64,000 nucleotides of DNA from positions 869,053 through 933,052 of the forward strand of contig NZ_JAAHIH010000001.1 in assembly GCF_010671925.1 (NCBI RefSeq). The letters run 5' to 3'. Each line of letters opens with the position of its first letter. Position 1 is the stretch's first letter. The position numbers were made by a program, and so were the translations under genes. The notes below the pieces were generated by a model, which saw only the letters and a list, made by a program, of their open reading frames with translations, did no database searches and was not told the origin of the DNA. Source of the stretch: Moorena sp. SIOASIH. Its GTDB lineage: Bacteria; Cyanobacteriota; Cyanobacteriia; Cyanobacteriales; Coleofasciculaceae. This document shows positions 1-64,000 of this stretch, one piece after another.

Positions 1-29
1 CCTTAATAGTTTTAGTAAGAAAAATCAAC

Positions 30-1238
30 ATGTACGACTTGGCGATTATTGGAGGAGGAATCATTGGCTTATCCACAGCCATGGCATTGGGTCAACGTTA
101 TCCAGATGCCAAAATTCTGGTACTGGAAAAAGAGAGCAGTTGGGCTGATCACCAAACTGGCAATAACAGTGGTGTGATTCATTCTGGAATCTACTACAAA
201 CCAGGGAGTTTCAAGGCTAGGTTTTGTTACGAAGGAAACCGCTCGATGGTGGCATTCTGCCAAAAGCATGGCATTGATTATGAAGTCTGCGGCAAAGTGA
301 TTGTAGCAACTGAACCAGAAGAACTACCATTGCTGGATAGTCTTTACCAAAGGGGTTTGGAAAATGGTATAGAGATTGCCAAGATTACTGGTGAAGAGGT
401 TAAGGAAATTGAACCCCATGTGCGCTGTTTAGCTGGAATTCGGGTTTATTCGACTGGGATAGTAAACTACAAGCAGGTCTGTGAAAAATACGTTGAACTG
501 GTTTGTGTCCAGGGAGGGGATTTACGTCTCAATACTAAGGTTGAAAAGATCCTGGAAACTGGGGATGGTTTAGTACTGGAAACCAACAATGGTGACTATC
601 CCACTCGCTTTGTGATCAACTGTGCTGGACTACATAGCGATCGCATTGCTAAGTTGGGTGATGCTGAGCCTCCAGCTAAAATCGTTCCTTTCCGGGGTGA
701 GTACTATGAACTCAAGCCAGAGAAACGCTACCTAGTCAAGCACCTAATTTATCCAGTTCCTAATCCGAATTTTCCTTTCCTAGGGGTTCATTTCACCCGC
801 ATGATTGATGGCAGTGTCCATGCTGGACCCAATGCTGTACTCAGTTTCAAGCGGGAAGGCTATCGAAAGACTGATTTTGACTTGCGAGATTTTGTGGAAG
901 TCATGACCTATCCCGGTTTCTGGAAACTAGCTGTCAAACATGGAGACGCAGGGATTCAGGAAATCATCCGCTCCTTCAGTAAAGCTGCGTTTGTTAAGAG
1001 TTTGCAACGGCTGATTCCTGAAATCCAAGCAGATGACTTAGTTCCCACCCATGCTGGGGTCAGAGCTCAAGCCTTGAAAAATGATGGCAAGCTGGTGGAT
1101 GATTTTTTAATTGTCAATGGTCCATTAGCAATGCATGTGTGTAACGCTCCCTCTCCTGGTGCTACGGCTTCTTTGGAGATTGGTAATGCGATCGCTAGTG
1201 AAATCCCGACACTGAAAACTCTCGAAAGGGTGATCTGA
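30..1238 (+). CDS. lhgO: L-2-hydroxyglutarate oxidase (FAD-dependent oxidoreductase)
   Basis: N-terminal dinucleotide-binding motif IIGGGIIG. Near colinear with E. coli LhgO/YgaF as I recall it (MYDxxIIGGGIIGxSTAM...HQTGHNSGVIHAGVYY...NAPSPAATSA). Confidence 0.85.
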   Translation: MYDLAIIGGGIIGLSTAMALGQRYPDAKILVLEKESSWADHQTGNNSGVIHSGIYYKPGSFKARFCYEGNRSMVAFCQKHGIDYEVCGKVIVATEPEELPLLDSLYQRGLENGIEIAKITGEEVKEIEPHVRCLAGIRVYSTGIVNYKQVCEKYVELVCVQGGDLRLNTKVEKILETGDGLVLETNNGDYPTRFVINCAGLHSDRIAKLGDAEPPAKIVPFRGEYYELKPEKRYLVKHLIYPVPNPNFPFLGVHFTRMIDGSVHAGPNAVLSFKREGYRKTDFDLRDFVEVMTYPGFWKLAVKHGDAGIQEIIRSFSKAAFVKSLQRLIPEIQADDLVPTHAGVRAQALKNDGKLVDDFLIVNGPLAMHVCNAPSPGATASLEIGNAIASEIPTLKTLERVI

Positions 1239-1343
1239 CCCAAGTTTAGTTCAAAGGTATCGCCATTGGCAATTAAGAGTGGCAATTAATAGGGGCAAGA
1301 TACTCGAATCTATAGCTGGCTTTGCTTTCCCTGTACTAGTCTA

Positions 1344-2549
1344 ATGGAGTTAAAACTTGAAATGAACACGTTATCTAACCACCACTGTCCTGTATGTGCC
1401 TCTGCCGATTTAGATGTGTTTTTTGAGATGTTGGCGGTGCCAGTTTACTGTAATCTCCTGTGGCGATCGCGTCAAACTGCTCAAAACTGTCCCAAGGGAG
1501 ATATCAAACTAGGGTTCTGTCCTAGCTGTGGTTTTATTAGCAACCTAGCCTTTGACTCTACTAAATTGGGTTATTCCCAGGACTATGAAAACTCCTTACA
1601 CTACTCTGCCCGATTTCAGGACTATGCCCAATCCCTTGCCGCTGGATTGGTTAAGCGCCACAATCTCTACAATAAAAACATTATTGAAATTGGTTGTGGC
1701 AAAGGGGATTTTCTTATAAGCCTGTGTGAACTAGGTAATAACCGAGGAGTAGGTTTTGACCCCAGCTATGTTCCTAGGTCAGAGCATCAACAACTCCAGA
1801 CTCAAGTCAAGTTTGTTCAAGATTTCTATTCACAGGTCTACCAAGAGTATCAAGCGGATCTAATTTGTTGTCGGCACACCCTAGAGCACATTTCCAATCC
1901 CGCAGATTTGCTCAAGCCACTGCGACAGGCCATCGGTTCTCGCCTTAATACCGTTGTTTTCTTTGAAGTCCCCAACGCCTTAGATACCTTTCGCAATCTA
2001 GCGGTGTGGGACATTATCTATGAACACTGCTGCTATTTCGCCCCCTCTTCTCTAGGGCAAGCTTTTGCCAATGCTGGGTTTCAAGTTAGTGAAATCAAGG
2101 AGGCGTTTGGTGGTCAGTTCCTGTGCCTGGAAGCAAAGCCAGTCCATGGGGAAATCCCCAACACCTATGGAAAACCGGATGAAATCGAGGTATTGACTCA
2201 GGATATTGCCAGCTTTACCGCTAGGTTTCAGGAGAAGTTAGAAAGCTGGCAGCACAAACTGACAACCATCGCTCAAACTGGGAAAAAAGCTGTAGCATGG
2301 GGTGCTGGCTCAAAAGGGGTTACTTTTTTGAATCTGCTCAAGTGCCAAGATGTGATTGATTACATCGTAGATCTCAATCCCCGCAAACAGGGGAAGTACG
2401 TTGCTGGAACGGGACAGGAAATTGTTCCACCAGAATTTCTCCAGGATTACCAACCTGATCTGGTTATTGTGATGAACCCTATCTATGAAGAGGAGATTAG
2501 ACAGTTATGCAAAAATCTAGGTTTAACTCCTGAGTTAATATGTGTTTGA
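1344..2549 (+). CDS. SAM-dependent C-methyltransferase with N-terminal Zn-ribbon (TylCIII / NDP-hexose C-methyltransferase-like)
   Basis: CPVC...CPSCGF zinc-binding pairs at the N-terminus, a class I MTase glycine motif (IIEIGCGKGDF), and a C-terminal C-methyltransferase-like domain. Confidence 0.65.
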   Translation: MELKLEMNTLSNHHCPVCASADLDVFFEMLAVPVYCNLLWRSRQTAQNCPKGDIKLGFCPSCGFISNLAFDSTKLGYSQDYENSLHYSARFQDYAQSLAAGLVKRHNLYNKNIIEIGCGKGDFLISLCELGNNRGVGFDPSYVPRSEHQQLQTQVKFVQDFYSQVYQEYQADLICCRHTLEHISNPADLLKPLRQAIGSRLNTVVFFEVPNALDTFRNLAVWDIIYEHCCYFAPSSLGQAFANAGFQVSEIKEAFGGQFLCLEAKPVHGEIPNTYGKPDEIEVLTQDIASFTARFQEKLESWQHKLTTIAQTGKKAVAWGAGSKGVTFLNLLKCQDVIDYIVDLNPRKQGKYVAGTGQEIVPPEFLQDYQPDLVIVMNPIYEEEIRQLCKNLGLTPELICV

Positions 2550-2851
2550 CTGTTTTTGACCGTTAGCTTTGGTGATATCACGTCCGGTTAAATACCCATC
2601 ATCAAGAAGATTGATGGAAAGATTTTCAAATGTAAGCATTCAGCCGTCAGCTGTCAGCCGTGAGCTAAAAGCTCACGCTACTTGAGGTGCTTAAAATAAA
2701 CCTCGAATGGGAGAATTTAATAGTTCGAGCGGGAAAAGCCCATCAAAGCATATGCGCTATGCCCATAAGCTGATAGCTGATAGCTGATACGCGACACGCT
2801 GATAGCTGATACCATTAGGCTGAATGCTTACTGTCAAATGGCTCCGAGAAT

Positions 2852-3079
2852 TCAACCGCCGCCAACAATCGTGACAATTTCGAGCTGGTCTCCCTCCTGA
2901 ATTTGAGTCTGGTTCCAAAACTGCCGATGGAGAATTTCACCATTATATTCTACTGCCACCAGGCGCGGATTTAAGCCTAGCTGTTCTAATAGCTGGGGTA
3001 GTTTAGTGTCACAAGAGCAGGTACGGGATTCACCATTAACTTCAAGGGTAATTTGAGTTGTGTTGTTAGAAATCATCAA
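2852..3079 (-). CDS. thiS: sulfur carrier protein ThiS
   Basis: 75 aa with a ubiquitin-like fold pattern, ending ...VTIVGGG (C-terminal GG). Sits immediately downstream of thiE on the same strand. Confidence 0.7.
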   Translation of the reverse strand: MMISNNTTQITLEVNGESRTCSCDTKLPQLLEQLGLNPRLVAVEYNGEILHRQFWNQTQIQEGDQLEIVTIVGGG

Positions 3080-3162
3080 TGAATATTCACCACCAAGCTG
3101 TTAAAAATTAGTCACCATTACTAAATACCTAACACCTCTAACTATTATCAAGTTTTATGACA

Positions 3163-4245
3163 TTAGGGTTTAGGAACCCCAGCTTCAAGAGATCGAAGAG
3201 TGTGCTCTCGTTTAAGCTGGGACAGAAAATATTGAGTCACTAGAGTTGGTTGTTCCGCCTCCATGATTCCCCGGACAACCGCCACTCGTTGAGCTCCGGC
3301 ATCCAAGACATAGTTTAAATTGTTTGGATCAATTCCCCCAATTGCAAACCATGGAATTGTAGCATGCTCTTTAGCATACTTGACATAATCCAAACCAGCA
3401 GCTGGCTTACTCGGTTTAGTAGGGGTTTCATAGACCGGTCCAACACCAATATAATCTGCTCCTTCAGCAATTGCCCGGTGTAGTTCATCAGGGTTAGTAG
3501 TCGAGCAACCAATGATACGCTGGGAGCCGAGTAGCTGCCGTGCTAAGGAAATTGGTACATCTTGTTGTCCGATATGAACCCCATCAGCCTCCACTGCCAG
3601 AGCTAAATCTACCCGGTCATTCATAATAAACAAAGCACCGTAGTGATGGCACAGCTGGCACAGTTTCTGAGCATCAGCCAGTTTGTCCCCATCATCTGCT
3701 TGTTTTTCCCGGTACTGTACCAAAGTTAGTCCACCTTGGAGGGCAGCCTCTACTTTGGCAAACCACTGGTCTGACAAGGATGTAATCAAGTAGAGATGCG
3801 ATCGCTCTAGCAACTGATGACGCTGATATCCCAGTAAATTGCTTTCCAGGCTGTAAACCCGATAGCGCATCTGCTTAAAGGCGATACCCATCTGAGCATC
3901 GTATAGCTTACCATATTCTTCCAACACCCGTAGTGCTTCTTGCACCCGACACAAATTAGCCTGTAAAAGCTGCTGAATGCTCGAACGTCGTTCTTCCTGG
4001 GGATGAGTTAGTCCAGTCCCTGGATCACCTGAGGTATCTCGGAAGATCCTGATTTCTGAGCTGTGCCAACGGGCTAATTCCTGGCGCATTTCCTTGCACT
4101 CCCCAGCCATCTGGGCGCTGTTGAGACCAAAGCGGCACCACTCCTCAATAATTCGCAAGCCTTCTCTAGCTCGGTCTAAATTTGCATCCAAAATTCGGCA
4201 AATCGCCGATTTTTGACCCATAATGCCGCTGTGTTGGTCATCCAT
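3163..4245 (-). CDS. thiE: thiamine-phosphate synthase (long cyanobacterial form with N-terminal extension)
   Basis: C-terminal TMP-TENI domain motifs (HIGQQD, GADYIGVGPVYETPTK, AIGGI). The ~360 aa length is typical of cyanobacterial ThiE. Confidence 0.85.
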   Translation of the reverse strand: MDDQHSGIMGQKSAICRILDANLDRAREGLRIIEEWCRFGLNSAQMAGECKEMRQELARWHSSEIRIFRDTSGDPGTGLTHPQEERRSSIQQLLQANLCRVQEALRVLEEYGKLYDAQMGIAFKQMRYRVYSLESNLLGYQRHQLLERSHLYLITSLSDQWFAKVEAALQGGLTLVQYREKQADDGDKLADAQKLCQLCHHYGALFIMNDRVDLALAVEADGVHIGQQDVPISLARQLLGSQRIIGCSTTNPDELHRAIAEGADYIGVGPVYETPTKPSKPAAGLDYVKYAKEHATIPWFAIGGIDPNNLNYVLDAGAQRVAVVRGIMEAEQPTLVTQYFLSQLKREHTLRSLEAGVPKP

Positions 4246-4450
4246 TACTAACTACTCCATTATTATCTATCCTAACAGTGGATGGAAAGCTTGTTTCTGT
4301 GGTCAGTAACCTTTAGCAACGGACACATTTCAAGTGATAAATGATTACAAATAGATTACAAATATCCTAGTTTATGGATACGATCAAGCTTGACATTCAA
4401 CTCAACTGTTATGTCAAATTCCATGAACATTGGACTAAAGGAGAACAGCC

Positions 4451-6724
4451 ATGAGTTTGATCAGAATTAACACCATAGAATTAACTATTTCCAATCCCGT
4501 AGCGTGGCCCAAGGCCAATCCCGTAGCGTGGCAAAAGGCCAATCATTCCCACTGCCATCACCAACATCACCAACATCAGCCTAGACCCTTTGATCTTGGG
4601 TTACCAGTGACAACGATTTTGCTGGGATTGACCTTTAGCGTCTTCAGCCAAGCTATCCCTTCAAGAATGGTGCCACTAGGATTAGGAGGAACCACAGCTT
4701 TAGCCCAATCAACTCAGGATGATAGGGGAAGGAACCTGGATCGTACCATAGAAAGAAAATTTTTGTTTGTAAACCCAGTTACCGGAAACGACAGTAGTGG
4801 TAATGGCACCCAGGATTCACCGTTGAAAACTATCACTCAGGCGCTACAAGCTGCCCAGCCCAATACTGTGATTGTACTCTCTAGGGGTATCTACAGCAGT
4901 GACATGGGTGAAACCTTCCCCCTACTTCTGAAACCCGGTATCAAGCTACAGGGCAATCCCCGCACTAGAGGTCACGATGTGGTGATTCGCGGCGGTGGTA
5001 CCTTTGTTAGTGCCACGGCTGCTAGTCACGATGTCCTAATCGTAGGTGCTGACCAAACAATTATTTCTGGCGTAACCCTTAACAATACTAATCCAGAAGG
5101 TTATGGTTTGTGGCTGGAAGTCGGTTCGGTTTTAGTGGAAGACAATACCTTAACTGGGAATAGCAAAAGCGGGATTGCTGTGGAGGGAAATAGTACACCA
5201 ACAATTCGCAGTAACTACTTCTACAAAAATAAAGGCAATGGCCTCAGCATTTACGGAACCTCAAACACTCAAGTGGATGACAATGTATTTGAAAATAATG
5301 ACTTAGGAATTCTGATTGCCGAAAACGTTGCACCCCATATCGTTAATAATCGCATCACTGGCAATAGAAATGGGGTAGTGGTTGAAACCAATGCTCAACC
5401 ATTTTTCCAGAATAACCTCATTGAAAATTCCCAACTGGATGGATTAGTCCTCAAGGTGGGAGCTAATCCGGATTGGGGAAATTCACCAGAATCAACAAAC
5501 AATACATTAAACAATAAATTAAACAATATATTTCGAGGGAATGGGCGGTTTGATATTAACAATCAGGACTCTGAGCCTACTGTGATCGCTTTTGGTAATC
5601 AGCTAGAAGAGGAAACTAACAGTGAGGTTAATTCAGGGGAAACTGAAAACGATATCATTCAAGAGTCGGAGGTTGAAACACCAGCTGTTAGTAAACCAGC
5701 TGTTAGTAAACCAGCTGTTAGTAAACCAGCTAGTGCTCCTGATGCTTCTGACAACCAAGCCGTTGTCATGGCAGAAAACTCTAATCACTCACAGAAGACT
5801 AAGCCTAATTCTCAGGAGAATCCAACCACCCCCAGCCAAGTCGTTCCATCCCAACCACCTGCCGAGAAGGAACCTACAAAGGAACCTACATCTGCTCAGG
5901 TCTCAGCAGCTTCATTTCCCGTTCCATCGAGTTTGGAGTCTCAGCCATCTACCTCGACTGATAACATCGGCAAAGACGCAGCACTAAATAATTCTGCCAG
6001 TACTGAATCTTCTAGACCAGCAGCAAGATCCCAAACTCAGAGTCAGGAAACCTCTGAAACCCAACAGCCTTCTGATCCTAGGACTCAACGTTCACATTCT
6101 GAACCCCTGACACCCCTAACTCTGAAAGTTATTCAAAACCAGGAGCAGTCCTCTTTTGAGGAACCAACATCTCCACCCAAACCAGGAGAGGATTCTAGCA
6201 GTTTTGCTCCGGCTTCACCGTCACAGGAAGTGATTGATGCGTCAAGTGACAGCTCAAAACCAACACCGGAAGCACCCTCGACTGAGGACGTTGACGTTAT
6301 GGTGTCAATGTCTAGTCAGATCAGTACACCGGTTAATCAAAATACTAGTAATCAAAATACTAGTAATCAAAATACTAGTAATCAAAATACTAGTAATCAA
6401 AATACTAGTGCTAGCTCTAATTCAGGTAGCTCAATTCCAGTGTTTTCTACAACTACCCAATCAAACTGGCAACAAAGGGTACCTCCAGGGAATAATCCTA
6501 CTTCAGCTCTACCCAGTCGGGGTTACCGGATTTTGGTAAATGCTGAGAGTGAGCAGCAACAAGATTTAATGCGATCGCTAATTCCCGATTCTTTCCTGAC
6601 CTCCTTTGAAGGAAGAACTGTGATGCAAGCGGGATTGTTCACAACCCTGGAAAATATTGATCGGGTTCTGAAATTACTCAGTAGTTATGGTTTGAGCACC
6701 ACTATTGTGCCTCTGAATTACTGA
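4451..6724 (+). CDS. secreted right-handed parallel beta-helix (DUF1565-like) protein with Pro/Ser/Thr-rich linker and C-terminal SPOR-like domain
   Basis: Repeated NxxxGNxxxGI beta-helix units. Low-complexity linker with in-frame 15-nt repeats (PAVSK x3, NQNTS x5). C-terminal ~75 aa resembles a SPOR peptidoglycan-binding fold. The first ~30 codons overlap a CCCGTAGCGTGGCC repeat, so the start is uncertain. Confidence 0.55.
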   Translation: MSLIRINTIELTISNPVAWPKANPVAWQKANHSHCHHQHHQHQPRPFDLGLPVTTILLGLTFSVFSQAIPSRMVPLGLGGTTALAQSTQDDRGRNLDRTIERKFLFVNPVTGNDSSGNGTQDSPLKTITQALQAAQPNTVIVLSRGIYSSDMGETFPLLLKPGIKLQGNPRTRGHDVVIRGGGTFVSATAASHDVLIVGADQTIISGVTLNNTNPEGYGLWLEVGSVLVEDNTLTGNSKSGIAVEGNSTPTIRSNYFYKNKGNGLSIYGTSNTQVDDNVFENNDLGILIAENVAPHIVNNRITGNRNGVVVETNAQPFFQNNLIENSQLDGLVLKVGANPDWGNSPESTNNTLNNKLNNIFRGNGRFDINNQDSEPTVIAFGNQLEEETNSEVNSGETENDIIQESEVETPAVSKPAVSKPAVSKPASAPDASDNQAVVMAENSNHSQKTKPNSQENPTTPSQVVPSQPPAEKEPTKEPTSAQVSAASFPVPSSLESQPSTSTDNIGKDAALNNSASTESSRPAARSQTQSQETSETQQPSDPRTQRSHSEPLTPLTLKVIQNQEQSSFEEPTSPPKPGEDSSSFAPASPSQEVIDASSDSSKPTPEAPSTEDVDVMVSMSSQISTPVNQNTSNQNTSNQNTSNQNTSNQNTSASSNSGSSIPVFSTTTQSNWQQRVPPGNNPTSALPSRGYRILVNAESEQQQDLMRSLIPDSFLTSFEGRTVMQAGLFTTLENIDRVLKLLSSYGLSTTIVPLNY

Positions 6725-7204
6725 TCAGACCAAGGCACAGGGAATGGGGAAGCTTTAACAGCAAGGGTTTGAGCGACTACAAGGGCTGGCAACTGTTAAG
6801 GATTTTCTCCAAGAATGTTGCACTATCTCCAAAGATGTGTTAGACTTTAAACATAGATTCAGTTTCATTAGAGATACTTTGCGACTTACATTAAAGCCGA
6901 AAACCAAGGGTTTAAGGGTTGCGTTTTTTGTCAATAGTGGAATCAAATTTATGCGCTAAGCCGGGCATAGTCCGGGTAATGCCTTGGGAGATACCCCCTG
7001 GCTGGCAAAATCCAGCTTGCATTAGTGAGCCTTAATCTGATTTGTAGATTTTGGTAGCTAAAAAGTATCGGAACTTAACACAGTTCATTGAATTTATCTG
7101 CACTTACTCTTGCCAAATTTCTGCCATCGTCAGCACAAAACCAGGTAAAACCGATTCACCACTAACCCTGGTAGGATTGTCTAGCTGCTCAACTAATGCA
7201 CCAG

Positions 7205-7830
7205 GGCGTTGACACTCCCCGGTCTAAAGACACGGGGATTCTTTGTTCGCAGACTCGACTTGCTCAACCAGGCCGGAACCAGGAAAAGTAGAGGTCAAAT
7301 CTCCCAAAGCGTTTGGATTTAAGATCCAGGTTCCGACGTGCCCCGCCGTACCCAAGGCTTGTTTAAGGATGTTGTTCGCGTAGCGTCGGCTTCGCCGAAT
7401 CGCGGCGTTATGATCTCTATCCAATTGACATCCACACTTACAGGCGTGAGTTCTAGTTGATAGGGATTTTTTAACAACTTCGCCACAATTAGAGCAATTT
7501 TGGCTTGTATAGGCAGGATTAACTGCAATAGTTATCTTGCCAAACTTGGTGCCAAAGTGCTCCATCCATTTCCTAAATTGATACCAACCTGCATCGTTAA
7601 TAGACTTAGCAAGACAATGGTTCTTTGCCAGATTCTTGACTCTCAAATCTTGCCTTACGGCACGCTTCGCGAACGTAAGCGATCAAGTCGTTAGACCGAA
7701 CTACGCAACGCGCCAGTCTCTTGGCGTGTTCTATGCGCTTCGCGCAGGCTACGCCAACACGTTGCCTACTTATTTTGAGATGTTGTCTCCCTAATCTATT
7801 AACCGCTTTCTTGCGAATTGATGTTTTTTG
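7205..7830 (-). pseudogene. tnpB: 5'-truncated tnpB (IS200/IS605-family) remnant; intact ORF portion 7224..7646
   Basis: The 140-aa ORF is ~80% identical to the C-terminal RuvC-III/Zn-finger part of the full-length TnpB at 58403..59599. Nucleotide similarity continues out of frame to ~7830. A right-end-type hairpin sits at 7215-7243. Confidence 0.7.
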
Positions 7831-8089
7831 CCTTTTGCCTTGAACTCCAAAATGATCATCAGTTTCGACCTCAACTGCTCTCTATTTTATTCTACAACAC
7901 TCAAACTAAAATTCCTGATTTCCCTAAAATATTTTTCTCACGGCGGCTTTAGCCGCTGTGAGCCTTCATCCTCGGTCTAAAGACACGATGTTTTCGGCTT
8001 TTTGGATTTTTATAATGTTTTTTATAATGTTATTTCTATTTTAAAGGTATTCCAGAGAAGTTAGTATATTGACCATCTCTCTCTGTTAA

Positions 8090-8725
8090 TTATCTATTTA
8101 AGAAAATAAATTCCCGGAGCAATTCTAAAAGCTCTAATGAAATCTCATGACCCATATCTAATTCTCTGTACTGCACTGCTGCTCCCAAGTTGAGCAAATA
8201 ATCTCGTAAGCGGTGAGCAGCACTTAAAGGAACAACCGTATCTTGTCTACCATGCACAATTAAAATGGACGGCAACGATGAATCAACCTTTTGAGGGGTT
8301 CGATGCATATAGCCACTCAAGGAGGCTAAACCTGCCAGGGGTAAGGTTAACCCTACATCCAGAGCCATTGCCCCACCTTGAGAAAAGCCACACAAAATCG
8401 TCGAAGATAGGGGAATACCTGTAAAACCTTGGAGAGAATTGAGCCAGTAGGTCAAGCGCTCTTCGCTTTCTTCTAATCCCCGATAGTCGTCTCTTGCCAA
8501 GTCGTACCACATTCTGCCACCATTTACCTGAGGGTGACTAAAAGGAGCATCGGGAATCAAAAATTGGGTATTGGGCAAGTTTAACGATGGCACTAGAGAT
8601 GCCACAGCTTGAGCATTAGCACCCCAACCGTGTAACGCTACGACCAATCGTGCTGGTCGTTGACCGTTTGCTGGTGGAATTGAAATCGCTTCGAGAGACA
8701 GGCCTCTTACTCCTGAAGAACACAA
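8090..8725 (-). CDS. alpha/beta hydrolase, phospholipase/carboxylesterase family
   Basis: Nucleophile elbow GFSQGG, plus HGWG and HGxxD motifs typical of Abhydrolase_2 esterases. Confidence 0.75.
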   Translation of the reverse strand: MCSSGVRGLSLEAISIPPANGQRPARLVVALHGWGANAQAVASLVPSLNLPNTQFLIPDAPFSHPQVNGGRMWYDLARDDYRGLEESEERLTYWLNSLQGFTGIPLSSTILCGFSQGGAMALDVGLTLPLAGLASLSGYMHRTPQKVDSSLPSILIVHGRQDTVVPLSAAHRLRDYLLNLGAAVQYRELDMGHEISLELLELLREFIFLNR

Positions 8726-9039
8726 GTGATCAGCATTCCAGATAGATGGGCTGAACTAGCGCACATTGAAGCTCTCCCCTAGGGAGTAGGTTTGAGGACT
8801 TAATCGGGGCTGCAACGCCACATCAGCCGAATAGCTAACTTACTTTATGGCGCGCTTTTCTGGTTTCAGCCCAAGATATCTGTTAATTTGAGAATGCTAT
8901 CACCAATCCGCTACATTTGTAAAGCTGTCGTGCTTTAGGATAATGTGGCGATCGCTATCAATAGTAATGGCTCCCTCATTCTTGAACTTGGTGACCAATT
9001 ACTAAACCTCAGCAAACCTGATCAAATCGGGTTTTCCCT

Positions 9040-9292
9040 GAGTTTTCAGATTGGTCAAGCTCACCTCTGTTGGTGCGCTTTCACGCTTGTCGGGAAACCC
9101 GACCGGGGTCGCACCGCAAATGGTAAACGCTATCAAGGTCACGATACCCTGGGGTGCTCGCCAGCTCCAGGCTCTATCGCTTCTGATTAAACAGGTGATG
9201 AGTTAATTTAGTGAAGCCAGTGTCAGAAGCCTAACAAGCTTTGATAGCCGAGCGAGGCACACTTTACCCTCAACGGGAGTAAACACAAAACC
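9040..9292 (+). ncRNA. putative IscB omega-RNA scaffold (guide expected at the 5' side)
   Basis: In IscB elements the omega-RNA is encoded directly 5' of iscB. This region has nested stems (9072-9115 GGTGCGCTTTC...TCGGGaaaCCCGA...GGGTCGCACC). The 81-aa ORF 8945..9190 is probably non-coding. Confidence 0.4.
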
Positions 9293-10582
9293 ATGTGTAA
9301 TTACGTCTTTGTTTTAGATGCAAGCCATAAACCCCTCAACCCCTGCCGTCCCGTTACCGCCAGGAAGCTGTTGACGGCTGGGAAGGCGGCTGTATATCGC
9401 CGTTACCCTTTCACAATCATCTTGAAAAAGCAGGTAGACGGCTCAGCTAAACCGATGTCCCTCAAGATCGATCCTGGCTCCAAGATTACTGGTCTAGCTG
9501 TTGTGTACAGTAATCAGGTGGTGTGGTCTGCTGAAATCGAACATCGTGGCTCCAAAATCAAATCAGCTCTCGACTATCGTCGAGGGGTTCGCCGTTCCCG
9601 TAGAAAGAGGAAATGCCGTTACCGAAAGCCACGTTTCAACAACCGGAAACGCCCAGAAGGTTGGTTGGCTCCGAGCCTACAACACAGAGTGGCAACCACT
9701 ATGACCTGGGTGCTGAGATTGATGAAACTCACCGCCATTGGTTCGATATCCCAGGAGCTAGTCCGCTTTGATACCCAAAAGCTCCAAAATCCGGAAATAT
9801 CTGGCATAGAGTATCAACAGGGGGAGCTGATGGGCTATGAAGTGCGGGAGTACTTGTATCAGAAATGGGGTCGCCAATGTGTCTACTGTGGGGCGAAGTC
9901 TGTCAAGCTAGAGGTGGAACACATAATCCCAAAATCCAAGGGGGGAACGAATCGTGTCAATAACCTCACCCTAGCCTGCCATCGGTGTAATCAGGCCAAA
10001 GGAAATCTTGATGCTCGGGATTTTTTATCGGGGAAACCCCATGTCCTAAAGCGGATTTTAGGTAGAGCAAAGCAACCACTATTAGATGCGGCGGCGGTCA
10101 ACTCCACCCGTTGGCAACTTTACCTTTGCTTGAAAGAAACTGGATTGTCCGTAGCAGTAGGAACTGGTGCCAGAACCAAGTACAACCGTATCAAGCTGGG
10201 ATTACCCAAGGGTCATTGGGTGGATGCCGCCTGTGTCGGGGAAGTGGCCACATTGAAGATTGTAACCAGACAGCCTCTTTTAATCAAAGCGATGGGTCAC
10301 GGTTGTCGTCAGGTAATACAGATGGACAAATACGGCTTTCCTCGCAAAGGGTACAAACCCAAGCATCCTGTGAAGGGATGGAAAACCGGGGATATCGTTA
10401 ATGTGGTAGCTGGGAAGAATGCTGGATTAAAAGGGGTTCGCATCAAGACCGTCAGAGCCAAAGGAAATTTTGATCTAATCGGGGCTGATCACGGTGTCTC
10501 CAAGAAGGTCAACAGCGCATCTCGCAACTACATTCAATGTGTCCATCGTCAGGATGGGTATTATTATAGTTTTGCTAAATGA
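9293..10582 (+). CDS. iscB: IscB, OMEGA RNA-guided nuclease (Cas9 ancestor; RuvC split by HNH)
   Basis: PLMP-like N-terminus (KPLNPC), RuvC-I IDPGSKITGLAV, Arg-rich bridge helix RRGVRRSRRKRKCRYRKPR, HNH CVYCG...EVEHIIPKSKGG...NLTLACHRCNQAKGN, RuvC-III GHWVDAACVG, and a C-terminal TI-like domain. 429 aa. Confidence 0.85.
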   Translation: MCNYVFVLDASHKPLNPCRPVTARKLLTAGKAAVYRRYPFTIILKKQVDGSAKPMSLKIDPGSKITGLAVVYSNQVVWSAEIEHRGSKIKSALDYRRGVRRSRRKRKCRYRKPRFNNRKRPEGWLAPSLQHRVATTMTWVLRLMKLTAIGSISQELVRFDTQKLQNPEISGIEYQQGELMGYEVREYLYQKWGRQCVYCGAKSVKLEVEHIIPKSKGGTNRVNNLTLACHRCNQAKGNLDARDFLSGKPHVLKRILGRAKQPLLDAAAVNSTRWQLYLCLKETGLSVAVGTGARTKYNRIKLGLPKGHWVDAACVGEVATLKIVTRQPLLIKAMGHGCRQVIQMDKYGFPRKGYKPKHPVKGWKTGDIVNVVAGKNAGLKGVRIKTVRAKGNFDLIGADHGVSKKVNSASRNYIQCVHRQDGYYYSFAK

Positions 10583-10741
10583 TAAGTAACTTTGATGAGC
10601 TTTTTTGTAGGAGGAGCAAGATCGATGTTACCTCTGAGTCATTGTCCTTAACCTGCCTACCACTAAATTGCCCCTTAATTACTTTAATAAGTATGTCAGT
10701 ATGACGTAGAAGTATGAGCTATGAATGATCAAGGATGAAGT

Positions 10742-11800
10742 ATGAAGATCGATGTCACAGATGAGTCATTGTCCCTATCTCCCCTACCGCTAAAACGCCC
10801 TTTATTAATGGTTGGTCACGGCACTAGAGACCCCGATGGGCGTCAGACTTTCCTTGATTTTGCCCAGACCTATCAAACCTTGAACCATTCTCGACCAGTA
10901 GTACCTTGTTTTTTAGAACTGACTGGTCCAACTATTCAACAGGGAGTAGAGAGTTGTGTCCAGCAGGGTTATACAGAACTCACTGTATTACCGATTTTAC
11001 TGTTTGCAGCTCGCCACAATAAATTTGATGTTACTAACGAGTTAGACCGGGCCAGGGCAAAATATCCCCAAGTCAAGTTTCACTACGGGCGTCATTTTGG
11101 AATTACTACGGGAATTCTGGATTTATGGCGGCAACGGCTTGCCAAACTTGACCAACCCCAAGCAGAGTTACCCGTTAGCCAATTGAAGGGTCAAGCTTCC
11201 AATCTAGAACCTTCCACAAAACAACCTTTACCCTTAAGAAAAGACACAGTACTTCTATTTGTTGGTCGTGGGTCGAGTGACCCTGATGCTAATGGTGATG
11301 TCTACAAAATGGCTCGCATGCTCTGGGAAGGCAGTGGCTATAAAACTGTGGAAACCTGCTTTATTGGCATTACCCATCCTCGGTTAGAAGAAGGGTTCCG
11401 TCGCGCCCGACTCTACCAACCTAAGCATATTATAGTACTTCCTTACTTCCTATTTACCGGGGCTTTAGTAAAAAAGATTTTTGAGATCACAGCTCAGCAG
11501 CAGAAACTTTATCCAGAGGTTCCCTTGACCTGTTTACCAGAAATGGGGATTCAACCTCAGCTGCTATCTGTGCTCAGGGACCGAGAAATCGAGGCTCAGT
11601 TAGGGCAAGTGCAGATGAATTGTGAGATGTGTAAGTTCCGGCTAGCAGCGATTGATAATGGTGCTGACAACGGACACTCCCACCACCATCACCACGGGCA
11701 TGACCATCACCACCACCACTCTCACCAGCATAATCACAATACCCCAGATCCCTATCAAGATTTGGAAAAATACCACCAGCGTATTTGGCAAGCACCCTAG
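10742..11800 (+). CDS. cbiX: sirohydrochlorin cobaltochelatase, long form CbiXL with His-rich tail and MxCxxC Fe-S motif
   Basis: Duplicated CbiX chelatase halves ([10 protein letters not shown] / [10 protein letters not shown]), MNCEMCKF, and a C-terminal [17 protein letters not shown] tail. Confidence 0.8.
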
Positions 11801-11805
11801 GGTTG

Positions 11806-12250
11806 GCCCCTTGAAGGTTAACAGGTTGAAGGTTAACAGGTTGGCCGGTTGAAGGTTGGCCGGTTGAAGGTTGGCCGGTTGAAGGTTGGAGGTTAACAGG
11901 TTGAAGGTTAACAGGTTGAAGGTTAATCCAGACAACTTCCAACCTATACTACAAGGGACGCCTGGGCAAGAACAACATTCAACCAAATAACATTCAACCA
12001 AACAACCTTCAACCTCCAACCCCATAACCTTCAACCTTCAACCCCATAACCTTCAACCTTCAACCCCATAACCTTCAACCTTCAACCCCATAACCTTCAA
12101 CCCCATAACCTTCAACCTTCAACCCCATAACCTTCAACCCCATAACCTTCAACCTTCAACCCCATAACCTTCAACCTTCAACCCCATAACCTTCAACCTT
12201 CAACCCCATAACCTTCAACCCCATAACCTTCAACCCCATAACCTTTTTTG
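11806..12250. repeat. STRR-like heptamer arrays arranged as inverted arms (GGTTGAAGGTTAACA... vs CCATAACCTTCAACC...)
   Basis: Tandem units read directly from the sequence. The downstream array is the reverse complement of the upstream array. Confidence 0.9.
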
Positions 12251-12258
12251 ACTGACCA

Positions 12259-12495
12259 ATGTCTAAAGACTTTAACGTTGGCGATCGCGTAAGAGTAATT
12301 ACATTACCACGCTACGTCAAAACTGCTGAACCAATGCCCATGCTGCGACCTCCTGATGTGATTAAAGTTGGGGAAGAGGGAGTAATCCTCGACCGACGTC
12401 CAGGAGGATACTGGGGTGTTCGCTTTTCTAGAGGAGCATTTCTGATCGATAGTCAGTACATTGAGTTAGTTCAGGAGGAAAATCCAAAGCCCTAA
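12259..12495 (+). CDS. small conserved cyanobacterial protein of unknown function
   Basis: 78-aa ORF with good coding character, in an intergenic position after the repeat array. Confidence 0.45.
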   Translation: MSKDFNVGDRVRVITLPRYVKTAEPMPMLRPPDVIKVGEEGVILDRRPGGYWGVRFSRGAFLIDSQYIELVQEENPKP

Positions 12496-12833
12496 CCCCT
12501 AATCCCGTAAGCATTCAGCTATCAGCGGTCAGCCGTCAGCTAATCAACAGTCGGTAGTAAAAAAGTTGGGGGGTGCTGGTACGGCTGGTTGAAAATCCAT
12601 GCTCGTTTTTCTGTACCCACCCCGTGCAGTTAAAGCGCCTGCTAACACCTCAAGTAGCCTGCGCGCAGGGCATTAGCACCTCAAGTAGCACCTCAAGTAG
12701 CGCATTAACTGACGGCTGAATGGTTACCATTACCCTAAGTGCTAATCGCTTTTTCCTGCTGATGTGCTTCTACCCATGTACCTTATTTACAAGATGAGCT
12801 TAATATTATCCATAGCGATTACAATTTTGCAGT

Positions 12834-13931
12834 GTGGACGTGACTTGGGAGATAGATGTGTACAGCTTCCTAGAGTCCCTCGGAATTGCCAACCCTAGGG
12901 GAAGTGGCTGGCTGGCAGTCATATTAACTTTCGGATTGGCATGGGCAGTGACTAGATGCTTGATGCCAACTTTACGCTCATTTGCCTTGGAGGTTGGTTG
13001 GGCTGACCAACCCAATGCTCGGCGGCTGAACCAAGAACCCTTACCTAATGCAGGAGGCTTAGCTATCTATACCGGAGTGGTAGCTGCACTGGTACTAGCT
13101 ACCCTCCTGAGACCGATTGTCATCGAAGGGGTGTTAGCTCAAGTTCTGACTATTCTCCTGGGGGGCTCGGTTCTGGTACTGGTAGGCTTTATTGATGATC
13201 AATTTGGTTTGCCTGCCTATGTACGCTTGTCGGTTCAAATTATTGCTGCCCTGTTGTTAGTGGCTAGTGGTGCAGGGATTAAAGCCACCTTTGGGACTCC
13301 GATTGATGTCCAACTCTCCATGTTACTTACGGTTCTATGGGTTGTGGGTATTACTAATGCCATTAACCTTATGGATGGGATGGATGGTTTAGCAGCAGGT
13401 GTCAGCTTTATTACTGCTATGAGCCTGTTAGCGGTTTCCGCTCAGTTTCCCAGTCGTGCGGCAGCAACGTTGCTTCTGGCAGCCCTAGGGGGATCAGCTC
13501 TTGGCTTTTTGCGCCATAACTTCCATCCTTCCCACATTATTATGGGAGATGCAGGTGCGTACTTTTTCGGCTATGTACTAGCTGCCAGCAGCATTTTAGG
13601 GTCTTTGAAAGTGACTACGGTATTTGCCCTAGTCCCCCCAGTAGTATTTTTGCTATTGCCAGTCCTAGATACTACTCAGGTATTTGTGCGACGGTTGATG
13701 AATGGTAAAAACCCTCTAACTACCCCAGGTAAAGACCACCTACATCACCGCTTGCTAGCCTTTGGTTTCTCCCAGCGCTATGTTGCCCTTATCCTTTGGG
13801 GCATTGCCTTAGTGTCTAACTGGTTAGCGATGAAACTGCAAGGTATGACTCCTACGGTGATCTATGCCACCACAGGGGGTATCATTTTGCTGTTAGGCAT
13901 TACTGTTTTGCAAAGAATTAGAGCAAAATAA
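12834..13931 (+). CDS. glycosyltransferase family 4 (MraY/WecA-like UDP-GlcNAc:undecaprenyl-phosphate sugar-1-phosphate transferase)
   Basis: Multiple TM helices, DDxxG-like motif region (GFIDDQFG), NAINLMDGMDGLA and HxxHH-type motifs characteristic of the MraY/WecA family. Confidence 0.8.
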   Translation: MDVTWEIDVYSFLESLGIANPRGSGWLAVILTFGLAWAVTRCLMPTLRSFALEVGWADQPNARRLNQEPLPNAGGLAIYTGVVAALVLATLLRPIVIEGVLAQVLTILLGGSVLVLVGFIDDQFGLPAYVRLSVQIIAALLLVASGAGIKATFGTPIDVQLSMLLTVLWVVGITNAINLMDGMDGLAAGVSFITAMSLLAVSAQFPSRAAATLLLAALGGSALGFLRHNFHPSHIIMGDAGAYFFGYVLAASSILGSLKVTTVFALVPPVVFLLLPVLDTTQVFVRRLMNGKNPLTTPGKDHLHHRLLAFGFSQRYVALILWGIALVSNWLAMKLQGMTPTVIYATTGGIILLLGITVLQRIRAK

Positions 13932-14504
13932 AGCGTTCCCCAATTGTGGAATGATTAAAGGTAATCGGTAATTGGTAATGGGTCATGGGTAATTTGTAAC
14001 TGACCCAACTCTACTTGATATCCCAAACGATAGTCAGCAATGCCCTGGTCAGTGCTGGTAAGGGCAGCATGTGCGTAGGGCCTAAGCTGAGGACTCTTGC
14101 TCTGGCCTTGAAATATTAAGATATATTAAATTGACATATTAATTGACATATTCTAAGAGACCCCTGCTAAAATTAGTTGGTGGGTCAAACCCCACATACC
14201 AGAATTGGTATTCAATGCTATAATGTCGAACCTATCTTCTGATCTCGATTTAATCACCTGCTTTGAGGCGATTTGCTAGCAACAAAGCCGCCCTCTTCAG
14301 TAAGCAGCAAGACTACCGCAATTGAACAATCCCTATCGTAAAGCTTGAGTCAGGCTCCATTTGTTGGAGATTCAAGCTCCATCTCTTGATGCAAAGCGTG
14401 AGTAGGGGTTTATCCCAAGACCGCTTAGGTGCGCTTTCCGTGATGGCGAGCAATCCCTCGCCATCACGGGTCGCACCTCTGCATCCCTTTACCCAATTTC
14501 TTGC

Positions 14505-15422
14505 TTGCAGCGGTTAAAGATGACCAATTATCACTTAATCAATATCTTACTACCAGCTGTAGTTATCTCCAGCACTATATTTTCCAGTTTGACCTTACCG
14601 TTTGTTTTCAACAAATCAAAACCCATCGAAGTTGGAATCAAACCGTTTTTCAGCCTCGAACTTAAACCCATCTTCCATGAAGACCATAAGGATTTGGCAA
14701 TTCCTTATCTTGGCTCTGCCATCCTAGTGAGTGTGTTAAGTGGCCTTCTCACTGTTGAAGTGGGAAGGCAATGGCAAAAATACCAAGCATCAGTCACAGA
14801 AAAAAAGAGACAACTCCTCCAGGACATCAAATCCCTCAACCAAGGCGAATCGGAACCAGAGGATCAACCAGATGTTCCAGAATACCAACCGGATGTTTCA
14901 GCAATAGCTCTTACCCAGACCGATGATTGGGTCAGGTATCGAGGACTAACTCCTCCTAACACTCAATCGTTTGCTGTTCAACAACCCCATGGTGTTGTTG
15001 ATAGCAATAATGTTATTGAGTTTAAACGGAATAGAGTAGCTAAAACTAGAGAGATGGCTGTAAATGCCAACCAACTCAAGTTTTACCCTGAATCCCAAAA
15101 CAATAATTCAGTTCAACTCGGAGCTTCCCCTGTTCCTGCTCTTGCTCTCCTTCAGGATTTGGAATTATCCTCCAGTCATATTATTAAATCCCGTCAGGAT
15201 TACCAAATCTGCTGGATTAACGTACCTCATTTAAGCAGACGCTTATTAGCCATTAAGGTTGATGGTCAATACTACAGTTTTTTACGATTAGAAAAAACTC
15301 AAGAAAAACTTATCAGTATCTTGTCTAAGGTAGCTGATCACCTGGATAAAATAGTAATTACTCATATCGATAAAGGTTATGTAATTTGGAATTGGGAACC
15401 GGAGGTATTATCTAATAATTAA
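14505..15422 (+). CDS. hypothetical membrane-anchored protein
   Basis: N-terminal TM segments. No recognisable catalytic motifs. Confidence 0.4.
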   Translation: MQRLKMTNYHLINILLPAVVISSTIFSSLTLPFVFNKSKPIEVGIKPFFSLELKPIFHEDHKDLAIPYLGSAILVSVLSGLLTVEVGRQWQKYQASVTEKKRQLLQDIKSLNQGESEPEDQPDVPEYQPDVSAIALTQTDDWVRYRGLTPPNTQSFAVQQPHGVVDSNNVIEFKRNRVAKTREMAVNANQLKFYPESQNNNSVQLGASPVPALALLQDLELSSSHIIKSRQDYQICWINVPHLSRRLLAIKVDGQYYSFLRLEKTQEKLISILSKVADHLDKIVITHIDKGYVIWNWEPEVLSNN

Positions 15423-15460
15423 TCCCTGATTATTTTAAAATTAAAACTGTTGGGCAACAT

Positions 15461-17305
15461 ATGAATACTGAGGAAATTCAGTCACAATATTCCCTTGGGG
15501 AAAGAGATTTTAGTGGAGCTGACTTAAGTCAAGTCAACCTCAGCCAGGTAAACCTGGAACGGGTAATTTTATGGCGAGCCGACCTCAGTCAGGCAATTCT
15601 TACTGGGACTAATCTCAGTAGCGCTGATCTCTGGGGAGCTAATTTGAGAGAAGCCAACTTAAGTCAAGCTGTTTTATGTGGTGCTAATCTGGGTGAGGCA
15701 GACTTGAGCGATGCTATTCTACACTTAACTAACCTCCATACTACACTATACAATTTTTCCACTAAGTTTCCCCCAAATTTCGACCCTACCAAGGCAGGAG
15801 CTTATTTAATTGCCCCCGAAGCTTTACTAACGGAAGCTAACTTGAGTGGGGTAGATCTCAGTCAGACCAATTTAAAGGGTGCGAATTTGACCAGAGCTGA
15901 CCTCTGGAAAACTAACCTCAAAGGCGCTGATCTCAAACAAGCTAATCTAACCCGTGCTTGCTTAATTGGGGCTGACTTGCAGGATGTTGACCTAACAGGA
16001 GCTAATTTGAACCGGTCCAATCTGATGGGGGCAAACCTGAAGGGTGCTAAGCTTCTAAATGCAACCCTGAGCGCTATACTCTACGACGAAACCACTCAGT
16101 TTCCTGAAGATTTTGATCCAGTTAAAACAGGAGGACATTTAATTGCTCCTGGTGTATCTCTACCAAGGGCTAACCTGAGTCAGTCAAACCTCAGTGGCGT
16201 GGATTTAAGTGAAGCAGACTTATCCCAAGTTGACCTAAGTCAGGGTCACTTTTTCGGTATATCTTTGCTCAGAGCTAATTTAAGGAAAGCCAATTTAAGA
16301 GGAGTTCAATTCTGGGAAGCGGATCTACGAGAAGCCGATCTACAGGAAGCGGATTTGCGGGGAGCGGACTTATGGTTGAGCCTAGTTAGTGGCGCGGATT
16401 TCAGGGGAGCAGATTTAAGGAGAGTTCACTTGTTTGGAGTAGATCTATCCGCCACTAATCTCGAAGGGGTTAACCTCAAAGGAGCAATTTATAACCAAGA
16501 GACTAAATTTCCTGAAGATTTTGACCCCACAGCCCATGGCGCATATCTAATTGCTCCGGATGTGTCTCTGTGTGGGCTAAATCTTCAGGGGGCTGACCTC
16601 AGAGGAGCTGACTTGAGTAGGGCAGATTTGAGGAAAGTTAGCCTGTTCGGGGCAGATCTTTTCTCGGTTAACCTTGAAGGAGTGAATTTGCTCGGAGCGC
16701 TCTACGACGAAGCCACTCGATTTCCAGAAGGGTTTGACCCCAGCCAACACGGAGCGTACTTAATTGCCCCCGGTGTATCATTTTCAGATCAAGAGTTCAG
16801 TGGGACTGATCTGGGGGGAGCTAACTTTAGTAAGGTGAATTTGCTTGGTGCAGATCTGCGCAGTGCTAATCTTGAGGATGCTAAATTTGAGCGATCGCTT
16901 TATAACCAAACTACTCAATTTCCGGAAGGGTTTGATCCTAGGAAGTTGGGAGCATATTGCATTGTCCCTCTTGCTTCCCTGTCAGGGCGAGATTTGAGTG
17001 GAGCCAACTTAGGAGGAGTAGACCTGAGTCAAGCTGACCTACGTGGGGCTAATCTGAGTCAAGTTGACCTTTGGGGGGCAAACCTCAGTCAGGCAAACTT
17101 GGCAGGGGCTAATTTGACAGGTGCTTATCTGTTAGGGGTAAATTTAATTGGTGCTGACTTAACCAAGGCAACCCTAAGTGGTGCTAATCTCCATGGGGCA
17201 GAACTTAAGGATACTAAACTGACTGGGGTAGACCTGAGTAATGTTGATTTGAGCAATACCTTTATGAGAGGGGCAATTATGCCTGATGGCACGCTTCACA
17301 ACTAA
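15461..17305 (+). CDS. pentapeptide-repeat protein with interspersed TQFPEDFDP...GAYLIAP modules
   Basis: Dozens of A(D/N)LxxANLxx pentapeptide units. Four to five repeats of a ~35-aa spacer module. Confidence 0.85.
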
Positions 17306-17512
17306 GCTGTTAGAAGGCAAAAGGCAAAAGGCAAAAGGCAAAAGGCAGAAGGCAAAAGGCAGAAGGCAAAAGGCAAAAGGCAAAAGGCAGAAGGCAGAAG
17401 GCAAAAGGCAAAAGGCAAAAGGCAAAAGGCAAAAGGCAAAAGGCAAAAGGCAGAAGGCAGAAGGCAAAAGGCAGAAGGCAAAAGGCAAAAGGCAAAATGC
17501 CAAAGTAGTTTA
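17290..17512. repeat. (AAGGCARA)n octamer tandem array, ~27 units
   Basis: Direct reading. Both frames give artefactual KAKGKRQ / AFCLLP ORFs. Confidence 0.95.
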
Positions 17513-18223
17513 GATGGGAAAACTCTGAACGAAGGTTGTCTGAAAGTCAGCGTTATAGGTGGCTTGGTGGAGATTTATCAGTACAACTATGTTCTGTCTA
17601 TTGGGGGATAAGCGAATTTCTCTGATCGAATATTTCCTGATAGCTTCACGGTAATTGTTTAGTTTACCTAGGGTGAGTTGGCGATAATTGTAATTAATCA
17701 CTAGCTGCATTGATGCCCGGTCTATATTAGACATTCCTCCAGATAAAACCGAGGGAATATAAATTTGTTCTAAACGAATCTCTAGTGGGTCTTTTTCTTT
17801 ATCCACCAATACCTTAACTGTTTCAGTGCCATTGGGTTGAATGGAACGCTCGATAATTGGCAGTTTTAGTCCTACTTTTAGTTGATTGAGTCCTAAGCTC
17901 CGTCTTATTCTTTGGGTTTTCCTGAGTAAGCTATCTTCAGCCTCTTTAGGAGTGAGATTGGAATCCGAGTAGTTATAGTTAGTTTCTAGACAACCCTTCT
18001 TGACACAAGCGTTAGTGGCTACATCGACAATTTGGATTTTGGCGGTAGGAACCTTTGTGACATGGTTTCTAGCACTTTCCAGATAAATATAGCTGCGGCT
18101 ATCTAGGGAAAAACCTGACAATCGACGATTGGTTTTGACAATAAGTGCTAATCCCTCCTCCCCAAGGAATAGTAGAAAGAAGCTAGCAACCAACAAACTT
18201 GAATATAAATAAAAGCGTTTCAT
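17510..18223 (-). CDS. hypothetical secreted protein (signal peptide)
   Basis: N-terminal hydrophobic leader [16 protein letters not shown]. No identifiable domain. Confidence 0.45.
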
Positions 18224-18324
18224 CCGACTTCCCTGATTTTTTAACCAGTGATGATGTTTGTCTGGAGTATAGCGTTTCCTAGTCTAATCAGGTAGATGGT
18301 CTAGTCAGGTAAGCTGTTACTAAA

Positions 18325-18741
18325 TCAAATTACTTTAAAATCAGAGATAGTCTCAATCCACACCCTTGCTCCACATTTGAGGGGATCATCGGGGCGATAC
18401 ATGACTCTACATGGTCCATTGACTTCCACGGTATGACCGTAAATATTCTGAGCACCCCGTTTTACGGTAATCACAGGGTTGCGCTCCCCGGTCTTGAGAT
18501 TGTTGCGAATTACCCTCTGGTTAACGTGAATCACAGCTTTAGTGTACTCTCTGCGCTTTGACCAATTCCGCTTGGGACCGCGAGTGCCAGGAGTGACTAC
18601 TGGCATGCCATCAAACAGAGGAATCACCCAAGTTCTACCCACTTTATAGGCTCCTTTAACTCTGCCTTTGCTCAGAAGGTAACGGACGCGAGTGGCGGAA
18701 ACACCTAGTAAATCAGCGGCTTGTGCGGTAGAAATCATCAT
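18325..18741 (-). CDS. helix-turn-helix (MerR/excisionase-like HTH_17) protein with uncharacterised C-terminal domain
   Basis: AADLLGVSATRVRYLLSKGRVKGAYKVGRTWVIP is a classic HTH_17. The basic C-terminal ~80 aa has no recognisable family. Confidence 0.55.
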   Translation of the reverse strand: MMISTAQAADLLGVSATRVRYLLSKGRVKGAYKVGRTWVIPLFDGMPVVTPGTRGPKRNWSKRREYTKAVIHVNQRVIRNNLKTGERNPVITVKRGAQNIYGHTVEVNGPCRVMYRPDDPLKCGARVWIETISDFKVI

Positions 18742-18937
18742 GGGGAGTTAACCATTGCGTTAACGATACTGTTATATTAACATAATTTTGGATAAGATGC
18801 AAGGAATGAGATTTTAGGTATTAATTACTAGGTGTAGTCAATTTGGTGAGCAGGGAACAGGGAACAGGGAACAGGGAACAGGGAACAGGGAATAGGGAAA
18901 AAATTCTGTATAGTGCGATCGCATGATTTGAACTCAC

Positions 18938-19127
18938 CTCAGTTCCAGGTTTCCAAAAAACTATTGCATTAGCGCACCGATAAGTCCAGTGGGTGCCGAT
19001 ATCTTTGGCTAATAGTATTAATAACTAGGACAGTAGGAGTGCTGGCATTCCAGGCATTACCCTAGTTCCAAGTTTCCAAAAAACTATTGCATTGGCGCAC
19101 CCATAAGTCAAATGGGTGGCGCTATAG
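18938..19127. repeat. two ~66-bp direct repeats (TTCCARGTTTCCAAAAAACTATTGCATTRGCGCACC..ATAAGTC..TGGGTG), each with an internal hairpin
   Basis: Copies at 18938-19008 and 19062-19127, upstream of the HTH gene at 18325..18741. Confidence 0.85.
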
Positions 19128-19305
19128 AAAATTTTCTCCAACCACTTTACAAATGGTTAAACTTACTATAATATCATAAATAGGTTGATACAGCAAGTCC
19201 ACCGAGACGAGCCGTAACCAACCGGGAGCGAGATGGCAGACCCATAGCTTTGCCCGGCAAGGTCTGCCACTGGCTCTTGGAATCAAGAAGGCCACTTCTA
19301 TAATA

Positions 19306-19893
19306 ATGACAAATTATCCAAACAACGATCCACAGACACACAACCAAAGCTGTGCCAAAGCCCAGGTCGATGGATACCAGCAAGCTCTTAACGACTTTGG
19401 CATCACTGAATTACTCGCGAAGCTCAGCCATTGCAGTGAAACTGGCTTCCATACCAGGCTACCGATCCAGCCCATTGAAGCTGATGCCATTGCTGCAGTA
19501 CTAATTCAGCAACTTACTACCAGTCTCAACCCTAGCTGGCTAGCTCCCTATCTCCATGGCTTTCATCACCAAGGAGACATCCTGAGTGACCTAGTTACTC
19601 TGGAACTCAAGCAGTTACCAAAGTCAACAGCACTGCCAGAAGACTTTCCGGATCATCCTCCTGCTTCCTGTTTTGATATTGGTGAACGCATCTACTGGAA
19701 AGCCCTAGCTCAGACTGATACTGACTTCGGTATCGTGATTGGCAAATTCTACAACTGGGCAAATCATTGTTGTTGCTGGATGTGGTGCTATCTGATTTTG
19801 CTGGATTCTGAATCTCCAAGTGCCCTTTGGACAGTAACAGATATAGCCTGGGAAAACCATTTGCTTTCTTTAGCGCTGGAGGTGGCATCATGA
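19306..19893 (+). CDS. hypothetical protein
   Basis: ORF only. Overlaps the next ORF by 67 nt in another frame. Confidence 0.35.
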   Translation: MTNYPNNDPQTHNQSCAKAQVDGYQQALNDFGITELLAKLSHCSETGFHTRLPIQPIEADAIAAVLIQQLTTSLNPSWLAPYLHGFHHQGDILSDLVTLELKQLPKSTALPEDFPDHPPASCFDIGERIYWKALAQTDTDFGIVIGKFYNWANHCCCWMWCYLILLDSESPSALWTVTDIAWENHLLSLALEVAS

Positions 19894-20201
19894 GTAAACC
19901 TGATTCGTCTTTAACTCAGGCAAAACAAGAGCTAATTAAACAATACAGCTCCTGTCAACTCGGGATGACACCAACGGAATTCTACAGCAAATGGCCAGTG
20001 ACTCACTCAATGATGGCCATGATTTGCTCTCGTTCGGTGGCGACAGTGGGACGGTGGTTTAGCCGAGGTCGTAATTATCTGCGGCCTCAACCATCGGACT
20101 TGCGTCATCTGGCTCTGATGGATTTTTTGTTGGAGCATTTTGAGGAGATTCCCGAAGAACTGCGGAACTTGCTTTGTCCCCCAAATCACGATCAGTGCTG
20201 A
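19827..20201 (+). CDS. hypothetical protein with HTH-like segment
   Basis: MTPTEFYSKWPVTHSMMAMICSRSVATVGRW resembles a helix-turn-helix. Confidence 0.35.
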   Translation: MDSNRYSLGKPFAFFSAGGGIMSKPDSSLTQAKQELIKQYSSCQLGMTPTEFYSKWPVTHSMMAMICSRSVATVGRWFSRGRNYLRPQPSDLRHLALMDFLLEHFEEIPEELRNLLCPPNHDQC

Positions 20202-20381
20202 CAGCTGACCGCTGAATGCTTACAATAAAACTTGTTAATTGTTAATGGTTTTTAAATTAACACTTAACAATTAGGTGCGACCCGTGGCGAATTTAATTCG
20301 CCAAGGTCAAGCGCACCTTTAACAAGTTAGATCGAGAGAGTTGGTAATTTGTATTACAAGGATAATCTAGCCCTAGAAAAA

Positions 20382-20795
20382 TCACCTTCCAAATCCGCCT
20401 TTACCTCGACGTGAGCGCATTTCTTGACGAATTTGTTGGCGCTGTTCCTCGGTGAGAATACCCCTCATATCTTCTCGTGCTGACTTGTGAATCTCGCGCA
20501 TTTGGTCTCGCTGCTCTTCAGAGAGATTCATACCCTCCCTTGCTTCTCGGAGTTGACGGCGCAGTGTTTTTATAGTTTGGAACCGCCGTTTTTGCTCGGG
20601 AGTGAGAATATCCTCAATTTTAGCTTCAGTATTGTTACGGATGTCCTCAAACTGCTCTTTTTGTTGGTCAGTGATGTTAAGTTTGGAGAAAAATGGAGGC
20701 ATTCCTTCGGCGTTAACTGCCATGGGAAAAGTAGTGAGGGTAATTGCTGCGATACCTGCAAATAGAGAAAAGCGCTTGATATTCATGATGTTCAT
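20382..20795 (-). CDS. periplasmic Spy/CpxP-family protein (LTxxQ repeats)
   Basis: Signal peptide, then four LTxxQ-type motifs (ITDQQKEQF, LTPEQKRRF, LSEEQRDQM, LTEEQRQQI). Confidence 0.7.
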   Translation of the reverse strand: MNIMNIKRFSLFAGIAAITLTTFPMAVNAEGMPPFFSKLNITDQQKEQFEDIRNNTEAKIEDILTPEQKRRFQTIKTLRRQLREAREGMNLSEEQRDQMREIHKSAREDMRGILTEEQRQQIRQEMRSRRGKGGFGR

Positions 20796-21008
20796 TTGTT
20801 TTTATTTTTAACTGTTTTGACGTGAGCTGATTTCTGTTTGATGTCTCTATCCTAAAAAGGGCTAGGGTGAAACCACATGAGGCAAAAGACCTGAATTCCT
20901 CTAGGACTTTAGTCCTAGGCTAGATATGACCAATGGGTCTTGCTTTACCTTTGACACATGGATTAAGGTTGTTGGTTGTTTGTTATTGGTTGTTTACAAC
21001 AATTGTGA

Positions 21009-22247
21009 ATGCGCCATCCTATTCAAATTACTAACCACCCAATTCGATTTTTGCTCTACCTGGAGTGGATACTGCTGATCATTACCGCTTTGGTGGAATT
21101 ACTAAAACTTCCTTTTCCCCCGCTACCTAGGTCGCCACTACTCAATTTAGTTTGCCTGGGAGTATTTGGGTTAATGGGATTGAGATTACCAACAAATCAG
21201 CCTATTTATAAGATACTTTACACCGCCGCCGAAATTGGGGTAATTATCTTAGCGTCCATAGTGGGACACATTCGGCTGTTGCAACTGATGTTAATTATAT
21301 TAGTTGTTCGCAACTGTTTTATCTTTGAGTTCCAAGGTCGCTTAGTGATGACTGGATTTGCGGTTATATTATTCCTAATGAGGCAAATGGTTCGATTTCA
21401 GCATCATGCTATGAGGCATCGTCCTCGGTTTAGACCACCTCCTGTGTTCAGAGAACCACCGACAGGGTTGATTCCGGAGCGATTACTATTTATATTATTG
21501 AGTTCTGTCTTGATATTTGTATTGGTCTTAATCGTTTTGCAGCTATTAGTGGATACTGTACTTTCAGAACGAAAAAGTCGGGAAGACCTGGCACAGGCTA
21601 ATGCTCAACTGCGTGACTATGCCCTCCGGATTGAAGATATTGCTACGCTGCAAGAACGTAACCGTATTGCTCGGGAAATTCATGACTCCTTAGGACATTC
21701 TTTAACTGTATTCAATTTACACCTGGAAGCGGCTTTAAGACTATTACAATCTGACCCTGCTGAAGCCAAAGAATTTATATTAGAAGCGAAACAACTGGGT
21801 AAAACTGCTCTGAAGGATGTACGTCAATCCGTTGCTTCCTTGCGTTTAAATCCGTTACAAGAGCAATCTCTAGAAAATGCGATCGCATCCCTAATCGACG
21901 ATTTCCAAAAGTCCACAGCCATCTCACCTACATGCCATCTTAACCTAAAGCGTTCAATCCCTGGCGACATCAAAATCGCAGTTTACCGTATTGTCCAAGA
22001 AGGGTTGACAAATATCTTTAAATATGCTAAGCCTACTGAAGTAGACATCCAAATTCAGACAGCAACAGATTTACAATTAATTATTAAAGACAACGGTATT
22101 GGATTTTCCCTCAACCAGAACACAACCGGTTTTGGTTTACAAGGAATGCGAGAACGCACCCAAGCCTTAGGAGGAACCTTTAAAATTGAGACAGCACCAG
22201 GAGCTGGCTGCAAAATTATCGCTCATTTTCCTTTACCAAAGGTTTAA
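21009..22247 (+). CDS. sensor histidine kinase (HisKA_3 / NarL-partner type)
   Basis: N-terminal TM bundle, H-box REIHDSLGHSLT, and HATPase_c G-boxes (DNGIGF, GFGLQGMRER). Confidence 0.8.
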   Translation: MRHPIQITNHPIRFLLYLEWILLIITALVELLKLPFPPLPRSPLLNLVCLGVFGLMGLRLPTNQPIYKILYTAAEIGVIILASIVGHIRLLQLMLIILVVRNCFIFEFQGRLVMTGFAVILFLMRQMVRFQHHAMRHRPRFRPPPVFREPPTGLIPERLLFILLSSVLIFVLVLIVLQLLVDTVLSERKSREDLAQANAQLRDYALRIEDIATLQERNRIAREIHDSLGHSLTVFNLHLEAALRLLQSDPAEAKEFILEAKQLGKTALKDVRQSVASLRLNPLQEQSLENAIASLIDDFQKSTAISPTCHLNLKRSIPGDIKIAVYRIVQEGLTNIFKYAKPTEVDIQIQTATDLQLIIKDNGIGFSLNQNTTGFGLQGMRERTQALGGTFKIETAPGAGCKIIAHFPLPKV

Positions 22248-22498
22248 GGTATAGCGTTTTTAGTTGAGATGTAACCATATCGCAAAGGGAACAGGGAACA
22301 GGGAACAGGGAACAGGGTAAAGAGTCAGGATTTTTATTGGAAAATAAAAAAATATCATACAGGTTTACATCTCAAATACAAACGCTATATCTAGCAATCA
22401 TAAATTAATTGCGATAATTTTTTACCCTACTCCCTACTCCCTACTCCCTAAAAATAAGTACCTCACAGAATTGACAACTACTATATAATTATTCATCC

Positions 22499-23134
22499 TT
22501 GATGATTCGTATTTTAATCGTAGATGACCAGAGTCTAATTCGGCGTGGATTAAAAGCCTTGCTGAAGTTAGAAGAAGACTTACAGGTAGTCGGTGAAGCC
22601 GAGAATGGACAAACGGCAATTAGTCTGGTAAAAACTTTACAGCCAGATGTTATACTAATGGATATTCGGATGCCTGTCATGGATGGCGTTGCTGCAACTC
22701 GGGAAATTTGTCAGCAATTCCCAGATACAAAGGTATTAGTACTAACTACTTTTGATGATGACCAGTACGTTACCCAAGCCATACAGTGCGGAGCAGCCGG
22801 ATATTTGCTGAAGGATACCCCTCCAGAAGAATTAGCTCAGTCAATTCGAGCGGTTCAAAAAGGGTATACTCAGTTAGGCCCTGGTATCGGCAAAAAAGTC
22901 GCTACTCAAATGCGAGACCCAACTCCTAGCCCACCTCCGGGTTGGGAGGAACTAACTCCCAGAGAGCAGGAAATTTTACGACTAATTGCTACCGGTGCTA
23001 GCAACCGAGAGATTGCTCAGACGTTGTATATTTCTGAGAAGACAGTGAAAAACCACGTTACTCATATTTTGAGTCGGTTGAATGTACGCGATCGCACTCA
23101 AGCAGCAATTTTAGCAAACTCTATGTTGGGGTAG
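22499..23134 (+). CDS. response regulator, NarL/FixJ family (REC + LuxR-type HTH)
   Basis: Receiver ILIVDDQ...D...K motifs and a C-terminal LuxR HTH LTPREQEILRLIATGASNREIAQTLYISEKTVKNH. Confidence 0.9.
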   Translation: MMIRILIVDDQSLIRRGLKALLKLEEDLQVVGEAENGQTAISLVKTLQPDVILMDIRMPVMDGVAATREICQQFPDTKVLVLTTFDDDQYVTQAIQCGAAGYLLKDTPPEELAQSIRAVQKGYTQLGPGIGKKVATQMRDPTPSPPPGWEELTPREQEILRLIATGASNREIAQTLYISEKTVKNHVTHILSRLNVRDRTQAAILANSMLG

Positions 23135-23139
23135 TTCAC

Positions 23140-23645
23140 TGATAATTGATTATGAGCTAGCATTTGTAAGCTGTCAGCCGTCAGCTGTCAGCTGTCAGCT
23201 TTATTAATTCCTGACAGCAGACCTAACAGAGATTAAACGAATGCTTACCTGTTTTATTCAAAAGCTCGCACCTAAAGTAGCGTGCCACAGGCCCAAAGCT
23301 GATAGCTGAATGCTTACTATAATTTATAAATAGCTGTAAGTATTCAGCCGTCAGCTATCAGCCGTCAGCTTATTTTATTCAAAAGCTGTTCGGTGTAGCG
23401 TGCGCTATGGGCAGAAAATGTTCCCGTAGCGTGGCCACAGACCTTTGGCTGAGAGCTGATAGCTGAGAGCTGATAGCTGAGAGCTGATAGCTGAGAGCTG
23501 ATAGCTGAATGCTTACAAATAGCTCATGAACAATATTGCTGATTTCTGATAACATCAAAATATTTATTACTGTTACCTGCTCCCTGTTCCCTGTTACCTG
23601 CTCCCTGTTCCCTGCTCCCTACTCACTACTCCCTACTCCCTACTC
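23140..23645. repeat. cluster of MITE-like elements and heptamer arrays (GTCAGCY, AGCTGAKAGCTGA; TIR GTAAGYATTCAGC)
   Basis: Direct reading. Internal segment TTATTTTATTCAAAAGCTGTTCGGTGTAGCGTGCGC is shared with copies at 24760 and (inverted) 41060. Confidence 0.8.
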
Positions 23646-23648
23646 CCT

Positions 23649-23855
23649 TTGCTATATATGAGTTCCTCTTCTCAATCTGAAACTTTAATAATTGCCTACT
23701 TTTTTGGCGCTCTTCTCGCTATCACCGTTATGGTTTACTTGCTCAGAGGTTTTGGTATTATTACCTTTCTTCCTGGTGGTATCCTGTGGCTATTGATATT
23801 GTTATCGATTGGTACAGGACTAGTTTACGGGGTTCAGAAAACTCGACGTTATTAG
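23649..23855 (+). CDS. small two-TM membrane protein (hypothetical)
   Basis: 68-aa ORF with two hydrophobic helices. Bracketed by inverted heptamer arrays (TACTCCC left, GGGAGTA right), so it may be fortuitous. Confidence 0.3.
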   Translation: MLYMSSSSQSETLIIAYFFGALLAITVMVYLLRGFGIITFLPGGILWLLILLSIGTGLVYGVQKTRRY

Positions 23856-24162
23856 GGGAATAGGGAGTAGGGAGTAGGGAGTAGGGAGTAGGGATAATAA
23901 AATGGACTGTAGCTTAGGTATCAGCATTTCGGGTATCAGCGTTTTGAGAGTTTTCCGTGAATACTCATGTACTAGCGACTTTCAGTTGATATGATCTCAC
24001 GATAATTACCCTTAATAAAAATTTCCCCATCTCCCCATCTCCCTATCTCCCCACACCTCCCAGCCTCCCTACCCTCCCCGCGCCTCCTTAATTATGGGTA
24101 TTCAACCAGACTTGAGATAAGTCTAAATATCGGTAAGGATTGACCCTAGTACGGCACGACGG

Positions 24163-24696
24163 AATTGACACTCCCCGTCTTAAAAGAACGGGGATTCCCA
24201 GATCTACGATCGGCCTTAAACCTTTGTGTCTTAATCTTTGACGCCGCCAAGAACTAAGCAGTATCTAAACCTGAATCCCGTCAAGACCAAGATTCTAGTT
24301 TAGTTCACAAAAGACCCAGCGGGCTAATCTCCTTGGGCGTTTAGTAACAAGCTTGAGAAGTGCCTTATGAAGTCCGTTTCTCCTCTGCTTCACCTGGTTC
24401 CGGCGTGCCCCGCCGTACCGTTTTATTCTCAAACTGTGATGCAGCTGGGTTCACACACCGATTGGTAGTCGTTCGCGTAGCGTGGCCTACGGCCAATGAT
24501 TGGGTTTTTAAGGAGGACTTTCCCTACCCTCCGGGCATTACTACTTTAAGGTCGAGCAGTGGCGGGTCTCTGACCCGGTTGCGCTTCGGTTTTTCAGCCT
24601 GTACCCTTTAACCATATTATACCAAATGAAATTGAAAAGTGCCAACTAAAAGCCGTCCTAGAAGGACGGGGTTTTAGACCCAAAGTTTTTGATAAA
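24163..24696. mobile_element. ORF-less mini derivative (PATE/MITE-like) of the tnpB-only IS200/IS605 element seen at 58354-59680
   Basis: Carries the same right-end hairpin (24171-24197 CTCCCCGTCTTAAAAGAACGGGGATTC) and left-end hairpin (24652-24671 GCCGTCCTAGAAGGACGGGG + TTTTAGACCCAAAGTTTTTG) as the full element. Internal remnant of the tnpB 3' end (GGTTCCGGCGTGCCCCGCCGTACC). Confidence 0.65.
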
Positions 24697-24702
24697 GATA
24701 CT

Positions 24703-24890
24703 GTAAGCATTCAGCGGTCAGCCGTCAGCCGTCAGCTTTCTGTGGTCAGCCGTCAGCTTATTTTATTCAAAAACTGTTCCCCTAGCGTGGCCAAGAGCTT
24801 ACCGTGGCCATAGGCCAAGGCCAAGCGTGTGCGTAGCGCATAACCTGAGAGCTAAGAGCTGATAGCTGAATGCTGATAGCTGAATGCTTA
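24703..24890. mobile_element. MITE-like element with terminal inverted repeats GTAAGCATTCAGC...GCTGAATGCTTAC
   Basis: TIRs read directly. Internal GTCAGCC heptamers and a conserved TTATTTTATTCAAAAACTGTTCCCCTAGCGTGGCC block. Confidence 0.7.
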
Positions 24891-25019
24891 CAAGATACTA
24901 TTGAAAAAAGCGAAAGGCTTATATAATAATAATTCTGCTCAGAGCTGATAGTTAAGGGCTGATCGCCCGTCCGCTGAGGGCTGACAGTAGAATCTATTGC
25001 GAAAATCCTTGACTACTAC

Positions 25020-25943
25020 GTGGTTATAAGCAATAGAGTTAGGTTAATCTTAAACAAAAGTGAGGTAACGACAATCAACATGGAAGCTATTGAACTCGAA
25101 GTCAGCCAACTAAAATTTTTACTGAAGCTACTGAGCAAACCGGATTATCGGGCATTGATTACGGAAGCGAAACCCAATTCTAAAACCTCAGCGGGGGAAC
25201 GAGATCGAATTTGTCGGGAGTTATGCGATCGCAATTTGATTGACTCTAATCAAGAAATCACAAAAATTCAGATCACTGATGCAGGCAAGGAACTTCTAAA
25301 CCAAGATCAGGCTGAAGTACCAATGAGCACGAAAGAACGCAAAATTATCAAAGCCTGTGAAACAGAACCGACTACTCCCGCCAAGACAAACGTTAAGCCT
25401 GCTAAGACCCGAAAGGAAATCATGGAAGGTTTGATAGAACGGGGTTATATCACAGTAGCAGAAACTAAATTCAAAGATGTCTGGATTACTGAAACCGGTA
25501 TTGAGTACCTATTAAATAATTATAAACCCGTTGGTCGTGGCAATATCAATCTGTCTAAAACCATGCTAGCGGATTATATTGATTTCCTGCGGAAACAGCT
25601 GCCAAACTCAACAACTACAAACTCAGAAACAATCTCAGAATCAGATGGCAATTCAGCTCCGACTCTAGTCAATGCCCCTAATAATGAAGAAATATTACAA
25701 ATTATCAAGGATTTAGACCAAGAACTGGGTACGGAAAACTATTTGCCACTGTTTCATTTGCGCCAAAAGTTACAACCGCCTTTGTCTAGGGAAGAATTAG
25801 ATAAAGCACTGTATAGCTTGCAAGCAGAGGATAAAATTGATCTGAGTGCTTTGGAAGAAGCTAACATGTATACAGAGGAACAAATTGAAGCTGGTATTCC
25901 TCAAAATACCGGGGGGAGGCTATTTTTCATTATGGTGCAGTAA
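25020..25943 (+). CDS. hypothetical protein with two tandem winged-helix-like modules (probable start at M21, MEAIELEV)
   Basis: Internal repeat R..I...L..R.LI.......I.ITD/E.G.E.L appears twice. No catalytic motifs. First gene of a co-oriented three-gene cluster. Confidence 0.5.
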   Translation: MVISNRVRLILNKSEVTTINMEAIELEVSQLKFLLKLLSKPDYRALITEAKPNSKTSAGERDRICRELCDRNLIDSNQEITKIQITDAGKELLNQDQAEVPMSTKERKIIKACETEPTTPAKTNVKPAKTRKEIMEGLIERGYITVAETKFKDVWITETGIEYLLNNYKPVGRGNINLSKTMLADYIDFLRKQLPNSTTTNSETISESDGNSAPTLVNAPNNEEILQIIKDLDQELGTENYLPLFHLRQKLQPPLSREELDKALYSLQAEDKIDLSALEEANMYTEEQIEAGIPQNTGGRLFFIMVQ

Positions 25944-26032
25944 AGTATGATAAACTAACCTAAGGCTTCAAGCTAAGGCTTCCCAATTGTTAATCCTCTA
26001 TCCTTTTCCACTCTATAGATCTAATTTTAGAG

Positions 26033-28045
26033 ATGGCAACGATCCAGGAAATAATTCAACAAGCTCCAAACCCGTTTGACACCGTGACCTTTACTACGGG
26101 TAATTTTTGGGAAGATCCAGACAATGGAGCTGTTAATGTCAAATCGATTCATCAAGATGAAATTAATCAGATAACCACCACCCTCAGTGCGGTGACTCAA
26201 GACCATCGACCCCGCACTATCTTACTGGCTGGTGATCCTGGTGCGGGGAAAAGTTATCTGTTAAAACGGCTCAAACAGCAGCTCAATCAAGACGCCTTTT
26301 TTGCTTATATCGGTCCTTGGGCAAATAGCGATCGCATCTGGCGCTATATCCTCAGGGAAACCGTTGAAAGTCTGCTCAAAATCCCAGAAGGAGAACAAGA
26401 GTCTCAGTTACTGCTGTGGCTCAAGAGTCTCCCGGTCTTTAAAAAAACCGGCTGGCTCCGGAATGAGCGACAACAGTTTATTGGTGACCTCAGAGCTACC
26501 TATCCAACCGGAATTCATAGAAATAAGGAATTTTTTGGAGTCCTCTATGAACTAACTAATCCAGAACGATATCACTTGGCTTATCAATGGTTAAGGGGAG
26601 AAGATTTAGATGAAGATGATTTGGAAACCCTTCGGGTCAGAGGCTCTATAGATAACGAAGACGATGCTCAGAACATCTTAATCAACTTCGGGAGAATTTC
26701 TTCATACACCAAGCCAATTGTGCTGTGTTTTGACCAATTGGATAATATTCCTCGTTTGCCTGATGGTTATCTGGATCTAGAAGCTCTGTTTAATGTCAAC
26801 TCTACCCTCCATACTCGCTATCCCAATAACATGCTGATTATAATCAGCATGATTAGCAATACCTTGAGACGGAATCAAAAACAAATTAAACCCGCTAATA
26901 TTGCTAGACTTAATCATAAAATTCTGCTCAAAAGGATTACCCTAGAGCAAGCAGAATCCCTTTGGGCAAACCGACTATATTCGTTACATCAGCAAGCTGA
27001 TCAAAAACCAATTTTACCGATTTATCCTTTAACTCGGCAAGACCTCGAAAAAGCATTTCCTGGTGGCAAAACTACTCCTCGGGAGACATTGACCCTGGGA
27101 AATCAGCTAATTGAAAGATATAAAACTCAGATAGTTAATAGTTCAGATCCATCAACCAAGACTAAATCAACTAGTCAAGATGATACCGCTGGTAAATCAA
27201 TACCGAGAGCAGAAAAAGCCTTAGCTTCATTTAAATGGAAGTGGCAAAAAGAATTTCAAAAAACTGAGCAGAAAATTACCCGAATCGGAACAAATTATGA
27301 ACCTGAATTGATTAAGATGTTACGAGAGGCATTAGAAGCTCTGGAGGTCAAGGATGTTAAATCAAACTTTTTGTCAGGTAGTTTTGCCAGTTATTCCCTA
27401 AGTTACCAGCTGCCATCATCCCAGGAACGGATCGGATTAGTCTGGGGAGAAACTACTAATGGTAACAGCTTTTATCATCTGATGAATGCCTGTGATAAAG
27501 CTATTCAAGGCAATCGCTGTCAAACCTTATACCTAATTCGCTATACAGAAGTTAAAAAACGTGGTCTTAAGGGGGACAAACTCTACAGCAAACTATTCAA
27601 TGGTTCTGGCCATATTCACCTCAAATTAGAAGACCTCTCCTCTGTCTATTACTTAGCTACTTATCATAGCTTAGTTAATCAAGCTTTTTCCCAAGAGTTA
27701 GTGCTTGCTGATACAATACTAACACTGCCAGAGTTACAAGATATAATCCGAAAATCGTTAATTTTGCAGGATTGTCCCTTACTACAAGAGTTGAATATTT
27801 TTCCTAGTAAGGTTAACGATACTCAACTTGTTACCAAGCCGGTTAAGGAATTTGTGATAAATCTGCTCAAACAGAATCAAATTATTGGTCATAATGTTTT
27901 AATTAAAACTACTCAGAATAAATTGACTTCCATCAAGGAAATAGCAATTCACCAAGGAATTAAGGAACTGTCTCAGGAAAATAAAATTAAACTTCTCCCT
28001 GTGGATGGTTCCCTAGATAAACAATTAGTATGTTTGGTACCGTAA
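26033..28045 (+). CDS. P-loop NTPase, NACHT-like STAND family
   Basis: Walker A GDPGAGKS. Walker B hhhhFDQLD resembles NACHT hhhhDGhDE. Long alpha-helical C-terminal region. Confidence 0.6.
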   Translation: MATIQEIIQQAPNPFDTVTFTTGNFWEDPDNGAVNVKSIHQDEINQITTTLSAVTQDHRPRTILLAGDPGAGKSYLLKRLKQQLNQDAFFAYIGPWANSDRIWRYILRETVESLLKIPEGEQESQLLLWLKSLPVFKKTGWLRNERQQFIGDLRATYPTGIHRNKEFFGVLYELTNPERYHLAYQWLRGEDLDEDDLETLRVRGSIDNEDDAQNILINFGRISSYTKPIVLCFDQLDNIPRLPDGYLDLEALFNVNSTLHTRYPNNMLIIISMISNTLRRNQKQIKPANIARLNHKILLKRITLEQAESLWANRLYSLHQQADQKPILPIYPLTRQDLEKAFPGGKTTPRETLTLGNQLIERYKTQIVNSSDPSTKTKSTSQDDTAGKSIPRAEKALASFKWKWQKEFQKTEQKITRIGTNYEPELIKMLREALEALEVKDVKSNFLSGSFASYSLSYQLPSSQERIGLVWGETTNGNSFYHLMNACDKAIQGNRCQTLYLIRYTEVKKRGLKGDKLYSKLFNGSGHIHLKLEDLSSVYYLATYHSLVNQAFSQELVLADTILTLPELQDIIRKSLILQDCPLLQELNIFPSKVNDTQLVTKPVKEFVINLLKQNQIIGHNVLIKTTQNKLTSIKEIAIHQGIKELSQENKIKLLPVDGSLDKQLVCLVP

Positions 28046-28320
28046 GCTATCAGCAATCAGCAATCAGCAATCAGCTATCAGCAATCAGCTATCAGCAATC
28101 AGCTATCAGTTATCAGTTATCAGCTATCAGCTATCAGCTATCAGCTATCAGCTATCAGCTATCAGCAATCAGCTATCAGCTATCAGCTATCACAGGCTAG
28201 AAGCCTGTGCCACACTACTTGAGGTGCCATTGGCCAAAGACTGACGGCTGACCGCTGACGGCTGACCGCTGACGGCTAAAGATTATTCTACCATAGCTAA
28301 AATTCGGATAACAAGCGCCA

Positions 28321-31062
28321 ATGTACCTGACTCAACCAGCCCAGATCCGAAAGTTAATCCTGAATTTATCAGCAGCAAAAATTCTCTGGTTAGATACAGA
28401 AATTGCTGATTGGGATACCCCTAATCCGAGATTATCTCTGATTCAGGTATTGGCTGATCCGACAGATACAAATGGTGAAAAAGCTTACATTTTAGATGTA
28501 TTAGACAAACCGGAAGTAGTGATAGACTTTGTTAACTATATTATGGTCAATCCTAACATTGAAAAAGTCTTTCACAACGCTAGTTTTGATTTACGGTATC
28601 TAGGGGGTAAAGAGCAAGCTAATAATGTTACCTGTACCTATAAAATAGCGAGAAAGCTGACCAATAAGAAACTGTCTAATCCATTAGAGGTATCCAATAG
28701 TAAATTAAAAACACTAGCGCTAGAACTATGCCATTTCGCCAATGTCGATACAGACGAACAAAGCAGTGATTGGGGCAAACGTCCGCTAACCGAAAAACAG
28801 CTAAAGTATGCAAAACTGGATACAGTGTATCTAGCCCATGTCCATCGCCGCTTACTAGAAATTGCCAAAAATAGCTCGAATCCAGAGCAGATGGTCACCA
28901 GAAAATCACGGACGCAACAATCAGAATCCCCTGGCTTCAGTGTTACCCAAGTTAGGGTAGCCCTTGAATGTCCTCGCTTATTTTATTTGAGTCATCACTT
29001 TGGTGGAAAAACCCTATTTATACCACCATCCAACTCACCAGGTATTGGGACAGTATTCCATCAGCTATGTCAACAGTCTACTGACACACTCCAGCAAGAT
29101 TCCCGATTTCAAGCTTTATTTTCTCCCACAGCAAGTCAGCTAGACCTAGGCCAGATTAGCTCTAAGATCCAAGCGCTACTGTATGAGCTAGTGGTTTTCC
29201 CTCAAATCGATGACTTAGAGATAGCCTCCCTACTTCCACTGTGGCAAGGATTAAAATCACTATTTCCCCATTGGACTCAACTGCTAGTTACTAATCGAGG
29301 CTATTGTCAGCCAGAGGAAGTAATTAGTAAAACCTTCGTTGCTCAAGAAATGAACCTCAGTTATAACTTCACTCTTCCTGATGGCACCGAGCAACACGTT
29401 AATGGAAAATTTGATAGCTTAATTTTCGACTGTGAACGCGATCGCTATTGTGTCGTAGACTATAAAACCTATCAACCGGTAGATCCATCCGCTAACCTAG
29501 CTCAAGTAGCTCTCTATAGTTACATGCTCCACCAAAAAAAAGGAGTAGCAATAGATGCAGCGGTTTATTGTGTTTTACCGGAATTCCAAAAACACTACTA
29601 TTCCCGGGAAGAGCTAGAGGATACAGTGCATCAGCTCATTCCCCATAAATTACAACAGATGCGGGAATGGCTGACTTGGAAACCTGCCCAGGTCGAAGAG
29701 GAGGGAGATGGAGAAAGTAGAAAAAACCATTGCACTCCAGCAATCGATAAGGGCAACCTGGAGCCACCACCACCGACACCACAGCTTCAGCTATGCAACA
29801 TTTGTCCCCAACAGCAGACCTGTCAAACCTTTTTTGAGGAGGTGAAAACTGAGCAAAAGCCAGTCAAGGCACCATCCCGCAAAATTCCTGAGACTGAGCA
29901 AAAGTCGGTTAAGCCACGTACCGCTAAAACTCGTAATCCTGAGCAAAAGCCAGTCAAGGCACCATCCCAAGCAACTCCTGAGACTGATCAGATCGGGCAA
30001 AAATTGGTGAGTACTCTAGAAGGCTTTAACATTAGTGTCGATTATGTCAACGCAACAGTTGCTCCAGCATTTGTCCGGATCAAGCTAAAACCCAATCGTG
30101 GGGTAAAAGTCATATCTATACAGAATCGCTCCAAGGATTTAAAAGTACACTTAGGTCTGGATAATCCTCCGCTGATTACTCCGAAAGCTGGGTATGTCAG
30201 TGTGGATTTACCACGGAAGGATGAGGATAGAGAAGTAGCTAGATTTGATGACTATATCCAGCTTACAGCAAATTCCGCCCCCCTAACCCCCCAATCTTGG
30301 GGGGAAATTGAGTTAAAGTCTCCCAGGATTGCGGTTGGAGTAAATTTAGATGGGAAATTGGTAGAGGCGGATTTATCGGATCCTAATACCTGTCACTTTT
30401 TGGTAGGGGGCACAACCGGAAGTGGCAAGAGTGAATTTTTGCGATCGCTTCTGCTATCCCTACTTTATAACCATTCTGCTGAACAGCTCAAAATTGCTCT
30501 AGTTGATCCCAAGCGCGTCACTTTCCCAGAATTTGAGCAAATGCCATGGTTGCTGTCACCAATCGTTAAAGATAGCGATCGCGCTATCGAACTGATGGAG
30601 CAATTAGTTGATGAAATGGAGCAGCGTTACCGGAAATTTGAACAAGCCAAGTGTCCTCACCTGGATGCTTATAATCAGCAATTGAGTAATAAACAAAACC
30701 TAGCTTTACCTCGGATAGTTTGTATTTTTGACGAATATGCTGACTTCATGGCAGAAAAAGAAATCCGCAAAGAGTTAGAATTAAGCATTAAGCGTTTAGG
30801 AGCCAAAGCTAGAGCAGCTGGGATTCATTTGATTGTTGCTACTCAACGGCCAGATGCTAACGTTGTTACTCCGATTATTCGCTCTAATTTACCAGGGCGA
30901 ATTGCTTTACGCACAGCGTCTGAAGCCGACTCAAAGATTATTTTTGGTGGCAGCAACACTGAAGCAGCTTATTTGTTGGGTAAGGGAGATTTATTATATC
31001 AAAAGGGTGGTAAGTTAGAGCGATTGCAGAGTTTGTTTGCTGAGACAATTAAATTGCCTTGA
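28321..31062 (+). CDS. three-domain fusion: DEDDy 3'-5' exonuclease + Cas4/RecB-like 4-Cys PD-(D/E)xK nuclease + FtsK/SpoIIIE-type DNA translocase ATPase (no gamma domain)
   Basis: ExoI LWLDTE, ExoII FHNASFDL, ExoIII YAKLDTVY. Cys...C-x2-C-x5-C (ECPRLF; CNICPQQQTC) with GKFDSL, VVDYK and QVALYSY nuclease motifs. FtsK beta-domain, Walker A GGTTGSGKSEFL, Walker B IVCIFDEYADF, and ATQRPDANVVTPIIRSNLPGRIALRTASEADSKIIFG. Confidence 0.75.
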   Translation: MYLTQPAQIRKLILNLSAAKILWLDTEIADWDTPNPRLSLIQVLADPTDTNGEKAYILDVLDKPEVVIDFVNYIMVNPNIEKVFHNASFDLRYLGGKEQANNVTCTYKIARKLTNKKLSNPLEVSNSKLKTLALELCHFANVDTDEQSSDWGKRPLTEKQLKYAKLDTVYLAHVHRRLLEIAKNSSNPEQMVTRKSRTQQSESPGFSVTQVRVALECPRLFYLSHHFGGKTLFIPPSNSPGIGTVFHQLCQQSTDTLQQDSRFQALFSPTASQLDLGQISSKIQALLYELVVFPQIDDLEIASLLPLWQGLKSLFPHWTQLLVTNRGYCQPEEVISKTFVAQEMNLSYNFTLPDGTEQHVNGKFDSLIFDCERDRYCVVDYKTYQPVDPSANLAQVALYSYMLHQKKGVAIDAAVYCVLPEFQKHYYSREELEDTVHQLIPHKLQQMREWLTWKPAQVEEEGDGESRKNHCTPAIDKGNLEPPPPTPQLQLCNICPQQQTCQTFFEEVKTEQKPVKAPSRKIPETEQKSVKPRTAKTRNPEQKPVKAPSQATPETDQIGQKLVSTLEGFNISVDYVNATVAPAFVRIKLKPNRGVKVISIQNRSKDLKVHLGLDNPPLITPKAGYVSVDLPRKDEDREVARFDDYIQLTANSAPLTPQSWGEIELKSPRIAVGVNLDGKLVEADLSDPNTCHFLVGGTTGSGKSEFLRSLLLSLLYNHSAEQLKIALVDPKRVTFPEFEQMPWLLSPIVKDSDRAIELMEQLVDEMEQRYRKFEQAKCPHLDAYNQQLSNKQNLALPRIVCIFDEYADFMAEKEIRKELELSIKRLGAKARAAGIHLIVATQRPDANVVTPIIRSNLPGRIALRTASEADSKIIFGGSNTEAAYLLGKGDLLYQKGGKLERLQSLFAETIKLP

Positions 31063-31141
31063 TCGTAAGCATTAAGCAGTCAGCCGTCAGCCGTCAGCTA
31101 ATAGCTCATGCTACGGGAACAACCGTCAGCCATAACACACC

Positions 31142-31870
31142 CTACTCAACACCCCGAGCCACACGAAAACCGACATTGGTTTTGATGGCATCGCGCGTGA
31201 AATTGTAGTCGCGTTGGGCAGAACGGCAATGAATAGGAGAGCTGGTCCAGGACCCGCCCCGCAGAATATATTTAGTATGATTACTAGTAGGTTTAGTCCA
31301 GACACTCCCATCTGTAGGAGGATCTCCTTTGTAATTATCATGCCTTGGATCCGCACACCACTCCCAAAGATTGCCGTGCATATCGTATAAGCCAAAGCCG
31401 TTGGGGGGAAAAATTCCTACGTCGGTGGTTTCTTCTCGATATTTCCATTCTTCTTCCTCTGCATAAGTAAAGTCACCGTTATAGTTAGCTAATTTACTGG
31501 TTATGGTCTCTCCATAATGGAATGGTGTGGTAGTTCCTGCTCTACAAGCGTATTCCCATTCCGCTTCACTGGGTAATCTGTATTCCGTTCCTGTATGTTT
31601 AGAGAGGCGATCGCAAAATTCCACCGCATCGTACCAGCTTACTTGCTCTACTGGTCGCTTCTCTCCTTTAAATATCGAAGGGTCTGGCTTTAAGTCCCGG
31701 TTAACTTTTGGGAGTTTGGCCACAGCTCGCCATTGCGCTTGGGTTACCAGATATTTGCCCAGGAAGAAGGGTTGGATGGTTACTTGGTGTTGAGGTCTTT
31801 CAGTTTCATCACTCCCCCTCTCAGTTTCCGGGGAACCCATTAAGAAGGTTCCGGCTGGGATATACACCAT
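31142..31870 (-). CDS. stand-alone formylglycine-generating-enzyme/sulfatase-modifying (FGE-sulfatase, FGS) domain protein; truncated tandem duplicate of the 3' half of 32680..34878
   Basis: ~70% aa identity to the C-terminal domain of the CHAT-FGS protein (MVYIPAG...RLPSEAEWEYACRAGTTTPFHYGETITS...YDMHGNLWEWC). Nucleotide similarity extends upstream to ~32010. Confidence 0.7.
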   Translation of the reverse strand: MVYIPAGTFLMGSPETERGSDETERPQHQVTIQPFFLGKYLVTQAQWRAVAKLPKVNRDLKPDPSIFKGEKRPVEQVSWYDAVEFCDRLSKHTGTEYRLPSEAEWEYACRAGTTTPFHYGETITSKLANYNGDFTYAEEEEWKYREETTDVGIFPPNGFGLYDMHGNLWEWCADPRHDNYKGDPPTDGSVWTKPTSNHTKYILRGGSWTSSPIHCRSAQRDYNFTRDAIKTNVGFRVARGVE

Positions 31871-32176
31871 GTCTAGGTCTACTCCATTCCCCAGATCTTG
31901 AGTGAAATAATCCGCTTGCTGGGATTTTCGGTTGATTATTGCTCCTCTACGGTTAACTGTTACTACTTGAAAGGAAAACTGCTTTAAACCTTTTGGCTCT
32001 GCCGTTTGTTTGTAAACTAATAAATTAGAAATGTCATTGGCATTTTTTTATAACCATTGCTTTAGTTGCTCAGCCTCTGACTTAGGAATATTTCCATTTA
32101 CTAATAAACGATCGACAAATTTTACAATAAATTTTTCATCATCATTTCGTTGATGTATATGTATATGATCCAAATT

Positions 32177-32581
32177 TTATAGAATTTCATAAAAAGTGTT
32201 AGGATTTTTATTTTGACAATCGGGACAACAATCTCTGTAAGACTTTTGCATTTGTTTTATCAAGTTTTTTTCTAAAGGAATCAATATATTGATTAAACTA
32301 GTGGTAATTTTGAAATTTTCCTCAATCGCTTTTAATTTAGCATTATTTTGATTTTGTTTAAGTGCTCTATCAATTAATTCTTCTAACTGATTGTAAGCCT
32401 GACAATACATTATTAATTTGTGAACTATTGCCTTTAAATTTCCACCGCTAGCAACCTCGTTCAGATTTATATTTAATTCAAAAAGCACCATCATTTCTAA
32501 GTCAGTTTTATCAGGAAAAGCACTACACAGTGCTTCGTTTATCTTTTTGAGTAGATAACCAAGGGTATGTCCAGTATTCAT
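32177..32581 (-). CDS. small alpha-helical protein of unknown function (AT-rich, ~30% GC)
   Basis: 134-aa ORF, C-terminal CCPDCQN. Lies in an AT-rich insert between the two FGS copies. Confidence 0.45.
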   Translation of the reverse strand: MNTGHTLGYLLKKINEALCSAFPDKTDLEMMVLFELNINLNEVASGGNLKAIVHKLIMYCQAYNQLEELIDRALKQNQNNAKLKAIEENFKITTSLINILIPLEKNLIKQMQKSYRDCCPDCQNKNPNTFYEIL

Positions 32582-32679
32582 TGATGGTTAGTTCAAGACC
32601 TTATTTTCCGGCGGGCAGGATGCCCGCTCTACTGCTATTAATTCAAAGACTGACGCAACGCCATAAAAAGGGCAAAGGG

Positions 32680-34878
32680 CTAAATCTTCCCAACACTCTG
32701 AGCCACACGAAATCCGACCTTGACGAAGATGAAAACGCTCAGTTTAAAGAGGTTAAAGTGGTCGGAGTAGTCGGAGCGGAAGGCAGAACGGCAATCCCCA
32801 GCCTCGGTGTTCCACGAGCCGCCCCGCATAATATAATAATTAAAAGGATTATGTTTTTTACTCCAGACACTCGCATCTGTAGGGGCTCCTTTGTAATTAT
32901 CATGGAAAGGATCCGCACACCATTCCCAAACATTTCCGTGCATATCGTATAAGCCAAAGCTGTTGGGAGGAAAACTTCTTACTGGGGTGGTTTTTCTTCG
33001 ATACTCCCCTTTTTTTTCCTTTGCATAAGTATCGGAAGCCTTATAATTAGCTAATTCACTGGTTATAGTCTCTCCATAATGGAATGGTGTGGTAGTTCCG
33101 GCTCTACAGGCATATTCCCATTCTGCTTCACTGGGTAATCTGTATTGCTTTCCTGTATATTTAGAAAGGCGATCGCAAAATTCCACTGCATCGAACCAGG
33201 TTACTCGCTCTACTGGTCGATTCTCTCCTTTAAATTCAGAGGGGTCTGGATCTAAGTCATGTTTAACTTTTGGGAGGTTTTGAACCACAGCTTTCCATTG
33301 CGCCTGGGTTACCTGATATTTCCCCAGGAAAAAGGGTGGGATGGTTACTTGGTGTTGAGGTCTTTCCCTGTCATCAATCCACCTCTCTCTTATCGAGGAA
33401 CCCATTGAGAAGCGTCCTGCTGGGATATACACCATATCTAGGGGGTCTACTCCATTGCCCAGATCTTGAGTAAAATAACTTGCTTGTTTATTTTCTCGCT
33501 CGCTTATTAATCCTTTACCGTTAACTGTTACTACTTCAAAGGAAAACTGCTTTAGACCTTCTGGATGTTGCCCATTACCAAATAACTTCCCCCCCTTTTT
33601 ATCAGACCAACGTAGGTAAAGCACTGGGCGATACCATTGGTTTCCCTCTCTACCCATTTGAGCCTGTCCCATACTAACAGCAGTAGTTAGGACTTTTTTG
33701 TTCCCTAATGCTCGATAAAACCGCTCTGCAAAAGCAGTTGCCCCTTTTACGGTAACATTGTATTGCATAGCTACCACTGCTGGAATCTGTTGCTCTATCA
33801 ATTTTTGAGCCACACCGTTGAACACAGAATCGCTTCCCAGTGCCTTCCCCGTTTGACAAGCACTCATAACCACCAAACGAATGCCTTGGTCTGGTTTTTG
33901 TTCTAAATCAAGATTACTTTTTTGAATCAGCTCACTAATTTCTGTAGCACTAATATAATCGGCCTCTTTAGTACTATCTTTTTGGTTAGGTTTAAACAGT
34001 AAGTAACCTTGGGGAGATGGATCTAAAGGATAGCCACATTTTCGGCATTCCTTCGCTGTGAGATCGTCATGGATAGTACGGCATTGCTCTTGATTGCAAC
34101 GTTTACCGAAAAAGCCATGACCATCGAAGTGAATGAGATGAGGCGTTTTGTCTTCAGAGATTTGGGTGAGGTAATCTCCAAATTCTTTGAAAGTCGGAGA
34201 TTTTAGGGTTTCTACCTCAATTGTGCCTTCTGCTTCAGCTTGTTTGAGTCCTCTTAGTATAGCTGTTTGCTCTTGATAGTCAAGGGAAACTAAACCCATA
34301 TCTGTATCGCCAACAGGGGATGAGACCAGGAAAACCTTGATTTTGTTTACTGGTGGAAGTTCAGGTATTTTTTGGACAAAGCCAATTAACCGTGAAAAAG
34401 TCACTTGTCGTCCAGCCAGAAATCCGCGATCGTCGCAAGCTAATTCCCAAGGATAATCCGGTAAACGTCCTCTCTGGTCAATTTTTTCATTAAATTGAAT
34501 TTGAATATGTAGTTGTTCCCCTTTATCAAGGCTCCCTAACATTATAGTTAATAAATCCCTGCCATCTCCTGGGGGAAAAAGAGTGTTATAGATATCTTTT
34601 CCAATCTTCTTTAATAGTTGGGTATCGAAATGATTACCCTCTGAAGTAAGCCACCCTTGCTTTTTCATCCATTCTACTTCTTCCTCATAAAAGTTATTGG
34701 ATTTAAAAGCTACAGCACCAAGGGCGTCAATCATAGTAGTTCGCCATTGCTTTCTATTTTCAAAAAAGGGTAAACGGGAATGATAATCTGCATGACCAGC
34801 TTCTCCATAGGCATAAATTTGGATTTCTCCTGGCTCTGCACTTCTGGGTACGGTTAAAAATAATGTCAGTAGTTTCAT
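32680..34878 (-). CDS. CHAT (caspase-like) peptidase fused to C-terminal FGE-sulfatase (FGS) domain
   Basis: Caspase-fold His/Cys dyad (HLIHFDGHGFF; LVVMSACQTG). C-terminal SUMF1/FGE motifs as above. Confidence 0.85.
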   Translation of the reverse strand: MKLLTLFLTVPRSAEPGEIQIYAYGEAGHADYHSRLPFFENRKQWRTTMIDALGAVAFKSNNFYEEEVEWMKKQGWLTSEGNHFDTQLLKKIGKDIYNTLFPPGDGRDLLTIMLGSLDKGEQLHIQIQFNEKIDQRGRLPDYPWELACDDRGFLAGRQVTFSRLIGFVQKIPELPPVNKIKVFLVSSPVGDTDMGLVSLDYQEQTAILRGLKQAEAEGTIEVETLKSPTFKEFGDYLTQISEDKTPHLIHFDGHGFFGKRCNQEQCRTIHDDLTAKECRKCGYPLDPSPQGYLLFKPNQKDSTKEADYISATEISELIQKSNLDLEQKPDQGIRLVVMSACQTGKALGSDSVFNGVAQKLIEQQIPAVVAMQYNVTVKGATAFAERFYRALGNKKVLTTAVSMGQAQMGREGNQWYRPVLYLRWSDKKGGKLFGNGQHPEGLKQFSFEVVTVNGKGLISERENKQASYFTQDLGNGVDPLDMVYIPAGRFSMGSSIRERWIDDRERPQHQVTIPPFFLGKYQVTQAQWKAVVQNLPKVKHDLDPDPSEFKGENRPVERVTWFDAVEFCDRLSKYTGKQYRLPSEAEWEYACRAGTTTPFHYGETITSELANYKASDTYAKEKKGEYRRKTTPVRSFPPNSFGLYDMHGNVWEWCADPFHDNYKGAPTDASVWSKKHNPFNYYIMRGGSWNTEAGDCRSAFRSDYSDHFNLFKLSVFIFVKVGFRVAQSVGKI

Positions 34879-35086
34879 TATCTAAGGTGTTTTGCCTGGG
34901 AACTAGATATGAATGAAATCAACTAAAAACTATAGATATCTATCAAATTTTGCCTTTTGCCTCTCGCTGAATCTCACTTCTGCTGTTTGACCCGAGCAAC
35001 TTTTTGACAAATGAATATAAGATGCACCCTTTGCTTTTTGCCTTTGGCCTTGCTAAAACGGATTTTAAATTTTCAGCTTAGCTTTT

Positions 35087-35461
35087 CTATATCGATTTTC
35101 CACTTTTACCTTTGATCGTTCCCTCTATACTGTTGTTGATTGAGGGAAGAACAGTTCCTGGATATAAATCTTGACAGTATCGCTTCATTTCCTCTTTACT
35201 ATACAACGGCGATAGTTTAACCTTCACTTTTTGAAGTGAATCCTGACCAACTCCACCACTAGCTTCTGCTCCACCAACGGATAAAACATTCATTTTAATG
35301 CCAGCTTTTCCTTCTCTTTTCAGGGTTACTTGAAGCTCTAGTTCAACTGATTCCACAAAAAGAAAAGGAGCTGTTTTATTTTTTGCAGGTGTTAGTAATT
35401 CCCCTTTGACTTGCTCAACCAATTCCGCAAGTCCAATCGAACTATTTCCGTTATCAGTCAT
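35087..35461 (-). CDS. trypco2-family small protein (trypsin/CHAT co-occurring domain)
   Basis: Pattern IGLAELVEQVKGEL...FLFVESVELELQVTLKREGKAGIKMNVL...KVKVKLSP matches the small proteins that accompany CHAT/trypsin effectors. Same strand and adjacent to the CHAT gene. Confidence 0.6.
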   Translation of the reverse strand: MTDNGNSSIGLAELVEQVKGELLTPAKNKTAPFLFVESVELELQVTLKREGKAGIKMNVLSVGGAEASGGVGQDSLQKVKVKLSPLYSKEEMKRYCQDLYPGTVLPSINNSIEGTIKGKSGKSI

Positions 35462-35699
35462 GACTATATTGTAGTTTAGTGTTTAAGGTGAATCTAAATT
35501 TTTCTAGATTAATGAGACCTTGATGTAACAGGCATCTTGCTTATTACAGCTAGGCCCAATGCAGTGCGTTACGGGATGGACTTTTGTAAAACTGGCTACC
35601 AATAAAATTCTGCGATCCCTTCCCTAACGCACCTAATGCACCCTATGCACCCTACGCACCTTACGAACAGCTGATAACAAATAGCTGATAGCTTAACTA

Positions 35700-36272
35700 T
35701 TACCCCCATACTAACACAGCATACACTCCATAGATAAAATAAACACTAAATACAATCGCAATAATAATTCGAGACTTCATGGAAGTGTGGCGTCTCCACA
35801 ATACAAAGCATCCCACTATAACAGCCAACACTTCTAGGGGAGCAAAGATATGACCATAATGACGAGAATCCCAATAAGACACAGGGCTTTCAAAGCGCCA
35901 GTTTGACAATGGAAAAAAGTGACGGTGGGCATCGTCAGCATGGAGAGGAAAATCTCCTAACCCATGAAGAGCCATGCTAACAAACATAGCAATCAGAAAC
36001 GTTTGACGAAAATAGTAGGCTAACAACCCACCTATTAGTATCAATGGAAAAGAATTGAAAATATCGAAAAATACTTGCCAGTTTGGGTTATAATAAGATT
36101 CAGACCAGATTACGTTTTCAGGAATTCCTCTGAGGAGTTTCTCATATACGTAAAAAATTACCATTGGTAAATCCGGTAACATGGCACCGAACACAATTGG
36201 AAAATTATTTTCGGGCTTTCTTTTTTTTCCTAAAATTAGGAGATTGACGATGGCGTGAGCAGGAGTATTCAC
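35700..36272 (-). CDS. integral membrane protein, possible membrane-bound metal-dependent hydrolase
   Basis: Five to six TM helices with conserved His/Asp (HGLGDFPLHADDAHRHF). Confidence 0.45.
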   Translation of the reverse strand: MNTPAHAIVNLLILGKKRKPENNFPIVFGAMLPDLPMVIFYVYEKLLRGIPENVIWSESYYNPNWQVFFDIFNSFPLILIGGLLAYYFRQTFLIAMFVSMALHGLGDFPLHADDAHRHFFPLSNWRFESPVSYWDSRHYGHIFAPLEVLAVIVGCFVLWRRHTSMKSRIIIAIVFSVYFIYGVYAVLVWG

Positions 36273-36760
36273 AAATAAGGGAGTAGGGAGTAGGGAGTAG
36301 GGAGTAGGGAGTAGGGAGTAGGGAGTAGGGAGTAGGGAGTAGGGAATCGGGAATCGGGAATCGGGAATCGGGAATCGGGAATTAAGAATTAAGAATTAAG
36401 AATTGGGAATTGGGAATCGGGAATCGGGAATCGGGAATAGAAATTATCACAATTTATTTAGGTTCCCTATAACTTTCAACTTTGAACTTTCAACTTTGAA
36501 CTTTCAACTTTCAACTTTCAACTTTGAACTTTCAACTTTGAACTTTCAACTTTCAACTTTCAACTTTCAACTTTCAACTTTCAACTTTCAACTTTCAACT
36601 TTCAACCTTCAACTTTCAACTTTCAACCTACTCTCAACCTTCAACCTTCAACCTTTCAACCTTCAACCTTCAACCAACCTTAAGCCTTCAACCTACTTTC
36701 AACCTTCAACCTACTTTAAACCTTCAACCAACTTTAAACCTTCAACTAACTTATACTTTT
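36270..36760. repeat. 490 bp of consecutive heptamer arrays (GGGAGTA, GGGAATC, AAGAATT, CAACTTT/GAACTTT, CAACCTT)
   Basis: Direct reading. ORF 36403..36843 is an artefact of the arrays. Confidence 0.95.
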
Positions 36761-39345
36761 CAGCTTATATTCAACGGATTAACATCAATAGTCAAGCTAA
36801 TATCTGGAGGACACATATCCTGCAATTCCCGCCAATTCAGTAACCTTGCGGGCACAGTAGGAGGAAACTTCAGCAAAATCTGCCATCGATAGCGACGAGC
36901 AACCCGGATTACACTAGCTGGTGCTGGTCCTAGGATATCGTATTCGGCTTCAGGAGTATCTAAGCTGTCGGCTAAATCCTCCGCTACCTTCTCTACGGCC
37001 ACAGGATCTAATCCACTTATGCGCAACAGAATCAAATCACCATAAGGGGGATAGTTCAGTGCTGCCCGTTGTTCCAATTCGTCCGAGATAAACGACTGAT
37101 AATTATGAGTTTTGACAGCCTGAATCACAGGATGCTCTGGGGAATAAGTTTGAATAATCACCTGACCAGGGTCATCCCCACGACCGGCACGACCTGCCAC
37201 CTGAGTTAAGGTTTGGAATGCCCGCTCGGATGCTCTATAGTCTGACAAATACAGTAGTCCATCTGCTGCTACTACTCCCACCAGTGTGACCTGAGCCAGA
37301 TCTAATCCTTTGGTCAGCATTTGGGTTCCCACCAACAAGTCAGCTTCCCGATTAGCGAATTGAGTTAACAAAGTGCGATGAGCATTCTTGGTACGAGTGG
37401 TATCACTATCAAATCGGATAATTCGCAACTCTGGAAACAGCTTCGCCAAATCTTGAACAACCCGCTGAGTACCACTACCGAAAAATTTCAGGTAGGGAGA
37501 ACTACATTCTGGACAACTACGGGGATGGAGTTGTCCGAAATTGCAATAGTGGCACCGCAATACTTGAGTAGCGCCTTCATGAGTATAGTGATAGGACAAG
37601 GAAACATCACAATTAGGGCATTCCAACACATGACCGCAACTACGACAAGACACAAAAGTACTATGTCCCCTGCGGGGGATAAATAAAATCCCTTGTTTCT
37701 CTTGTTCCTTTAGTCGTCTCAAGCGGTCTTGGAGAGAACGGCTAAAAATCGACCGATTCCCAGCTTGTAACTCCTGCCTCATATCCACAATTTCTACTGG
37801 TGGCAGGGGTCTTGATTGAATCCGTTCCGGTAGGGATAAGTAATGCGTGCTAAGTTCTGGATGCTGAGGAGGTGAACAGGTAAAGGGTTGAACCTCAGGA
37901 GCTGAAGAAGTCAGGGGATTAATTTCATTACCGATTTGACCATCTCTCGCTCCCCCCATCACCTTAAGACTGACCCAGCTTTCCACCGAAGGAGTAGCTG
38001 AACCTAAAATAAGGGGACAATTTTCTAATTCTGCTCGCCACTGGGCAACGGTGCGAGCGTGGTAGGTAGGAATAGGTTGGTCTTGCTTGAAGCTAGAGTC
38101 GTGTTCTTCATCTAAAACGATTAATCCCAACTGGGGCAAAGGGGCAAAAACAGCAGAACGAGTGCCAATCACCACTTGTGGCTCACCTGGGATCATCTGT
38201 CGCCAGGTATCATAGCGCTCCCCTTTATTCAAGGCACTGTGGTAAACCCGAACTTTGTCACCAAAGCGAGCCCGGAAACGGTCAGTAATTTGAGGAGTTA
38301 AACCAATTTCCGGCACCAACACCAAAGCGGATTTCCCTTGCGCTAGGATTGGTGCGATCGCTTGTAGATAGACCTCCGTTTTCCCAGACCCAGTCACCCC
38401 ATGCAACAGCACTTGGGCAAAGCCATCAATATTATTAATCAGGTCTAATGCATGGGATTGCGCATTTGTCAAGTTTTTTGGGGCATCTGTAGCCATGGTT
38501 GGTGAAGTAGCACTGCGCAATACTTCCCTAGGCTCAATCACCACATATCCCTTATCTTCCCATGAACTTATAGTTGAGGAACTAACATTACAAATTTGTG
38601 ATAGTTCACTCAACCACAAATCCCCCCCACGACGGCGTAGCACCTCCAATACTTCCCGTTGCCGTCGAGTCAGATCAGACCGATTGAGATTAGCCACCAG
38701 AGTCACAGCTTTCTTCAGCTTAGGACGAGTTGGCTTAGGAGCTTCCAGATAACTTTCCACCCAACCTCGCTTGAGCAGATGACGTAATCCTGCTTTAGCC
38801 CCCTTTACCTGACGTTGGAGGTATTGCCAGCTGTAATCCCCATGGGGTTTAGCCTGGAGAATCTCCAAAATCTTACTTGCGGCTGAATTATTGACGAAGA
38901 CATGAGCCTCTTTAGGCAAAACCGAGGAATTGAGGCGAATTCGACGCTGCGATCGCCCCAACAGTCCCGGAGGTAAAGCAGACCGAATCACTTGGATTAG
39001 AGGGGTGCAGTAGTACTGAGCCACCCGCTCTAACAGTTGGCAGTAGGAACTTGGAAAGAAACCGGGACTGATCACCTCCTCTACGTCCTTAATTTTCTCC
39101 AGTGGTAAGTTTGGGGGTGGAGAGTCTACAATCCGAATAGCGATCGCTCCTAGCTGTTGAGTCCCGAATGACACACTCAGAACATCTCCAGGATTGATTG
39201 AAACATCCAATGGATTACGATAAGTATATATACCTTGAACTCCTGGACAATCTACTAGGACTTCAACCCACTTTTCTTGGCCACCACCAGAAAAGTAAAG
39301 TGCTCTAGGCTCAGCTAACAGTAGACCTAAAGGAGGATTAGACAT
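36760..39345 (-). CDS. priA: primosomal protein N' (replication restart helicase PriA)
   Basis: Walker A LLHGVTGSGKTEVYL, DExH VLDEEHDSS, Cys4-Cys4 zinc-binding region (CRSCGHVLECPNCD...CHYCNF), helicase C motifs. Confidence 0.85.
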   Translation of the reverse strand: MSNPPLGLLLAEPRALYFSGGGQEKWVEVLVDCPGVQGIYTYRNPLDVSINPGDVLSVSFGTQQLGAIAIRIVDSPPPNLPLEKIKDVEEVISPGFFPSSYCQLLERVAQYYCTPLIQVIRSALPPGLLGRSQRRIRLNSSVLPKEAHVFVNNSAASKILEILQAKPHGDYSWQYLQRQVKGAKAGLRHLLKRGWVESYLEAPKPTRPKLKKAVTLVANLNRSDLTRRQREVLEVLRRRGGDLWLSELSQICNVSSSTISSWEDKGYVVIEPREVLRSATSPTMATDAPKNLTNAQSHALDLINNIDGFAQVLLHGVTGSGKTEVYLQAIAPILAQGKSALVLVPEIGLTPQITDRFRARFGDKVRVYHSALNKGERYDTWRQMIPGEPQVVIGTRSAVFAPLPQLGLIVLDEEHDSSFKQDQPIPTYHARTVAQWRAELENCPLILGSATPSVESWVSLKVMGGARDGQIGNEINPLTSSAPEVQPFTCSPPQHPELSTHYLSLPERIQSRPLPPVEIVDMRQELQAGNRSIFSRSLQDRLRRLKEQEKQGILFIPRRGHSTFVSCRSCGHVLECPNCDVSLSYHYTHEGATQVLRCHYCNFGQLHPRSCPECSSPYLKFFGSGTQRVVQDLAKLFPELRIIRFDSDTTRTKNAHRTLLTQFANREADLLVGTQMLTKGLDLAQVTLVGVVAADGLLYLSDYRASERAFQTLTQVAGRAGRGDDPGQVIIQTYSPEHPVIQAVKTHNYQSFISDELEQRAALNYPPYGDLILLRISGLDPVAVEKVAEDLADSLDTPEAEYDILGPAPASVIRVARRYRWQILLKFPPTVPARLLNWRELQDMCPPDISLTIDVNPLNIS

Positions 39346-39814
39346 AGGGCAGCTTTGGTTTGGGAAGGCTCCTATTCTATCACTATTGATAGATAGGAAA
39401 ATTTTAAAATATGTGAGATCCTGTTTCCAGAGTCAAAATAAATAATAAAAGCAATGGCAAGAGAATTATCTCTCCTGCTTTCACCCTAGAGTGTAACTAA
39501 AATATATGTAATTAAACATTTCGTAATTACAGATACAATTAGCCAAACTGCTTCTGGTAAGCTTAAAATCATTAATTTATAATCACGTCAATCACACATC
39601 AACTACTTGAAGCAGGTTGGGTCACTGAGCTTTGAGGGTATGGAGCGTGTTTTAGCTGCTCTGTCTAGAGTATTAACTTCTTTGTGAAACCAGCAACATC
39701 AATTTTTGATAATAGACTTCTCATTAACGGCCAATTTTCAGCAACAGACAGCCTCAATCCCTCAAGGCAAGGGTTTTAACAAACTTAAAATACACTTGCA
39801 AATCACACATCCCT

Positions 39815-40936
39815 ATGAATATTACAGAATTAAACCACACTCATACAATGCCGTCTACGGAAGAGAAGGATTTTTATGTTACTGACCACATTGAGCCAGA
39901 GGAAACAGATTTACAGCGTGTAGCGGTCGAATTCACCGAAGACGATGAACTAGTGGTCTCTACTTCCCATAATTTCCGGAAAAGCGGCTCTGATGACACA
40001 GTGGGTGCGTTCTTTAAGGAGATGGCTCGTTACCCATTGCTCAAGCCAGACGAAGAAGTAGATTTAGCCCGTCGGGTTAAGTTCCTAGTAGAAATCGACC
40101 AACTCCGGAACGGCTTACAGGAAAAATTAGACCGTAAACCAACCAAGGCGGAGGTAGCTACAGCGGTCGAGATGACAGAACGTCAGTTGGAGGGGAATTT
40201 ATATCGCGGTCGTGTGGCAAAACGCAAGATGATTCGCTCGAACTTGCGCTTAGTGGTTTCAATTGCTAAACGATATATTAATCGCGGTGTACCATTTCTA
40301 GATTTGATTCAAGAAGGTGCCTTGGGCTTAAACCGAGCAGCAGAAAAGTTTGACCCAGATAAGGGTTACAAGTTTTCTACCTATGCTTATTGGTGGATTC
40401 GTCAAGCGATTACTCGTACTATTGCCAATGATGCCCGAACTATTCGTCTACCAATCCACATTGTAGAAAAGCTCAATAAACTTAAAAAAGCTCAGCGGGA
40501 ACTTAAACAACAACTGCAGCGCAATCCTAATGAAATAGAACTTGCTCAAGCGCTAGAAATTTCTCCCTCCCATTTGCGTCAGTTACTAGAATTGCGTAGG
40601 CGCTCCCTTTCTTTGAATCACAGAGTCGGTAAAGGGGAAGACACAGAACTGATGGATTTACTCGAAGACAATGATCTACGATTGCCCGAAGATAAGATGA
40701 ATGAATCCATGATGCGCCAGGAGATTTGGGAAGTTCTCAGTGATGTTCTGACTGAGCGGGAAAAAGATGTGATTTCTCTACGCTATGGTTTAGCCAGCAG
40801 TGAACCCTACACCCTAGAAGAAGTAGGAGGCATGTTCAATCTCTCTCGGGAACGGGTGCGTCAGATTCAAAGCAAAGCAATGCGTAAGCTACGCCGTCCC
40901 CAAGTGGCTCGACGGCTTAGAGACTGGTTGACCTAG
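39815..40936 (+). CDS. RNA polymerase sigma factor, sigma-70 family group 2
   Basis: Regions 2-4 present: FLDLIQEGALGLNRAAEKFDPDKGYKFSTYAYWWIRQAITR and an HTH near the C-terminus (LEEVGGMFNLSRERVRQIQSKAMRKLR). Confidence 0.85.
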   Translation: MNITELNHTHTMPSTEEKDFYVTDHIEPEETDLQRVAVEFTEDDELVVSTSHNFRKSGSDDTVGAFFKEMARYPLLKPDEEVDLARRVKFLVEIDQLRNGLQEKLDRKPTKAEVATAVEMTERQLEGNLYRGRVAKRKMIRSNLRLVVSIAKRYINRGVPFLDLIQEGALGLNRAAEKFDPDKGYKFSTYAYWWIRQAITRTIANDARTIRLPIHIVEKLNKLKKAQRELKQQLQRNPNEIELAQALEISPSHLRQLLELRRRSLSLNHRVGKGEDTELMDLLEDNDLRLPEDKMNESMMRQEIWEVLSDVLTEREKDVISLRYGLASSEPYTLEEVGGMFNLSRERVRQIQSKAMRKLRRPQVARRLRDWLT

Positions 40937-40977
40937 TGCAGTAGGTCTTAGGTCAGCTCGTGACTCCTGGATAAAGG

Positions 40978-41215
40978 GTAAGCTATCAGCTATCAGCTAT
41001 CAGCTATCAGCTATCAGCTATCAGCTATCAGCGCTGTAGCCACGCTACCGGAACAGTTTATGCCCATAACCAAAGCTACACCGAACAGCTTTTGAATAAA
41101 ATAAACTGACGGCTGATGAATAAAATAAGCTGACGGCTGACGGCTGACGGCTGTTGGCGTAGCCTGCGCGTAGCGCATATGCTTACGATAAAGGTTATGT
41201 CGAAATCAGGTAATT
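40978..41215. mobile_element. MITE-like element (AGCTATC array + inverted copy of the conserved CTGTTCGGTGTAGC...AATAAAATAA block + GCTGACG array)
   Basis: Reverse complement of the internal block found at 23380-23420 and 24760-24800. Confidence 0.65.
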
Positions 41216-41297
41216 CCAGTTAATTAGTTACCCATTACCCAAGAAGGTATATGATAATTAATCAAATTGTCTTTTTGATTGTCCCTTTGCCAGCACT

Positions 41298-41801
41298 ATG
41301 GGTAACTTTACCTTAAGACCAGCCACAGAAGCTGATGTAGCGATTCTGTTTAATTTAATTAAGGCTCTAGCAGAGTATGAGAAACTCTCCGACGCTGTAA
41401 CTGGTAATGCTGATGACCTGAAAGAACACCTGTTCGGCCCTAAACCCTATGTAGAAGCGATTATCGTTGAACAGGGTGGTCAAAAAGTGGGATTTGCACT
41501 GTTTTTTAACAACTATTCCACATTTCTAACTAAGCCGGGAATTTATCTAGAAGATTTATTTGTATTACCGGAATTTCGCCGCCAAGGTATCGGTAAAGCC
41601 ATACTCAGTTACCTGGCTCAGCTAGCAGTGGAGCGTGGCTATGGGCGTTTAGAATGGAGTGTACTGGATTGGAATGAACCTGCGATCGCATTTTATGAAC
41701 GTATGGGAGCAGCAGTATTGCCAGACTGGAGAATTTGTCGAGTTACTGGAACGGCTCTCAATCAGCTAGCTGAGTTTACCGATCCAGCTTCGACTGACTA
41801 A
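41298..41801 (+). CDS. GNAT family N-acetyltransferase
   Basis: Acetyl-CoA binding motif RRQGIGKAIL. ~165 aa. Confidence 0.8.
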   Translation: MGNFTLRPATEADVAILFNLIKALAEYEKLSDAVTGNADDLKEHLFGPKPYVEAIIVEQGGQKVGFALFFNNYSTFLTKPGIYLEDLFVLPEFRRQGIGKAILSYLAQLAVERGYGRLEWSVLDWNEPAIAFYERMGAAVLPDWRICRVTGTALNQLAEFTDPASTD

Positions 41802-41922
41802 TGTTGCTCAAATGCTATACTACGATGTATATACAGCTGCGATCCTAAACGCCTAGTTGCAGGTGAACTGCAAAAAGGACATAGGGTAAATCACATCTTG
41901 GTTTATATTAAAATAATCACTA

Positions 41923-42129
41923 ATGACTATTTGGGTAAACGAGCAGATTGATCCATCAGGTCTTCTATACTCTTGTATTGCTACATGCAACGAAGAGCAG
42001 GCTAGGGATTGCCACGAGTCGTTTCAGAACAACTTGACTGATCAGCAAAAAGCAGCGGGTTGGGTTGCCCGATTACGCACAGTTAATTCTTGGGATGAAG
42101 TGCCCGTGAATACCTTGAAACTTAATTAG
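41923..42129 (+). CDS. small hypothetical protein
   Basis: 68-aa ORF. No motif. Confidence 0.3.
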   Translation: MTIWVNEQIDPSGLLYSCIATCNEEQARDCHESFQNNLTDQQKAAGWVARLRTVNSWDEVPVNTLKLN

Positions 42130-42650
42130 AATGTAGAATGAAGAATTAAGAATCAAGAATTGAGAATTGAGAATCAAGAATTGAGAATTGAGAATCAAGA
42201 ATTGAGAATTAAGAATTAAGAATTAAGAATTAAGAATTAAGAATTAAGAATTAAGAATTAAGAATTAAGAATTAAGAATTAAGAATTAAGAATTAAGAAT
42301 TAAGAATTAAGAATTAAGAATTAAGAATTAAGAATTGAGAATGAAGAATTAAGAATTGAGAATGAAGAATGAAGAATGAAGAATTAAGAATTAAGAATTA
42401 AGAATTAAGAATTGAGAATTCTGCCTTCTACATTCTACATTCTACATTCTGCATTCATTCTACATTCTGCATTCATTCTACATTCTACATTCTACATTGT
42501 ACATTCTACATTGTACATTCTACATTCTTCATTCTTCATTCTTCATTCTTCATTCTTCATTCTTCATTCATTCTTCATTCTTCATTCATTCTTCATTCTA
42601 CATTCTTAATTCTTCATTCTTCATTCTTCATACTGACCTTCTAAGCCCAA
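42130..42650. repeat. inverted heptamer arrays (AAGAATT / GAGAATT ... then CATTCTA / CATTCTT)
   Basis: Direct reading. The arms are partially complementary. Confidence 0.9.
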
Positions 42651-42653
42651 GAT

Positions 42654-43718
42654 CTATTTGGGCTTTGGCAGTCGTAGCAAATTGGAACGGATTGGACCAA
42701 GAATCTGGTTTAGCTCACGCAATTGATCAGCTGTCCCCATACAAATCAGTAGGTCTCCTGGTATGAGTTTAGTGTCACCGTCTGGTCCAGCAATCAGACG
42801 ACCGGAATCCCGGCGAATTGCTAGGACCATAGCACCAGTTTGCGATCGCAGTCGGGCATCCCTGAGGGTTTTGCCCACGCAAGGACAGGTTTCCGGGTCT
42901 AGCAGAAACTCTTCCATATAAAAAGACCGATCAGTTCCGGTTAGAATCCCATCCACAAAATCCATGACTTGGGGTCTAAGGGCTGCAGCTGCCAAGCGTC
43001 TACCACCAGTAATGTAGGGAGAGACTACAGCATCTGCACCAGCTCGCTGCAACTTTTGAACAGCTTCTTCGGTGCTAGCACGAGCGATGGCTCGAATTTT
43101 GGGATTGAGAGTTTTGGCAGACAAGATAATATAGAGATTTTCGGCATCTGAGGGCAGGGCAGCCACCAGACAAATTGCCCGTTCAATCCCCACATTTAGC
43201 AAAGTTTCATCCAAGGTGGCATCTCCTTGTACAGAAATACAACCCATTTCCTGGACAGCCTGAACCTGTTCCAATCGGGAGTCAATTGTTACAAATGGAA
43301 TTCCCTCAGCCTTAAATTCCAGAGCAATCTGACGCCCAGTCCGTCCAAACCCACACAAAATGTAGTGTTTCGTCAAACTATCTAGCAAGCGCTTCTGTTG
43401 CCTCATGCGAATTCCATCTTGAAAGTAGCCTTGAATTAGGGCTTCTGTAAACCGGTTAACAATGTAACCGATACTAATAATGCCCATAAAAATCAGAGAA
43501 ATGCTGAATAGTCTTGCCCGATCTCCCATTGGCCGTACTTCTTGATAGCCCACTGTCGAAAGGGTGATTACCGTCATGTAGGCTGAATCCAACCAGCCCC
43601 AGCCTTCAACCACCCGATACCACAGAGTTCCAAGCAGAAATACACCCCCGAGAGTGATCCCACCGGCAATCAGCTCTTGGCGAAGACGTCGATATTTTTG
43701 CTCAAGGGTTGAATACAC
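42654..43718 (-). CDS. potassium channel protein with RCK (TrkA-N/TrkA-C) domains
   Basis: 2-TM pore with selectivity-like TLSTVGYQE. Rossmann GFGRTGRQIA and a TrkA-C domain. Confidence 0.8.
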   Translation of the reverse strand: MYSTLEQKYRRLRQELIAGGITLGGVFLLGTLWYRVVEGWGWLDSAYMTVITLSTVGYQEVRPMGDRARLFSISLIFMGIISIGYIVNRFTEALIQGYFQDGIRMRQQKRLLDSLTKHYILCGFGRTGRQIALEFKAEGIPFVTIDSRLEQVQAVQEMGCISVQGDATLDETLLNVGIERAICLVAALPSDAENLYIILSAKTLNPKIRAIARASTEEAVQKLQRAGADAVVSPYITGGRRLAAAALRPQVMDFVDGILTGTDRSFYMEEFLLDPETCPCVGKTLRDARLRSQTGAMVLAIRRDSGRLIAGPDGDTKLIPGDLLICMGTADQLRELNQILGPIRSNLLRLPKPK

Positions 43719-43839
43719 CGTTGCTTGTCATGGGTTAACTTAACTTAATACCTAGAGAAAATTCCGGTCAAACTGGCAACACCGACAGATGACAGTGGTT
43801 TTTAATATTACATATATGAATATGATTAAGTGTATTGGT

Positions 43840-44140
43840 TTGCTATCGGTATAGTTCACAAATATAGTTGACAGATATAGTTCACAAATATAGTTCACAA
43901 ATATAGTTCACAAATATAGTTTACATATATAGTTCACAAATATAGTTCACAAATATAATATAGTTTACAAATATAGTTCACATATATATAGTTCACATAT
44001 ATAATATAGTTCACAAATATAGTTCACAGATATATAGTTCACAGATCTAGTTCACAAATATAATATATAGTTCACAGATCTAGTTCACAGATCTAGTTCA
44101 CAGATATATAGTTCACAGATCTAGTTCACAGATCTAGTAA
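43840..44140. repeat. tandem 13-mer array (TAGTTCACAAATA and variants, ~22 units)
   Basis: Direct reading. Contiguous units with no spacers. Confidence 0.9.
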
Positions 44141-44145
44141 AGTGT

Positions 44146-44721
44146 TCAAGACATATGAAACCAGGCGGTCAATGCTACGGCCAAGGCATCTGCTAAATCA
44201 TCTGGTTTGGGGATGGTGTCTAAGTTTAACTCCCGCATAACAGCCTGCTGAACCTCATATTTATCCGCATTACCATATCCTGTCAAAGCCTGTTTAATCT
44301 GACCCGGTGTAAACTCTACCATTGGAACTTCATGTTGTGCTGTTACTAACACCACAACACCCCGTGCCTGAGCTACGGAGATCGTAGTACTCATACGGTA
44401 GAAAAAAAGTTTTTCAATCGCCACCAGATCCGGTTGGCAGTGTTCCAGCAGGGTGTGTAAATCCTCGTAAATCGTACACAGTCGTGAGCCGTAATCAGTC
44501 TTGGCAGGGGTTTGGATGATGCCAAAATCTAGCAACTGCAATGGTTCAGGGGTTGCCTGTATTGGTGACTGGCTAGAACGCTTTGCCACTCCTAAGGAGC
44601 TTTTTGTGTTTCCTGACTTACTAATTTGGGTTGTTTGGCAACTAATTGCCCCAAAACCTAAAATAGCTAGTCCTGGGTCAATTCCCAAAATTCGCTTTTC
44701 CATCTGCCTCACTGCAGTCAA
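44146..44721 (-). CDS. ruvC: crossover junction endodeoxyribonuclease RuvC
   Basis: [17 protein letters not shown]-terminus and downstream catalytic Asp/Glu pattern. Length includes the cyanobacterial insertion. Confidence 0.8.
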
Positions 44722-45318
44722 TCCCTGTCCAGTCTAATAACTAGATTAGATTAATGGTGTTAGTGCTATCATCCCTAATCCCTAGTGCTATCATCCCTAA
44801 TCCCTAGTGCTATCATCCCTAGTACCTAGGCAAGCGTTCCCCATTAAGTCATGAGCTGTAAGCAGCTACACTTGTCACAGGAATCACAAAAGTCTGGTGT
44901 AGCTGACTAATTGGGATTATTCTCTTTCACCCCGTATTTTTTGGGGTTACGCGACTACTCTCATACCCTAAATGGGAACTCAACCGACCTCACCGCTTTC
45001 CGCATATCGACGGGTAAATTCTGATCATAACGTCTAGGTACCGGATATTGTATTAATCACACCTTAGCCTAATTATCTGAAACTGTCGTGATCAGTACCA
45101 GCTTCATGGTGAATTCACCATTGAGGTGCGACCCAAGGGCGCGAGCAATCCCTCGCGCCCTTGGAGGCGCGCACTTTGATCAGTAATATCAATGAAAACC
45201 GCTATACCTGAAAGGTGAGCGGCTGTCTGAATCAAGCGCTTTTCACACGAATGTTTGATTAGGCGAAGAAAGTACCAATCTGACAGGCACTTCCGGAGCC
45301 TTACCCGTTCCTCACTAC

Positions 45319-46767
45319 ATGCATCGCCTCCTTGTCAAGTGCTGGAGTTCGACCAGCCATGTCTATCCGGCTTTTGTAGTTACCATACTCAGTGTAGTTA
45401 TGTCCTCAATCAGTCTTTTCAAAAGAGCTCTACGTACCCTACAAAATGAATCGAGAGGTCGAATTCCTCAGCGGGTCAACCGTTGGTTTAAGTGGTTAGC
45501 CCCTGGATTACTGGTGAAGCGTTGGATACTTTTAAGTGCTGGTGGTGTAGTGCTAACAAGTTTGGGATTAGCGATTTGGGTAAAGCTGACCCCAGTTTTT
45601 TACATCATTAAATTCACAGCCCAAGTTTTAGAGAAAATTACCACCATTATTCCTAACCATGTGTCTGGTCCAATTGCGCTGATCTTGGGTCTGGTTTTCA
45701 TCTTCTGGGGGCAAACCCGGACGGTAGGTTCAATTACGGAAGTTTTAAAACCCGACCACGATCGAAAACTGATTGATGTGCTGATGGATCATCGTCGGTT
45801 AAACCGGGGACCGAAAATTGTAGTAGTTGGCGGTGGCACTGGTCTTTCTAGCTTACTTAGAGGACTAAAGGTTTATAGTGCTAATATCACTGCTATTGTT
45901 ACGGTAGCTGATGATGGCGGTTCCAGTGGACGGCTGCGACGGGAAATTGGAGTGCTACCACCGGGGGATATTCGTCACTGTTTAACGGCACTGGCAGACC
46001 AAGAAAAGTTGTTAACCGAACTGTTTGAATACCGTTTTCGAGCTGGTAGTGGTTTAGTCGGTCACAGTTTTGGAAACCTCTTCCTGACCGCAATGAGTGA
46101 TATTACTGGCGATCTAGAACAAGCTGTTGCTGCTAGTTCTCAGGTATTAGCAGTGCGAGGAAGAGTGTTGCCAGCTACCCTAACTGATGTCAGCCTTTGG
46201 GCTGAATTAGCTGATGGACGTCGCATCGAAGGAGAGTCTAATATTACTGATGCTCGGGGAGTGATCAAAAAAATTGGTTGTACTCCCGAACATCCACCTG
46301 CTTTACCAGCAGCACTCAAGGCAATTCAGGAAGCAGATTATATTATAATAGGACCCGGTAGCCTCTATACCAGCATTATTCCCAATCTGTTGGTGCCAGA
46401 AATTACCGATGCGATCGCAGCTTGCTTGATACCCCGCATCTACGTTTGTAATATCATGACCCAGCCAGGGGAAACCGATGGATATAGTGTCTCTGACCAT
46501 ATAAAAGCCATTGATAAAGCCTGTGGTAAAAGGCTATTTAACGCGGTACTTGTGAATCGAAAATACCCCTCAGCTGGGTCACTGATTAAGTATGCTCAAG
46601 TTAAGTCTCATCCAGTATTTCTAGATCGAGAAGAAACTTCTAAATTAGGGCGTCGGATTGTAGTGACCAATGTAATGTATGAAGATGAGGAAACTCATTT
46701 AGTGCGGCACAATTCTGAAAGGCTGGCACGGGTTTTATTACGGTGGTATAGTCGAGCACATGCTTAG
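45319..46767 (+). CDS. YvcK/CofD-like (UPF0052, gluconeogenesis factor family) with N-terminal membrane extension
   Basis: [18 protein letters not shown]...[14 protein letters not shown] motif block. Confidence 0.8.
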
Positions 46768-46864
46768 ATAACGCGAGTCCGAGGAAAATTTTTAAAGGAA
46801 AAGAAAAGCTGAGATATTAACTCAGAATAACCATAATTCGAGGTACTCTATTGCTAAATAACTA

Positions 46865-47359
46865 ATGACCAAAATTTTTCTAGCTGATGCTAAAGCAACG
46901 CGATCGCTAGGTGTGGAATTGGGGAAGTCTCTCCCAGCTAGTAGCATCATTTTGCTGGAGGGAGACTTAGGGGCTGGCAAAACAACCCTAGTTCAGGGTA
47001 TTGGTGAGGGACTAGGCATTACTGATGCCATTGTTAGTCCCACCTTTACTCTGATCAATGAGTACACAGAGGGACGTATCCCCCTGTATCACCTCGATTT
47101 GTACCGCTTATCCACCTCAGAAGTAGAGTCATTAAACCCAGAACACTACTGGGAGGAAATTGAGGTGGCTCCGGGAATTGTCGCAATCGAGTGGGCTGAA
47201 CGTCTACACTATTTGCCACCCAGTTATCTACATCTGACACTAACCTATTCCCAGGACGGTGGACGTCAGGCTCAATTCACCTGTAACGGTAAGTTTGATT
47301 TAACTTGGCTGTTGGATAGGTTATCTGGTTGTTCGCCCTTGGCGTCGAGTGTAGAGTAG
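46865..47359 (+). CDS. tsaE: tRNA threonylcarbamoyladenosine biosynthesis ATPase TsaE
   Basis: LEGDLGAGKTTLVQGI Walker A, SPTFTLINEY, DLYRL motifs. Confidence 0.8.
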   Translation: MTKIFLADAKATRSLGVELGKSLPASSIILLEGDLGAGKTTLVQGIGEGLGITDAIVSPTFTLINEYTEGRIPLYHLDLYRLSTSEVESLNPEHYWEEIEVAPGIVAIEWAERLHYLPPSYLHLTLTYSQDGGRQAQFTCNGKFDLTWLLDRLSGCSPLASSVE

Positions 47360-47718
47360 GTTAAAGGTTAGTGGGATTGAGGTTGCCTGTTTGATAAGTT
47401 AGAAGGTTTAAGGTTGAACGCGATCGCGTGGCCGAAAGGCCAAGGTTAGAAAAGTTTAAGGTTAAGTACCTCGACATAAATTCCGTTAAGTGTGTTAACT
47501 TGATTAGAATTGCTCAACCCCTTTCTGTTACCTGATCCGAAGTTCCCTATTTCCTGATATCAACAGTCAACTTTAATTTTTTCCCACTTCCGCTTAAATC
47601 CGATATAGTACTACGCATTAAGGTAAGGTTAGGACATTGATAAAAGTTGAAAAGCTAATGCACGTCAACTTTTGCCTCTTGCCTCTTGCCTCTTGCCTTG
47701 CGCGTAGCCCTATAGTGC

Positions 47719-49068
47719 TTAACTGGTAAAAGTTAAAGCTTCACCTCGCACGTCTGTGTTCAATTTTCCTCTGTCGTAGACTACTTGACCACCAACAATG
47801 GTCATCACTGGCCATCCGGTTAAGTTCCAACCTTCAAAAGGACTCCAGCCGCATTTGGTTAAAAGTTCTTCCCGTAACACTGGGTGGTAATTTTCCAAAT
47901 CTACCAGTACCAAATCCGCATCATAGCCAGGAGCGATCGCACCTTTGTTGGGAATTCCATAGGCCAATGCAACTGCTGTAGACATCCAGTCAGATACTTG
48001 AGCCACACTACACCGTCCCTCTATGGCTTGAGTCAGCATCAGTGGCAGAGATGTTTCTACTCCAGGCATTCCCGAAGGAGTGTGGGGGTACCCTTTCGCT
48101 TTTTCCTCCAAGGTATGAGGAGCATGGTCTGTGGCGATAAAATCAATGACACCATCGAGTAGAGCTTGCCAAAGAACTTCGTTGTCGTGGCAGGAGCGCA
48201 AAGGCGGATTCATCTGTGCCAGGGTACCAATCTCTGCATAAGCATCGGTATTTAGTAAGAGGTGCTGGGGAGTCACTTCCGCCGTCACCCAGCTAGGTTT
48301 GTCTTCCCTAAGCAATTCAGCTTCTTCAGCTGTGGATAGGTGCAAGATATGCAAGCGCCGCTGATATTTTTTAGACAACTTCAGAGCTAACTTGGTGGCA
48401 TTAAGGGCAGCTTGATTGTCCTGAATCTTAGAGTGAACAGCAGGGTCAGTAATTCCAGCAAATTCCTTACGCCGCTGATTAATTCTAGCTTGGTCTTCAG
48501 CGTGTACTGCAATTAAGCGATTGTACTTCCCTTCGCTAAAACCTTCAGCAAAAATTGGTTCTATCACTGCTTCATGATCTACCAATAGTGCACCATGAGC
48601 TGAACCCATGAATATCTTAATCCCACAAGTCGGCTGGGCATTGTGCAAATCTGGCTGATTTGCTGGTGTTGCGCCGATAAAAAAGCCATAATTAACTAAG
48701 CACTTATCTGCCGCTCGTTTGAGCTTGTCATCCAGTGGGGCTTGGGTCGTCGTCGGAGGACGAGTATTCGGCATCTCTAAAAAGGACGTCACTCCACCCT
48801 TGGCACAGGCACAACTGGCAGTAAATAAGTCTTCCTTATGTTCTAGACCTGGTTCCCGAAAATGGACTTGGGGATCAATTACCCCTGGCAACAAAGTTAA
48901 GCCTTGAGCGTCTATTTCTTTATATGCCGTAACGTCCGTTGGCACTGGGATGTCTGGGGCAACCTGAACAATCCTTCGACCGCAGGTGTGGATATCCCCC
49001 AGTAAAAATTCACCAGAGGGCAATAGAATACGAGCATGGCGGATAAACAAGCAAAAGTCAGACAACAT
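47719..49068 (-). CDS. pyrC: dihydroorotase (cyclic amidohydrolase)
   Basis: Metal-binding DPQVHFREPG (HxH), plus downstream His and the catalytic Asp region. Confidence 0.7.
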   Translation of the reverse strand: MLSDFCLFIRHARILLPSGEFLLGDIHTCGRRIVQVAPDIPVPTDVTAYKEIDAQGLTLLPGVIDPQVHFREPGLEHKEDLFTASCACAKGGVTSFLEMPNTRPPTTTQAPLDDKLKRAADKCLVNYGFFIGATPANQPDLHNAQPTCGIKIFMGSAHGALLVDHEAVIEPIFAEGFSEGKYNRLIAVHAEDQARINQRRKEFAGITDPAVHSKIQDNQAALNATKLALKLSKKYQRRLHILHLSTAEEAELLREDKPSWVTAEVTPQHLLLNTDAYAEIGTLAQMNPPLRSCHDNEVLWQALLDGVIDFIATDHAPHTLEEKAKGYPHTPSGMPGVETSLPLMLTQAIEGRCSVAQVSDWMSTAVALAYGIPNKGAIAPGYDADLVLVDLENYHPVLREELLTKCGWSPFEGWNLTGWPVMTIVGGQVVYDRGKLNTDVRGEALTFTS

Positions 49069-49384
49069 AGGAGGATGTTATAATTTGACAGTTTCCCTGC
49101 TCGGTGTCTAGGTAGATACAGTAGATACAAACCTGATATATAGCTAAATACAGACAACCGCAGCTAACCTACCACCATGGCACAAATAAACAGGGTTGTC
49201 CTGCCAAATTGACATTATTGACAAAACTTTACATAATCTTGATTTAGGCTCCCCTACTAACTTTAAATTTTTAAGATCTAGCTAGAAAACCCCAGACGTT
49301 TAAATTTGCTGTTAAACTTGCTGATAATTTCCCAATCAGCTATTTGTTGAAATTTCCTCAAACTTGTGTATCGGTAGTAGTTGA

Positions 49385-50011
49385 ATGGATATGAGTCGTG
49401 TACCAGATAAAAGACCAGAAAAAAAACCTACACAGCCTTCTAAAGACAATGCTTGGGTAGAAGGAATCAAAACGATTAGCTTGAGTGCTGTTCTTGCCTT
49501 TGGGATTCGCACGTTTGTGGCTGAAGCGCGATACATCCCATCGGGATCAATGCTACCGACACTACAGCTTTACGACCGCTTGATTATTGATAAGATAAGT
49601 TATCGCTTTTTCCAAGACCCACAACGAGGAGAAATTGTGGTATTTGCTCCCACTGAAAGGCTCAAAGAGCAAAATTTCAAAGAGGCTTTTATCAAGCGCA
49701 TAATTGGGTTACCCGGTGACAAGGTTGTGGTGGAAAATGGGCGAGTTTATATCAATGATCAAGAAATAGAGGAAAAGTATATCGAAGAAGCACCACAGTA
49801 CGATTTTGGACCGGCAACAGTACCACCAGACCAATACCTAGTACTGGGAGATAACCGTAACAATAGCTACGACTCTCACCACTGGGGGTTTGTCCCTCGT
49901 GACAAAATTATCGGTCGTGCTGTATTGCGGTTTTGGCCGTTAAATCGAATGGGGAAATTGAAACCAAATCCGATTTATCCTGAAGGGTTGAATCAGTCAA
50001 CTGACTTATGA
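49385..50011 (+). CDS. lepB: signal peptidase I
   Basis: Catalytic Ser box GSMLPTL, Lys box, and [17 protein letters not shown]. Confidence 0.85.
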
Positions 50012-50026
50012 AGTATCAGTACTTCA

Positions 50027-51322
50027 TTATTGATATTTTCGACTTGCTGGACACCAAGTTTGCACGACACGACCAATTAATTCTTGCCCTAGCCAGGGGG
50101 TATTACTAGAAAGGGATTTGAGGTTTTTTTGGTGAACAATCCAAGGGGATTGAGGATTGAATAAGACTAATTCAGCCGATTGACCAGGAGCAGTGCTAGG
50201 GGGGTCTTGCTGTAGACAAATAGCAGGATTTGTGCTAAGACTTTTCCAAAGTTCTAAGGCTGACCAATCCCCTGTCTCGACTAGAGTATGCCAGAGCAGG
50301 GGTAGGGCTAGCTCTAAACCAATCACTCCTGGTGGTGCTTCAGCAAAGGCAACAGTTTTTTCTTCATAAGTGTAGGGAGCGTGGTCAATTGCGATCGCAT
50401 CAATAATCCCCTCCCGAACACCTCGGATCAGTGCGGCTTGGTCAACTGGGTTTCCCAACGGGGGTTCCAAGCGCAAATTGGAGTTGTAACTGCATAAGTC
50501 TTCCGTATTGAGCAATAGATGCATCCAAGTGGTACTGGCTGTTACTGGCAACCCCGCTGCTTTGGCTGATTCAATCAATTGCACAGCGCGACTGGTGGAG
50601 ATACGCATGAGATGGACTGGCGTGCCAGTGGTTGCTACAACTTCTAATAAGGCAGCGATAGCGGATGATTCTGCGATCGCAGGATTCCCTGGCAAACCCA
50701 AACCAATTGACTGGATACCTTCTCGCATCACTCCCCCATTTGCCAACTTAGGGTCACAAGCCCAAAGTGCTACTGGTTTACCCAAGGGTTGTAGGTATTC
50801 CAACAACCGTCGAACTAGTCCTAAATTACATAAAGGACGTTCATCGGTAAAGCCCACTACTCCCCCTAGAGCTAGTTCCGCTAATTCAGTCATTTGCTGT
50901 CCTTCTAACCCGATGGTAAAGGCACCCCAGTAATAGAGTTGAGGTGAAGAAGGTGGGAGGGTCAGATGCGGAGAGTTTTGGAGTTCTTGCCGTTGTGCTA
51001 AAACAGCAGAATTGTCTAGGGGGGGTTTAGTGTCAGGCAAAATGGCTAAGCGAGTAAAGCCTCCATTTGCCGCTGCTGCCAGTAGTGAAGACCAGGTTTC
51101 CCGCTGCTCATGTCCTGGTGCACCAGAATGGCTGTAGAGGTCTACTAGTCCTGGTCCTAAAATGTGTCCCTGACAATCTTGCACCACTGTATCGCTAGAG
51201 ATTTCCTTGATGTGAGTTTCCACTGCCGTGATTACACCATCAGTAATCAGCACATCAGCGACTTGGTCAATTCCAGAAACTGGGTCTAAAACCCGGACTT
51301 GTTGAAGTAGTTTACTATTCAT
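50027..51322 (-). CDS. dihydroorotase-like amidohydrolase-fold protein, probably non-catalytic (metal-ligand His replaced)
   Basis: Amidohydrolase fold but DLYSHSG replaces the DxHxH metal site. Paralogous to 47719..49068. Confidence 0.6.
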   Translation of the reverse strand: MNSKLLQQVRVLDPVSGIDQVADVLITDGVITAVETHIKEISSDTVVQDCQGHILGPGLVDLYSHSGAPGHEQRETWSSLLAAAANGGFTRLAILPDTKPPLDNSAVLAQRQELQNSPHLTLPPSSPQLYYWGAFTIGLEGQQMTELAELALGGVVGFTDERPLCNLGLVRRLLEYLQPLGKPVALWACDPKLANGGVMREGIQSIGLGLPGNPAIAESSAIAALLEVVATTGTPVHLMRISTSRAVQLIESAKAAGLPVTASTTWMHLLLNTEDLCSYNSNLRLEPPLGNPVDQAALIRGVREGIIDAIAIDHAPYTYEEKTVAFAEAPPGVIGLELALPLLWHTLVETGDWSALELWKSLSTNPAICLQQDPPSTAPGQSAELVLFNPQSPWIVHQKNLKSLSSNTPWLGQELIGRVVQTWCPASRKYQ

Positions 51323-51439
51323 TGGGGAAAGGGAAAAGGAAAAATAATTGGCTTTTAACTCAATCCCCCTTTCTAGCTACTCATGTCTAAATTACTTGTT
51401 ATGACTACTTATTTTTTACCTTACTACGTACAATTGTGA

Positions 51440-52870
51440 ACTACCCCGGCCTACTTCGTTGTTCGCGAAGCGTGGCCTACGGCCAGGCCGGGGCTTCCAG
51501 CTTCACGGAAGAACGCCTTAGCTTAGACGGGCGTCCTCGCTTTGGTCTTACTTCTTCGACCCTGGCGTTGACCTCCCCCGTCCCAGAGGAGGATAGCATT
51601 CTGATCCCTTCTGCCCTAATATTCTTGGCCGCATTACCGTCTCTATCGTGGTGAGTTCCGCAACTTGGACAAACCCAAGTCCTTACATCTAGCGGCAACT
51701 CCTTGATACGGTAATGACAACTAGAGCAGGTCTTAGAGCTGGGGAACCACCGGTTTATTTCTACTAAAACTTTCCCTTCTTTTTCGCATTTATAGGAAAG
51801 GAAGTTTACAAAGGTTCCCCAGCCTAGATCAGAAATTGCTTTAGCTAGTTTGTGGTTACGAACCATGCCCTTGACGTTTAGGTTTTCGACTACCACTACC
51901 TGATTCTGGTCTACAATTTTTCTAGATAGTTTGTGCAGGTAGTCTTGGCGGACATTTCCAATACGTTCATATACCTTAGCTACAATCTTACGAGCCTTTT
52001 TGCGTCCACTGCTGCCCTTCTTCTTTCGGGCTGCAATGCGTTGTTTTTTGGCTAGTTTTTTCTCGGATCTATCTATAGGCTTGGGATTGCCAAATTTAGA
52101 GGTCTTTTCGCCGTCATAGGTAATAGCAAAATCCTTGATACCCAAATCAATCCCTATCACCTTTCCCTTCGTTGATGGCTTTACACTATCGGATTCGTAT
52201 TCCATCAAAACAGAAGCGTAATATTTGCCAGAAGGTGCTTTGCTGACTGTTACAGTTTTTATTTCCCCATCTAGTGGTTGATGAATTACAGCCTTGACAA
52301 CTCCTAATTTTCCAGGGAACTTTAGGCAATCACCCACCTGTTTAACATTTTGGGGATACTGAATTGATTGGCGATGATGATACGATTTAAATTTGGGATA
52401 TTTAGCTCTACCTTGGCCTATTGGCCACGCTACGCGAACAAAAAAGTTTTGATATGCACGACTAAGGTTTAGACTCACAGATTGCCAGACCTGGGAGTAA
52501 CAATCCTTTAGCCATTCAGTCTCCTTTTCTTTCTTGAGTTTTGGAAGCATAGAGTTGAGTGCAGATTGTTTCAAGCCTTTGCCAGTTTCCTTGTAAGTTT
52601 CTATGCACTGATTCAAGGCATAGTTCCACCACCAGCGAGCACATCCAAAGTGCTGGGCTAGTATCATTACTTGTTCTTGTGTGGGATAGATTCTGACTTT
52701 GACGGCTTTATGTTTCACTGCACTCAACCTTTTTATCGACCTGGATTACTATTATATAAGTTTTGTATTAAGACGTCAAGGTATAAAGTCAATTTTCTGG
52801 CTCGCTATCCATCCCCAACCTACTTGGCCGTAGGCCACGCTACGCGAACGTAGAGGTTGGGGAATTCCGC
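51440..52870. mobile_element. tnpB-only IS200/IS605-family element (IS1341-like)
   Basis: Terminal hairpins: RE 51445-51492 CCCCGGCCT...AGGCCGGGG and LE 52815-52862 CCAACCTAC...GTAGAGGTTGG. Both ends carry the inverted motif CGCGAAGCGTGGCCTACGGCC. Confidence 0.7.
51477..52727 (-). CDS. tnpB: TnpB (OMEGA RNA-guided RuvC-like nuclease, OrfB_IS605 family)
   Basis: N-terminal VRIYPTQEQ...ARWWWNYAL, RuvC triad (IGIDLGIKDF, ENLNVKGM, DRDGNAAKNI), and Zn ribbon CSSC...CPSCG. Confidence 0.85.
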   Translation of the reverse strand: MSAVKHKAVKVRIYPTQEQVMILAQHFGCARWWWNYALNQCIETYKETGKGLKQSALNSMLPKLKKEKETEWLKDCYSQVWQSVSLNLSRAYQNFFVRVAWPIGQGRAKYPKFKSYHHRQSIQYPQNVKQVGDCLKFPGKLGVVKAVIHQPLDGEIKTVTVSKAPSGKYYASVLMEYESDSVKPSTKGKVIGIDLGIKDFAITYDGEKTSKFGNPKPIDRSEKKLAKKQRIAARKKKGSSGRKKARKIVAKVYERIGNVRQDYLHKLSRKIVDQNQVVVVENLNVKGMVRNHKLAKAISDLGWGTFVNFLSYKCEKEGKVLVEINRWFPSSKTCSSCHYRIKELPLDVRTWVCPSCGTHHDRDGNAAKNIRAEGIRMLSSSGTGEVNARVEEVRPKRGRPSKLRRSSVKLEAPAWP

Positions 52871-53087
52871 GAGTTTTGTTAACATACCACTTTGCCAGAT
52901 TATGTCAGACCTCTGAAGAGGTGACGAAATAGCCGGAAACCCTTTACGCTTAAAGGGGACTGAATCATTGCAGGCTTTCTGGGAGCATCCCAATTTGGCA
53001 TAAATATACCACATTAAGCTGTATGAACTCGATGTTAATGCCCATATCAAAAGATATATTTTCCAAAATGGGATGCTCCCGAATTTA

Positions 53088-53534
53088 TTAATTTTTATTG
53101 GCAGCAAATACGTTAACCAATTTGACCACTTGTGCGGGTCTATGATAAAATGTCCAATGCTGCGGAGACTCTGTTATAGCGTCAGTGTTGGATATTTTCA
53201 GCGTTTTTGTGATGTCTTCACTATTGGAAAACGTGGCTAAGTAAGTTGTTATTTCGCTAGCGCTGTAAGTCACATAATCATCATCATTTTCTATTTTGCC
53301 GTTTCTATCTCCTGGAGCATCATTTTTCAAAAGAAGAAATGAGATATGGTTAGGGGGAGCAATAAGTTCCACATATTGCGTCGGCAACAGATCACGGTCA
53401 CAAAATGAATGTAGAGTTAAGTCACATATTTCCATCTCAGTTTCACTACTTGCCAGGGCATTCATCACATTTAACGTTAGCACTAGCATACAGGTTACTA
53501 ACGTTACAAAACAAGTTTTGATCATTTTTTCCAT
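53088..53534 (-). CDS. hypothetical secreted protein
   Basis: Signal peptide (MEKMIKTCFVTLVTCMLVLTLNVMNALA). No domain. Confidence 0.4.
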   Translation of the reverse strand: MEKMIKTCFVTLVTCMLVLTLNVMNALASSETEMEICDLTLHSFCDRDLLPTQYVELIAPPNHISFLLLKNDAPGDRNGKIENDDDYVTYSASEITTYLATFSNSEDITKTLKISNTDAITESPQHWTFYHRPAQVVKLVNVFAANKN

Positions 53535-53732
53535 TTCTTTTTTGCTTCTCCTAAGTCTGGCATAATGTAGTCAATTAACTACTTTTTTAGTACTACTAGG
53601 CTTTCTAGCTTAAAGTTAAGCTAAAAAACCTCTTTATTGGAGGCTAAACTCTATCAATGTTATACTTTTATCAGTATAAACGACTTGTTCGAGTTTAAAA
53701 CCACTCGCTGCAAATAAGTCCTCAGCTGACTT

Positions 53733-54659
53733 TCAACCTCTTTTCAAATTAGATCCATAAACCGCTACTGCCACCCCAACTAACAATACCACGGCACCTA
53801 CGAGCACTAATACCCCTGGCACTTCCTGAAAAATCAGATAGCCCAAAAAACAAGCACCAACGGGTTCAAACAAAATAGCTAGGGTCACCAGGGTAGGATT
53901 AATCCAGCGTACCAACCAGTTAAAACTGGTATGTCCTACCATTTGGGGGAAAAGCGCCAATAACAAGATGTAGACGTAAACTCCTACCGGATAATTGATA
54001 TAACTGACACCCCAGAGTAAGGATAACAGTAACAACACCAACGCCCCCATACTGTAGGCGACAGCACTATAGCTACCGATACTCAAACCCCGCTGCTGTG
54101 CTTCACGTCCCCAAAGTACATACAAACTTGCTATCACTGCTGCCATCAATGCTAGAGAATTCCCCAACAGAGGATTACTCCCACCACTGAGAGCACCCCC
54201 ATCCCCCAAACTAATCAGCACAGCACCTACAAAGGCCACACCAATTCCCAAAACCGTCAGCCTAGTTAGTTTTTCCTTGAACCACAGCCAAGAAACTAGA
54301 GCAACCCAAATCGGAGTTGTGGTAACTAACGTAGTAGATGCCGCAATGGAGGTAAAAGACAAGGAAGTAATCCAAGCCACAAAGTGTAGCGCTAAACAAA
54401 TACCAGCCCCACTGGCATAGAGTAATGCACCTGGACCTAGCTGAGCTTGCCTGAGATTGCGCCAAGCTGGTAACAGTAGCATAGACGCAATAGTAAGGCG
54501 AGACCCAGCCACGAACAGGCTAAACCCTACCCCACTCACCCCAGCGGATGCGATCGCTAATCGCGCAAAAATAGCTGATGTGGAAATCGCCAACACACCA
54601 GCCAAGAAAACCAATCCCACCTGCCACCGCAGCGGCTGCTTTATAATTTTCATAGCCAT
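53733..54659 (-). CDS. EamA/DMT-family transporter
   Basis: Ten predicted TM helices in two EamA-like halves. Confidence 0.75.
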   Translation of the reverse strand: MAMKIIKQPLRWQVGLVFLAGVLAISTSAIFARLAIASAGVSGVGFSLFVAGSRLTIASMLLLPAWRNLRQAQLGPGALLYASGAGICLALHFVAWITSLSFTSIAASTTLVTTTPIWVALVSWLWFKEKLTRLTVLGIGVAFVGAVLISLGDGGALSGGSNPLLGNSLALMAAVIASLYVLWGREAQQRGLSIGSYSAVAYSMGALVLLLLSLLWGVSYINYPVGVYVYILLLALFPQMVGHTSFNWLVRWINPTLVTLAILFEPVGACFLGYLIFQEVPGVLVLVGAVVLLVGVAVAVYGSNLKRG

Positions 54660-54788
54660 ACAGCTTCAATCCCTAACCATTACCATTATTCCGGGAGAAG
54701 TACTAGGATAAAGGTGAAAAAGCCCAGATAGTCTAACTGTATCTAAAATCTACTTAATCCTTGAAAATTCATAATTGATAATTCAACT

Positions 54789-55160
54789 ATGTTTGAACTA
54801 CCGCCACTCAATACTAATACAATTTGGTCAATTTTAAACGAAGAAATTGATGACGATACCGTTAATAAACTACTCTGGTACTATCTAGGTTATCGTTATA
54901 ACTCAACTACCGGGCAGTGGGATATAACTGAGGTTAATCCTGAATGGCAAGAAGACTATCCCGAGCCACCCAATTTCCTAGAAAGCCGCCCTGCTACCGT
55001 AAAACTAACCCGTTCAATTCCCAAAGAAAATAAACAGCTATTGAAAGAAAAATTAGGTTTCAAAGGTTACAAAATCGGGGAATTTGGTCCTCGACAAACT
55101 CGCCGAGCTACAGCCGCAAACTGGTTACTGAATTATATGGAACAAAACGACATTAAATGA
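54789..55160 (+). CDS. conserved cyanobacterial hypothetical protein
   Basis: ORF with good coding character. No motif recognised. Confidence 0.45.
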   Translation: MFELPPLNTNTIWSILNEEIDDDTVNKLLWYYLGYRYNSTTGQWDITEVNPEWQEDYPEPPNFLESRPATVKLTRSIPKENKQLLKEKLGFKGYKIGEFGPRQTRRATAANWLLNYMEQNDIK

Positions 55161-55292
55161 ATGAATTGTGATAATTTTTGATGCCATATTCCCTACGCCC
55201 TACTCTCTGTTCCCTGTTCCCTGTTCCCTGTTCCCTGTTCCCTGCTCCCTCAAACCGAGGACTTTTTACCTCAACCAATTGTATAAAATACT

Positions 55293-58259
55293 TCATCCTT
55301 CAACCGTACTAGATAAGTCAGTAGGAACAACTACACACTCCAACTCCGCCTTGTGACTCTCCTGCTGGTTCTCCAAATTAATTGCGATCGCTTCAATTCT
55401 GATTTGAGTCGTGCCTTGGGGTATAACTAATTGAGTCATTGCCTCCAGCTCCCCAGCCGCATTGGGGAGTAAATCTATAATAGAACGGGTTTCCTGGAGC
55501 AGAGAGCGAGTTTGGACGTCTTTAACCCACAATTTAATACATAAACGAGATTGACTAGGAGGAAGTTTTATGGTAACCATTACCTTTTCTCCAGCAACTA
55601 ACTCCCTCGTAGTCGGTATTGATAAAGTGGGTGCTGCTAAGGTCGCATCCAACTCTAGGGATGAAAGATTCTCCAGTTTAGCCTTCAAGTCATGTTGCTT
55701 GGTTGCTTTAGGTTTTGTCGGTTGTGGGGCTATTTCTCGATCGTCCACTACAATTTCCTGAGTCGTCCAATCGTGACTAGTAATACCAACTCTAGGGGGT
55801 GTTTCTGGCGTTGCTAATTCTGAAGGAACTAGGGGCAAATCCTGAGATTCTGTCATTGACTCCAAGACCTTTTCTGGAAATTCCCTAACCTCTCCTTGAT
55901 TGCTAGCCTTTTGATTCCTCTGTTCATTTTCCACTGCTGATTGCTCTTCCCCAGCAGGATTACTCTCTGGGGATAATTCTAACCTCAGCAATTCCAACAA
56001 TTCATGATCTTCAGCTAAAGCACTCAACCGTGACCAAAAACGCTCTTCCATGTTTAAGGCTCGGAAAGATTCTTCTAAACCGAGCGACTCAGGATCTTGT
56101 ACAGACTCTAGAGTCTTCGTAGTATTGAATAATTGGTTTAGTTTGGAATTATTGAGCTGGGTATCAACTGATTCTGAATCCTCTAACTGATCATCTGTCT
56201 CAGATTCGTCAATTTCACTAATCTCAATAGTTTGGATTGGCTCAGATTCCATTAGGGAATTAATCAGCACTTCAGAAGCATCATTAGAATTAGATAAGAC
56301 CTCGGACTTTATCTCTAAAGTACTATCTTCAGTACTATCTTCCGACTGTTCTACTGTGTCTTGAACTACTGTGTCTTGAACTACTGTGTCTTGAACTACT
56401 GTGTCTTGAACTACTGTGTCTTGAACTACTGTGTCTTGAACTACTGTGTCTTGAGGCTGTAACTCTGACCCAGTATCTTTATCCCCATGCTCTAGTTCTG
56501 GATTGGCTGTAGTGGAGGAATCTTGATCATCTAGGGAAACTGACTCAGATACTTTAGACTGATCTTGGACATCTTCGTGCTGTGCCTCAGGGTCAGCCAC
56601 CGACTCGATTGTAGGCAAATTGGGCAATTGGATAGATTTAAAAGTTGTGTCACTCAGCTGATGGTGGTACAGTTTTGGTGGTAAAGAGCGTTTAGAGATA
56701 GGTTGCAAGAACAGAGATGGATGGTTTTGGGGTAGCTCAACCAGATCCAGGGGAGTCTGCTCTAAGGGGTCTTCATCTAATAATAGAAGGTCTTGATCAG
56801 GTTGATCAGATTTTGCAGATGCAGCGATCCGATTAGCCAGTACTACCATGGTTTCCATTGGCATCCCCTGATTCCCTGGCACAATTACTTCTAATAAATC
56901 CTCTACATTAGCTGTAACCGTAAATTGTTGAGTGGCTAAAGGAGTTGATTTTGAGTTATAAAGGGTTATTTTTCCTAAAATTAGACCACTTTGGCAATCC
57001 GTTGGAATATCTAGACTATGGCTAAACCCCAAAGATAACTCCTGTTGAGATAGGGAGTACTCAACATCTAACAAACGTTTTCCTGTTTGAGGAAACCGCA
57101 ATTGATAGCGTAGGGTAGCAGGAAATAAGTTTTCTAAAACACTATCTAAAACACTAACCGTTATCCCATCACCATTATTATAATTATCATTATCTAATAA
57201 CAATTCCCCTTTGATAGTCAAAGACTCTCCTCGCCTTGCCAGGAAAATTTCCTTATCTAGTCTTAGGGTTAAACCGTACTTATTAACCTCTGTATCTGAA
57301 ACCCAATCTGAATCAGAAGTTTTTCTTAGCTGTTGGTTATCTTCAGATTCCCTATCTTCCAACTCATCCAATACTGGCTGAAGGACCTGTTGTAGTAGTT
57401 GCTCCAAAGTCTCCAGAGATTCCTCCATGATGGAATTCTCAACAGTCGATTGGAGTGGTAAGTTTTCCGATATAGTTGCTGTTGGTTGTTGGTTGCTTTC
57501 AGGATTAACAGGTGCCTCTGGGTAAACCTCTTCTACCCCTTGCAAAACCGTCTCTTGGCTAGGACTAGATTCCTCTTGGCTAACCCCCATTGCTGCTTGG
57601 GCTTGGTCAACAGGTAACTCTGGCGCAGCAATGGTTATGGGTTGTTCTTCTGGTGGTGTTATCTGACTCTGGTACTCCTGAGGGTTAGAAAACTCTGAGC
57701 TAGCATCTGTTGCTTTCAGGTCATTAGCAATAGTATTGGTGGAGGGAGAATCAACAGCTAGCTCAGGTGTAGTCAAGGAATTGTCTATTTGAGGCGACTG
57801 AGTATCAGTTTGGGTTGCTTCTACTGGGGTGGATTCTACTGGGGTGGATTCTACTGGGGTGGATACAGAGGTTTTAAGGGGTGTCTCTACATCTTTGACC
57901 TTGGGTATGACTTGTAGCGCTAAGGATTTTCGCCATGACTCACCCAGAAAATCGTCCATGATATCGTTACTGCAACGTAACTTCCACAGACCAGGTTTAA
58001 GCTTGGTGAAAGGAATCACCACCATTAACCCTTCTGAGTTGGTGCGACGCCATCGTTTCTGGGACTTGCGTTTGGGTGGCACTTGCTCTGTGCTATCATA
58101 GGTGACGCAAATTTCTACATCAGTATTGGGCAAGTTGGAACGAGCCACTATCCGATACCGACCAGATTCAATTTCCATCTCAGAAGACTTGATTGGCTTC
58201 CAGGAGCGCTCTCCCTCTTTCTGTAGTAGAAATTCCCAGTACTTCTTAGGCATTGTCAA
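55293..58259 (-). CDS. large acidic low-complexity protein with in-frame tandem repeats (DTVVQ x7)
   Basis: 988-aa ORF. Globular N- and C-termini, and a central Glu/Asp/Ser/Thr/Pro-rich region with 15-nt perfect repeats at 56356-56455. Confidence 0.5.
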   Translation of the reverse strand: MTMPKKYWEFLLQKEGERSWKPIKSSEMEIESGRYRIVARSNLPNTDVEICVTYDSTEQVPPKRKSQKRWRRTNSEGLMVVIPFTKLKPGLWKLRCSNDIMDDFLGESWRKSLALQVIPKVKDVETPLKTSVSTPVESTPVESTPVEATQTDTQSPQIDNSLTTPELAVDSPSTNTIANDLKATDASSEFSNPQEYQSQITPPEEQPITIAAPELPVDQAQAAMGVSQEESSPSQETVLQGVEEVYPEAPVNPESNQQPTATISENLPLQSTVENSIMEESLETLEQLLQQVLQPVLDELEDRESEDNQQLRKTSDSDWVSDTEVNKYGLTLRLDKEIFLARRGESLTIKGELLLDNDNYNNGDGITVSVLDSVLENLFPATLRYQLRFPQTGKRLLDVEYSLSQQELSLGFSHSLDIPTDCQSGLILGKITLYNSKSTPLATQQFTVTANVEDLLEVIVPGNQGMPMETMVVLANRIAASAKSDQPDQDLLLLDEDPLEQTPLDLVELPQNHPSLFLQPISKRSLPPKLYHHQLSDTTFKSIQLPNLPTIESVADPEAQHEDVQDQSKVSESVSLDDQDSSTTANPELEHGDKDTGSELQPQDTVVQDTVVQDTVVQDTVVQDTVVQDTVVQDTVEQSEDSTEDSTLEIKSEVLSNSNDASEVLINSLMESEPIQTIEISEIDESETDDQLEDSESVDTQLNNSKLNQLFNTTKTLESVQDPESLGLEESFRALNMEERFWSRLSALAEDHELLELLRLELSPESNPAGEEQSAVENEQRNQKASNQGEVREFPEKVLESMTESQDLPLVPSELATPETPPRVGITSHDWTTQEIVVDDREIAPQPTKPKATKQHDLKAKLENLSSLELDATLAAPTLSIPTTRELVAGEKVMVTIKLPPSQSRLCIKLWVKDVQTRSLLQETRSIIDLLPNAAGELEAMTQLVIPQGTTQIRIEAIAINLENQQESHKAELECVVVPTDLSSTVEG

Positions 58260-58329
58260 TATCTATGACCCAAAGACCTGCTAATTGACTTGATTGCTTT
58301 TCCAATTAGCTTACACTTTAAGTCGAGTA

Positions 58330-58520
58330 TTTTGCTTATTCCCACCCTCGGGATTTTTGACACTCCCCGTCCTAGAAGAACGGGGATTCTTTAATCAACG
58401 AGTCAGCGTGGCTCTTCCAGACCGGAATCAGGAAGAGTAGAGGCTGATTCTCCTAAAGCGTTCGGATCTATGATCCAGGTTCCGGTATGCCCTACCGTAC
58501 CCAAGGCTCTTTTTAGAATA
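58330..58520 (-). ncRNA. putative TnpB omega-RNA (reRNA) overlapping the tnpB 3' end and RE hairpin
   Basis: By analogy to characterised TnpB systems. The conserved 3'-end hairpin is shared by all three copies. Confidence 0.3.
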
Positions 58521-59680
58521 TTAATGGCTGCATTATGGTCGCGATCCAACACACACCCACACGAGCAAGTATGCGTTCTGGTTGATAGCGATTTTTTGAC
58601 AACTTCACCACATTTTGAACAGTTCTGACTAGTATAAGCAGGGTTAACGGCTATTGTTTGCCTGCCAAACTTTTGTCCAAAATATTCCAGCCATTTTCTA
58701 AATTGATACCAACCTGCATCATTAATAGACTTGGCAAGACAATGATTTTTTACCAAATTTTTTACCCTCAAGTCTTCGTAAGCGACCACGTCGTTAGAGT
58801 GGATTACGCAGCGCGCCAGTCTCTTGGCGTGCTCTTCACGCTGCCTACTTATCTTAAGGTGTGTTCTACCTAGTCTATTAATGGCTTTTTTGCGATTGAC
58901 TGAGCCTTTCTTTTTGCGAAAAACCCGACGTTGATAAAACTTAAGCAGTTTCTCACCCTTACGATAAAACCTTGGATTTGTCTCTACACCTCCCTTGGAG
59001 TCGGTATAAAACTCCTTAAGTCCAACGTCTAAACCAACGTTGGTGTGCGAAGGCTCTAAAGGTTTGCTAATATCAACTTTGATACAAAACTGAACATAAT
59101 AGCCATCCGCTCGGCGCACTAATCTAACTCGTTTTATCAGCGTCTGATCGTAACGCCATAACTCCCAGGTTCCTTTTAGTTTTAGTTTCCCAATACCTTT
59201 TTTGTCTAAAAAATTTATTGATTTAGTATCGGGGGATAGTTTCCAGCCAGATGTTTTATACTCAACTGACCTAGAAAACTTCTTAAACTTAGGATATCCC
59301 TTTTTACCAGGGACTTGTTTTTTACATTTATCGTAAAATCTAGAAATTGAGTTGTAAGCTCTTTCAACTGAAGCTTGACAGGCATGAGAATTTAAGGCTT
59401 TAACAAAGGGATACTCAGACCTGAGCCACGTATTATGACGATACAAGTCTTTTTGTCCTATACCTTTATTGTCCATCCAGTAACGGATGCACTTGTTCCG
59501 AACAAACTGACCGGTGCGAATCGCCTCATCAATCGCAGCATATTGAGTTTTATTCCCTTTGACCTTAAATTCTAAGACTATCATTTTGACGTGGAACAAC
59601 TCTACGTAATATTATAGCACGAAAAAAATAAAGCCGTCCTTCTAGGACGGGGCTTGAGGCCCAAATTTTTGGTCAACCAC
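58354..59680. mobile_element. tnpB-only IS200/IS605-family element, full length
   Basis: RE hairpin 58362-58389 (CTCCCCGTCCTAGAAGAACGGGGATTC) and LE hairpin 59632-59652 (GCCGTCCTTCTAGGACGGGGC). Same ends as the mini element at 24163-24696 and the truncated copy at 7205. Confidence 0.7.
58403..59599 (-). CDS. tnpB: TnpB (RuvC-like RNA-guided nuclease)
   Basis: RuvC triad VGLDVGLKEF / EDLRVKNL / DRDHNAAINI, and Zn finger CSKCG...CSCGC. Confidence 0.85.
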   Translation of the reverse strand: MFHVKMIVLEFKVKGNKTQYAAIDEAIRTGQFVRNKCIRYWMDNKGIGQKDLYRHNTWLRSEYPFVKALNSHACQASVERAYNSISRFYDKCKKQVPGKKGYPKFKKFSRSVEYKTSGWKLSPDTKSINFLDKKGIGKLKLKGTWELWRYDQTLIKRVRLVRRADGYYVQFCIKVDISKPLEPSHTNVGLDVGLKEFYTDSKGGVETNPRFYRKGEKLLKFYQRRVFRKKKGSVNRKKAINRLGRTHLKISRQREEHAKRLARCVIHSNDVVAYEDLRVKNLVKNHCLAKSINDAGWYQFRKWLEYFGQKFGRQTIAVNPAYTSQNCSKCGEVVKKSLSTRTHTCSCGCVLDRDHNAAINILKRALGTVGHTGTWIIDPNALGESASTLPDSGLEEPR

Positions 59681-59922
59681 CGGATTCGACAGAGTGACTG
59701 AGATCTACTCCGTTTAAGGGGATATGAAAGCAATACCACAAAATTTACCCTTAAGATGTGCCTGTTGATACTAAATTTTAGGGCTAATCTTAAGCAGTAA
59801 GCAGTAAGCTATCAGTTATCAGCTATCAGCATTCAGCCGTGAATGCTGACCTTAAGGATTCTTCTAAGCCTGAGATATCGCCTGTTTGTGGCATTGCTGA
59901 ACGCCACTTTGAGAGCTATAAT

Positions 59923-60282
59923 TTACCAATTCATCAGTTCATCTATTACAGTGCGAATACGATAAGTGTTCCGGTCACAAGTATTGACACAAATAACATC
60001 TACCCTGACATAATCACCTTTGGGAGCACATACAAGATTAAAAATAACGTTATTTCCTCTTTTATAGCGCCATGCGTGAAATTCAGTTTTTTCGATTTCT
60101 CCTCCATTTACAAGAATATCCATTTTTTTTATAGCTATATTGTTACAGCTTGTCTCACTCCCACTACTAACGGCATGCCAACCTGTACTACCTCCCTCTC
60201 CGGTTATTGCATTAGCTAATCCTTGGTTTAGGGTCATACTTACAATAGTTGCAACAGATAAAATGCTTAATTTCTTTAACAT
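59923..60282 (-). CDS. small secreted Cys-containing protein (signal peptide) in an AT-rich cassette
   Basis: Leader MLKKLSILSVATIVSMTLNQGLANA and six Cys residues. Local GC is far below the window average. Confidence 0.45.
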   Translation of the reverse strand: MLKKLSILSVATIVSMTLNQGLANAITGEGGSTGWHAVSSGSETSCNNIAIKKMDILVNGGEIEKTEFHAWRYKRGNNVIFNLVCAPKGDYVRVDVICVNTCDRNTYRIRTVIDELMNW

Positions 60283-60318
60283 CGTGATTCCTCCTTATCT
60301 CTTGTTAACTAATTTTAG

Positions 60319-60369
60319 AACATCTTATTTTTATTGATTATTCTTAATAATCAATAAAAATAAGATGTT
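60319..60369. promoter_or_regulatory. perfect 24-bp-arm palindrome (AACATCTTATTTTTATTGATTATT ctt AATAATCAATAAAAATAAGATGTT) immediately upstream of 59923..60282
   Basis: Direct reading. Candidate operator or bidirectional terminator. Confidence 0.6.
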
Positions 60370-60772
60370 TTTTGAAAACTTAAAATTACTTAATATTTAT
60401 TGTGTATCAATTTAAGGCATTGCTGAATTAAAATAGATAATAGCGTTTTCAAACGAGTTGTAAAGTCATAGATTGTCGAAAAAGGCAAGAGACAAGAGGC
60501 AAAAGGCAAGAGGGAAAAGAGCTCCAGAGTTTTATAGCAAACTCAAAAAAGACCTTTTCAGTTTACATCTCAAATACAAATGCTATAAAACCGTAGGGGG
60601 TAAATCTCAATGCATGCTGTTTGCTCCGGTGGGTGGAATAGGCATCTTGCCCGTGGGTGGAACGGGCATCTTGCCCGTGGGTGGAACGGGGCGGGTTGTC
60701 TCAACCCTGGCTACGAGGCGGAACATGAATGCTCCCCTAACGCACCCTACTGGGCTAATCTTAAGGATTCAT

Positions 60773-61354
60773 CTAAGCCTCACAGATAGCCTGTCTGAAG
60801 TACCTAATCGCTTCAACTTTGGAAGCCATCATCACACACCGAGACAATAAGTCAAGATCTAAATCTGGCAAGACTTCACTCTGGGAAATTTTTTCGTAAC
60901 CATCAGAGCGCAAGTGATACAAAGCAAATACACCATCCTCCCAAAACCAAACTTCGGGTACTCCTAATGCTTGGTAACGACTTAGTTTGCTCTGATTACC
61001 ACTGGTAAAGACAACTTCAATAGAGAGGTCTGCAATCACTCCTGAGGATCTACCAATTAGGTAAGATTGGTCTGCTTGTGCAGATGCTTCCCCTTCCTTC
61101 TCTTGGGTAAAGCTACCGGTTGGAGTAAACTCAATTTGTTTTTCAACAAAATAAGTACCCAGCAACAGTGCTATGACACCACTGAAGACTTCATGGTCTT
61201 GGGAAACTGCCAATATTTCTACCTCACCCCTGTAGTAGAACAGTCGAATTCCTGGGGAGTTGACGAACCCCGCTTGAATTGATTTGAAGTTATCCCAACT
61301 TACCCCGGAGTGGACTAGCCGTTGGTCTTTTTGTTTATCTACGACATAGGTCAT
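60773..61354 (-). CDS. Uma2-family (DUF820) PD-(D/E)xK endonuclease-like protein
   Basis: Characteristic EVxS/ExxD...EY/WxxD core (VEILAVSQD...GVPEVWFWEDG). Confidence 0.8.
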   Translation of the reverse strand: MTYVVDKQKDQRLVHSGVSWDNFKSIQAGFVNSPGIRLFYYRGEVEILAVSQDHEVFSGVIALLLGTYFVEKQIEFTPTGSFTQEKEGEASAQADQSYLIGRSSGVIADLSIEVVFTSGNQSKLSRYQALGVPEVWFWEDGVFALYHLRSDGYEKISQSEVLPDLDLDLLSRCVMMASKVEAIRYFRQAICEA

Positions 61355-61522
61355 GGCGATTATTCCTTGTTCACCATAGAAAGCCTAATCAATAAGTTTG
61401 CGATCGCAAATTCATTACTACCATCTTTGTAACCATTCAGCTGACAGCTGAGGGCTGACAGCTGAGGGCTGACAGCTGACGCATCTTTCCTTACCAGATT
61501 AGCGAGATTTTACCCCCTTCAG

Positions 61523-62377
61523 CTATTGAACATTTGTCACCCTACCGAGACGAGTAAAGCGAATTTCAATTCTGCGCCTAGTTTGATCATCCTTTAAACT
61601 AATCGGAGCAATTTGCCCATTAGGTAAAATTAACTGGGCTGCAGAATAAGCTCGAAATTGCAGCCCCTTGAGCCGCCCTTCTTTAGCTTGAATCTCACGC
61701 AGTAATTGCACAACTGCCAAAGCTCGCATCAGTCCTAAATCAGCATTAGATCCTGGTCTAAGTTGACTGATAGAGGAATTTTTATTAACCACATTCCCAA
61801 TAGTTTGGTCGATATTGCTACCACCAAGATTAGGTTGACCATCGGTGTGACCAATTAGTTCTACTACATTAATTTCATAGTCCTTGGCATTGCTTTCAAT
61901 AGCAGGGACAATTTGCTGCCGAATATAATCCTTCATCGCTGAGGGAATTTCCGCACTGCCGGAATCAAATCGGTAATTCCCCTGATCTTTGATTACAATA
62001 ATCGGAGGTGTATCTGGTGGTTTTGGTGCTGCAGCAATCTGTACCTGCAAAGACCTAACCTGCTGTTCTAGTGCCTTTTGGCGGTCAGTTGAGCGCTTTG
62101 CCCTAGCTCTCCAAACCGCCACACCACGCTCAAGTTGATCAACCCGAGCTGCCTTAGCTCGTAATTCCGCATTCTCCCTTGCTAATTGCACCACTTCATC
62201 TTCACTTCTGGTGAGATCATCAATGGTTGATTCCAAGGAAGTTTGTGCCAGCACAGACTTCAAAATAGACAGCAACAAAAATAAGATCAGGATCATGAAG
62301 GCATTAGACATTAAGTCTGTAAAGGCTGGCCAGAGATTTATCTCTTCATTCCAATCATTATTTCGTGAACGACGCAT
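61523..62377 (-). CDS. MotB/ZorB-like protein: N-terminal TM with conserved Asp, coiled coil, C-terminal OmpA-like peptidoglycan-binding domain
   Basis: LWPAFTDLMSNAFMILILF (MotB plug/TM with D). OmpA-like VELIGHTDGQP...NADLGLMRALAVVQLL...RRIEIRF. Confidence 0.75.
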   Translation of the reverse strand: MRRSRNNDWNEEINLWPAFTDLMSNAFMILILFLLLSILKSVLAQTSLESTIDDLTRSEDEVVQLARENAELRAKAARVDQLERGVAVWRARAKRSTDRQKALEQQVRSLQVQIAAAPKPPDTPPIIVIKDQGNYRFDSGSAEIPSAMKDYIRQQIVPAIESNAKDYEINVVELIGHTDGQPNLGGSNIDQTIGNVVNKNSSISQLRPGSNADLGLMRALAVVQLLREIQAKEGRLKGLQFRAYSAAQLILPNGQIAPISLKDDQTRRRIEIRFTRLGRVTNVQ

Positions 62378-62693
62378 TTTATCAATTCTCTGTCAATTTT
62401 CTAGTTATTATTCTTCATTTGCCGTAAGCATTCAGCTATCAGCTATCAGCTATCAGCTATCAGCTATCAGCTATCAGCTATCAGCTATCAGCTATCAGCT
62501 ATCAGCTATCAGCTATCAGTTATCAGCTATCAGCTTATGGGCTACGGGCATAAGCTTAGATGGGCAAATCCCCAGACTTTAAATTCTCATTAATCTCGAA
62601 CTATTAAATTCTCCCCTCCGAGGTTTATTTTAAGCTGACTGCTGACAGCTGACTGCTGACAGCTGACGGCTGACAGCTAACGATTTGCCAGGT

Positions 62694-64000
62694 TTATCGT
62701 TCACTGCTCAAACGCCTGACTAGCTCTCCTACAGTCATATCTTGGGTTATGCGAGTTGAACCATCAACTTGATTGGACTCAGTCATTTTTGTGCTAATCT
62801 TAGCAATTTCTTGATTGGTGTTATTGAGATGATTGACAACTTTTTCAAGATTGTGTCGCATAATTTCATAATTATGCTGGTCAGTATTAGCTTGCTGAGT
62901 AAGACTTTCATCAAGGCGATCGCCTAAAGCCTGAATTCCCAGACTTACTCCTTCGGTATAGCTTTTAACATTGGACACTAACTTAGCCAATTCAGCCTGA
63001 ACGTCACTCAAGCTATCGCTTCGAGAAACAATCCGTTGCTCTAATTGATCAAGCCGAGCGATCGCTGACTGAAATCCCTGTGCTCCTTGCTGAAGTTGGG
63101 GGATAATCTTCCCTAGGGCTTGTTGACTGTGATGATGCTGTTTCACTACATCTAGAGAAGATTGTCTGAGGGCACTGATTTCTTCTGCCAATTTTACCAA
63201 CTTAACCCCATGACGTTGAAGTTCAGCCATTGCTACTCCCATCCCTTGGACTGATTGCGATAGCATACTAGCTGACTCAGAGAAACTGCTTTGGGTTCTG
63301 GTTAAATCTACTGTAGCCTTAGATAATTTTTGAGGAAACTGGCTATGCTCAAAGGTTTGAGCAACTTGGGTAAATTGAGCAGCAGCTAACTGAAATTCCT
63401 CAGCACTTCTGGCGATCGTACTAGCAGCTTGGAAGAATCTATTGTAAGAATTTTCGGCTAGTTTAAGCACTTGAGTGTTAGCATCAGCAATTTCTTGCAC
63501 TTTTTCTCGTAGTGAGGATTCCACTGCCTCTCGAACAGTCTGACCAAATCTCGCCAAAAAGCTTTCAAAAATATTGGACATCCCCTGAACCAATATATCC
63601 AGGCGTGTTTGCCCTACTAAAGTGGGCTGATAAATATTATCCAAGTAGTCCTCTAAGTAACTAATTAGATTATTTTTGGCTAGCCCTGTATTGAAGGCGA
63701 CGTTAACTACGGTTAAGACAGCACTAAAAAAGATAGCGGTTAAGCTAGTGGTAAAAGCAATCCCCATCCCTTCTAGGGGTTGCTGTAATTGGTTAACTAA
63801 AGTATTGATATCGGTAGCATCAGACTGACTGATTGTTTGACTCAGTGCTAACAAATTGATGGTGATGCCGATAAAGGTACCTAGTAAGCCAAACGATAGC
63901 AGTAAGCTAGGCATAATCCGACCAATGTAATCAATTTGGTCACAAGATATGCCAACAACTTTCTCGTGGCTGTAGGCTTGGTCAATTAATGCGCCTGTAT
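62694..64000 (-). CDS. MotA/TolQ/ExbB-family proton-channel protein with ~310-aa C-terminal coiled-coil tail (ZorA-like); N-terminus lies beyond the window edge
   Basis: Signature TM3/TM4 motifs GLLGTFIGI and EGMGIAFTTSLTAIFFSAVL, then a long heptad-rich tail. The ORF is open to the window end. Confidence 0.7.
   Translation of the reverse strand, partial: TGALIDQAYSHEKVVGISCDQIDYIGRIMPSLLLSFGLLGTFIGITINLLALSQTISQSDATDINTLVNQLQQPLEGMGIAFTTSLTAIFFSAVLTVVNVAFNTGLAKNNLISYLEDYLDNIYQPTLVGQTRLDILVQGMSNIFESFLARFGQTVREAVESSLREKVQEIADANTQVLKLAENSYNRFFQAASTIARSAEEFQLAAAQFTQVAQTFEHSQFPQKLSKATVDLTRTQSSFSESASMLSQSVQGMGVAMAELQRHGVKLVKLAEEISALRQSSLDVVKQHHHSQQALGKIIPQLQQGAQGFQSAIARLDQLEQRIVSRSDSLSDVQAELAKLVSNVKSYTEGVSLGIQALGDRLDESLTQQANTDQHNYEIMRHNLEKVVNHLNNTNQEIAKISTKMTESNQVDGSTRITQDMTVGELVRRLSSER

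Follow-up and report, generated by a model that had tools for sequence, protein, structure and literature searches.

The stretch from 8993 to 10610 of the window (the whole 64,000-nt piece of Moorena sp. SIOASIH DNA that was analysed) is very probably an intact, non-autonomous IscB (OMEGA) element of the IS200/IS605 type. Cas9 descends from IscB-omegaRNA systems, which are themselves compact nucleases that can be programmed. The element found here is of the ordinary IscB kind, which is well known and whose closest relatives are already annotated, and it shows two unusual local details. The element opens no new question by itself, as it belongs to a large family with solved structures and with members in Moorena that are already annotated. 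It is nevertheless an intact copy with defined ends, a predicted native guide and a putative TAM, which makes it directly testable, and it adds a 429-aa cyanobacterial orthologue. The features are collected in Table 1.

Table 1. Features of the IscB element and its flanks (nucleotide positions are those of the window; residues are those of the 429-aa IscB)
Feature	Position	Strand	Evidence or detail
Crp-family HTH regulator gene remnant, last ~31 codons	8900..8994	-	alignment to M. producens 3L (L042)
Sigma-70-like promoter match	8917..8944	+	consensus scan; TTGTAA-16-GATAAT
Predicted 16-nt guide, flanking host DNA (crp-like gene remnant)	8977..8992	+	directly 5' of scaffold boundary; CATTCTTGAACTTGGT
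Whole non-autonomous IscB element, IS200/IS605-type, 1618 bp (very probable)	8993..10610	+	copy comparison and empty site
Omega-RNA (HEARO) scaffold, ~300 nt, up to iscB start codon	8993..9292	+	Rfam, conservation, covariation
52-nt lineage-specific insertion	9065..9116	+	apical loop of small variable omega-RNA hairpin (stem ACC/GGU)
iscB ORF, 429 aa	9293..10582	+	ORF call, family profiles, motifs, structure model, dN/dS
PLMP-like N-terminus	residues 14-17		PLNP; aligns with PLMP of TbaIscB
RuvC-I	D60		IDPGS
Arg-rich bridge helix	residues ~96-120		RRSRRKRK at 100-107
RuvC-II	E155		QELVRF
HNH, between RuvC-II and RuvC-III	H210, N224/N233		EVEHII; Cys4 zinc site C196/C199/C229/C232
RuvC-III	H308/D311		HWVDAA
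Beta-rich C-terminal domain	residues ~317-429		
iscB-distal element end (conventional LE)	10583..10610	+	7/7 copies; 27/28 bases identical to L002
Putative TAM GAGGA, host DNA	10611..10615	+	GAG next to element at 7/7 loci

The initial annotation had described an intact IscB, and the ORF was found as described there. Its product scored 458 bits against the NCBIfam equivalog profile guided_IscB ("RNA-guided endonuclease IscB"), for which the cut-off is 175, and its catalytic and zinc residues are present. The Pfam RRXRR model was matched over its full length at residues 5-177 (246 bits, model positions 1-174 of 174), and the HNH model was matched at residues 196-238 (E 9e-14). All of the motifs which had been named from the sequence, IDPGS, EVEHII and HWVDAA among them, were recovered with no catalytic residue substituted. 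In an alignment of 36 homologues, D60, E155, H210, H308, D311 and the Cys4 zinc residues fall in invariant columns, and the RuvC motifs could be aligned residue by residue to the two best solved IscBs (TbaIscB 9k30_A and IscB 11hx_A). Both TbaIscB and OgeuIscB were matched by phmmer, with E values of 1e-38 to 1e-31. The AlphaFold model of the protein has a mean pLDDT of 78.5, and a Foldseek search with the whole model gave OgeuIscB complexes as the best matches (E 1e-23). Residues 317-429, the candidate TAM-interacting domain, are predicted to be β-rich (pLDDT 55-91) and are kept in length and sequence across the homologues (99-100% coverage). When the C-terminal 115 aa were searched by themselves against PDB sequences, only weak KOW/L24-like matches were returned (E ≥0.1). 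The dN/dS of the ORF against relatives is 0.11-0.31 and, judged from these ratios, the ORF is under purifying selection. An exact look-up found no record of this exact protein sequence. The protein is predicted to be a nuclease which cleaves dsDNA in an RNA-guided and TAM-dependent manner.

The ends of the element were determined by comparison of copies. Conservation among seven loci, which occupy at least four different genomic sites, begins sharply at 8993 (GACCAATTACTAA). On the other side it stops in 7/7 copies at ...TTTTTTGT(A/T)G, which is followed by GAG, and the element reaches 28 nt beyond the iscB stop codon, to 10610. One insertion site is occupied in 3L and JHB (...CTGGCG/GACCAAT...TTGTAG/GAGATTTTTATG, where the slashes mark the junctions) and is cleanly empty in M. 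producens PAL and M. bouillonii (...CTGGCG/GAGATTTTTATG). This comparison fixes the element ends, in the way that the initial annotation had proposed, from empty sites in related genomes. The locus had been placed there at 8900-10582, of which the ORF coordinates stand, whereas the element itself spans 8993-10610 and the stretch 8900-8994 is the host crp remnant. By the orientation convention of the transposase, the element is a minus-strand one, whose RE is at 8993 and whose LE is at 10610. The RE side is highly structured, with a DNA fold of -18.8 kcal/mol, and the same stretch forms the first stem of the RNA. The LE side folds weakly (-4.8 kcal/mol), and roughly 65 nt in from this end there is a CCATC/GATGG hairpin.

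Comparison of the empty and occupied sites showed that the insertion took place without target duplication, directly 5' of GAGNA, with a boundary that may shift by up to 2 nt (GA). The GAGNA consensus was observed in 7 of 8 sites; the eighth is GAGAT, which the empty site in PAL and M. bouillonii keeps. Previous work on IscB (Meers et al., bioRxiv 10.1101/2023.03.14.532601) showed that the TAM is the TnpA target motif adjoining LE and that the transposon RE forms the boundary of the HEARO region upstream of iscB. From its position next to the element we propose GAGNA as the TAM. Precise excision of the window copy would give CATTCTTGAACTTGGT/GAGGA, i.e., a match to the guide and then a TAM.

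A structured RNA had been expected upstream of iscB, and the covariance-model search detected one above the gathering score. HEARO (RF02033) was the sole Rfam match in the 64-kb window, at 9089-9267 on the plus strand (E 8e-18, model positions 1-211 of 211), and its 88.4 bits exceed the gathering score of 83 by a small margin. In the relatives without the 52-nt insertion, the HEARO match begins at the conservation boundary, at the equivalent of 8993. We therefore put the scaffold start at 8993 and not at 9089, to which the Rfam alignment is shifted because of the insertion. RNAalifold predicted 31 pairs from a small alignment of nine copies, close relatives included, and 25 of these pairs carry compensatory changes; the first stem (8994-8999/9050-9055) is among the covariation-backed pairs. 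The MFE z-score of the scaffold is -4.7. Conserved sequence and a terminal hairpin extend beyond the end of the HEARO model at 9267 to the start codon, which matches the observation that RF02033 is without downstream elements (Meers et al., bioRxiv 10.1101/2023.03.14.532601). The scaffold is 95.6% identical to that of the related copy L002, compared with a dS of 0.17 in the ORF. By this measure the scaffold is better conserved than the synonymous sites, and purifying selection acts on the RNA too. The Rfam "[[[[[ ]]]]]" notation was considered as a pseudoknot and this reading was rejected, as the MFE folds show an ordinary nested helix around the multiloop. The 81-aa ORF at 8945-9190, which had already been called dubious, straddles the flank and the RNA and has no Pfam match, and it is therefore regarded as spurious.

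Among the non-syntenic copies, the sequence 5' of 8993 is unrelated, and it is conserved from 8993 onward. This variability bears out the earlier placement of the guide on the 5' side of the scaffold. A guide length of 16 nt was assumed after OgeuIscB. The predicted guide matches the intact crp alleles at 16/16 positions in L046 and at 15/16 in M. producens 3L, where GAGCA follows the match. The promoter match could, as a weak candidate, start transcription of the omega-RNA about 40 nt upstream of the scaffold; the sigma-70 consensus scan gave 5 sites, compared with 2.5 expected in shuffles. Transcription of the omega-RNA at the locus is predicted.

In the mechanism which we propose, transcription would enter from the host flank and run into the omega-RNA. 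The 5' end of this RNA (~8977-8992) would serve as the guide, and its body (8993 to ~9292, with the HEARO fold) would be the scaffold bound by IscB. The 429-aa IscB, with its RuvC split by HNH, would then cut, together with the omega-RNA, dsDNA in which a match to the guide precedes the putative TAM 5'-GAGNA-3'. Such a target would be the product of precise excision by a Y1 TnpA acting in trans, and would also be carried by the unoccupied allele, which suggests a homing role for IscB.

The 52-nt insertion folds as an extended stem-loop of its own. It was found only in the window and in the syntenic locus L001, and is missing from L002, L003, L005 and L051. In L004 and L025 the same hairpin holds another, unlike insertion of ~20 nt, and this position of the omega-RNA is therefore variable. 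The window and L001 differ by two substitutions within the insertion, one of which breaks a predicted pair, and the insertion looks unconstrained on this comparison. Its hairpin occurs once in the window, and a metagenome scan for it gave two matches in unrelated contexts with no extended similarity; neither search gave evidence that the insertion is a dispersed mini-element. As a natural loop expansion, it bears on which positions of the omega-RNA scaffold tolerate insertions.

It could be argued that the insertion disrupts the scaffold, and that the copy in the window, like L001, is a decaying relic of which only the ORF is intact. That the nearest copies at non-syntenic sites (L002, L003 and L051) have no such insertion is consistent with this, as are the non-compensatory differences between the window and L001 and the loss of the enclosing helix from the Rfam alignment when the insertion is present. 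The internal stop in the iscB of the Prochloron relative L005 indicates that decay does happen in the clade. We nevertheless consider a disabled system unlikely, because the insertion sits in an apical loop at a position which varies in L004 and L025 as well, and the predicted fold retains the ACC/GGU stem along with every other helix. The remaining scaffold is 95.6-97% identical to its relatives. Even when the ORF is compared with that of the syntenic L001, its dN/dS is 0.31, a value with few substitutions behind it. A related question is whether the Rfam coordinates should be taken literally, so that the scaffold would be 9089-9267 with GTCGGGAAACCCGAC as its first stem, the guide would be 9073-9088, and an older 5' end would survive as a dead remnant at 8993-9088. 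Cleavage would then be directed by GTGCGCTTTCACGCTT. The best cmscan alignment in both the window and L001 does begin at 9089 as a full-length model match, and its 88.4 bits are about equal to the 87.1 bits of the full alignment in L002. In this alignment, however, the helix which encloses the multiloop is flagged as non-canonical, whereas a start at 8993 gives two covariation-backed helices, GCUC(9059-9062)/GAGC and, as the first stem, GACCAAU/AUUGGUC. In addition, the other copies still share 93-95% identity with the window over 8993-9064, and a guide at 9073-9088, being inside the element and identical in L001, would fail to mark a flank. The shorter RNA is thus highly improbable, and the scaffold starting at 8993 is preferred.

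The tblastn search with a Moorena Y1 TnpA found no tnpA in the 64-kb window, so the element is considered non-autonomous, as is usual for iscB; only ~1.5% of iscB genes have tnpA nearby (Meers et al., bioRxiv 10.1101/2023.03.14.532601). A Y1 TnpA is encoded in M. bouillonii. Two IS200/IS605-type elements of M. bouillonii (one with tnpA and tnpB, the other with tnpB only) were compared with the IscB element in order to nominate a TnpA acting in trans, and their ends do not resemble those of the IscB element. Three Moorena genomes (the window, L001 and L038) have the locus in synteny, suggesting that the copy in the window may not have moved recently. This shared position, the lack of tnpA within the window, the purifying selection and the detection of a single copy per genome would also fit a domesticated, immobile IscB which is kept for a host role, e.g., regulation of the downstream cbiX or of the lost crp function. 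The window copy is just upstream of cbiX and co-oriented with it, and the copy in 3L/JHB is 7 nt upstream of the gnd start codon. Domestication is nevertheless improbable, since M. producens 3L/JHB and SIO3I8 have copies 91-94% identical elsewhere in their genomes, and sister genomes have a clean empty site, which indicates movement of the element within the genus. Every copy keeps both ends and a TAM-like flank, and neither nuclease has lost its catalytic residues, unlike in typical repurposed guide-RNA regulators. These observations favor the intact mobile element over a domesticated one.

At the insertion site of the window copy, host DNA is missing. Alignment with M. producens 3L (L042) showed that window positions 8008-8994 correspond to 2274-3256 and positions 10611-12097 to 3874-5394, and that in the window the element stands in place of the promoter and about 617 bp of a crp-like gene. 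The intact ORF in L042 (3162-3791, minus strand) has the Pfam domains HTH_Crp_2 and Crp. Of the three insertions which could be resolved by means of an unoccupied allele, two lack the host DNA between the insertion TAM and a second TAM-like site: 617 bp of the crp-like gene are lost in the window and, in Moorena SIO3I8, 168 bp of an HTH gene. Both losses run from the GAGNA of the insertion site to a second, downstream GAGNA; each has an exact junction with the element end and restores a valid TAM. The SIO3I8 insertion site is unoccupied in the window, at 18376-18547. A right-hand breakpoint near window position 10612 in M. bouillonii was considered as a shared IS junction and rejected; it reflects an indel polymorphism (~35 bp) which lies upstream of cbiX and is unrelated.

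We tentatively suggest, while giving it well below even credence, that the element may repeatedly remove host DNA at its TAM-side (LE) end, up to a second TAM-like site. A "two-TAM" reaction catalysed by the transposase, either replacement integration or deletion after insertion, could underlie the losses. A metagenome scan for the crp-deleted unoccupied site (CTCATTCTTGAACTTG-N2-14-GCAAGATCGATG) gave 0 matches, and the order of deletion first and insertion later is therefore without support. A limited literature search found neither a "two-TAM" reaction for IS200/IS605 nor TAM-side adjacent deletion by IS608/TnpA. The TAM-to-TAM loss was seen at two insertions which are independent of each other; should it prove general, the transposition chemistry of IS200/IS605 would have a new consequence. 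Through the suggested reaction, such elements would act as site-specific deleters of host genes which always keep the guide/TAM pair for IscB-driven homing.

The element has many relatives. The protein search returned at least 8000 homologues of the window IscB. The initial statement that intact IscB loci are rare in any single genome is true of the Moorena genomes sampled, with one iscB copy found in each, but not of several other genomes in the same searches, which have 3-4 copies or more. The IscBs of Moorena (cluster P0135) are 91-98% identical to the window IscB, and those of Okeania and Limnospira are 59-66% identical. All of these are of the same length, 423-429 aa. Among the NCBI-annotated cyanobacterial IscBs (Moorena P0135, Okeania, Limnospira/Arthrospira and Xenococcaceae), many, the Moorena cluster included, are already named "RNA-guided endonuclease IscB" by the sources. 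The crp-locus site together with the RNA insertion is common only to the window and Moorena sp. SS36440bin_2; Moorena SIO3G5 has the same insertion site, on a contig which stops short of its RNA region.

HEARO nucleases have been shown to be active RNA-guided enzymes (PMC9755519). As in RF02033, the RNA in the window lies directly upstream of an HNH/RRXRR ORF and is co-oriented with it, matches the full-length model above the gathering score and shares the same covariation-backed helices, with its 5' edge at the element end. It differs in a long first hairpin region and in a small internal hairpin, which is cut to a 3-bp stem in the Moorena clade and expanded by 52 nt in the window copy, an insertion which also sets it apart from OgeuIscB-type systems. 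The characterised IscBs, namely OgeuIscB-omegaRNA (PDB 7UTN, 7XHT, 8CSZ), TbaIscB (9K30) and GstIscB (Meers et al.), have the same domain order as the window IscB. They share with it the catalytic D/E/H/D and the HNH His, a guide RNA encoded upstream with the guide at its 5' end, and the IS200/IS605 family. The window IscB is shorter than OgeuIscB (429 vs 496 aa) and about 20% identical to it in a structural alignment, its C-terminal domain has no sequence-level PDB match beyond a weak KOW-like similarity (E 0.1), and it has PLNP in place of the PLMP of the characterised IscBs. Its putative TAM is GAGNA, compared with NWRRNA as given for OgeuIscB in PMC12660989.

The product of the iscB ORF, annotated initially as an intact IscB with all hallmark segments, contained the Pfam domains RRXRR (residues 5-177, 246 bits) and HNH (residues 196-238) and scored 458 bits against the NCBIfam equivalog 'RNA-guided endonuclease IscB' (cut-off 175). 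A phmmer search of PDB sequences retrieved TbaIscB, OgeuIscB and other IscBs (E 1e-38 to 1e-27), followed by IsrB and small Cas9d. All of the named motifs were found, and in an alignment with 35 homologues D60, E155, H210, H308, D311, the Cys zinc ligands and the Arg-rich motif were invariant columns, leaving the RuvC and HNH catalytic residues intact, including the Asp of IDPGS, the His of EVEHII and the Asp of HWVDAA. The N-terminal PLMP-like segment reads PLNP (residues 14-17), compared with PLMP in TbaIscB. The top Foldseek matches in the PDB of an AlphaFold model built from the 35-homologue alignment (mean pLDDT 78.5) were OgeuIscB-omegaRNA-DNA complexes (8csz_D, E 1.2e-23). Since the C-terminal 115 residues alone gave a weak KOW-like match and nothing further against PDB sequences, the TI domain is a putative one, supported by conservation and the whole-model match only; the RuvC, HNH and Arg-rich segments stand as described.

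Positions of features in the window and of motifs in the iscB product
Feature	Position	Strand	Remarks
iscB ORF	9293..10582	+	429 aa
iscB product, IDPGS	D60		
iscB product, QELVRF	E155		
iscB product, EVEHII	H210		
iscB product, HWVDAA	H308, D311		
iscB product, CxxC...CxxC zinc site	C196, C199, C229, C232		
iscB product, Arg-rich RRSRRKRK			
TnpB-like ORF	51477..52727	-	416 aa, full-length
TnpB-like ORF	58403..59599	-	398 aa, full-length; 91% identical to the TnpB interrupting the crp-like gene in M. bouillonii
TnpB fragment	~7308-7836	-	C-terminal part; Pfam Cas12f1-like TNB, E 4.5e-19; 78% identity to a M. bouillonii TnpB
Direct repeat	10618-10681; 10745-10805		~80% identical; first copy 64 bp, just past the TAM; second is the first ~60 bp of the cbiX coding sequence; in every Moorena locus examined; adjoined by a ~35-bp indel polymorphism between lineages
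Short tandem repeats	11811-11925		intergenic; copy number differs among Moorena genomes (many offset BLAST matches, Moorena SIO3G5)
Short tandem repeats	17174-17513	both	intergenic; repetitive ORFs (AFCLLPF / KGKRQKA)
Dispersed ~43-nt repeat	23474-23517; 24850-24892; 28042-28133; 40978-41020; 62424-62466	both	87-100% identity; also in the SIO3I8 locus (5197-5240)

A scan in which each species was represented by a single genome yielded 37 related loci. The closest relatives were in Moorena sp. SS36440bin_2 (98% amino acid identity), M. producens 3L (93%) and Moorena sp. SIO3I8 (91%), followed by Paraprochloron and Prochloron copies (L004, L025 and the Prochloron copy L005; 72-80%). Nei-Gojobori dN/dS of the window iscB was 0.31, 0.21, 0.27 and 0.11 against SS36440bin_2, 3L, SIO3I8 and L004, respectively. 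The SS36440bin_2 locus is syntenic with the window; the flanks of the 3L and SIO3I8 copies are unrelated to it. When seven copies were aligned, conservation began abruptly at 8993 (GACCAATTACTAA...) and stopped at ...TTTTTTGT(A/T)G; the next three bases are GAG in every copy. The copy shared by 3L and JHB lies between a nucleoside hydrolase gene and gnd, ending 7 nt ahead of the gnd start codon, and this site is unoccupied in M. producens PAL and M. bouillonii. The empty site reads ...AAAACTGGCG/GAGATTTTTATG and the occupied one ...AAAACTGGCG/GACCAAT...TTTTTTGTAG/GAGATTTTTATG, a clean insertion with no target duplication. The element is therefore GACCAAT...TTTTTTGTAG, window 8993-10610 (1618 bp; ends fixed to within 2 nt), and the trailing GAG, being present at the empty site, is host DNA. 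Of the interval 8900-10582 proposed initially, the ORF end at 10582 was correct, whereas the empty-site comparison places the element start at 8993 and its end at 10610. The nucleoside hydrolase gene beside the 3L copy is split by a 392-aa TnpB element (3L locus 580-1758, minus strand) and is intact in JHB, PAL and M. bouillonii.

Meers et al. (bioRxiv 10.1101/2023.03.14.532601) reported that the transposon RE delimits the conserved region upstream of iscB and that the motif targeted by TnpA next to LE serves as the TAM, and the layout in iscB orientation is therefore guide / RE-scaffold - iscB - LE / TAM. The five bases 3' of the element are GAGGA in the window, SS36440bin_2, L004 and L025, GAGAT in 3L and JHB, and GAGCA in SIO3I8 and L005. 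Judged from these sequences, the TAM would be approximately 5'-GAGNA-3' on the 3' side of the target, or 5'-TNCTC followed by LE in the transposase orientation.

The structured RNA anticipated upstream of iscB was recovered by covariance model as HEARO (RF02033), at 9089-9267 (+) with 88.4 bits, above the gathering score of 83; it was the sole Rfam family matched across the whole 64-kb window. HEARO is the RNA today named IscB omega-RNA (Meers et al., bioRxiv 10.1101/2023.03.14.532601; PMC9755519). The 81-aa ORF at 8945-9190, already regarded as dubious, had no Pfam match. In copies lacking a 52-nt insertion, the HEARO match starts exactly at the conservation boundary (3L 2754, SIO3I8 2752, L005 2756), and therefore the scaffold starts at 8993 and the sequence immediately 5' of it, variable among copies, is the guide, on the side expected. 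If its length is 16 nt, the value in OgeuIscB, the guide is predicted to span 8977-8992 (CATTCTTGAACTTGGT); a weak sigma-70-like match lies upstream of it at 8917-8944. RNAalifold on nine copies predicted 31 pairs, with compensatory changes in 25, including the stem starting at 8994. Outside the insertion, scaffold identity was 95.6% to 3L and 86% to L004 against iscB synonymous divergences of 0.17 and ~1.5, so the omega-RNA is constrained. The Prochloron locus L005 has a second HEARO RNA (5846-6074, minus strand; 141.6 bits), which scores much better than the first. It lies downstream of the first IscB copy, at ~1.5 kb and on the opposite strand; the ORF of that copy is interrupted by an internal stop.

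The 52 extra nucleotides (9065-9116) are present in the window and SS36440bin_2 and absent from the 3L, SIO3I8, L005 and JHB copies. In MFE folds they occupy the apical loop of a small hairpin (ACC-AAAU-GGU in 3L), lengthening it to a long stem-loop, and the window and 3L folds agree in the first stem (GACCAAU/AUUGGUC), the multiloop-enclosing helix (GCUC/GAGC) and all downstream helices. L004 and L025 carry a different insertion of ~20 nt at the same hairpin, which makes this position variable. Because a GTCGGG-AAA-CCCGAC hairpin inside the insertion mimics the first HEARO stem, the cmscan alignment in the window and SS36440bin_2 begins at 9089, and it flags the multiloop-enclosing helix as non-canonical. 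This hairpin occurs once in the window; its two exact metagenome matches were both unrelated.

No Y1 TnpA was found anywhere in the 64-kb window by tblastn with a Moorena Y1 TnpA query, and Meers et al. (bioRxiv 10.1101/2023.03.14.532601) found tnpA nearby for only ~1.5% of iscB genes. The element ends showed no resemblance to those of M. bouillonii IS605 copies. The element and cbiX, which follows it, share the same orientation. The segment carrying the TnpB fragment (6786-8007, ~1.2-1.3 kb) is a second element of OMEGA type, now decayed, at a distance of 1.2 kb from the IscB element; the segment is missing at the syntenic loci of SS36440bin_2 and L040-L042, and a 139-bp piece of it (7070-7208) matches L039.

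At six other Moorena loci (L039-L042, L046 and L047), IscB is absent and the interval from the esterase gene to cbiX holds a Crp-family HTH gene. Window 8008-8994 corresponds to 2274-3256 of the 3L crp locus (L042), and window 10611 onward to 3874 onward; with the matches broken at these points, the element replaces 617 bp, comprising the N-terminal three quarters of the crp-like gene and its promoter. The left site in L046 reads CATTCTTGAACTTGGT/GAGCAG, which is identical to the predicted guide at every position and has a TAM-like GAGCA directly after it, and that in 3L has one mismatch to the predicted guide; the right junction at the window locus is another GAGGA. The SIO3I8 copy maps to the window minus strand, with flanks at 18871-18548 and 18375-18321. 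The unoccupied allele in the window is an intact 138-aa HTH ORF (18325..18741, minus strand, especially 18376-18547), of which SIO3I8 lacks ~168 bp, from GAGTA to GAGCA, adjoining the TAM-side end of the element.

Thus, two of the three resolvable events involve a loss of host DNA reaching from the TAM of the insertion as far as another GAGNA, and the junction falls exactly on the end of the element. In contrast, the two TnpB elements in the crp gene of M. bouillonii are simple insertions. The loss may reflect one-step replacement integration, later TnpA-type cleavage at a second TAM, or ordinary deletion with survivorship bias. GAGNA has a density of ~4.4 per kb on each strand of the window, so a random deletion would rarely have both endpoints at this motif. 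No crp-deleted, unoccupied allele was found in the metagenome scan.

The Crp-family gene that precedes cbiX appears to be hit repeatedly. Other Moorena lineages carry independent disruptions of it (M. bouillonii PNG L043 61-1905 and 2234-3718; L048/L049; L050 2579-3344): in M. bouillonii it holds an IS605 element (TnpB and Y1 TnpA) plus a second TnpB element, and in one M. producens assembly a 766-bp segment stands in place of 208 bp.

The mechanism is most likely the standard one for IscB. The omega-RNA would be transcribed from the host flank, its 5' guide would pair with the DNA preceding the TAM, and HNH and RuvC would cut both strands. Precise excision by a trans-acting TnpA would leave the donor joint CATTCTTGAACTTGGT/GAGGA; because this is guide match plus TAM, the element appears correctly armed for the 'cut-and-copy' retention of Meers et al. 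(bioRxiv 10.1101/2023.03.14.532601). The predicted guide also matches intact crp alleles in other Moorena strains. The analysis establishes the family of the protein, its intact residues, the RNA structure, the ends of the element and the insertion rule; we infer transcription, guide length, TAM, nuclease activity and homing. Only two points go beyond the routine, namely the RNA loop insertion and the TAM-to-TAM loss of host DNA, seen in two cases. The locus scan and protein search found multiple IscB copies in several genomes, so the initial view that intact loci are rare in any single genome does not hold as a general rule. The element is of a known kind and was correctly identified: the protein search returned at least 8000 homologues at E ≤ 1e-20, many of them cyanobacterial proteins of 423-429 aa and ~60% identity, the Moorena cluster included, that are already named 'RNA-guided endonuclease IscB'.

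Follow-up and report, generated by a model that had tools for sequence, protein, structure and literature searches.

Four hairpins that stand on one outer stem and carry different tops are scattered over 64,000 nt of the genome of Moorena sp. SIOASIH (NZ_JAAHIH010000001.1:869053-933052, the whole stretch analysed, hereafter the window), one of them within the segment shown above. They raise the question of what such structures are: RNA motifs selected in place, ends of a larger insertion sequence, or small repeats that move. We consider it quite probable that they belong to a family of small, mobile, REP/SDR-like non-coding repeats of Moorena and other cyanobacteria, and that the copy lying within an IscB omega-RNA gene is an insertion.

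Four hairpins on a common foot

All four hairpins reported by the initial annotation were present where it had placed them. They share the foot GGTGCGC...GGGTCGCACC, and the element is oriented, reading 5'-(A/C)GGTGCGC...GGGTCGCACC(T/G)-3'; in this direction c0 and c1 lie on the + strand and c2 and c3 on the - strand. The c0 copy is a 52-nt unit (9066-9117) in the gene of an IscB omega-RNA (HEARO) and consists of the leader TCTGTT, a hairpin at 9072-9115 and the trailer GC. The other three are free-standing: c1 (14425-14478) has the leader TT and a hairpin, AGGTGCG..CGCACCT (14427-14478), with a perfect 13-bp inner stem and a CAATCC loop; c2 (20273-20320) has the leader AA and a hairpin at 20273-20318 with the inner stem GGCGAAT-TAA-ATTCGCC; and c3 (45124-45178) has a hairpin at 45124-45176 with a 13-bp inner stem.

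Searching the window, which is cyanobacterial in character (34 HIP1 sites, 43% G+C), for GGTGCG-N20-50-CGCAC returned seven strand-hits against 0.15 expected, and none of 100 shuffles reached seven, contradicting a chance origin of the hairpins. Folding compared with shuffled sequences gave z-scores of -4.8 to -8.8 for the three free-standing copies, depending on the strand (for c1, dG -42.5 and z -8.3), and a less stable fold for c0 (z -3.1). A covariance model of the family, derived from 33 distinct variants, made exactly four significant matches, namely c0 to c3 in the same orientations (E from 1e-10 to 3e-5), and found no other credible copy in the 64-kb window; c2, the commonest variant of the family, was the best match (59.1 bits), and c0 was matched at 9073-9114 on the + strand with 46.6 bits. 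A weak match on the - strand at 18913-18977 (10.5 bits, E ~3) reads GTGCGCT-N53-CGCAC around a HIP1 site; the region has local repeats, which are seen in the M. bouillonii PNG locus L020 too, and the match is probably unrelated to the hairpin family.

The inner stems had been described as differing completely, but c1 and c3 have a 16-nt apex in common, GCGAG-CAATCC-CTCGC, which is flipped relative to the foot. Likewise, one free-standing copy had been assigned to an insertion sequence; this copy, c3 (45124), actually lies between the housekeeping gene ruvC and a CofD-family gene.

A dispersed family with an invariant foot and a variable apex

When 185,579 species genomes were scanned for GGTGCGCTT-N20-40-GGGTCGCACC, at least 120 loci matched, most of those listed being in Moorena (M. 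producens 3L, M. bouillonii PNG and several MAGs). A minority of the matches listed belong to Prochloron, Crocosphaera, Symploca, Dactylococcopsis and a halophilic cyanobacterial MAG, in which the same foot carries unrelated apices, and the remainder of those listed come from G+C-rich genomes and look like chance matches in coding DNA; about 80 of the 120 matches listed are cyanobacterial and have hairpins. Okeania and Limnospira seem to be without the foot. In cyanobacterial loci totalling 651 kb the covariance model found 105 copies, which, together with the four copies in the 64-kb window, suggests some hundreds of copies per 8-9-Mb genome, as an extrapolation from loci and window and not a genome count. 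One variant is represented by 16 identical copies. Most copies are single rather than doublets, with tandem arrays in the loci L084, L094 and L136 and occasional inverted dimers (L034/L035, 36 nt apart). The array in L136, a 99.9-kb phage contig from IMG/VR with capsid genes, comprises three head-to-tail units of the c0 subtype (2119-2263, 51-nt period), which makes phages a possible vehicle of spread. It sits among structural genes (major capsid, DUF4054, DUF2213) of what is a phage or prophage contig, also with HIP1 sites.

The unit measures ~46-54 nt and consists of a leader of 0-6 nt and the hairpin, to which the c0 subtype adds the 2-nt trailer GC. The foot is an outer stem of 6-7 bp, GGTGCG/CGCACC, of which the outer 5 bp are invariant across the family and the closing pair co-varies, being A..T in 58 copies and C..G in 29; its junction with the apex is asymmetric (CTTTCC or CTTGACC opposite GGGT). 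The apical stem-loop above it varies freely, and the same foot bears a dozen or more apical stems unrelated to one another. The inner pairs have undergone 72 double-sided changes, compared with 29.4±4.1 in column shuffles (0 of 500 reaching the observed value) and at most 17 in controls with slid partners. Between them, the family scan and this covariation support what the initial annotation had put forward, a dispersed repeat family that conserves structure.

The perfect pairing of the inner stems, also claimed there, is common but not universal: in 37 of the 102 family copies the apical stem is disrupted, its 3' half AATTAAATTCGCCACGGGTCGCAC being kept and its 5' arm replaced. Since several of these broken-apex variants are nonetheless multi-copy and insertion-polymorphic (L056, L062, L011 and L070), it is probably the foot, and not the apex, that is the functional part, and the apex looks like a passenger. 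Where apical stems are perfect, palindrome mechanics such as templated repair and loop flipping may be part of the reason, instead of an RNA being under selection; the flipped loop of c1 relative to c3 would fit this.

Filled and empty sites

The two 45-nt flanks of each copy were joined and compared with the fetched DNA by blast. This yielded 55 alignments that span the flank junction, from which 19 pairs were aligned and 11 junctions read by hand. All 11 showed precise presence or absence with no target-site duplication, the inserted unit being either NN+AGGTGCG..CGCACCT (where NN is TT, AA, GT or TG) or C-GGTGCG..CGCACC-G. The left flanks of the 11 insertions had no motif in common, nor was there a conserved target tetranucleotide among them. 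Some polymorphic sites differ by 1-2 nt beside the junction (pairs L023/L032 and L060/L060), and most empty sites are devoid of the flanking direct repeats that slippage needs. Presence and absence alone are compatible with insertion or with precise excision; we read the polymorphism as that of a mobile or recently mobile family.

Two possible targets were considered and rejected. Targeting of hairpin loops did not emerge as a rule, the folds of the empty sites following no consistent pattern, although c0 does sit at a small omega-RNA hairpin. The outer stem could also have been a pre-existing palindromic target, GGTGCGCACC, split by the insertion, for which the splitting of HIP1 by SDR5 is said to be a precedent, but GGTGCGCACC is absent from the window.

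Among the hosts of the insertions are heptamer arrays of the (CTCCCGA)n type, a MITE whose termini are TATAGCAG and further mini-palindromes; c1 itself has inserted into a mini-palindrome that lies upstream of a gene. This second palindrome, module M (14384-14489, + strand, from an alignment of nine copies), reads TCTTGATGCA..GGGGtttatCCC..c1..TGCATCCCTT and runs from TCTTGATGCA to TGCATC. Several copies in M. producens 3L are nested likewise, and a hairpin identical to c1 is present in that genome (L036 4197-4248). Module M without a hairpin was found at another M. producens 3L locus (L060 353-441) and at the c1-orthologous site of Moorena sp. SIO3I8 and SIO3I7 (L121/L122), from which c1 is missing and where the 10 nt adjoining the junction are different as well. 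Module M (TCTTGATGCA..GGGGG-AAA-CCCCC..TGCATC) is in turn an insertion-polymorphic mini-palindrome of ~52 nt: an extra copy, absent from the window, lies in SIO3I8/SIO3I7 ~90 nt upstream of the c1 site (L121, reverse complement ~11560-11620). In M. producens 3L, a MITE-like element (L060, L058, L025, L054 and L071) with the termini TATAGCAG...CTGCTATA and an internal (AGAAGTC)n carries module M with the hairpin, so that the nesting is three levels deep. Within the window, positions 36312-36359 match the joined, CTCCCGA-type heptamer-array flanks of the M. producens 3L copy in L036 and have no hairpin; tandem arrays of this type host hairpin copies in other Moorena loci.

What might move the hairpins

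By analogy with REP/REPIN and IS200/IS605 elements, the foot may be recognised as single-stranded DNA by a trans-acting enzyme of the HUH/Y1 type (a RAYT or an IS200-like protein), which would excise the hairpin unit and integrate it into single-stranded DNA. We propose this mechanism tentatively, at somewhat less than even odds. The window ORFs scanned included no Y1/HUH gene, and tblastn against ~1 Mb of loci with approximate IS200, IS608 and YafM queries, a weak test, found no Y1. As RAYTs are usually single-copy, the absence of one from sampled blocks of ~8 kb says little. To our knowledge, nobody has identified the mover of the very small hairpins of cyanobacteria, which have been known since 2008. 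The window does hold two full TnpB genes (OrfB_IS605 and Cas12f1-like TNB; 51477-52727 and 58403-59599, both on the - strand) and a TnpB fragment (7224-7646, - strand). No Y1 TnpA was found beside the window's TnpB genes, and the ORF at 53088-53534, next to TnpB and suspected of encoding TnpA, was dismissed, having no Pfam match. In cyanobacteria, several subclasses of Y1 (RAYT-like) proteins are accompanied by long REPs (PMC6006769), and REP dimers of this group are found nested within palindromes (PMC3733652).

The hairpins might be true REP/REPIN elements that belong to a RAYT of Moorena, by membership and not by analogy. Like REP/REPIN elements, they are imperfect palindromes that occur in high copy outside genes, are constant at the base and variable at the top and leave no target duplication, they come as singles, occasional inverted dimers and tandem arrays, and both presumably act as single-stranded DNA; moreover, a REP stem of Planctomyces, GGTGCGT/ACGCACC, follows GTAG (PMC6006769 supplement), and five of our copies begin GTAG-GTGCGC. 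These five, however, are a small part of the 108 copies in which the four nucleotides before GTGCGC were read (TTAG in 23, CTCG in 14, AAAG in 10, AATG in 7 and GTAG in 5), the hairpin unit contains no CGTC, and a GTAG or CGTC tag is thus absent from ~95% of copies. The unit, at 46-54 nt and with a two-tier stem, also exceeds the typical REP of 20-40 bp, copies are mostly single, with REPIN doublets in the minority, and no RAYT was found, linked or otherwise, in what was a weak search with approximate queries. We hold true membership to be unlikely, if the least unlikely of the alternatives discussed here.

Still more doubtful, to our mind, is a broader reading, namely that the foot, recurring across distant cyanobacteria and in a cyanophage, marks an unrecognised system that mobilises hairpins of less than 60 nt in trans by means of a non-GTAG enzyme and that remodels guide RNAs and proteins. 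A non-canonical HUH/Y1 enzyme, or another enzyme acting on single-stranded DNA, would then read GGTGCGC/GGGTCGCACC and not GTAG; units would insert into genes of structured RNAs, here the IscB omega-RNA; and the hairpin, as the core of a larger palindrome, would enter protein loops in frame.

Insertion versus loss at palindromes

The filled and empty sites could also have arisen without HUH DNA transposition, through deletion or recombination at unstable palindromes or through copying by a reverse transcriptase. Palindromes are prone to deletion, the loop flipped between c1 and c3 is a typical palindrome rearrangement, and a few junctions have the extra 1-2-nt changes described above. The c2 copy bears on this as well. 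It lies in a convergent spacer before an LTXXQ gene, and M. bouillonii PNG has an ortholog (L020 3498-3542) whose 5' inner arm differs; being common to the window and M. bouillonii PNG, c2 is an older copy. The homology between the two genomes stops exactly at the 3' end of c2 on the + strand (window 20318, L020 3542), so that c2 marks the breakpoint of a rearrangement or indel. Yet identical variants stand in many unrelated flanks (witness the 16 identical copies of one), and hairpins occupy different positions within otherwise homologous repeats, both of which require insertion or copying. Slippage would find no direct repeats at most of the empty sites, and the copies have no poly-A, no reverse-transcriptase signature and no target duplication. 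We thus regard loss at palindromes or RNA-mediated copying as an improbable source of the polymorphism, and favour a family of mobile repeats.

Genomic placement and possible roles in RNA

Functional RNA structures selected in place, be it to terminate transcription, to stabilise mRNA or as a regulatory RNA motif, would explain the strong folding and the covariation, as well as the conservation of c3. This copy lies in the divergent spacer between ruvC (44146-44721, - strand) and the CofD-family gene (45319-46767, + strand) and is kept at the orthologous site in six of the six other Moorena assemblies fetched (L126-L131), and hence in seven Moorena genomes, one of the orthologs having exchanged an A-T pair for T-A in a compensatory manner; the window's own c3 has a mutated base in its outer stem (C to T at 45175). 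Secondary roles of this kind are ascribed to the REPs of other bacteria (PMC3733652). The same spacer contains, at 44720-44800 near the ruvC start, a tandem repeat of ~25 nt (..tagggatgatagcact..), with one unit more in the window than in the six other assemblies.

The family as a whole fits selection in place poorly. No copy has a T-tract and none was called terminator-like, and copies are found in every type of spacer and in both orientations: in the fetched loci, 37 are in co-directional spacers (12 in the same and 25 in the opposite orientation), 20 in divergent and 9 in convergent ones. Intrinsic terminators were rejected on these grounds, in agreement with the initial annotation, which had judged other explanations a better fit than simple terminators. 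Copies also occur in ORFs and in phage, no Rfam family matches the hairpins (relaxed thresholds around c1 give chance miRNA-like matches only), and the apical stem is broken in a third of the copies. Finally, presence and absence at homologous sites are more naturally explained by mobility than by a site-specific function. Selection in place strikes us as slightly less probable even than loss at palindromes, while a secondary, exapted role of individual copies is possible.

The family is strongly biased against coding sequence: stop-to-stop ORFs of at least 150 aa contain 13 of 109 copies, though such ORFs cover 69% of the bases. Neighbouring copies have the same orientation in 21 cases and the opposite one in 6 (p=0.006), which is compatible with a strand-specific process, although for pairs more than 300 nt apart the figures are 12 and 4, with p only 0.08; by eye, the orientations along the M. 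bouillonii PNG chromosome form no evident two-domain pattern. Among the copies within genes, one in M. producens 3L forms the center of a ~135-nt palindromic element that lies in frame in a hybrid histidine kinase (L089 ~5200-5340), in the loop that connects the N box with the G1 box in its HATPase_c domain. Similar hairpin-bearing repeats occur twice in frame in a TPR/nSTAND protein of M. bouillonii PNG (L095 3033-3656), and the reading frames stay open across the elements in both loci.

The copy in the IscB omega-RNA

The IscB element hosting c0 (8995-10609, + strand) comprises an omega-RNA at ~8993-9267, recognised by Rfam HEARO, and an IscB ORF at 9293-10582 with Pfam RRXRR and HNH domains. 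The closest IscB (P0001, 91% identical) belongs to Moorena sp. SIO3I8/SIO3I7 (L121/L122), and because that copy occupies a different genomic site, for which the window holds the empty counterpart, the ends of the element could be defined. Aligned over 1,563 bases, the two elements share 92.8% identity, and the sole sizeable indel between them is one of 52 nt, TCTGTT + hairpin + GC, whose boundary is ambiguous by 1 nt (9066-9117 or 9065-9116). The unit entered at a small hairpin that directly follows the 5' pseudoknot strand, between CACC and AAATGGT. In L121, where the omega-RNA has no c0, Rfam HEARO aligns full-length from a P1 at the very start of the element; in the window, the true P1 is GACCAAT (8993-8999) paired with ATTGGTC (9050-9056), and Rfam HEARO misassigns P1 to the inner stem of the inserted c0. 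Free-standing hairpins of the c0 subtype, with the same leader and trailer, were found in Moorena (L109 and L010), Prochloron (L074/L078) and the phage contig L136.

Judged by this comparison, c0 arose when a member of the family inserted, in one lineage, into an omega-RNA gene. A hairpin belonging to the conserved architecture of the omega-RNA (HEARO) was rejected, the homologous omega-RNA of L121 being without it, and a clean 52-nt indel that is absent from the homologue is neither the end of an insertion sequence, as the initial annotation had suggested when it spoke of solo IS ends, nor the source of the family. That the free-standing hairpins are solo ends or PATE-like miniatures of an IscB-carrying IS200/IS605-type element is scarcely credible, and for this window refuted, for although c0 lies in the HEARO region, shares GGTGCGCTTTC...GGGTCGCACC with c1 and supplies what Rfam takes for P1, the SIO3I8/SIO3I7 element has its own P1 at the left end without any hairpin, the covariance model detects no copy in L123-L125, the loci of the outgroup IscB genes, the 120 scan matches listed include none with an IscB gene, and the sequence downstream of free-standing copies is unrelated to omega-RNA.

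The insertion turns the element into a natural experiment, in which an extra 52-nt hairpin in an omega-RNA bears on how much the scaffold tolerates. It is also a warning for annotation, c0 having misled both the initial annotation and the Rfam alignment about where the omega-RNA starts. As for the element itself, in SIO3I8/SIO3I7 it lies (L121 5753-7317) between an HTH_17 and a DUF2259 gene, which are adjacent and IscB-free in the window (18223-18373), and its insertion in SIO3I8 was accompanied by the loss of ~190 nt from the 3' part of the HTH_17 gene. The right flanks of both IscB elements start with GGAG(C/G)AAG, which the empty site contains as well, and this could be a target-adjacent motif.

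Comparison with known systems

The initial annotation had offered REP/PATE-like hairpins or solo IS ends as the best fit, and of these the behavior of a small mobile palindrome of the REP type is what stood. A PATE has two different IS200/IS605 ends, as opposed to the single-hairpin unit found here, and was rejected. The hairpins do resemble the subterminal hairpins of IS200/IS605 elements, in that a hairpin with an asymmetric junction is the likely recognition element and no target is duplicated, and the window holds relatives of these elements (IscB and the two TnpB genes); they differ in being a single hairpin instead of distinct left and right ends, in having no conserved target tetranucleotide and in not deriving from the ends of the IscB element, and no TnpA gene was seen. 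Bacterial MITEs, such as the cyanobacterial Nezha, are small non-autonomous repeats with the terminal inverted repeats (TIRs) of a parent IS and target-site duplications. The Moorena family is likewise made of small non-autonomous repeats, with mutual nesting and in-frame insertion into genes (as the larger element in L089 and L095), but it has no terminal inverted repeats of a parent IS and no duplication at the 11 junctions, and a MITE was rejected.

The closest likeness is to the very small mobile repeats (SDRs) of Nostocaceae, 21-27 nt long, which Elhai et al. 2008 (Genome Res 18:1484) described and which reportedly form hairpins, are non-coding, undergo compensatory changes, are insertion-polymorphic between relatives, are embedded in heptamer arrays and mini-transposons and nest in other elements. 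The Moorena repeats, too, are very small non-coding hairpins with compensatory changes, nesting in heptamer arrays and mini-transposons and polymorphism. Compared by description only, they differ from SDRs in length (46-54 nt versus 21-27 nt), in their two-tier stem and in a distinct conserved foot. They also differ in host, occurring in the non-Nostocaceae filamentous Moorena, in several unicellular cyanobacterial genera and in phage; SDRs of Nostocaceae are cited in PMC5861425 and PMC3116915, and according to PMC5861425 no such repeats had been detected beyond that family. An invariant foot common to different orders and a phage, a dispensable apex and many exact filled and empty junctions without duplication narrow the search for the mobilising enzyme. 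To summarize, the hairpin family resembles a known kind of element, the very small mobile repeats, from which it differs in length, architecture, foot and hosts, and its novelty is modest.

Follow-up and report, generated by a model that had tools for sequence, protein, structure and literature searches.

An ORF-less IS200/IS605-type element of Moorena with a predicted promoter and an omegaRNA-like structured RNA

A 64,000-nucleotide stretch of Moorena sp. SIOASIH DNA (contig NZ_JAAHIH010000001.1, positions 869,053 to 933,052), here called the window, contains a short segment without an open reading frame (ORF) whose two ends carry hairpins resembling those of a resident tnpB insertion sequence (IS) at 58354-59680. 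The segment raises the question of whether it is what is left of that IS after loss of its ORF, as the original prediction held, or an element with a function and a history of its own. The prediction had also suggested that the segment could be mobilized in trans and could express an RNA that guides TnpB. We addressed these points by comparing the locus with orthologous regions lacking the insertion, with the tnpB elements of the window, and with related copies in other Moorena genomes.

Limits, insertion, and origin of the mini element

The limits of the mini element were fixed by empty sites. Homologues of the flanking genes, among which a 307-amino-acid ORF shows 94% identity to a Moorena producens protein, led to an orthologous intergenic region without the mini element in four other Moorena contigs (L142, L156, L157, and L158). 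These contigs align to the window through position 24164 and then again from 24892. On the RNA strand, the empty site reads ...GTATCTTTAT|TTCCGTGGTGCC... in all four contigs, or ...TTTAT|TTCCGT... in short form, and the window holds 527 bp (24165-24691, functional strand minus) exactly between the two halves, with no target duplication. The insertion point lies immediately 3' of TTAT. Such a precise insertion, directly 3' of this tetranucleotide and free of duplication, is a hallmark of IS200/IS605 transposition. The mini element is absent from the four related contigs and was thus inserted recently. These observations bear out the suggestion that such an element can be mobilized.

Read on the minus strand, the locus consists of the flank ...GTATCTTTAT, the left end (LE), a predicted promoter, about 440 nt without an ORF, the right end (RE), and the flank TTCCGTCGTGCC... 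(Table 1). Both subterminal hairpins, at 24653-24669 in the LE and at 24173-24193 in the RE, are on the same strand, and there are no terminal inverted repeats. The LE has the order CAAAAACTTTGGGTCT-AAAA-CCCCGTCCTTCTAGGACGG-CTTTTAG, in which the guide tetranucleotide AAAA occupies 24672-24675; by score, its hairpin and T-run are also terminator-like. The end hairpins, the lack of an ORF, and the precise insertion without duplication identify the mini element as a non-autonomous member of the IS200/IS605 family (palindrome-associated transposable element, PATE), the class to which it had been tentatively assigned, with true limits close to those first proposed. Classification as a classical MITE was rejected, since no duplication is found at the junctions and the ends are not inverted repeats. 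Relative to the empty-site contigs the window carries a second insertion, an unrelated 189-bp MITE at 24703-24891, 3 bp beyond the mini element, which has 13-bp terminal inverted repeats and is flanked by an 8-bp duplication, AAGATACT.

Table 1. Features of the mini element and its candidate partner (window coordinates)
Feature	Coordinates	Strand	Description and basis
Whole mini element	24165..24691	-	Non-autonomous IS200/IS605-type element (PATE); empty sites in four Moorena contigs
Target/TAM-side flank TTTAT	24692..24696	-	Target tetranucleotide TTAT directly 5' of the LE; empty-site comparison
Left end	24646..24691	-	CAAAAACTTTGGGTCT, then AAAA, hairpin CCGTCC-TTCTA-GGACGG, CTTTT
Sigma70-type promoter (predicted)	24616..24645	-	TTGGCA, 18-nt spacer, TG-n-TATAAT
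Conserved structured RNA (predicted)	24165..24605	-	441 nt here, 417 model positions; 3' end is the RE end
5' add-on domain	24422..24605	-	184 nt; without counterpart in tnpB-linked elements
Nested 24-nt dispersed mini-repeat	24472..24495	+	TTCGCGTAGCGTGGCCTACGGCCA (TTCGCGTAGCGTGGCC...GGCCA); terminal loop of a 5'-domain hairpin
OmegaRNA core (predicted)	24165..24421	-	F hairpin, expanded hairpin G, closing helix, three-way junction, RE hairpin, ...GUGUCAA
Right end	24165..24197	-	GAAT, hairpin CCCCGTTCTTTTAAGACGGGG, AGTG, TCAA (cleavage end); 94% identical to 58357-58389
Predicted guide segment	24145..24164	-	TTCCGTCGTGCCGTACTAGG; from omegaRNA architecture, length assumed
Candidate trans partner	58357..59599	-	Intact tnpB (58403-59599/59584) and the omegaRNA of that IS (58357-58503); both end types as in the mini element

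The relation to the resident tnpB elements was examined by blastn of 24100-24760 against the whole window. Three short matches were obtained: the RE hairpin (24165-24197 against 58357-58389; 33 bp, 94%, E = 1e-8), the LE (24649-24689 against 59630-59670; 41 bp, 83%, E = 5.5e-6), and a block at 24393-24419, GGTACGGCGGGGCACGCCGGAACC, that matches 7326-7352 over 27 bp at 93%. This block corresponds to the TnpB C-terminal codons "GTxGHxGT", of which about 12 remain (GTAGHAGT). The rest of 24198-24648 gave no alignment with the element at 58354-59680 or with 7205-7990 by either blastn or nhmmer, and the 27-bp motif lies 218 nt from the RE end in the mini element, farther than in the two tnpB copies (108 and 107 nt). 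A global MAFFT alignment of the mini element with the two tnpB elements proved misleading, as local blastn returned nothing beyond the three short matches. Because only the end hairpins and the 27-bp block are shared, the mini element is no deletion copy of the IS at 58354-59680 but comes from an independent, conserved ORF-less lineage. The similarity first noted at the two ends and at the tnpB 3' remnant is therefore real for the hairpins and the 27-bp motif and does not extend to the interior, and the proposed origin by loss of the tnpB ORF from that IS is not upheld.

The remaining codons nevertheless bear on a broader alternative, in which the mini element would be an inert relic, that is, a decayed internal-deletion remnant of a tnpB IS with at most occasional passive mobilization. 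NAxGD-like coding remnants inside the RNA fit such a relic as well, and the window does contain decayed tnpB copies, at 7209-~7990. The lack of interior similarity to the resident IS and the recent insertion speak against it, and further evidence came from related copies.

A family of ORF-less copies with a conserved RNA

An exact-pattern scan of 185,579 representative genomes with two conserved anchors at long spacing returned 11 loci, found in M. producens 3L (seven loci), M. bouillonii PNG, and two MAGs. Together with the window copy they form an ORF-less family of 12 copies, all from Moorena. The 11 sibling loci align to the window element over ~420-535 nt at 69-79% identity, and none of them contains tnpB inside the element. 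The neighboring genes are different at every sibling locus, and the copies are mostly intergenic. In the alignment of the 12 copies (A2; 78% column identity), conservation begins at the promoter, runs through GGTACAGGCTGAAAAACCG..., and ends exactly at ...GGGGAGTGTCAA (GTGTCAA), beyond which the 3' flanks are unrelated. At least three LE types occur upstream of the promoter, one of which also occurs in the decayed tnpB element, at ~7950-7990. The conserved unit therefore consists of the promoter, the RNA, and the RE.

No conserved ORF and no 3-base periodicity of variation were found among the 12 copies. An antisense open stretch of 71-90 codons, present in most copies, was rejected as a gene, since its frames differ between copies and are interrupted in four, and its substitutions are mostly non-synonymous and without periodicity. 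Searches of metagenomes and IMG/VR with the 18-mer TCCTCYTKAAAAACCCAA gave chance matches only, and no locus from them aligned to the family.

The predicted promoter of the window copy matches 11 of 12 consensus positions and has an extended -10 element, which would place the transcription start at ~24606-24610. Its -35 and -10 elements are in the same register in most sibling copies, typically as TTGACA-17-TATACT. Downstream, RNAalifold predicted a common fold of 105 pairs for the 12 copies, 37 of them with compensatory changes, and an independent count found 96.8% of the cells paired. The number of pairs changed on both sides was 38, compared with 21.6 +/- 2.7 in shuffled alignments (0 of 500 reached 38) and 3-12 in slid controls; the covariation score was 0.316 versus 0.176 after shuffling. 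The 12 copies are paralogues from one genus, and part of this covariation may reflect shared ancestry, an origin against which the slid and shuffled controls argue. In addition, several invariant G-U pairs fit the minus (RNA) strand only. Taken at the level of prediction for both promoter and transcript, the family encodes an RNA of roughly 417-441 nt with a covariation-supported structure.

Insertions within this RNA have a restricted distribution. The nested mini-repeat of the window copy occupies gap columns 135-158 of A2, where no other copy has it, and the same repeat is found at another loop or junction position in three siblings (L003, L006, and L008). This repeat is dispersed, with 11 matches in the window versus 0.18 expected. 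Confinement of its insertions to loops and junctions is the pattern that purifying selection on the fold would leave. Such tolerance in loops only is hard to reconcile with an inert relic, as is the retention by 12 copies at 69-79% identity of a promoter and a 105-pair fold with 38 doubly changed pairs. Conservation furthermore spans 184 nt that come from none of the tnpB elements examined. Considering these results together with the remnant codons, we regard the inert relic as very unlikely.

A further explanation for the fold is that the internal structure serves the single-stranded DNA intermediate of transposition, as a substrate of TnpA, rather than an RNA. IS200/IS605 elements indeed move as single-stranded DNA of the hairpin-bearing strand, and the LE and RE hairpins are DNA signals. 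To our knowledge, however, the known members of the family need only subterminal hairpins and short guide sequences. A promoter conserved in register would have no purpose in single-stranded DNA, and the 3' 257 nt of the structure match a model of the RNA encoded by tnpB-linked elements, as described below. A role confined to the DNA intermediate thus appears highly improbable.

The omegaRNA core and the 5' domain

The canonical omegaRNA was defined from tnpB-linked elements only, namely, the two elements of the window (at 58 kb and 7 kb) and ten cyanobacterial plasmid copies. It begins with hairpin F, located within the GTxGHxGT codons and capped by a GGNCA loop, and an optional hairpin G, followed by an AACGC-GGAGA block, a closing helix whose 3' strand adjoins GAAUCCCC, hairpin M, the RE hairpin, and GUGUCAA. 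On the alignment of these elements (A3), 90% of the cells of this structure are paired, and the covariation score is 0.693 versus 0.209 after shuffling. A covariance model (R1; 146 positions), for which eight tnpB-linked omegaRNAs were the sole input, aligned from its first to its last position (1-146) with 24165-24421 of the mini element at 82.9 bits (E = 1.4e-18). Each of the 11 sibling copies was likewise matched end to end, with 59-86 bits and E values of 1e-12 to 2e-19, while the tnpB-linked copies of the window scored 154 bits (58357-58503) and 149 bits (7209-7354).

In the R1 alignment the mini RNA, whose F hairpin is at 24396-24419, carries inserts of ~43 nt in hairpin G (5 in the model) and ~86 nt in hairpin M; RNAalifold folds the latter into a three-way junction rich in covariation. 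The mini family has also retained the canonical closing helix, in which two independent compensatory changes are seen. The mini RNA, the sibling copy L010, and the canonical omegaRNA matched no family of Rfam 15. On the basis of the covariance model, the 3' 257 nt are assigned to the omegaRNA family of the local TnpB clade, of which they form a full-length and expanded member. Thus, a pairwise DNA comparison of the mini element with the two tnpB elements, proposed as a check of the original prediction, gives a divided result: similarity at the DNA level is nearly limited to the hairpins, and structure-aware homology extends across the 3' 257 nt. Its suggestion of an omegaRNA-type RNA is supported by the match of the tnpB-linked model and by the end of the conserved part at the RE. 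Pairing of the F-hairpin loop (GGNCA) with the NCC(U)CU linker to form a pseudoknot (GGUCA/GACC or GGACA/UCC) was plausible in several elements and was discarded, its register being inconsistent.

The mini RNA and the canonical omegaRNA of this IS1341-group cyanobacterial TnpB clade (58357-58503; L145 on Nostoc PCC 7120 pCC7120alpha) share the F hairpin with its GGNCA loop, AACGC-GGAGA, the closing helix beside GAAUCCCC, the RE hairpin, and the GUGUCAA 3' end. They differ in that the mini RNA lies outside a tnpB ORF: it does not overlap a tnpB 3' end, as tnpB-linked omegaRNAs do, there being no tnpB. They also differ in hairpin G (~43 nt versus 5), in the replacement of M by the ~86-nt three-way junction, and in the preceding 5' domain and predicted promoter of the mini RNA, as opposed to processing from tnpB mRNA. 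The scaffold stops in all 12 copies at GTGTCAA, the transposon right end, and the sequence beyond is locus specific. Because the conserved RNA ends exactly at the RE, a guide would come from local flanking DNA, as had been supposed. The flank that would supply the guide segment of the window copy is unique to the locus and, joined to TTTAT, rebuilds the empty site of the four contigs without the insertion.

The 5' domain has hairpins with compensatory changes (helices 3, 4, 7, and 8 of A2) and near-invariant single-stranded runs. It had no nhmmer match in the tnpB elements compared, no Rfam match, and no coding periodicity, and a systematic scan of the tnpB elements revealed no covarying helix that would join the omegaRNA core to the ORF region. 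RNAalifold pairs the 5' end of the domain with the segment just upstream of the closing helix and also pairs GCCCGGAGGGU of the domain with the invariant linker GCCCUCUGGGU. Since these long-range helices cross the canonical closing helix, their formation would imply a pseudoknot or else a different fold. Double changes are almost absent from them, and they were recovered in only 6-8 of 12 single-sequence ensembles, that of the window copy not among these; one of the helices has a local hairpin alternative. We therefore treat the long-range pairings between domain and core as weakly supported predictions. A long-range helix of the element at 58 kb, ACUAGUCAG/CUGACUCGU, was considered as a counterpart of this 5'-3' pairing and rejected, since it is not kept in relatives and was not recovered by the systematic scan.

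These features raise the alternative that the RNA functions mainly as something other than a TnpB guide, such as a ribozyme, a switch, or a protein-binding module. In variants of this idea, the RNA would process itself in the manner of an IStron, titrate TnpB as an antagonist or decoy, or be a regulatory small RNA for which the transposon is only a vehicle. The conserved 184 nt have no canonical counterpart, combine compensatory changes with near-invariant single-stranded stretches, and are predicted to pair with segments of the omegaRNA across its closing helix, an overlap reminiscent of the antagonism between intron and omegaRNA in IStrons (Zedaveinyte et al., 10.1101/2023.11.20.567912). The omegaRNA core, however, is complete and ends at the RE. 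Neither a group I or group II intron nor any other Rfam family was matched by the window copy or L010, even at E <= 10. The predicted start inside the element and the differing LE types make splicing of a host transcript from the LE boundary unlikely, and the copies are mostly intergenic. We therefore consider a primary function other than guiding TnpB unlikely.

Under the guide RNA interpretation, the 5' domain would most likely stabilize the RNA or aid its folding and its competition for TnpB outside the context of a tnpB mRNA; this is the weakest step of the proposal. A bolder version, which we rate as rather unlikely, is that the family is a selfish, guide-RNA-only transposon whose 5' domain acts as an active switch, a self-processing ribozyme, or a protein-binding platform. 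If so, an ORF-less element could compete for, regulate, or parasitize the TnpB of other transposons, giving an RNA-level analogue of the antagonism between IStron intron and guide that is built on an undescribed RNA fold. The 5' domain, if functional, would in any case be an undescribed structured RNA.

Trans partners, known systems, and target choice

Taken together, the insertion, the conserved unit, and the model match suggest that this PATE-type element is probably a free-standing, promoter-driven omegaRNA gene, mobilized by a Y1 TnpA and served by a TnpB in trans. A TnpA encoded elsewhere would excise and insert the element as single-stranded DNA, choosing TTAT through the LE tetranucleotide. 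The internal promoter would drive an RNA through the RE into the flank, of which ~16-20 nt would serve as the guide, and a TnpB of the matching clade from another IS, for example, that at 58403-59599, could load this RNA in trans. After excision, TnpB would cut the scarless donor joint (TTTAT + TTCCGTCG...), the predicted cleavage target being TTTAT + TTCCGTCGTGCCGTAC, and recombination would restore the element. This scheme follows the TnpB retention model of Meers et al. (bioRxiv 10.1101/2023.03.14.532601).

The IS at 58 kb, which lies 34 kb from the mini element, encodes a matching-clade TnpB that is intact. The protein (398 amino acids) has the Pfam domains OrfB_IS605 and Cas12f1-like TNB, shows the RuvC-type motifs LDVG, YEDL, and DRDHNAA in its translation, and has a counterpart of 100% identity in M. 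producens PAL-8-15-08-1. The last ~46 nt, proximal to the guide, are nearly identical between the omegaRNA of this IS and the mini RNA. Many TnpB paralogues at 74-93% identity occur in Moorena, one of them on an M. bouillonii contig that also carries a family copy (L005). The TnpB at 58 kb is a candidate partner of the mini RNA. Two observations weigh against use of a TnpB in trans. The two expanded hairpins and the 5' domain might interfere with its binding, and the target differs between the mini element (TTAT), the resident tnpB IS (TGAC), and most relatives (TTAC), so that the TAM of the mini element may not suit the candidate TnpB. No tnpA was found in the 64-kb window or at the 11 sibling loci, and no Moorena TnpA was among the best 120 matches listed in a TnpA search; the TnpA family is widespread in cyanobacteria.

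A PATE that carries an omegaRNA is an already known category. PATEs often encode omegaRNAs that need TnpB in trans, and omegaRNA-bearing PATE-like elements were described in Geobacillus stearothermophilus (Meers et al. 2023, 10.1101/2023.03.14.532601). The Moorena family resembles them in its lack of an ORF, its subterminal LE and RE hairpins, its insertion 3' of a tetranucleotide without duplication, the omegaRNA kept at the RE, and a presumed dependence on proteins in trans, namely, TnpA and, to use the guide, TnpB. It is unlike them in having its own strong predicted internal promoter, two large hairpin expansions in the omegaRNA, and the extra structured domain of 184 nt that comes from no tnpB element examined. 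Unlike PATEs that are fresh deletion copies, it is also a diverged, multi-copy family with several LE types. What is new is therefore the existence of a diverged multi-copy lineage with a predicted promoter of its own, a doubly expanded omegaRNA, and a conserved structured domain.

A PATE with IStron ends has been reported, and the second RNA module of IStrons can antagonize the guide (Zedaveinyte et al. 2023, 10.1101/2023.11.20.567912). Like IStrons, which combine a group I intron with an IS605 or IS607 element and an omegaRNA, the Moorena elements unite two RNA modules in one transposon, a structured domain toward the LE and an omegaRNA at the RE, and the two folds possibly compete. In contrast to IStrons, they lack a group I intron signature, have a predicted internal promoter, and are mostly intergenic; an IStron or group I intron identity was rejected, as neither the gathering threshold nor a cutoff of E <= 10 yielded an Rfam intron for the window copy or L010.

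Cas12 descends from TnpB/omegaRNA systems, and the separability of guide and nuclease is central to Cas12 history. The Moorena family offers a natural, recently mobile case in which a guide RNA appears to have become an independent gene, with a predicted promoter and added RNA domains, for which proteins would be supplied in trans. It provides a system for testing the trans-loading of TnpB, the competition between ORF-less and ORF-bearing elements, and the contribution of a large accessory RNA domain to an omegaRNA.

The ends of the mini element were finally compared with those of related elements. Its LE shows 94% identity over 48 nt with that of an autonomous tnpA-tnpB IS from a Chroococcidiopsis plasmid, in which the LE flanks tnpA; the matches obtained among PLSDB plasmids (blastn, distant setting) were LE-like only. 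IS608 of Helicobacter pylori, the mechanistic paradigm of IS200/IS605 transposition, has a TTAC-type target 5' of its LE, a TCAA end, and GAAT 5' of the RE hairpin, and the mini element is similar in these features. It differs from IS608 in having neither tnpA nor tnpB and in its cyanobacterial host. The LE boundaries of sibling copies read TTAT|CAAA (L003) and TTAC|CAAA (L005 and L010), and that of the element at 58 kb reads TGAC|CAAA. Among elements with this LE type, the target and the tetranucleotide just 5' of the LE hairpin covary: AAAA goes with TTAT in the window mini element and L003, AAAG with TTAC in seven elements (L005 and six plasmid tnpB elements), and CAAG with TGAC in the IS at 58 kb, with L010 as the one exception. 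As in IS608, this tetranucleotide would set the choice of target, AAAA directing the mini element to TTAT, and the covariation matches the rule of transposon-directed target choice that Barabas et al. reportedly established for IS608 in 2008. These pairings of tetranucleotide and target form a ready series of naturally retargeted ends.

Omega RNAs of decayed tnpB elements and other nuclease loci

Outside the ORF-less mini element, the window contains further TnpB- and IscB-type loci. The tnpB gene of one decayed element is reduced to its C-terminal ~170 codons. The element contains three nested mini-repeat insertions, and its omegaRNA is intact by the covariance model (149 bits, 7209-7354). 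Its left end is of a different type, consisting of a hairpin, GATGAAG, and a second hairpin, and this type was also found 5′ of several ORF-less copies in Moorena producens 3L. At a locus of M. producens 3L, a canonical-type omegaRNA was preceded by merely a ~40-codon tnpB remnant, and this decayed element lies 1.3 kb from an ORF-less copy.

The window also encodes a TnpB of a second family, which showed 30% identity with the intact TnpB at 58403-59599 and 36% identity with the tnpA-linked TnpB of Chroococcidiopsis pCHRO.01. In addition, a HEARO RNA, an IscB-type omegaRNA, is located directly 5′ of an IscB ORF. The orthologous region in another Moorena contig (L142) likewise starts with an RRXRR/HNH gene.

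Locations of the features in the window and in M. producens 3L (L011)
Feature	Location	Strand	Details
Decayed tnpB element	7209-~7990	-	
HEARO RNA	9089-9267	+	Rfam RF02033, 88.4 bits
IscB ORF	9293-10582	+	429 aa; RRXRR and HNH domains
24-nt mini-repeat	24472-24495; also 7375, 7658, 23421, 24777, 51462, 52423, 52833 and others		
MITE	24703-24891		189 bp; flanking repeats 24695-24702 and 24892-24899
Second-family TnpB	51477-52727	-	416 aa; HTH_OrfB_IS605, OrfB_IS605 and TNB domains
Canonical-type omegaRNA, decayed tnpB element	L011:938-1085	+	124 bits, model of eight tnpB-linked omegaRNAs (R1)

The MITE beside the mini element

The left end of the mini element and the MITE are separated by 3 bp. 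The MITE is bounded by perfect 13-bp terminal inverted repeats (GTAAGCATTCAGC / GCTGAATGCTTAC) and flanked by a target duplication of 8 bp (AAGATACT). Heptamer-type repeats make up its interior, and it is missing at the orthologous site in the four other Moorena contigs compared. Its terminal repeats occurred 13 times in the window versus 0.1 expected, mostly as inward-facing pairs spaced 180 to 220 bp apart (e.g., 2632/2831, 12507/12727, and 23336/23516).

Short repeats within the RNA genes

The dispersed 24-nt mini-repeat, TTCGCGTAGCGTGGCC-nnn-GGCCA, had 11 matches in the window versus 0.18 expected, and it resembles the "small dispersed repeats" of cyanobacteria. It was inserted within the structured RNA gene of the mini element, within the decayed tnpB of the window, and adjoining another tnpB. 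Three sibling copies of the ORF-less family (L003, L006, and L008) carry it at other positions and in the opposite orientation. In the alignment of the 12 ORF-less copies, three siblings (L002, L003, and L005; columns 297-303) have GCGATCGC, the cyanobacterial HIP1 palindrome, in place of the 5′ strand of the omegaRNA core's closing helix, and the helix is disrupted in these three.

Follow-up and report, generated by a model that had tools for sequence, protein, structure and literature searches.

Organization of the locus

What kind of system is encoded by three neighbouring genes of Moorena sp. SIOASIH, which could not be matched to any described defence system in an initial annotation? The trio lies at 25020-31062 of the window, the 64,000-nt stretch of DNA that was analysed. 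The three gene calls, all on the same strand, were confirmed:

25020-25943, + strand: ORF1, RcaD ortholog, 307 aa, GTG start
26033-28045, + strand: ORF2, RcaG ortholog, 670 aa
28321-31062, + strand: ORF3, fusion of an exonuclease, a Cas4-like nuclease and an FtsK motor, 913 aa

The intergenic gaps are 89 bp (ORF1-ORF2) and 275 bp (ORF2-ORF3). The conserved start of ORF1 is probably the ATG at 25080 (Met21) rather than the annotated GTG. A DNA binder, an NTPase and a DNA pump with two nucleases had been read from the three genes, and this domain logic proved correct. The trio is a chromosomal operon, rcaD-rcaG-(exo-Cas4-FtsK), which is conserved across many cyanobacteria.

The RcaD and RcaG orthologs

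Three winged-helix domains were identified in the structure model of ORF1 (residues 28-94, 104-167 and 222-306), together with a disordered linker at residues 195-217. ORF1 shared 89-94% identity across 93-97% of length with M. producens proteins (P0241 and P0244), a set that includes LYNGBM3L_33350 of strain 3L, which we take to be protein 7968 of the literature. In the published BLAST (PMC2799420), identity to RcaD was 43% for Moorena protein 7968, and identity to RcaG was 49% for protein 7969. The ortholog of Tolypothrix tenuis PCC 7101 (locus L047) is named 'transcription factor RcaD' in NCBI and UniRef, and the RcaG ortholog at the same locus carries the database name 'Orc1-like AAA ATPase'. 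On the evidence of the literature BLAST, the database names and the gene order, with rcaD directly upstream of rcaG, ORF1 and ORF2 are the RcaD and RcaG orthologs.

The first two genes, left without identity in the initial annotation, had thus already been described as rcaD and rcaG (Noubir et al. 2002, Mol Microbiol 43:749), which are summarised in PMC2799420 as chromatic-adaptation regulators of Calothrix (Tolypothrix, Fremyella) PCC 7601. Family membership and the gene order rcaD-rcaG are the same as in PCC 7601, whereas the pair considered here spans many cyanobacterial lineages and is located nearly always directly 5' of the motor-nuclease gene.

ORF2 contains an ORC/Cdc6-like AAA+ ATPase (residues ~42-370) with Walker A GDPGAGKS at 67-74 and a Walker B of the form hhhhD-Q (D-Q/N), in which the catalytic Glu is missing. 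It is followed by an alpha/beta domain without family match (~392-586) and a C-terminal winged helix (~602-668). The P-loop models AAA_16, AAA_22 and KAP were matched, and the nearest folds were ORC/Cdc6, TnsC and MuB. The previous label of this protein, a NACHT-like STAND NTPase, had to be given up: the NACHT match was confined to the P-loop (E 0.002), and no NACHT/NB-ARC module with a repeat or sensor domain was found above family thresholds. In some lineages a single ORF3 was preceded by an expanded RcaD1-RcaG1-RcaG2-RcaD2-RcaG3 array, an arrangement consistent with an ORC-like loader made of several subunits.

The ORF3 motor-nuclease

ORF3 is annotated 'DNA translocase FtsK' in databases. 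Its parts were located as follows:

28327-28860, + strand: DEDDy 3'-5' exonuclease domain, residues 3-180 (Pfam DNA_pol_A_exo1, 4e-29)
28936-29826, + strand: Cas4/AddB-type PD-(D/E)XK nuclease domain, residues 206-502 (Pfam PDDEXK_1, 2.7e-15; PADLOC and TIGR Cas4 matches)
29848-29987, + strand: 45-bp tandem repeat of 3.1 copies (TRF), encoding the Pro/Lys-rich linker between nuclease and motor
29962-31002, + strand: FtsK alpha and beta motor, residues 548-894

By its motifs the exonuclease is of the DEDDy type (RNase D/PolA-exo family). Residues D25, E27, D90, Y163 and D167 (ExoI DxE, ExoII D, ExoIII YxxxD) were invariant in 74/74 orthologs, and RNase D, NrnC and Rrp6 were its sequence matches in the PDB. 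In the second domain D365, D/E380, K382, Q395 and Y399 were invariant in 73-74 of the 74 orthologs, and four cysteines (C217 plus C492-x2-C495-x5-C501) made up the pattern of iron-sulfur nucleases. With D...(D/E)xK, QxxxY, an N-terminal Cys and CxxCx5C all present, the domain is, as far as motifs can tell, a Cas4/AddB-type iron-sulfur nuclease.

For the motor, both FtsK_alpha (548-631, 5.1e-9) and FtsK_SpoIIIE (669-844, 1.3e-39) were matched above the Pfam cutoffs, and the P. aeruginosa FtsK structure 2iuu was matched at 1.9e-47 in the PDB sequence search. Walker A (GGTTGSGKS, 696-704) and Walker B (DEYAD, 804-808) were invariant across orthologs. No membrane anchor was found in ORF3, with no hydrophobic window >1.6, and there was no match to Ftsk_gamma, the KOPS/SRS-reading domain; the protein stops ~20 residues past the motor. 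ORF3 is therefore predicted to be a soluble protein devoid of membrane anchor and gamma domain.

Conservation and inheritance

Across 80 cyanobacterial species loci (every locus kept was cyanobacterial), the order and strand of the trio were the same in ~73, so the conserved synteny that had been predicted was found. The median ORF2-ORF3 gap was 31 bp. Pairwise identities of ORF1 and ORF3 were correlated across loci (r 0.83). That the linkage is near-invariant, the gaps measure ~31 bp and ORF1 and ORF3 diverge in step points to a single functional unit. At one locus (L053) ORF3 stood alone, neither RcaD nor RcaG being encoded within 8 kb.

The recurrent flanking genes among the 80 loci were a ParA-like gene (49 loci, directly downstream of the trio), the glycosyltransferases GT4 (39) and GT2 (33), and IleS (25). 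In the loci sharing IleS, the divergence of this neighbour was tracked by that of ORF3 (r 0.84) and ORF1 (r 0.80), so in these testable loci inheritance of the trio looks vertical. The divergence of RcaG did not follow IleS (r 0.34), a pattern that a fast-evolving sensor might show. No trio copies were found in viral contigs.

Proposed function

The trio may form one DNA-processing machine, its most likely task being genome maintenance, with broken or linear DNA as substrate, in cyanobacteria whose large genomes often lack RecBCD; this proposal is tentative and stands just short of an even balance. It has been reported that recBCD is frequently missing from large cyanobacterial genomes (PMC5101192). 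RcaD and RcaG would act as an ATP-dependent module for DNA recognition and loading or licensing, substituting for the absent gamma domain and marking DNA for a partner in the manner of ORC/Cdc6, TnsC and MuB. The hexameric ORF3 motor would be placed by them on duplex DNA. As this DNA is drawn in by the motor, its strands would be cut and degraded by the two tethered nucleases, the Cas4/AddB-like one and the DEDDy 3'-5' exonuclease. The outcome would be processive resection or degradation of DNA ends, a functional analog of RecBCD/AddAB and HerA-NurA, and linear foreign DNA could be destroyed incidentally as well.

A bolder claim, on balance doubtful, is that transcription regulation is not the primary role of RcaD and RcaG, and that they are the recognition and loading subunits of a machine made of an ORC-like loader and an FtsK-motor dual nuclease, which would fill the niche of RecBCD/AddAB/HerA-NurA. 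In large-genome, polyploid cyanobacteria such a machine would allow breaks to be resected, trapped or surplus chromosome copies to be cleared, and linear foreign DNA to be destroyed. If the three winged helices of RcaD replace the three KOPS-reading gamma domains of FtsK, this would imply that cyanobacterial chromosomes carry a guide or self-recognition sequence still to be discovered. The putative machine has so far been seen almost only in cyanobacteria (all 80 kept loci).

A dedicated anti-phage or anti-plasmid defence is the strongest competing explanation, possible though judged unlikely. RcaD and RcaG would then be an ORC/STAND-like switch which senses invader DNA or a phage cue and releases ORF3 to shred foreign or host DNA, with a logic like that of SspFGH, DndFGH, MADS and HerA-based systems, the genes being retained in the chromosome. 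The combination of an ATPase, a DNA binder and a nuclease-translocase is typical of defence systems. Motors of the FtsK/HerA kind are part of SspH, DndH, mad8 and HerA systems, and the remote Cas4-FtsK/HerA fusions include proteins matching DndH models (P0459 and P0504). RcaG is fast-evolving, and duplicated in some lineages. A copy of the trio was found on a conjugative 328-kb plasmid of Pseudanabaena PCC 7367. In a 2009 BLAST table protein 7968 had no match in PCC 7120, A. variabilis, N. punctiforme, Synechocystis or S. elongatus (PMC2799420), so that several model strains seem to lack the operon. It would then be dispensable, which suits a defence role too.

Against defence, the PADLOC and NCBIfam searches gave no specific match of the trio to any named system, as the initial annotation had already concluded, and no antiphage model for ORF1 or ORF2. 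ORF3 reached 234 bits on the PADLOC SspH model, but the motor of a control Klebsiella FtsK reached 207 bits, so this match is generic to FtsK motors. Neither ssp/dnd modification genes nor a methylase were seen among the ORFs scanned at 17.5-39.3 kb. From order to order the trio keeps its place among housekeeping genes, and divergence follows IleS. Outside Moorena the flanks are often housekeeping, and no defence family was recurrent among 134 flank clusters. Given these flanks and the vertical look of the trio, the argument from defence islands does not generalise.

In Moorena the trio does adjoin a conflict module, which was noticed initially and could be located:

31142-31870, strand not given: FGE
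32177-32581, strand not given: EAD1
32680-34878, strand not given: CHAT-FGE
35087-35461, strand not given: Trypco2

This neighbour speaks for defence, but it is confined to Moorena loci.

The MITE-like elements formerly taken as borders of the trio do exist, with the terminal inverted repeat GTAAGCATTCAGC plus heptamer arrays. The motif occurs 22 times in the window (1.4 expected), which makes the elements window-wide intergenic repeats and not trio boundaries; one is even inside the operon:

28042-28290, no strand: heptamer-repeat MITE-like element in the ORF2-ORF3 intergenic region (TRF, 7-nt unit x21)

This insertion is specific to Moorena, where the size of the ORF2-ORF3 gap differs among loci; the gap is ~31 bp in other genera.

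It is improbable that RcaD and RcaG are simply a transcription factor and its ATPase helper for the phycobiliprotein operons and, in Moorena, the jamaicamide cluster, with ORF3 an unrelated neighbour, perhaps a cell-division FtsK. According to the summary in PMC2799420, RcaD binds the cpc2 promoter and affects several operons (Noubir et al. 2002), and the phenotype in print is one of phycobiliprotein operon expression, not DNA repair; the role as summarised there neither mentions nor explains a third gene. The database names 'transcription factor RcaD' and 'DNA translocase FtsK' agree with this explanation. The Moorena ortholog, protein 7968, is a DNA-binding protein that was pulled down on beads carrying jamaicamide promoter DNA, but unrelated DNA fragments were bound too and no specific site could be assigned (PMC2799420). 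The distribution of the operon over diverse cyanobacterial lineages and the signs of a single functional unit noted above also weigh against it. With two active-looking nucleases and neither anchor nor gamma domain, ORF3 is ill-suited to be a chromosome-segregating FtsK.

A conjugative element or plasmid remnant, with a TraB-like FtsK or an ORC-like initiator plus ParA partition cassette, is hardly credible: the NCBIfam TraB match is weak (5.6e-11, 41.7 bits against a cutoff of 800), and the downstream ParA-like gene and the Pseudanabaena plasmid copy are outweighed by the many loci among housekeeping genes with IleS-like divergence, by fused nucleases incompatible with the delivery of intact DNA, by the All7666-type plasmid FtsK of Nostocales being a different paralog (38% identity, motor domain only), and by the result for transfer neighbours, which the initial annotation had proposed to look for, no relaxase, integrase, T4SS gene or tRNA target being found near the trio in the window or recurrent in the flanks.

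Significance

If the maintenance model is true, it would describe a new architecture, in which a ring translocase is coupled to nucleases (FtsK motor, Cas4-like and DEDDy domains in one polypeptide) and loaded by an ORC-like ATPase. It would give a candidate answer to how DNA ends are processed or DNA is disposed of in large-genome cyanobacteria without RecBCD. Two proteins cited for 20 years as chromatic-adaptation regulators would be reinterpreted; one of them was also proposed as a regulator of natural-product clusters in Moorena. Transformation of Moorena has proved difficult, and the machine could be a barrier to the genetic manipulation of filamentous cyanobacteria, Moorena included.

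Comparison with known systems

SspFGH, DndFGH and MADS (mad8) share the three-gene layout of the trio: an ATPase bearing Walker A, a small protein, and a large one that ends in an FtsK-like motor. SspH and DndH differ from ORF3 in their size (~1,500-1,700 aa) and N-terminal regions, and no PT-modification genes adjoin the trio. The trio was not assigned to SspFGH, since the SspH match was reproduced by the control FtsK and the PADLOC models of DndF/DndG and SspF/SspG were not matched by ORF1 or ORF2.

Compared with ORC/Cdc6, TnsC and MuB, RcaG has ~200 extra alpha/beta residues between lid and winged helix and a D-Q/N Walker B, and sequence likeness is confined to the P-loop region. It differs from STAND NTPases in having no STAND-type repeat sensor.

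In its alpha and beta motor domains and both Walker motifs ORF3 resembles FtsK, SpoIIIE and SftA, whereas the N-terminal membrane domain and the gamma winged helix are missing and two N-terminal nucleases are added.

The likeness to HerA-NurA and AddAB drawn initially can be kept as a functional analogy, and membership in HerA-NurA was rejected, as matches to HerA models were weak and short (E 1e-8 to 1e-3) and no NurA was present. What the trio shares with HerA-NurA and RecBCD/AddAB is the coupling of a translocase or helicase with nucleases acting on both strands. The ORF3 motor belongs with HerA to the FtsK-HerA superfamily, and its PD-(D/E)XK domain shares the four-cysteine pattern with AddB, Cas4 and Dna2. 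We know of no Chi-like regulation for the trio. Unlike HerA-NurA and RecBCD, it has no homologs of NurA, RecB, RecC or RecD, and the motor and both nucleases, a DEDDy exonuclease among them, are carried in one polypeptide, with an ORC-like AAA+ protein and a three-winged-helix protein as accessory proteins.

Gene organization and the third protein

Three co-oriented genes were present in the window, as the initial annotation had claimed, and the third encoded a protein of several domains:

25020-25943, + strand, ORF1 (RcaD ortholog), 307 aa, GTG start
26033-28045, + strand, ORF2 (RcaG ortholog), 670 aa
28321-31062, + strand, ORF3, 913 aa
ORF3 residues 3-180, DNA_pol_A_exo1 3'-5' exonuclease (4e-29)
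ORF3 residues 206-502, PDDEXK_1/Cas4-like nuclease (2.7e-15)
ORF3 residues 548-631, FtsK_alpha
ORF3 residues 669-844, FtsK_SpoIIIE (1.3e-39)
29848-29987, 45-bp tandem repeat inside ORF3, 3.1 copies

Alignment of homologs suggests that Met21 (nt 25080) is the conserved start of ORF1. The Moorena ortholog was expressed by its authors from the upstream Val start (PMC2799420).

ORF3 matched, at 100% identity, a protein encoded on a 1.7-Mb contig of Moorena (Moorea) sp. SIOASIH, and its composition of exonuclease, Cas4-like nuclease and FtsK motor, first read from the sequence, was agreed on by Pfam, NCBIfam and PADLOC. Among solved structures, P. aeruginosa FtsK came closest to the motor (1.9e-47). 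No Ftsk_gamma match was found in ORF3, whose C-terminus lies shortly past the motor, and no membrane helix, no 19-residue window being sufficiently hydrophobic; thus ORF3 is a soluble FtsK-type motor with neither membrane anchor nor KOPS-reading domain. The catalytic motifs are intact: among 74 orthologs, the DEDDy residues (D25, E27, D90, Y163, D167), the PD-(D/E)XK residues (D365, D/E380, K382, Q395, Y399), the cysteines C217 and C492-x2-C495-x5-C501, and both Walker A and Walker B were invariant or nearly so, so all three predicted activities are under purifying selection. The four cysteines are arranged as in the iron-sulfur nucleases Cas4, AddB and Dna2. The 45-bp repeat encodes three copies of 'EQKPVKAPSxxxPET', a Pro/Lys-rich linker leading from the Cas4-like nuclease to FtsK alpha, and ortholog lengths spread widely (about 840-990 aa). 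Forms lacking the exonuclease also occur (Cas4-FtsK, 686-747 aa).

Conservation and inheritance

A genome scan with one genome per species gave 324 matching stretches, and the best 80 loci were analysed. All 80 were cyanobacterial, from Moorena, Coleofasciculus, Xenococcaceae, Aerosakkonema, Microseira, Hormoscilla, Halomicronema and many Nostocales. ORF2 was found in 78 and ORF1 in 74 of these best 80 of 324, directly upstream of ORF3 with order and strand unchanged, the misses falling mostly at contig ends; the syntenic recurrence of all three genes raised in the initial annotation was therefore found. Operon linkage is tight, with median gaps of 55 bp (ORF1-ORF2) and 31 bp (ORF2-ORF3) in 73 complete loci, where some genes overlap. 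The 275-bp ORF2-ORF3 gap of the window is a Moorena-specific repeat insertion, which varies in size between Moorena loci.

The genes are inherited jointly, pairwise identities of ORF1 and ORF3 correlating with r 0.83. In the 23 loci sharing IleS, divergence tracked that of IleS for ORF3 (r 0.84) and ORF1 (r 0.80), but not for ORF2 (r 0.34). RcaG evolves faster than the other two proteins, with pairwise identities averaging 54%; among Moorena species its identity falls to 72%, against near 90% for ORF1.

Two loci (L051:1355-12607 and L037:637-11700) carried an expanded array, RcaD1-RcaG1-RcaG2-RcaD2-RcaG3, followed by a single exo-Cas4-FtsK gene. The array paralogs of one locus had orthologs in the other (75%, 70% and 52-64% identity) and were 45-56% identical to each other, with Walker A kept in all. 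Locus L079 had an additional, more distant RcaG at 3306-5354. In locus L053, ORF3 stood with neither RcaD nor RcaG within 8 kb.

The trio is dispensable. A BLAST table of 2009 gave matches to 7968, the Moorena (Lyngbya majuscula) RcaD ortholog, only in Cyanothece 7424, Tolypothrix 7601, Trichodesmium, Nodularia, Microcoleus 7420 and Synechococcus 7335 (PMC2799420), which indirectly implies that the trio is absent from PCC 7120, A. variabilis, N. punctiforme, Synechocystis and S. elongatus.

Genomic neighbourhood

The following neighbours were identified beside the trio:

21009-23134, HisKA_3 histidine kinase and LuxR/NarL-type response regulator
31142-31870, - strand, FGE-sulfatase
32177-32581, - strand, EAD1 effector-associated domain protein
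32680-34878, - strand, CHAT-FGE fusion
35087-35461, - strand, Trypco2 protein

The CHAT/FGS/trypco2 conflict module that had been proposed next to the trio does exist (31142-35461). Its FGE and CHAT-FGE genes were shared by four Moorena loci and no others. As a whole, the neighbours in the window (histidine kinase, response regulator, FGE protein, EAD1, CHAT-FGE, Trypco2 and PriA) recur only in 3-7 Moorena loci among the best 80 of 324. The kinase and regulator pair, upstream of the trio with ~1.9 kb of repeat-rich DNA between, was seen only in Moorena loci.

More widely shared among the best 80 of 324 loci were a ParA/MinD-type ATPase directly downstream of ORF3 on the same strand (49 loci), upstream glycosyltransferases (GT4 in 39, GT2 in 33) and downstream IleS (25). 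The ATPase (AAA_31/CbiA, about 294 aa, 75-94% identity among Nostocales) follows ORF3 at a median of 286 bp, or 154 bp in Nodularia (L083:12770-13654), and is absent from the window; it could belong to the operon as a fourth gene, or reflect conserved synteny alone.

PADLOC, run on 134 flank cluster representatives, revealed no recurrent defence family and none matching more than 2-3 clusters, the matches being generic kinases, TnpB and similar. IMG/VR, searched with a profile of ORF3, yielded no relative on any viral contig, and a viral origin was rejected. Scanning the region for Rfam families and tRNA genes gave no feature near the trio. With ORF1 and ORF3 divergence tracking IleS, no recurrent defence family in the flanks and no viral relative, the trio behaves as an old chromosomal operon instead of defence-island cargo.

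Spread by plasmids was also rejected, since among 72,556 plasmids an RcaG-like gene and a Cas4-FtsK gene occurred together only in Pseudanabaena sp. PCC 7367 (L081, pPSE7367.01 190629-195588, on a 328-kb conjugative plasmid). This trio has no exonuclease domain and consists of a 266-aa protein, a 680-aa P-loop NTPase and a 688-aa Cas4-FtsK, the last two genes overlapping; it adjoins genes for a DEAD/DEAH helicase and a SWIM zinc-finger protein. The remaining matches on cyanobacterial plasmids (H2-H16) were a distinct FtsK paralog, aligned to the ORF3 motor region only at about 38% identity, for example NC_003240.1 170920-171942 on Nostoc PCC 7120 plasmid beta, which we take to be pCC7120beta. 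The Nostocales plasmid paralog is probably of the All7666 type, All7666 being the 'putative FtsK' of Anabaena divisome studies. Npun_R4092, the 'ftsK' of N. punctiforme, is co-expressed with division genes.

Repeats and HIP1

The initial annotation placed the genes between MITE-like elements. These are real, but as repeats found window-wide they are in no way specific to the trio:

24703-24891; 28042-28290; about 31065-31130, MITE-like elements around the trio
2632-2831; 23166-23516; 40978-41153; 62424-62678, further MITE-like elements

They carry the terminal motif GTAAGCATTCAGC, counted 22 times in the 64-kb window (1.4 expected), and heptamer arrays (AGCTATC, TCAGCCG), which occupy most intergenic regions (e.g. 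17314-17505, 36278-36746 and 42124-42643). The HIP1 palindrome GCGATCGC was likewise enriched, with 34 copies per 64 kb against about 1 expected and a median of 0.58 per kb in related loci. As a guide sequence it found no support: the operon-bearing L037 has zero copies in 21.7 kb.

RcaD and RcaG

Source names for homologs of the first two genes include 'Transcription factor RcaD'. Protein 7968 (304 aa, Val start) has 43% identity to RcaD of Tolypothrix PCC 7601, and the adjoining downstream 7969 has 49% identity to RcaG, a putative ATPase encoded downstream of rcaD that may aid RcaD DNA binding (PMC2799420). Genes 1 and 2 are thus already named. M. producens proteins (P0241, P0244) shared 89-94% identity with ORF1 in alignments covering 93-97% of it, and relatives at that level include LYNGBM3L_33350 of M. 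producens 3L, which is presumably protein 7968. An All4300/5336-type paralog pair is mentioned in PMC2799420; profile HMMs found no second RcaD or RcaG copy in the window. The third gene was undiscussed in the accessible literature on RcaD/RcaG.

In ORF2 and its orthologs, Walker B reads hhhhD-Q/N, without the catalytic Glu. The C-terminal half of ORF2 had no Pfam match at E up to 10 and no PDB sequence match; its a-b-b-b-a-b topology hints at a putative restriction-endonuclease-like fold.

Proposed mechanism and role

RcaD and RcaG may form an ATP-dependent module which marks DNA and loads a partner. FtsK gamma winged-helix domains load FtsK at KOPS, and the three winged helices of RcaD could stand in for them. 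A hexamer of ORF3 would then drive duplex DNA past the tethered nucleases, six copies of each, leading to degradation or resection.

We tentatively favour a role in genome maintenance, because the trio shows vertical, housekeeping-like genomic behaviour and because large cyanobacterial genomes are reported to lack recBCD frequently (PMC5101192). These two points place maintenance ahead of a dedicated defence system, which is a serious though somewhat less probable rival, with a plasmid-borne copy, a fast-evolving and duplicated RcaG, the apparent absence of the trio from several model strains and the general gene layout in its favour. The published role as transcription factor is improbable. 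RcaD does bind DNA: promoter DNA captured 7968 in a pull-down, and 7968 shifted promoter DNA in gel-shift assays, but unrelated fragments were bound as well (PMC2799420), which prevented assignment of a specific site. Evidence for RcaD/RcaG as sequence-specific regulators is thin. That the trio is a mobile-element module is hardly credible.

Comparison with known systems

The constituent families are known, as are two of the three genes by name. The three-gene unit and its cyanobacterial breadth appear undescribed in the literature searched (Iyer et al. 2004 and Noubir et al. 2002 lying outside it), and so does the reinterpretation of RcaD/RcaG which they imply.

The claim that the cluster matches no described defence system was upheld by PADLOC and NCBIfam, which gave nothing specific; no NCBIfam antiphage model was applicable to the trio. 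ORF3 did match the PADLOC model of SspH (234 bits, 8.4e-70), a protein with an FtsK-like region at its end (PMC8092258), and also mad8. The Klebsiella FtsK motor, used as a control, scored 207 bits (7.9e-62) on the SspH model, so the match reflects the shared motor only and a specific link to SspH was rejected. Models of SspF, SspG, DndF and DndG had no match to ORF1 or ORF2.

Distant Cas4-FtsK/HerA fusions were found in other phyla, and some of these fusions match DndH or mad8 models (e.g. P0459, and also P0503, the latter from Roseimaritima). A Cas4-like nuclease joined to an FtsK/HerA motor is thus a recurring theme, and the operon of cyanobacteria is a distinct variant of this theme. By fold, RcaG lies nearest to ORC/Cdc6, TnsC and MuB, all of which mark DNA for a partner machine. 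By analogy, the proposed action of ORF3 would resemble that of RecBCD/AddAB and HerA-NurA, although ORF3 lies outside those families.
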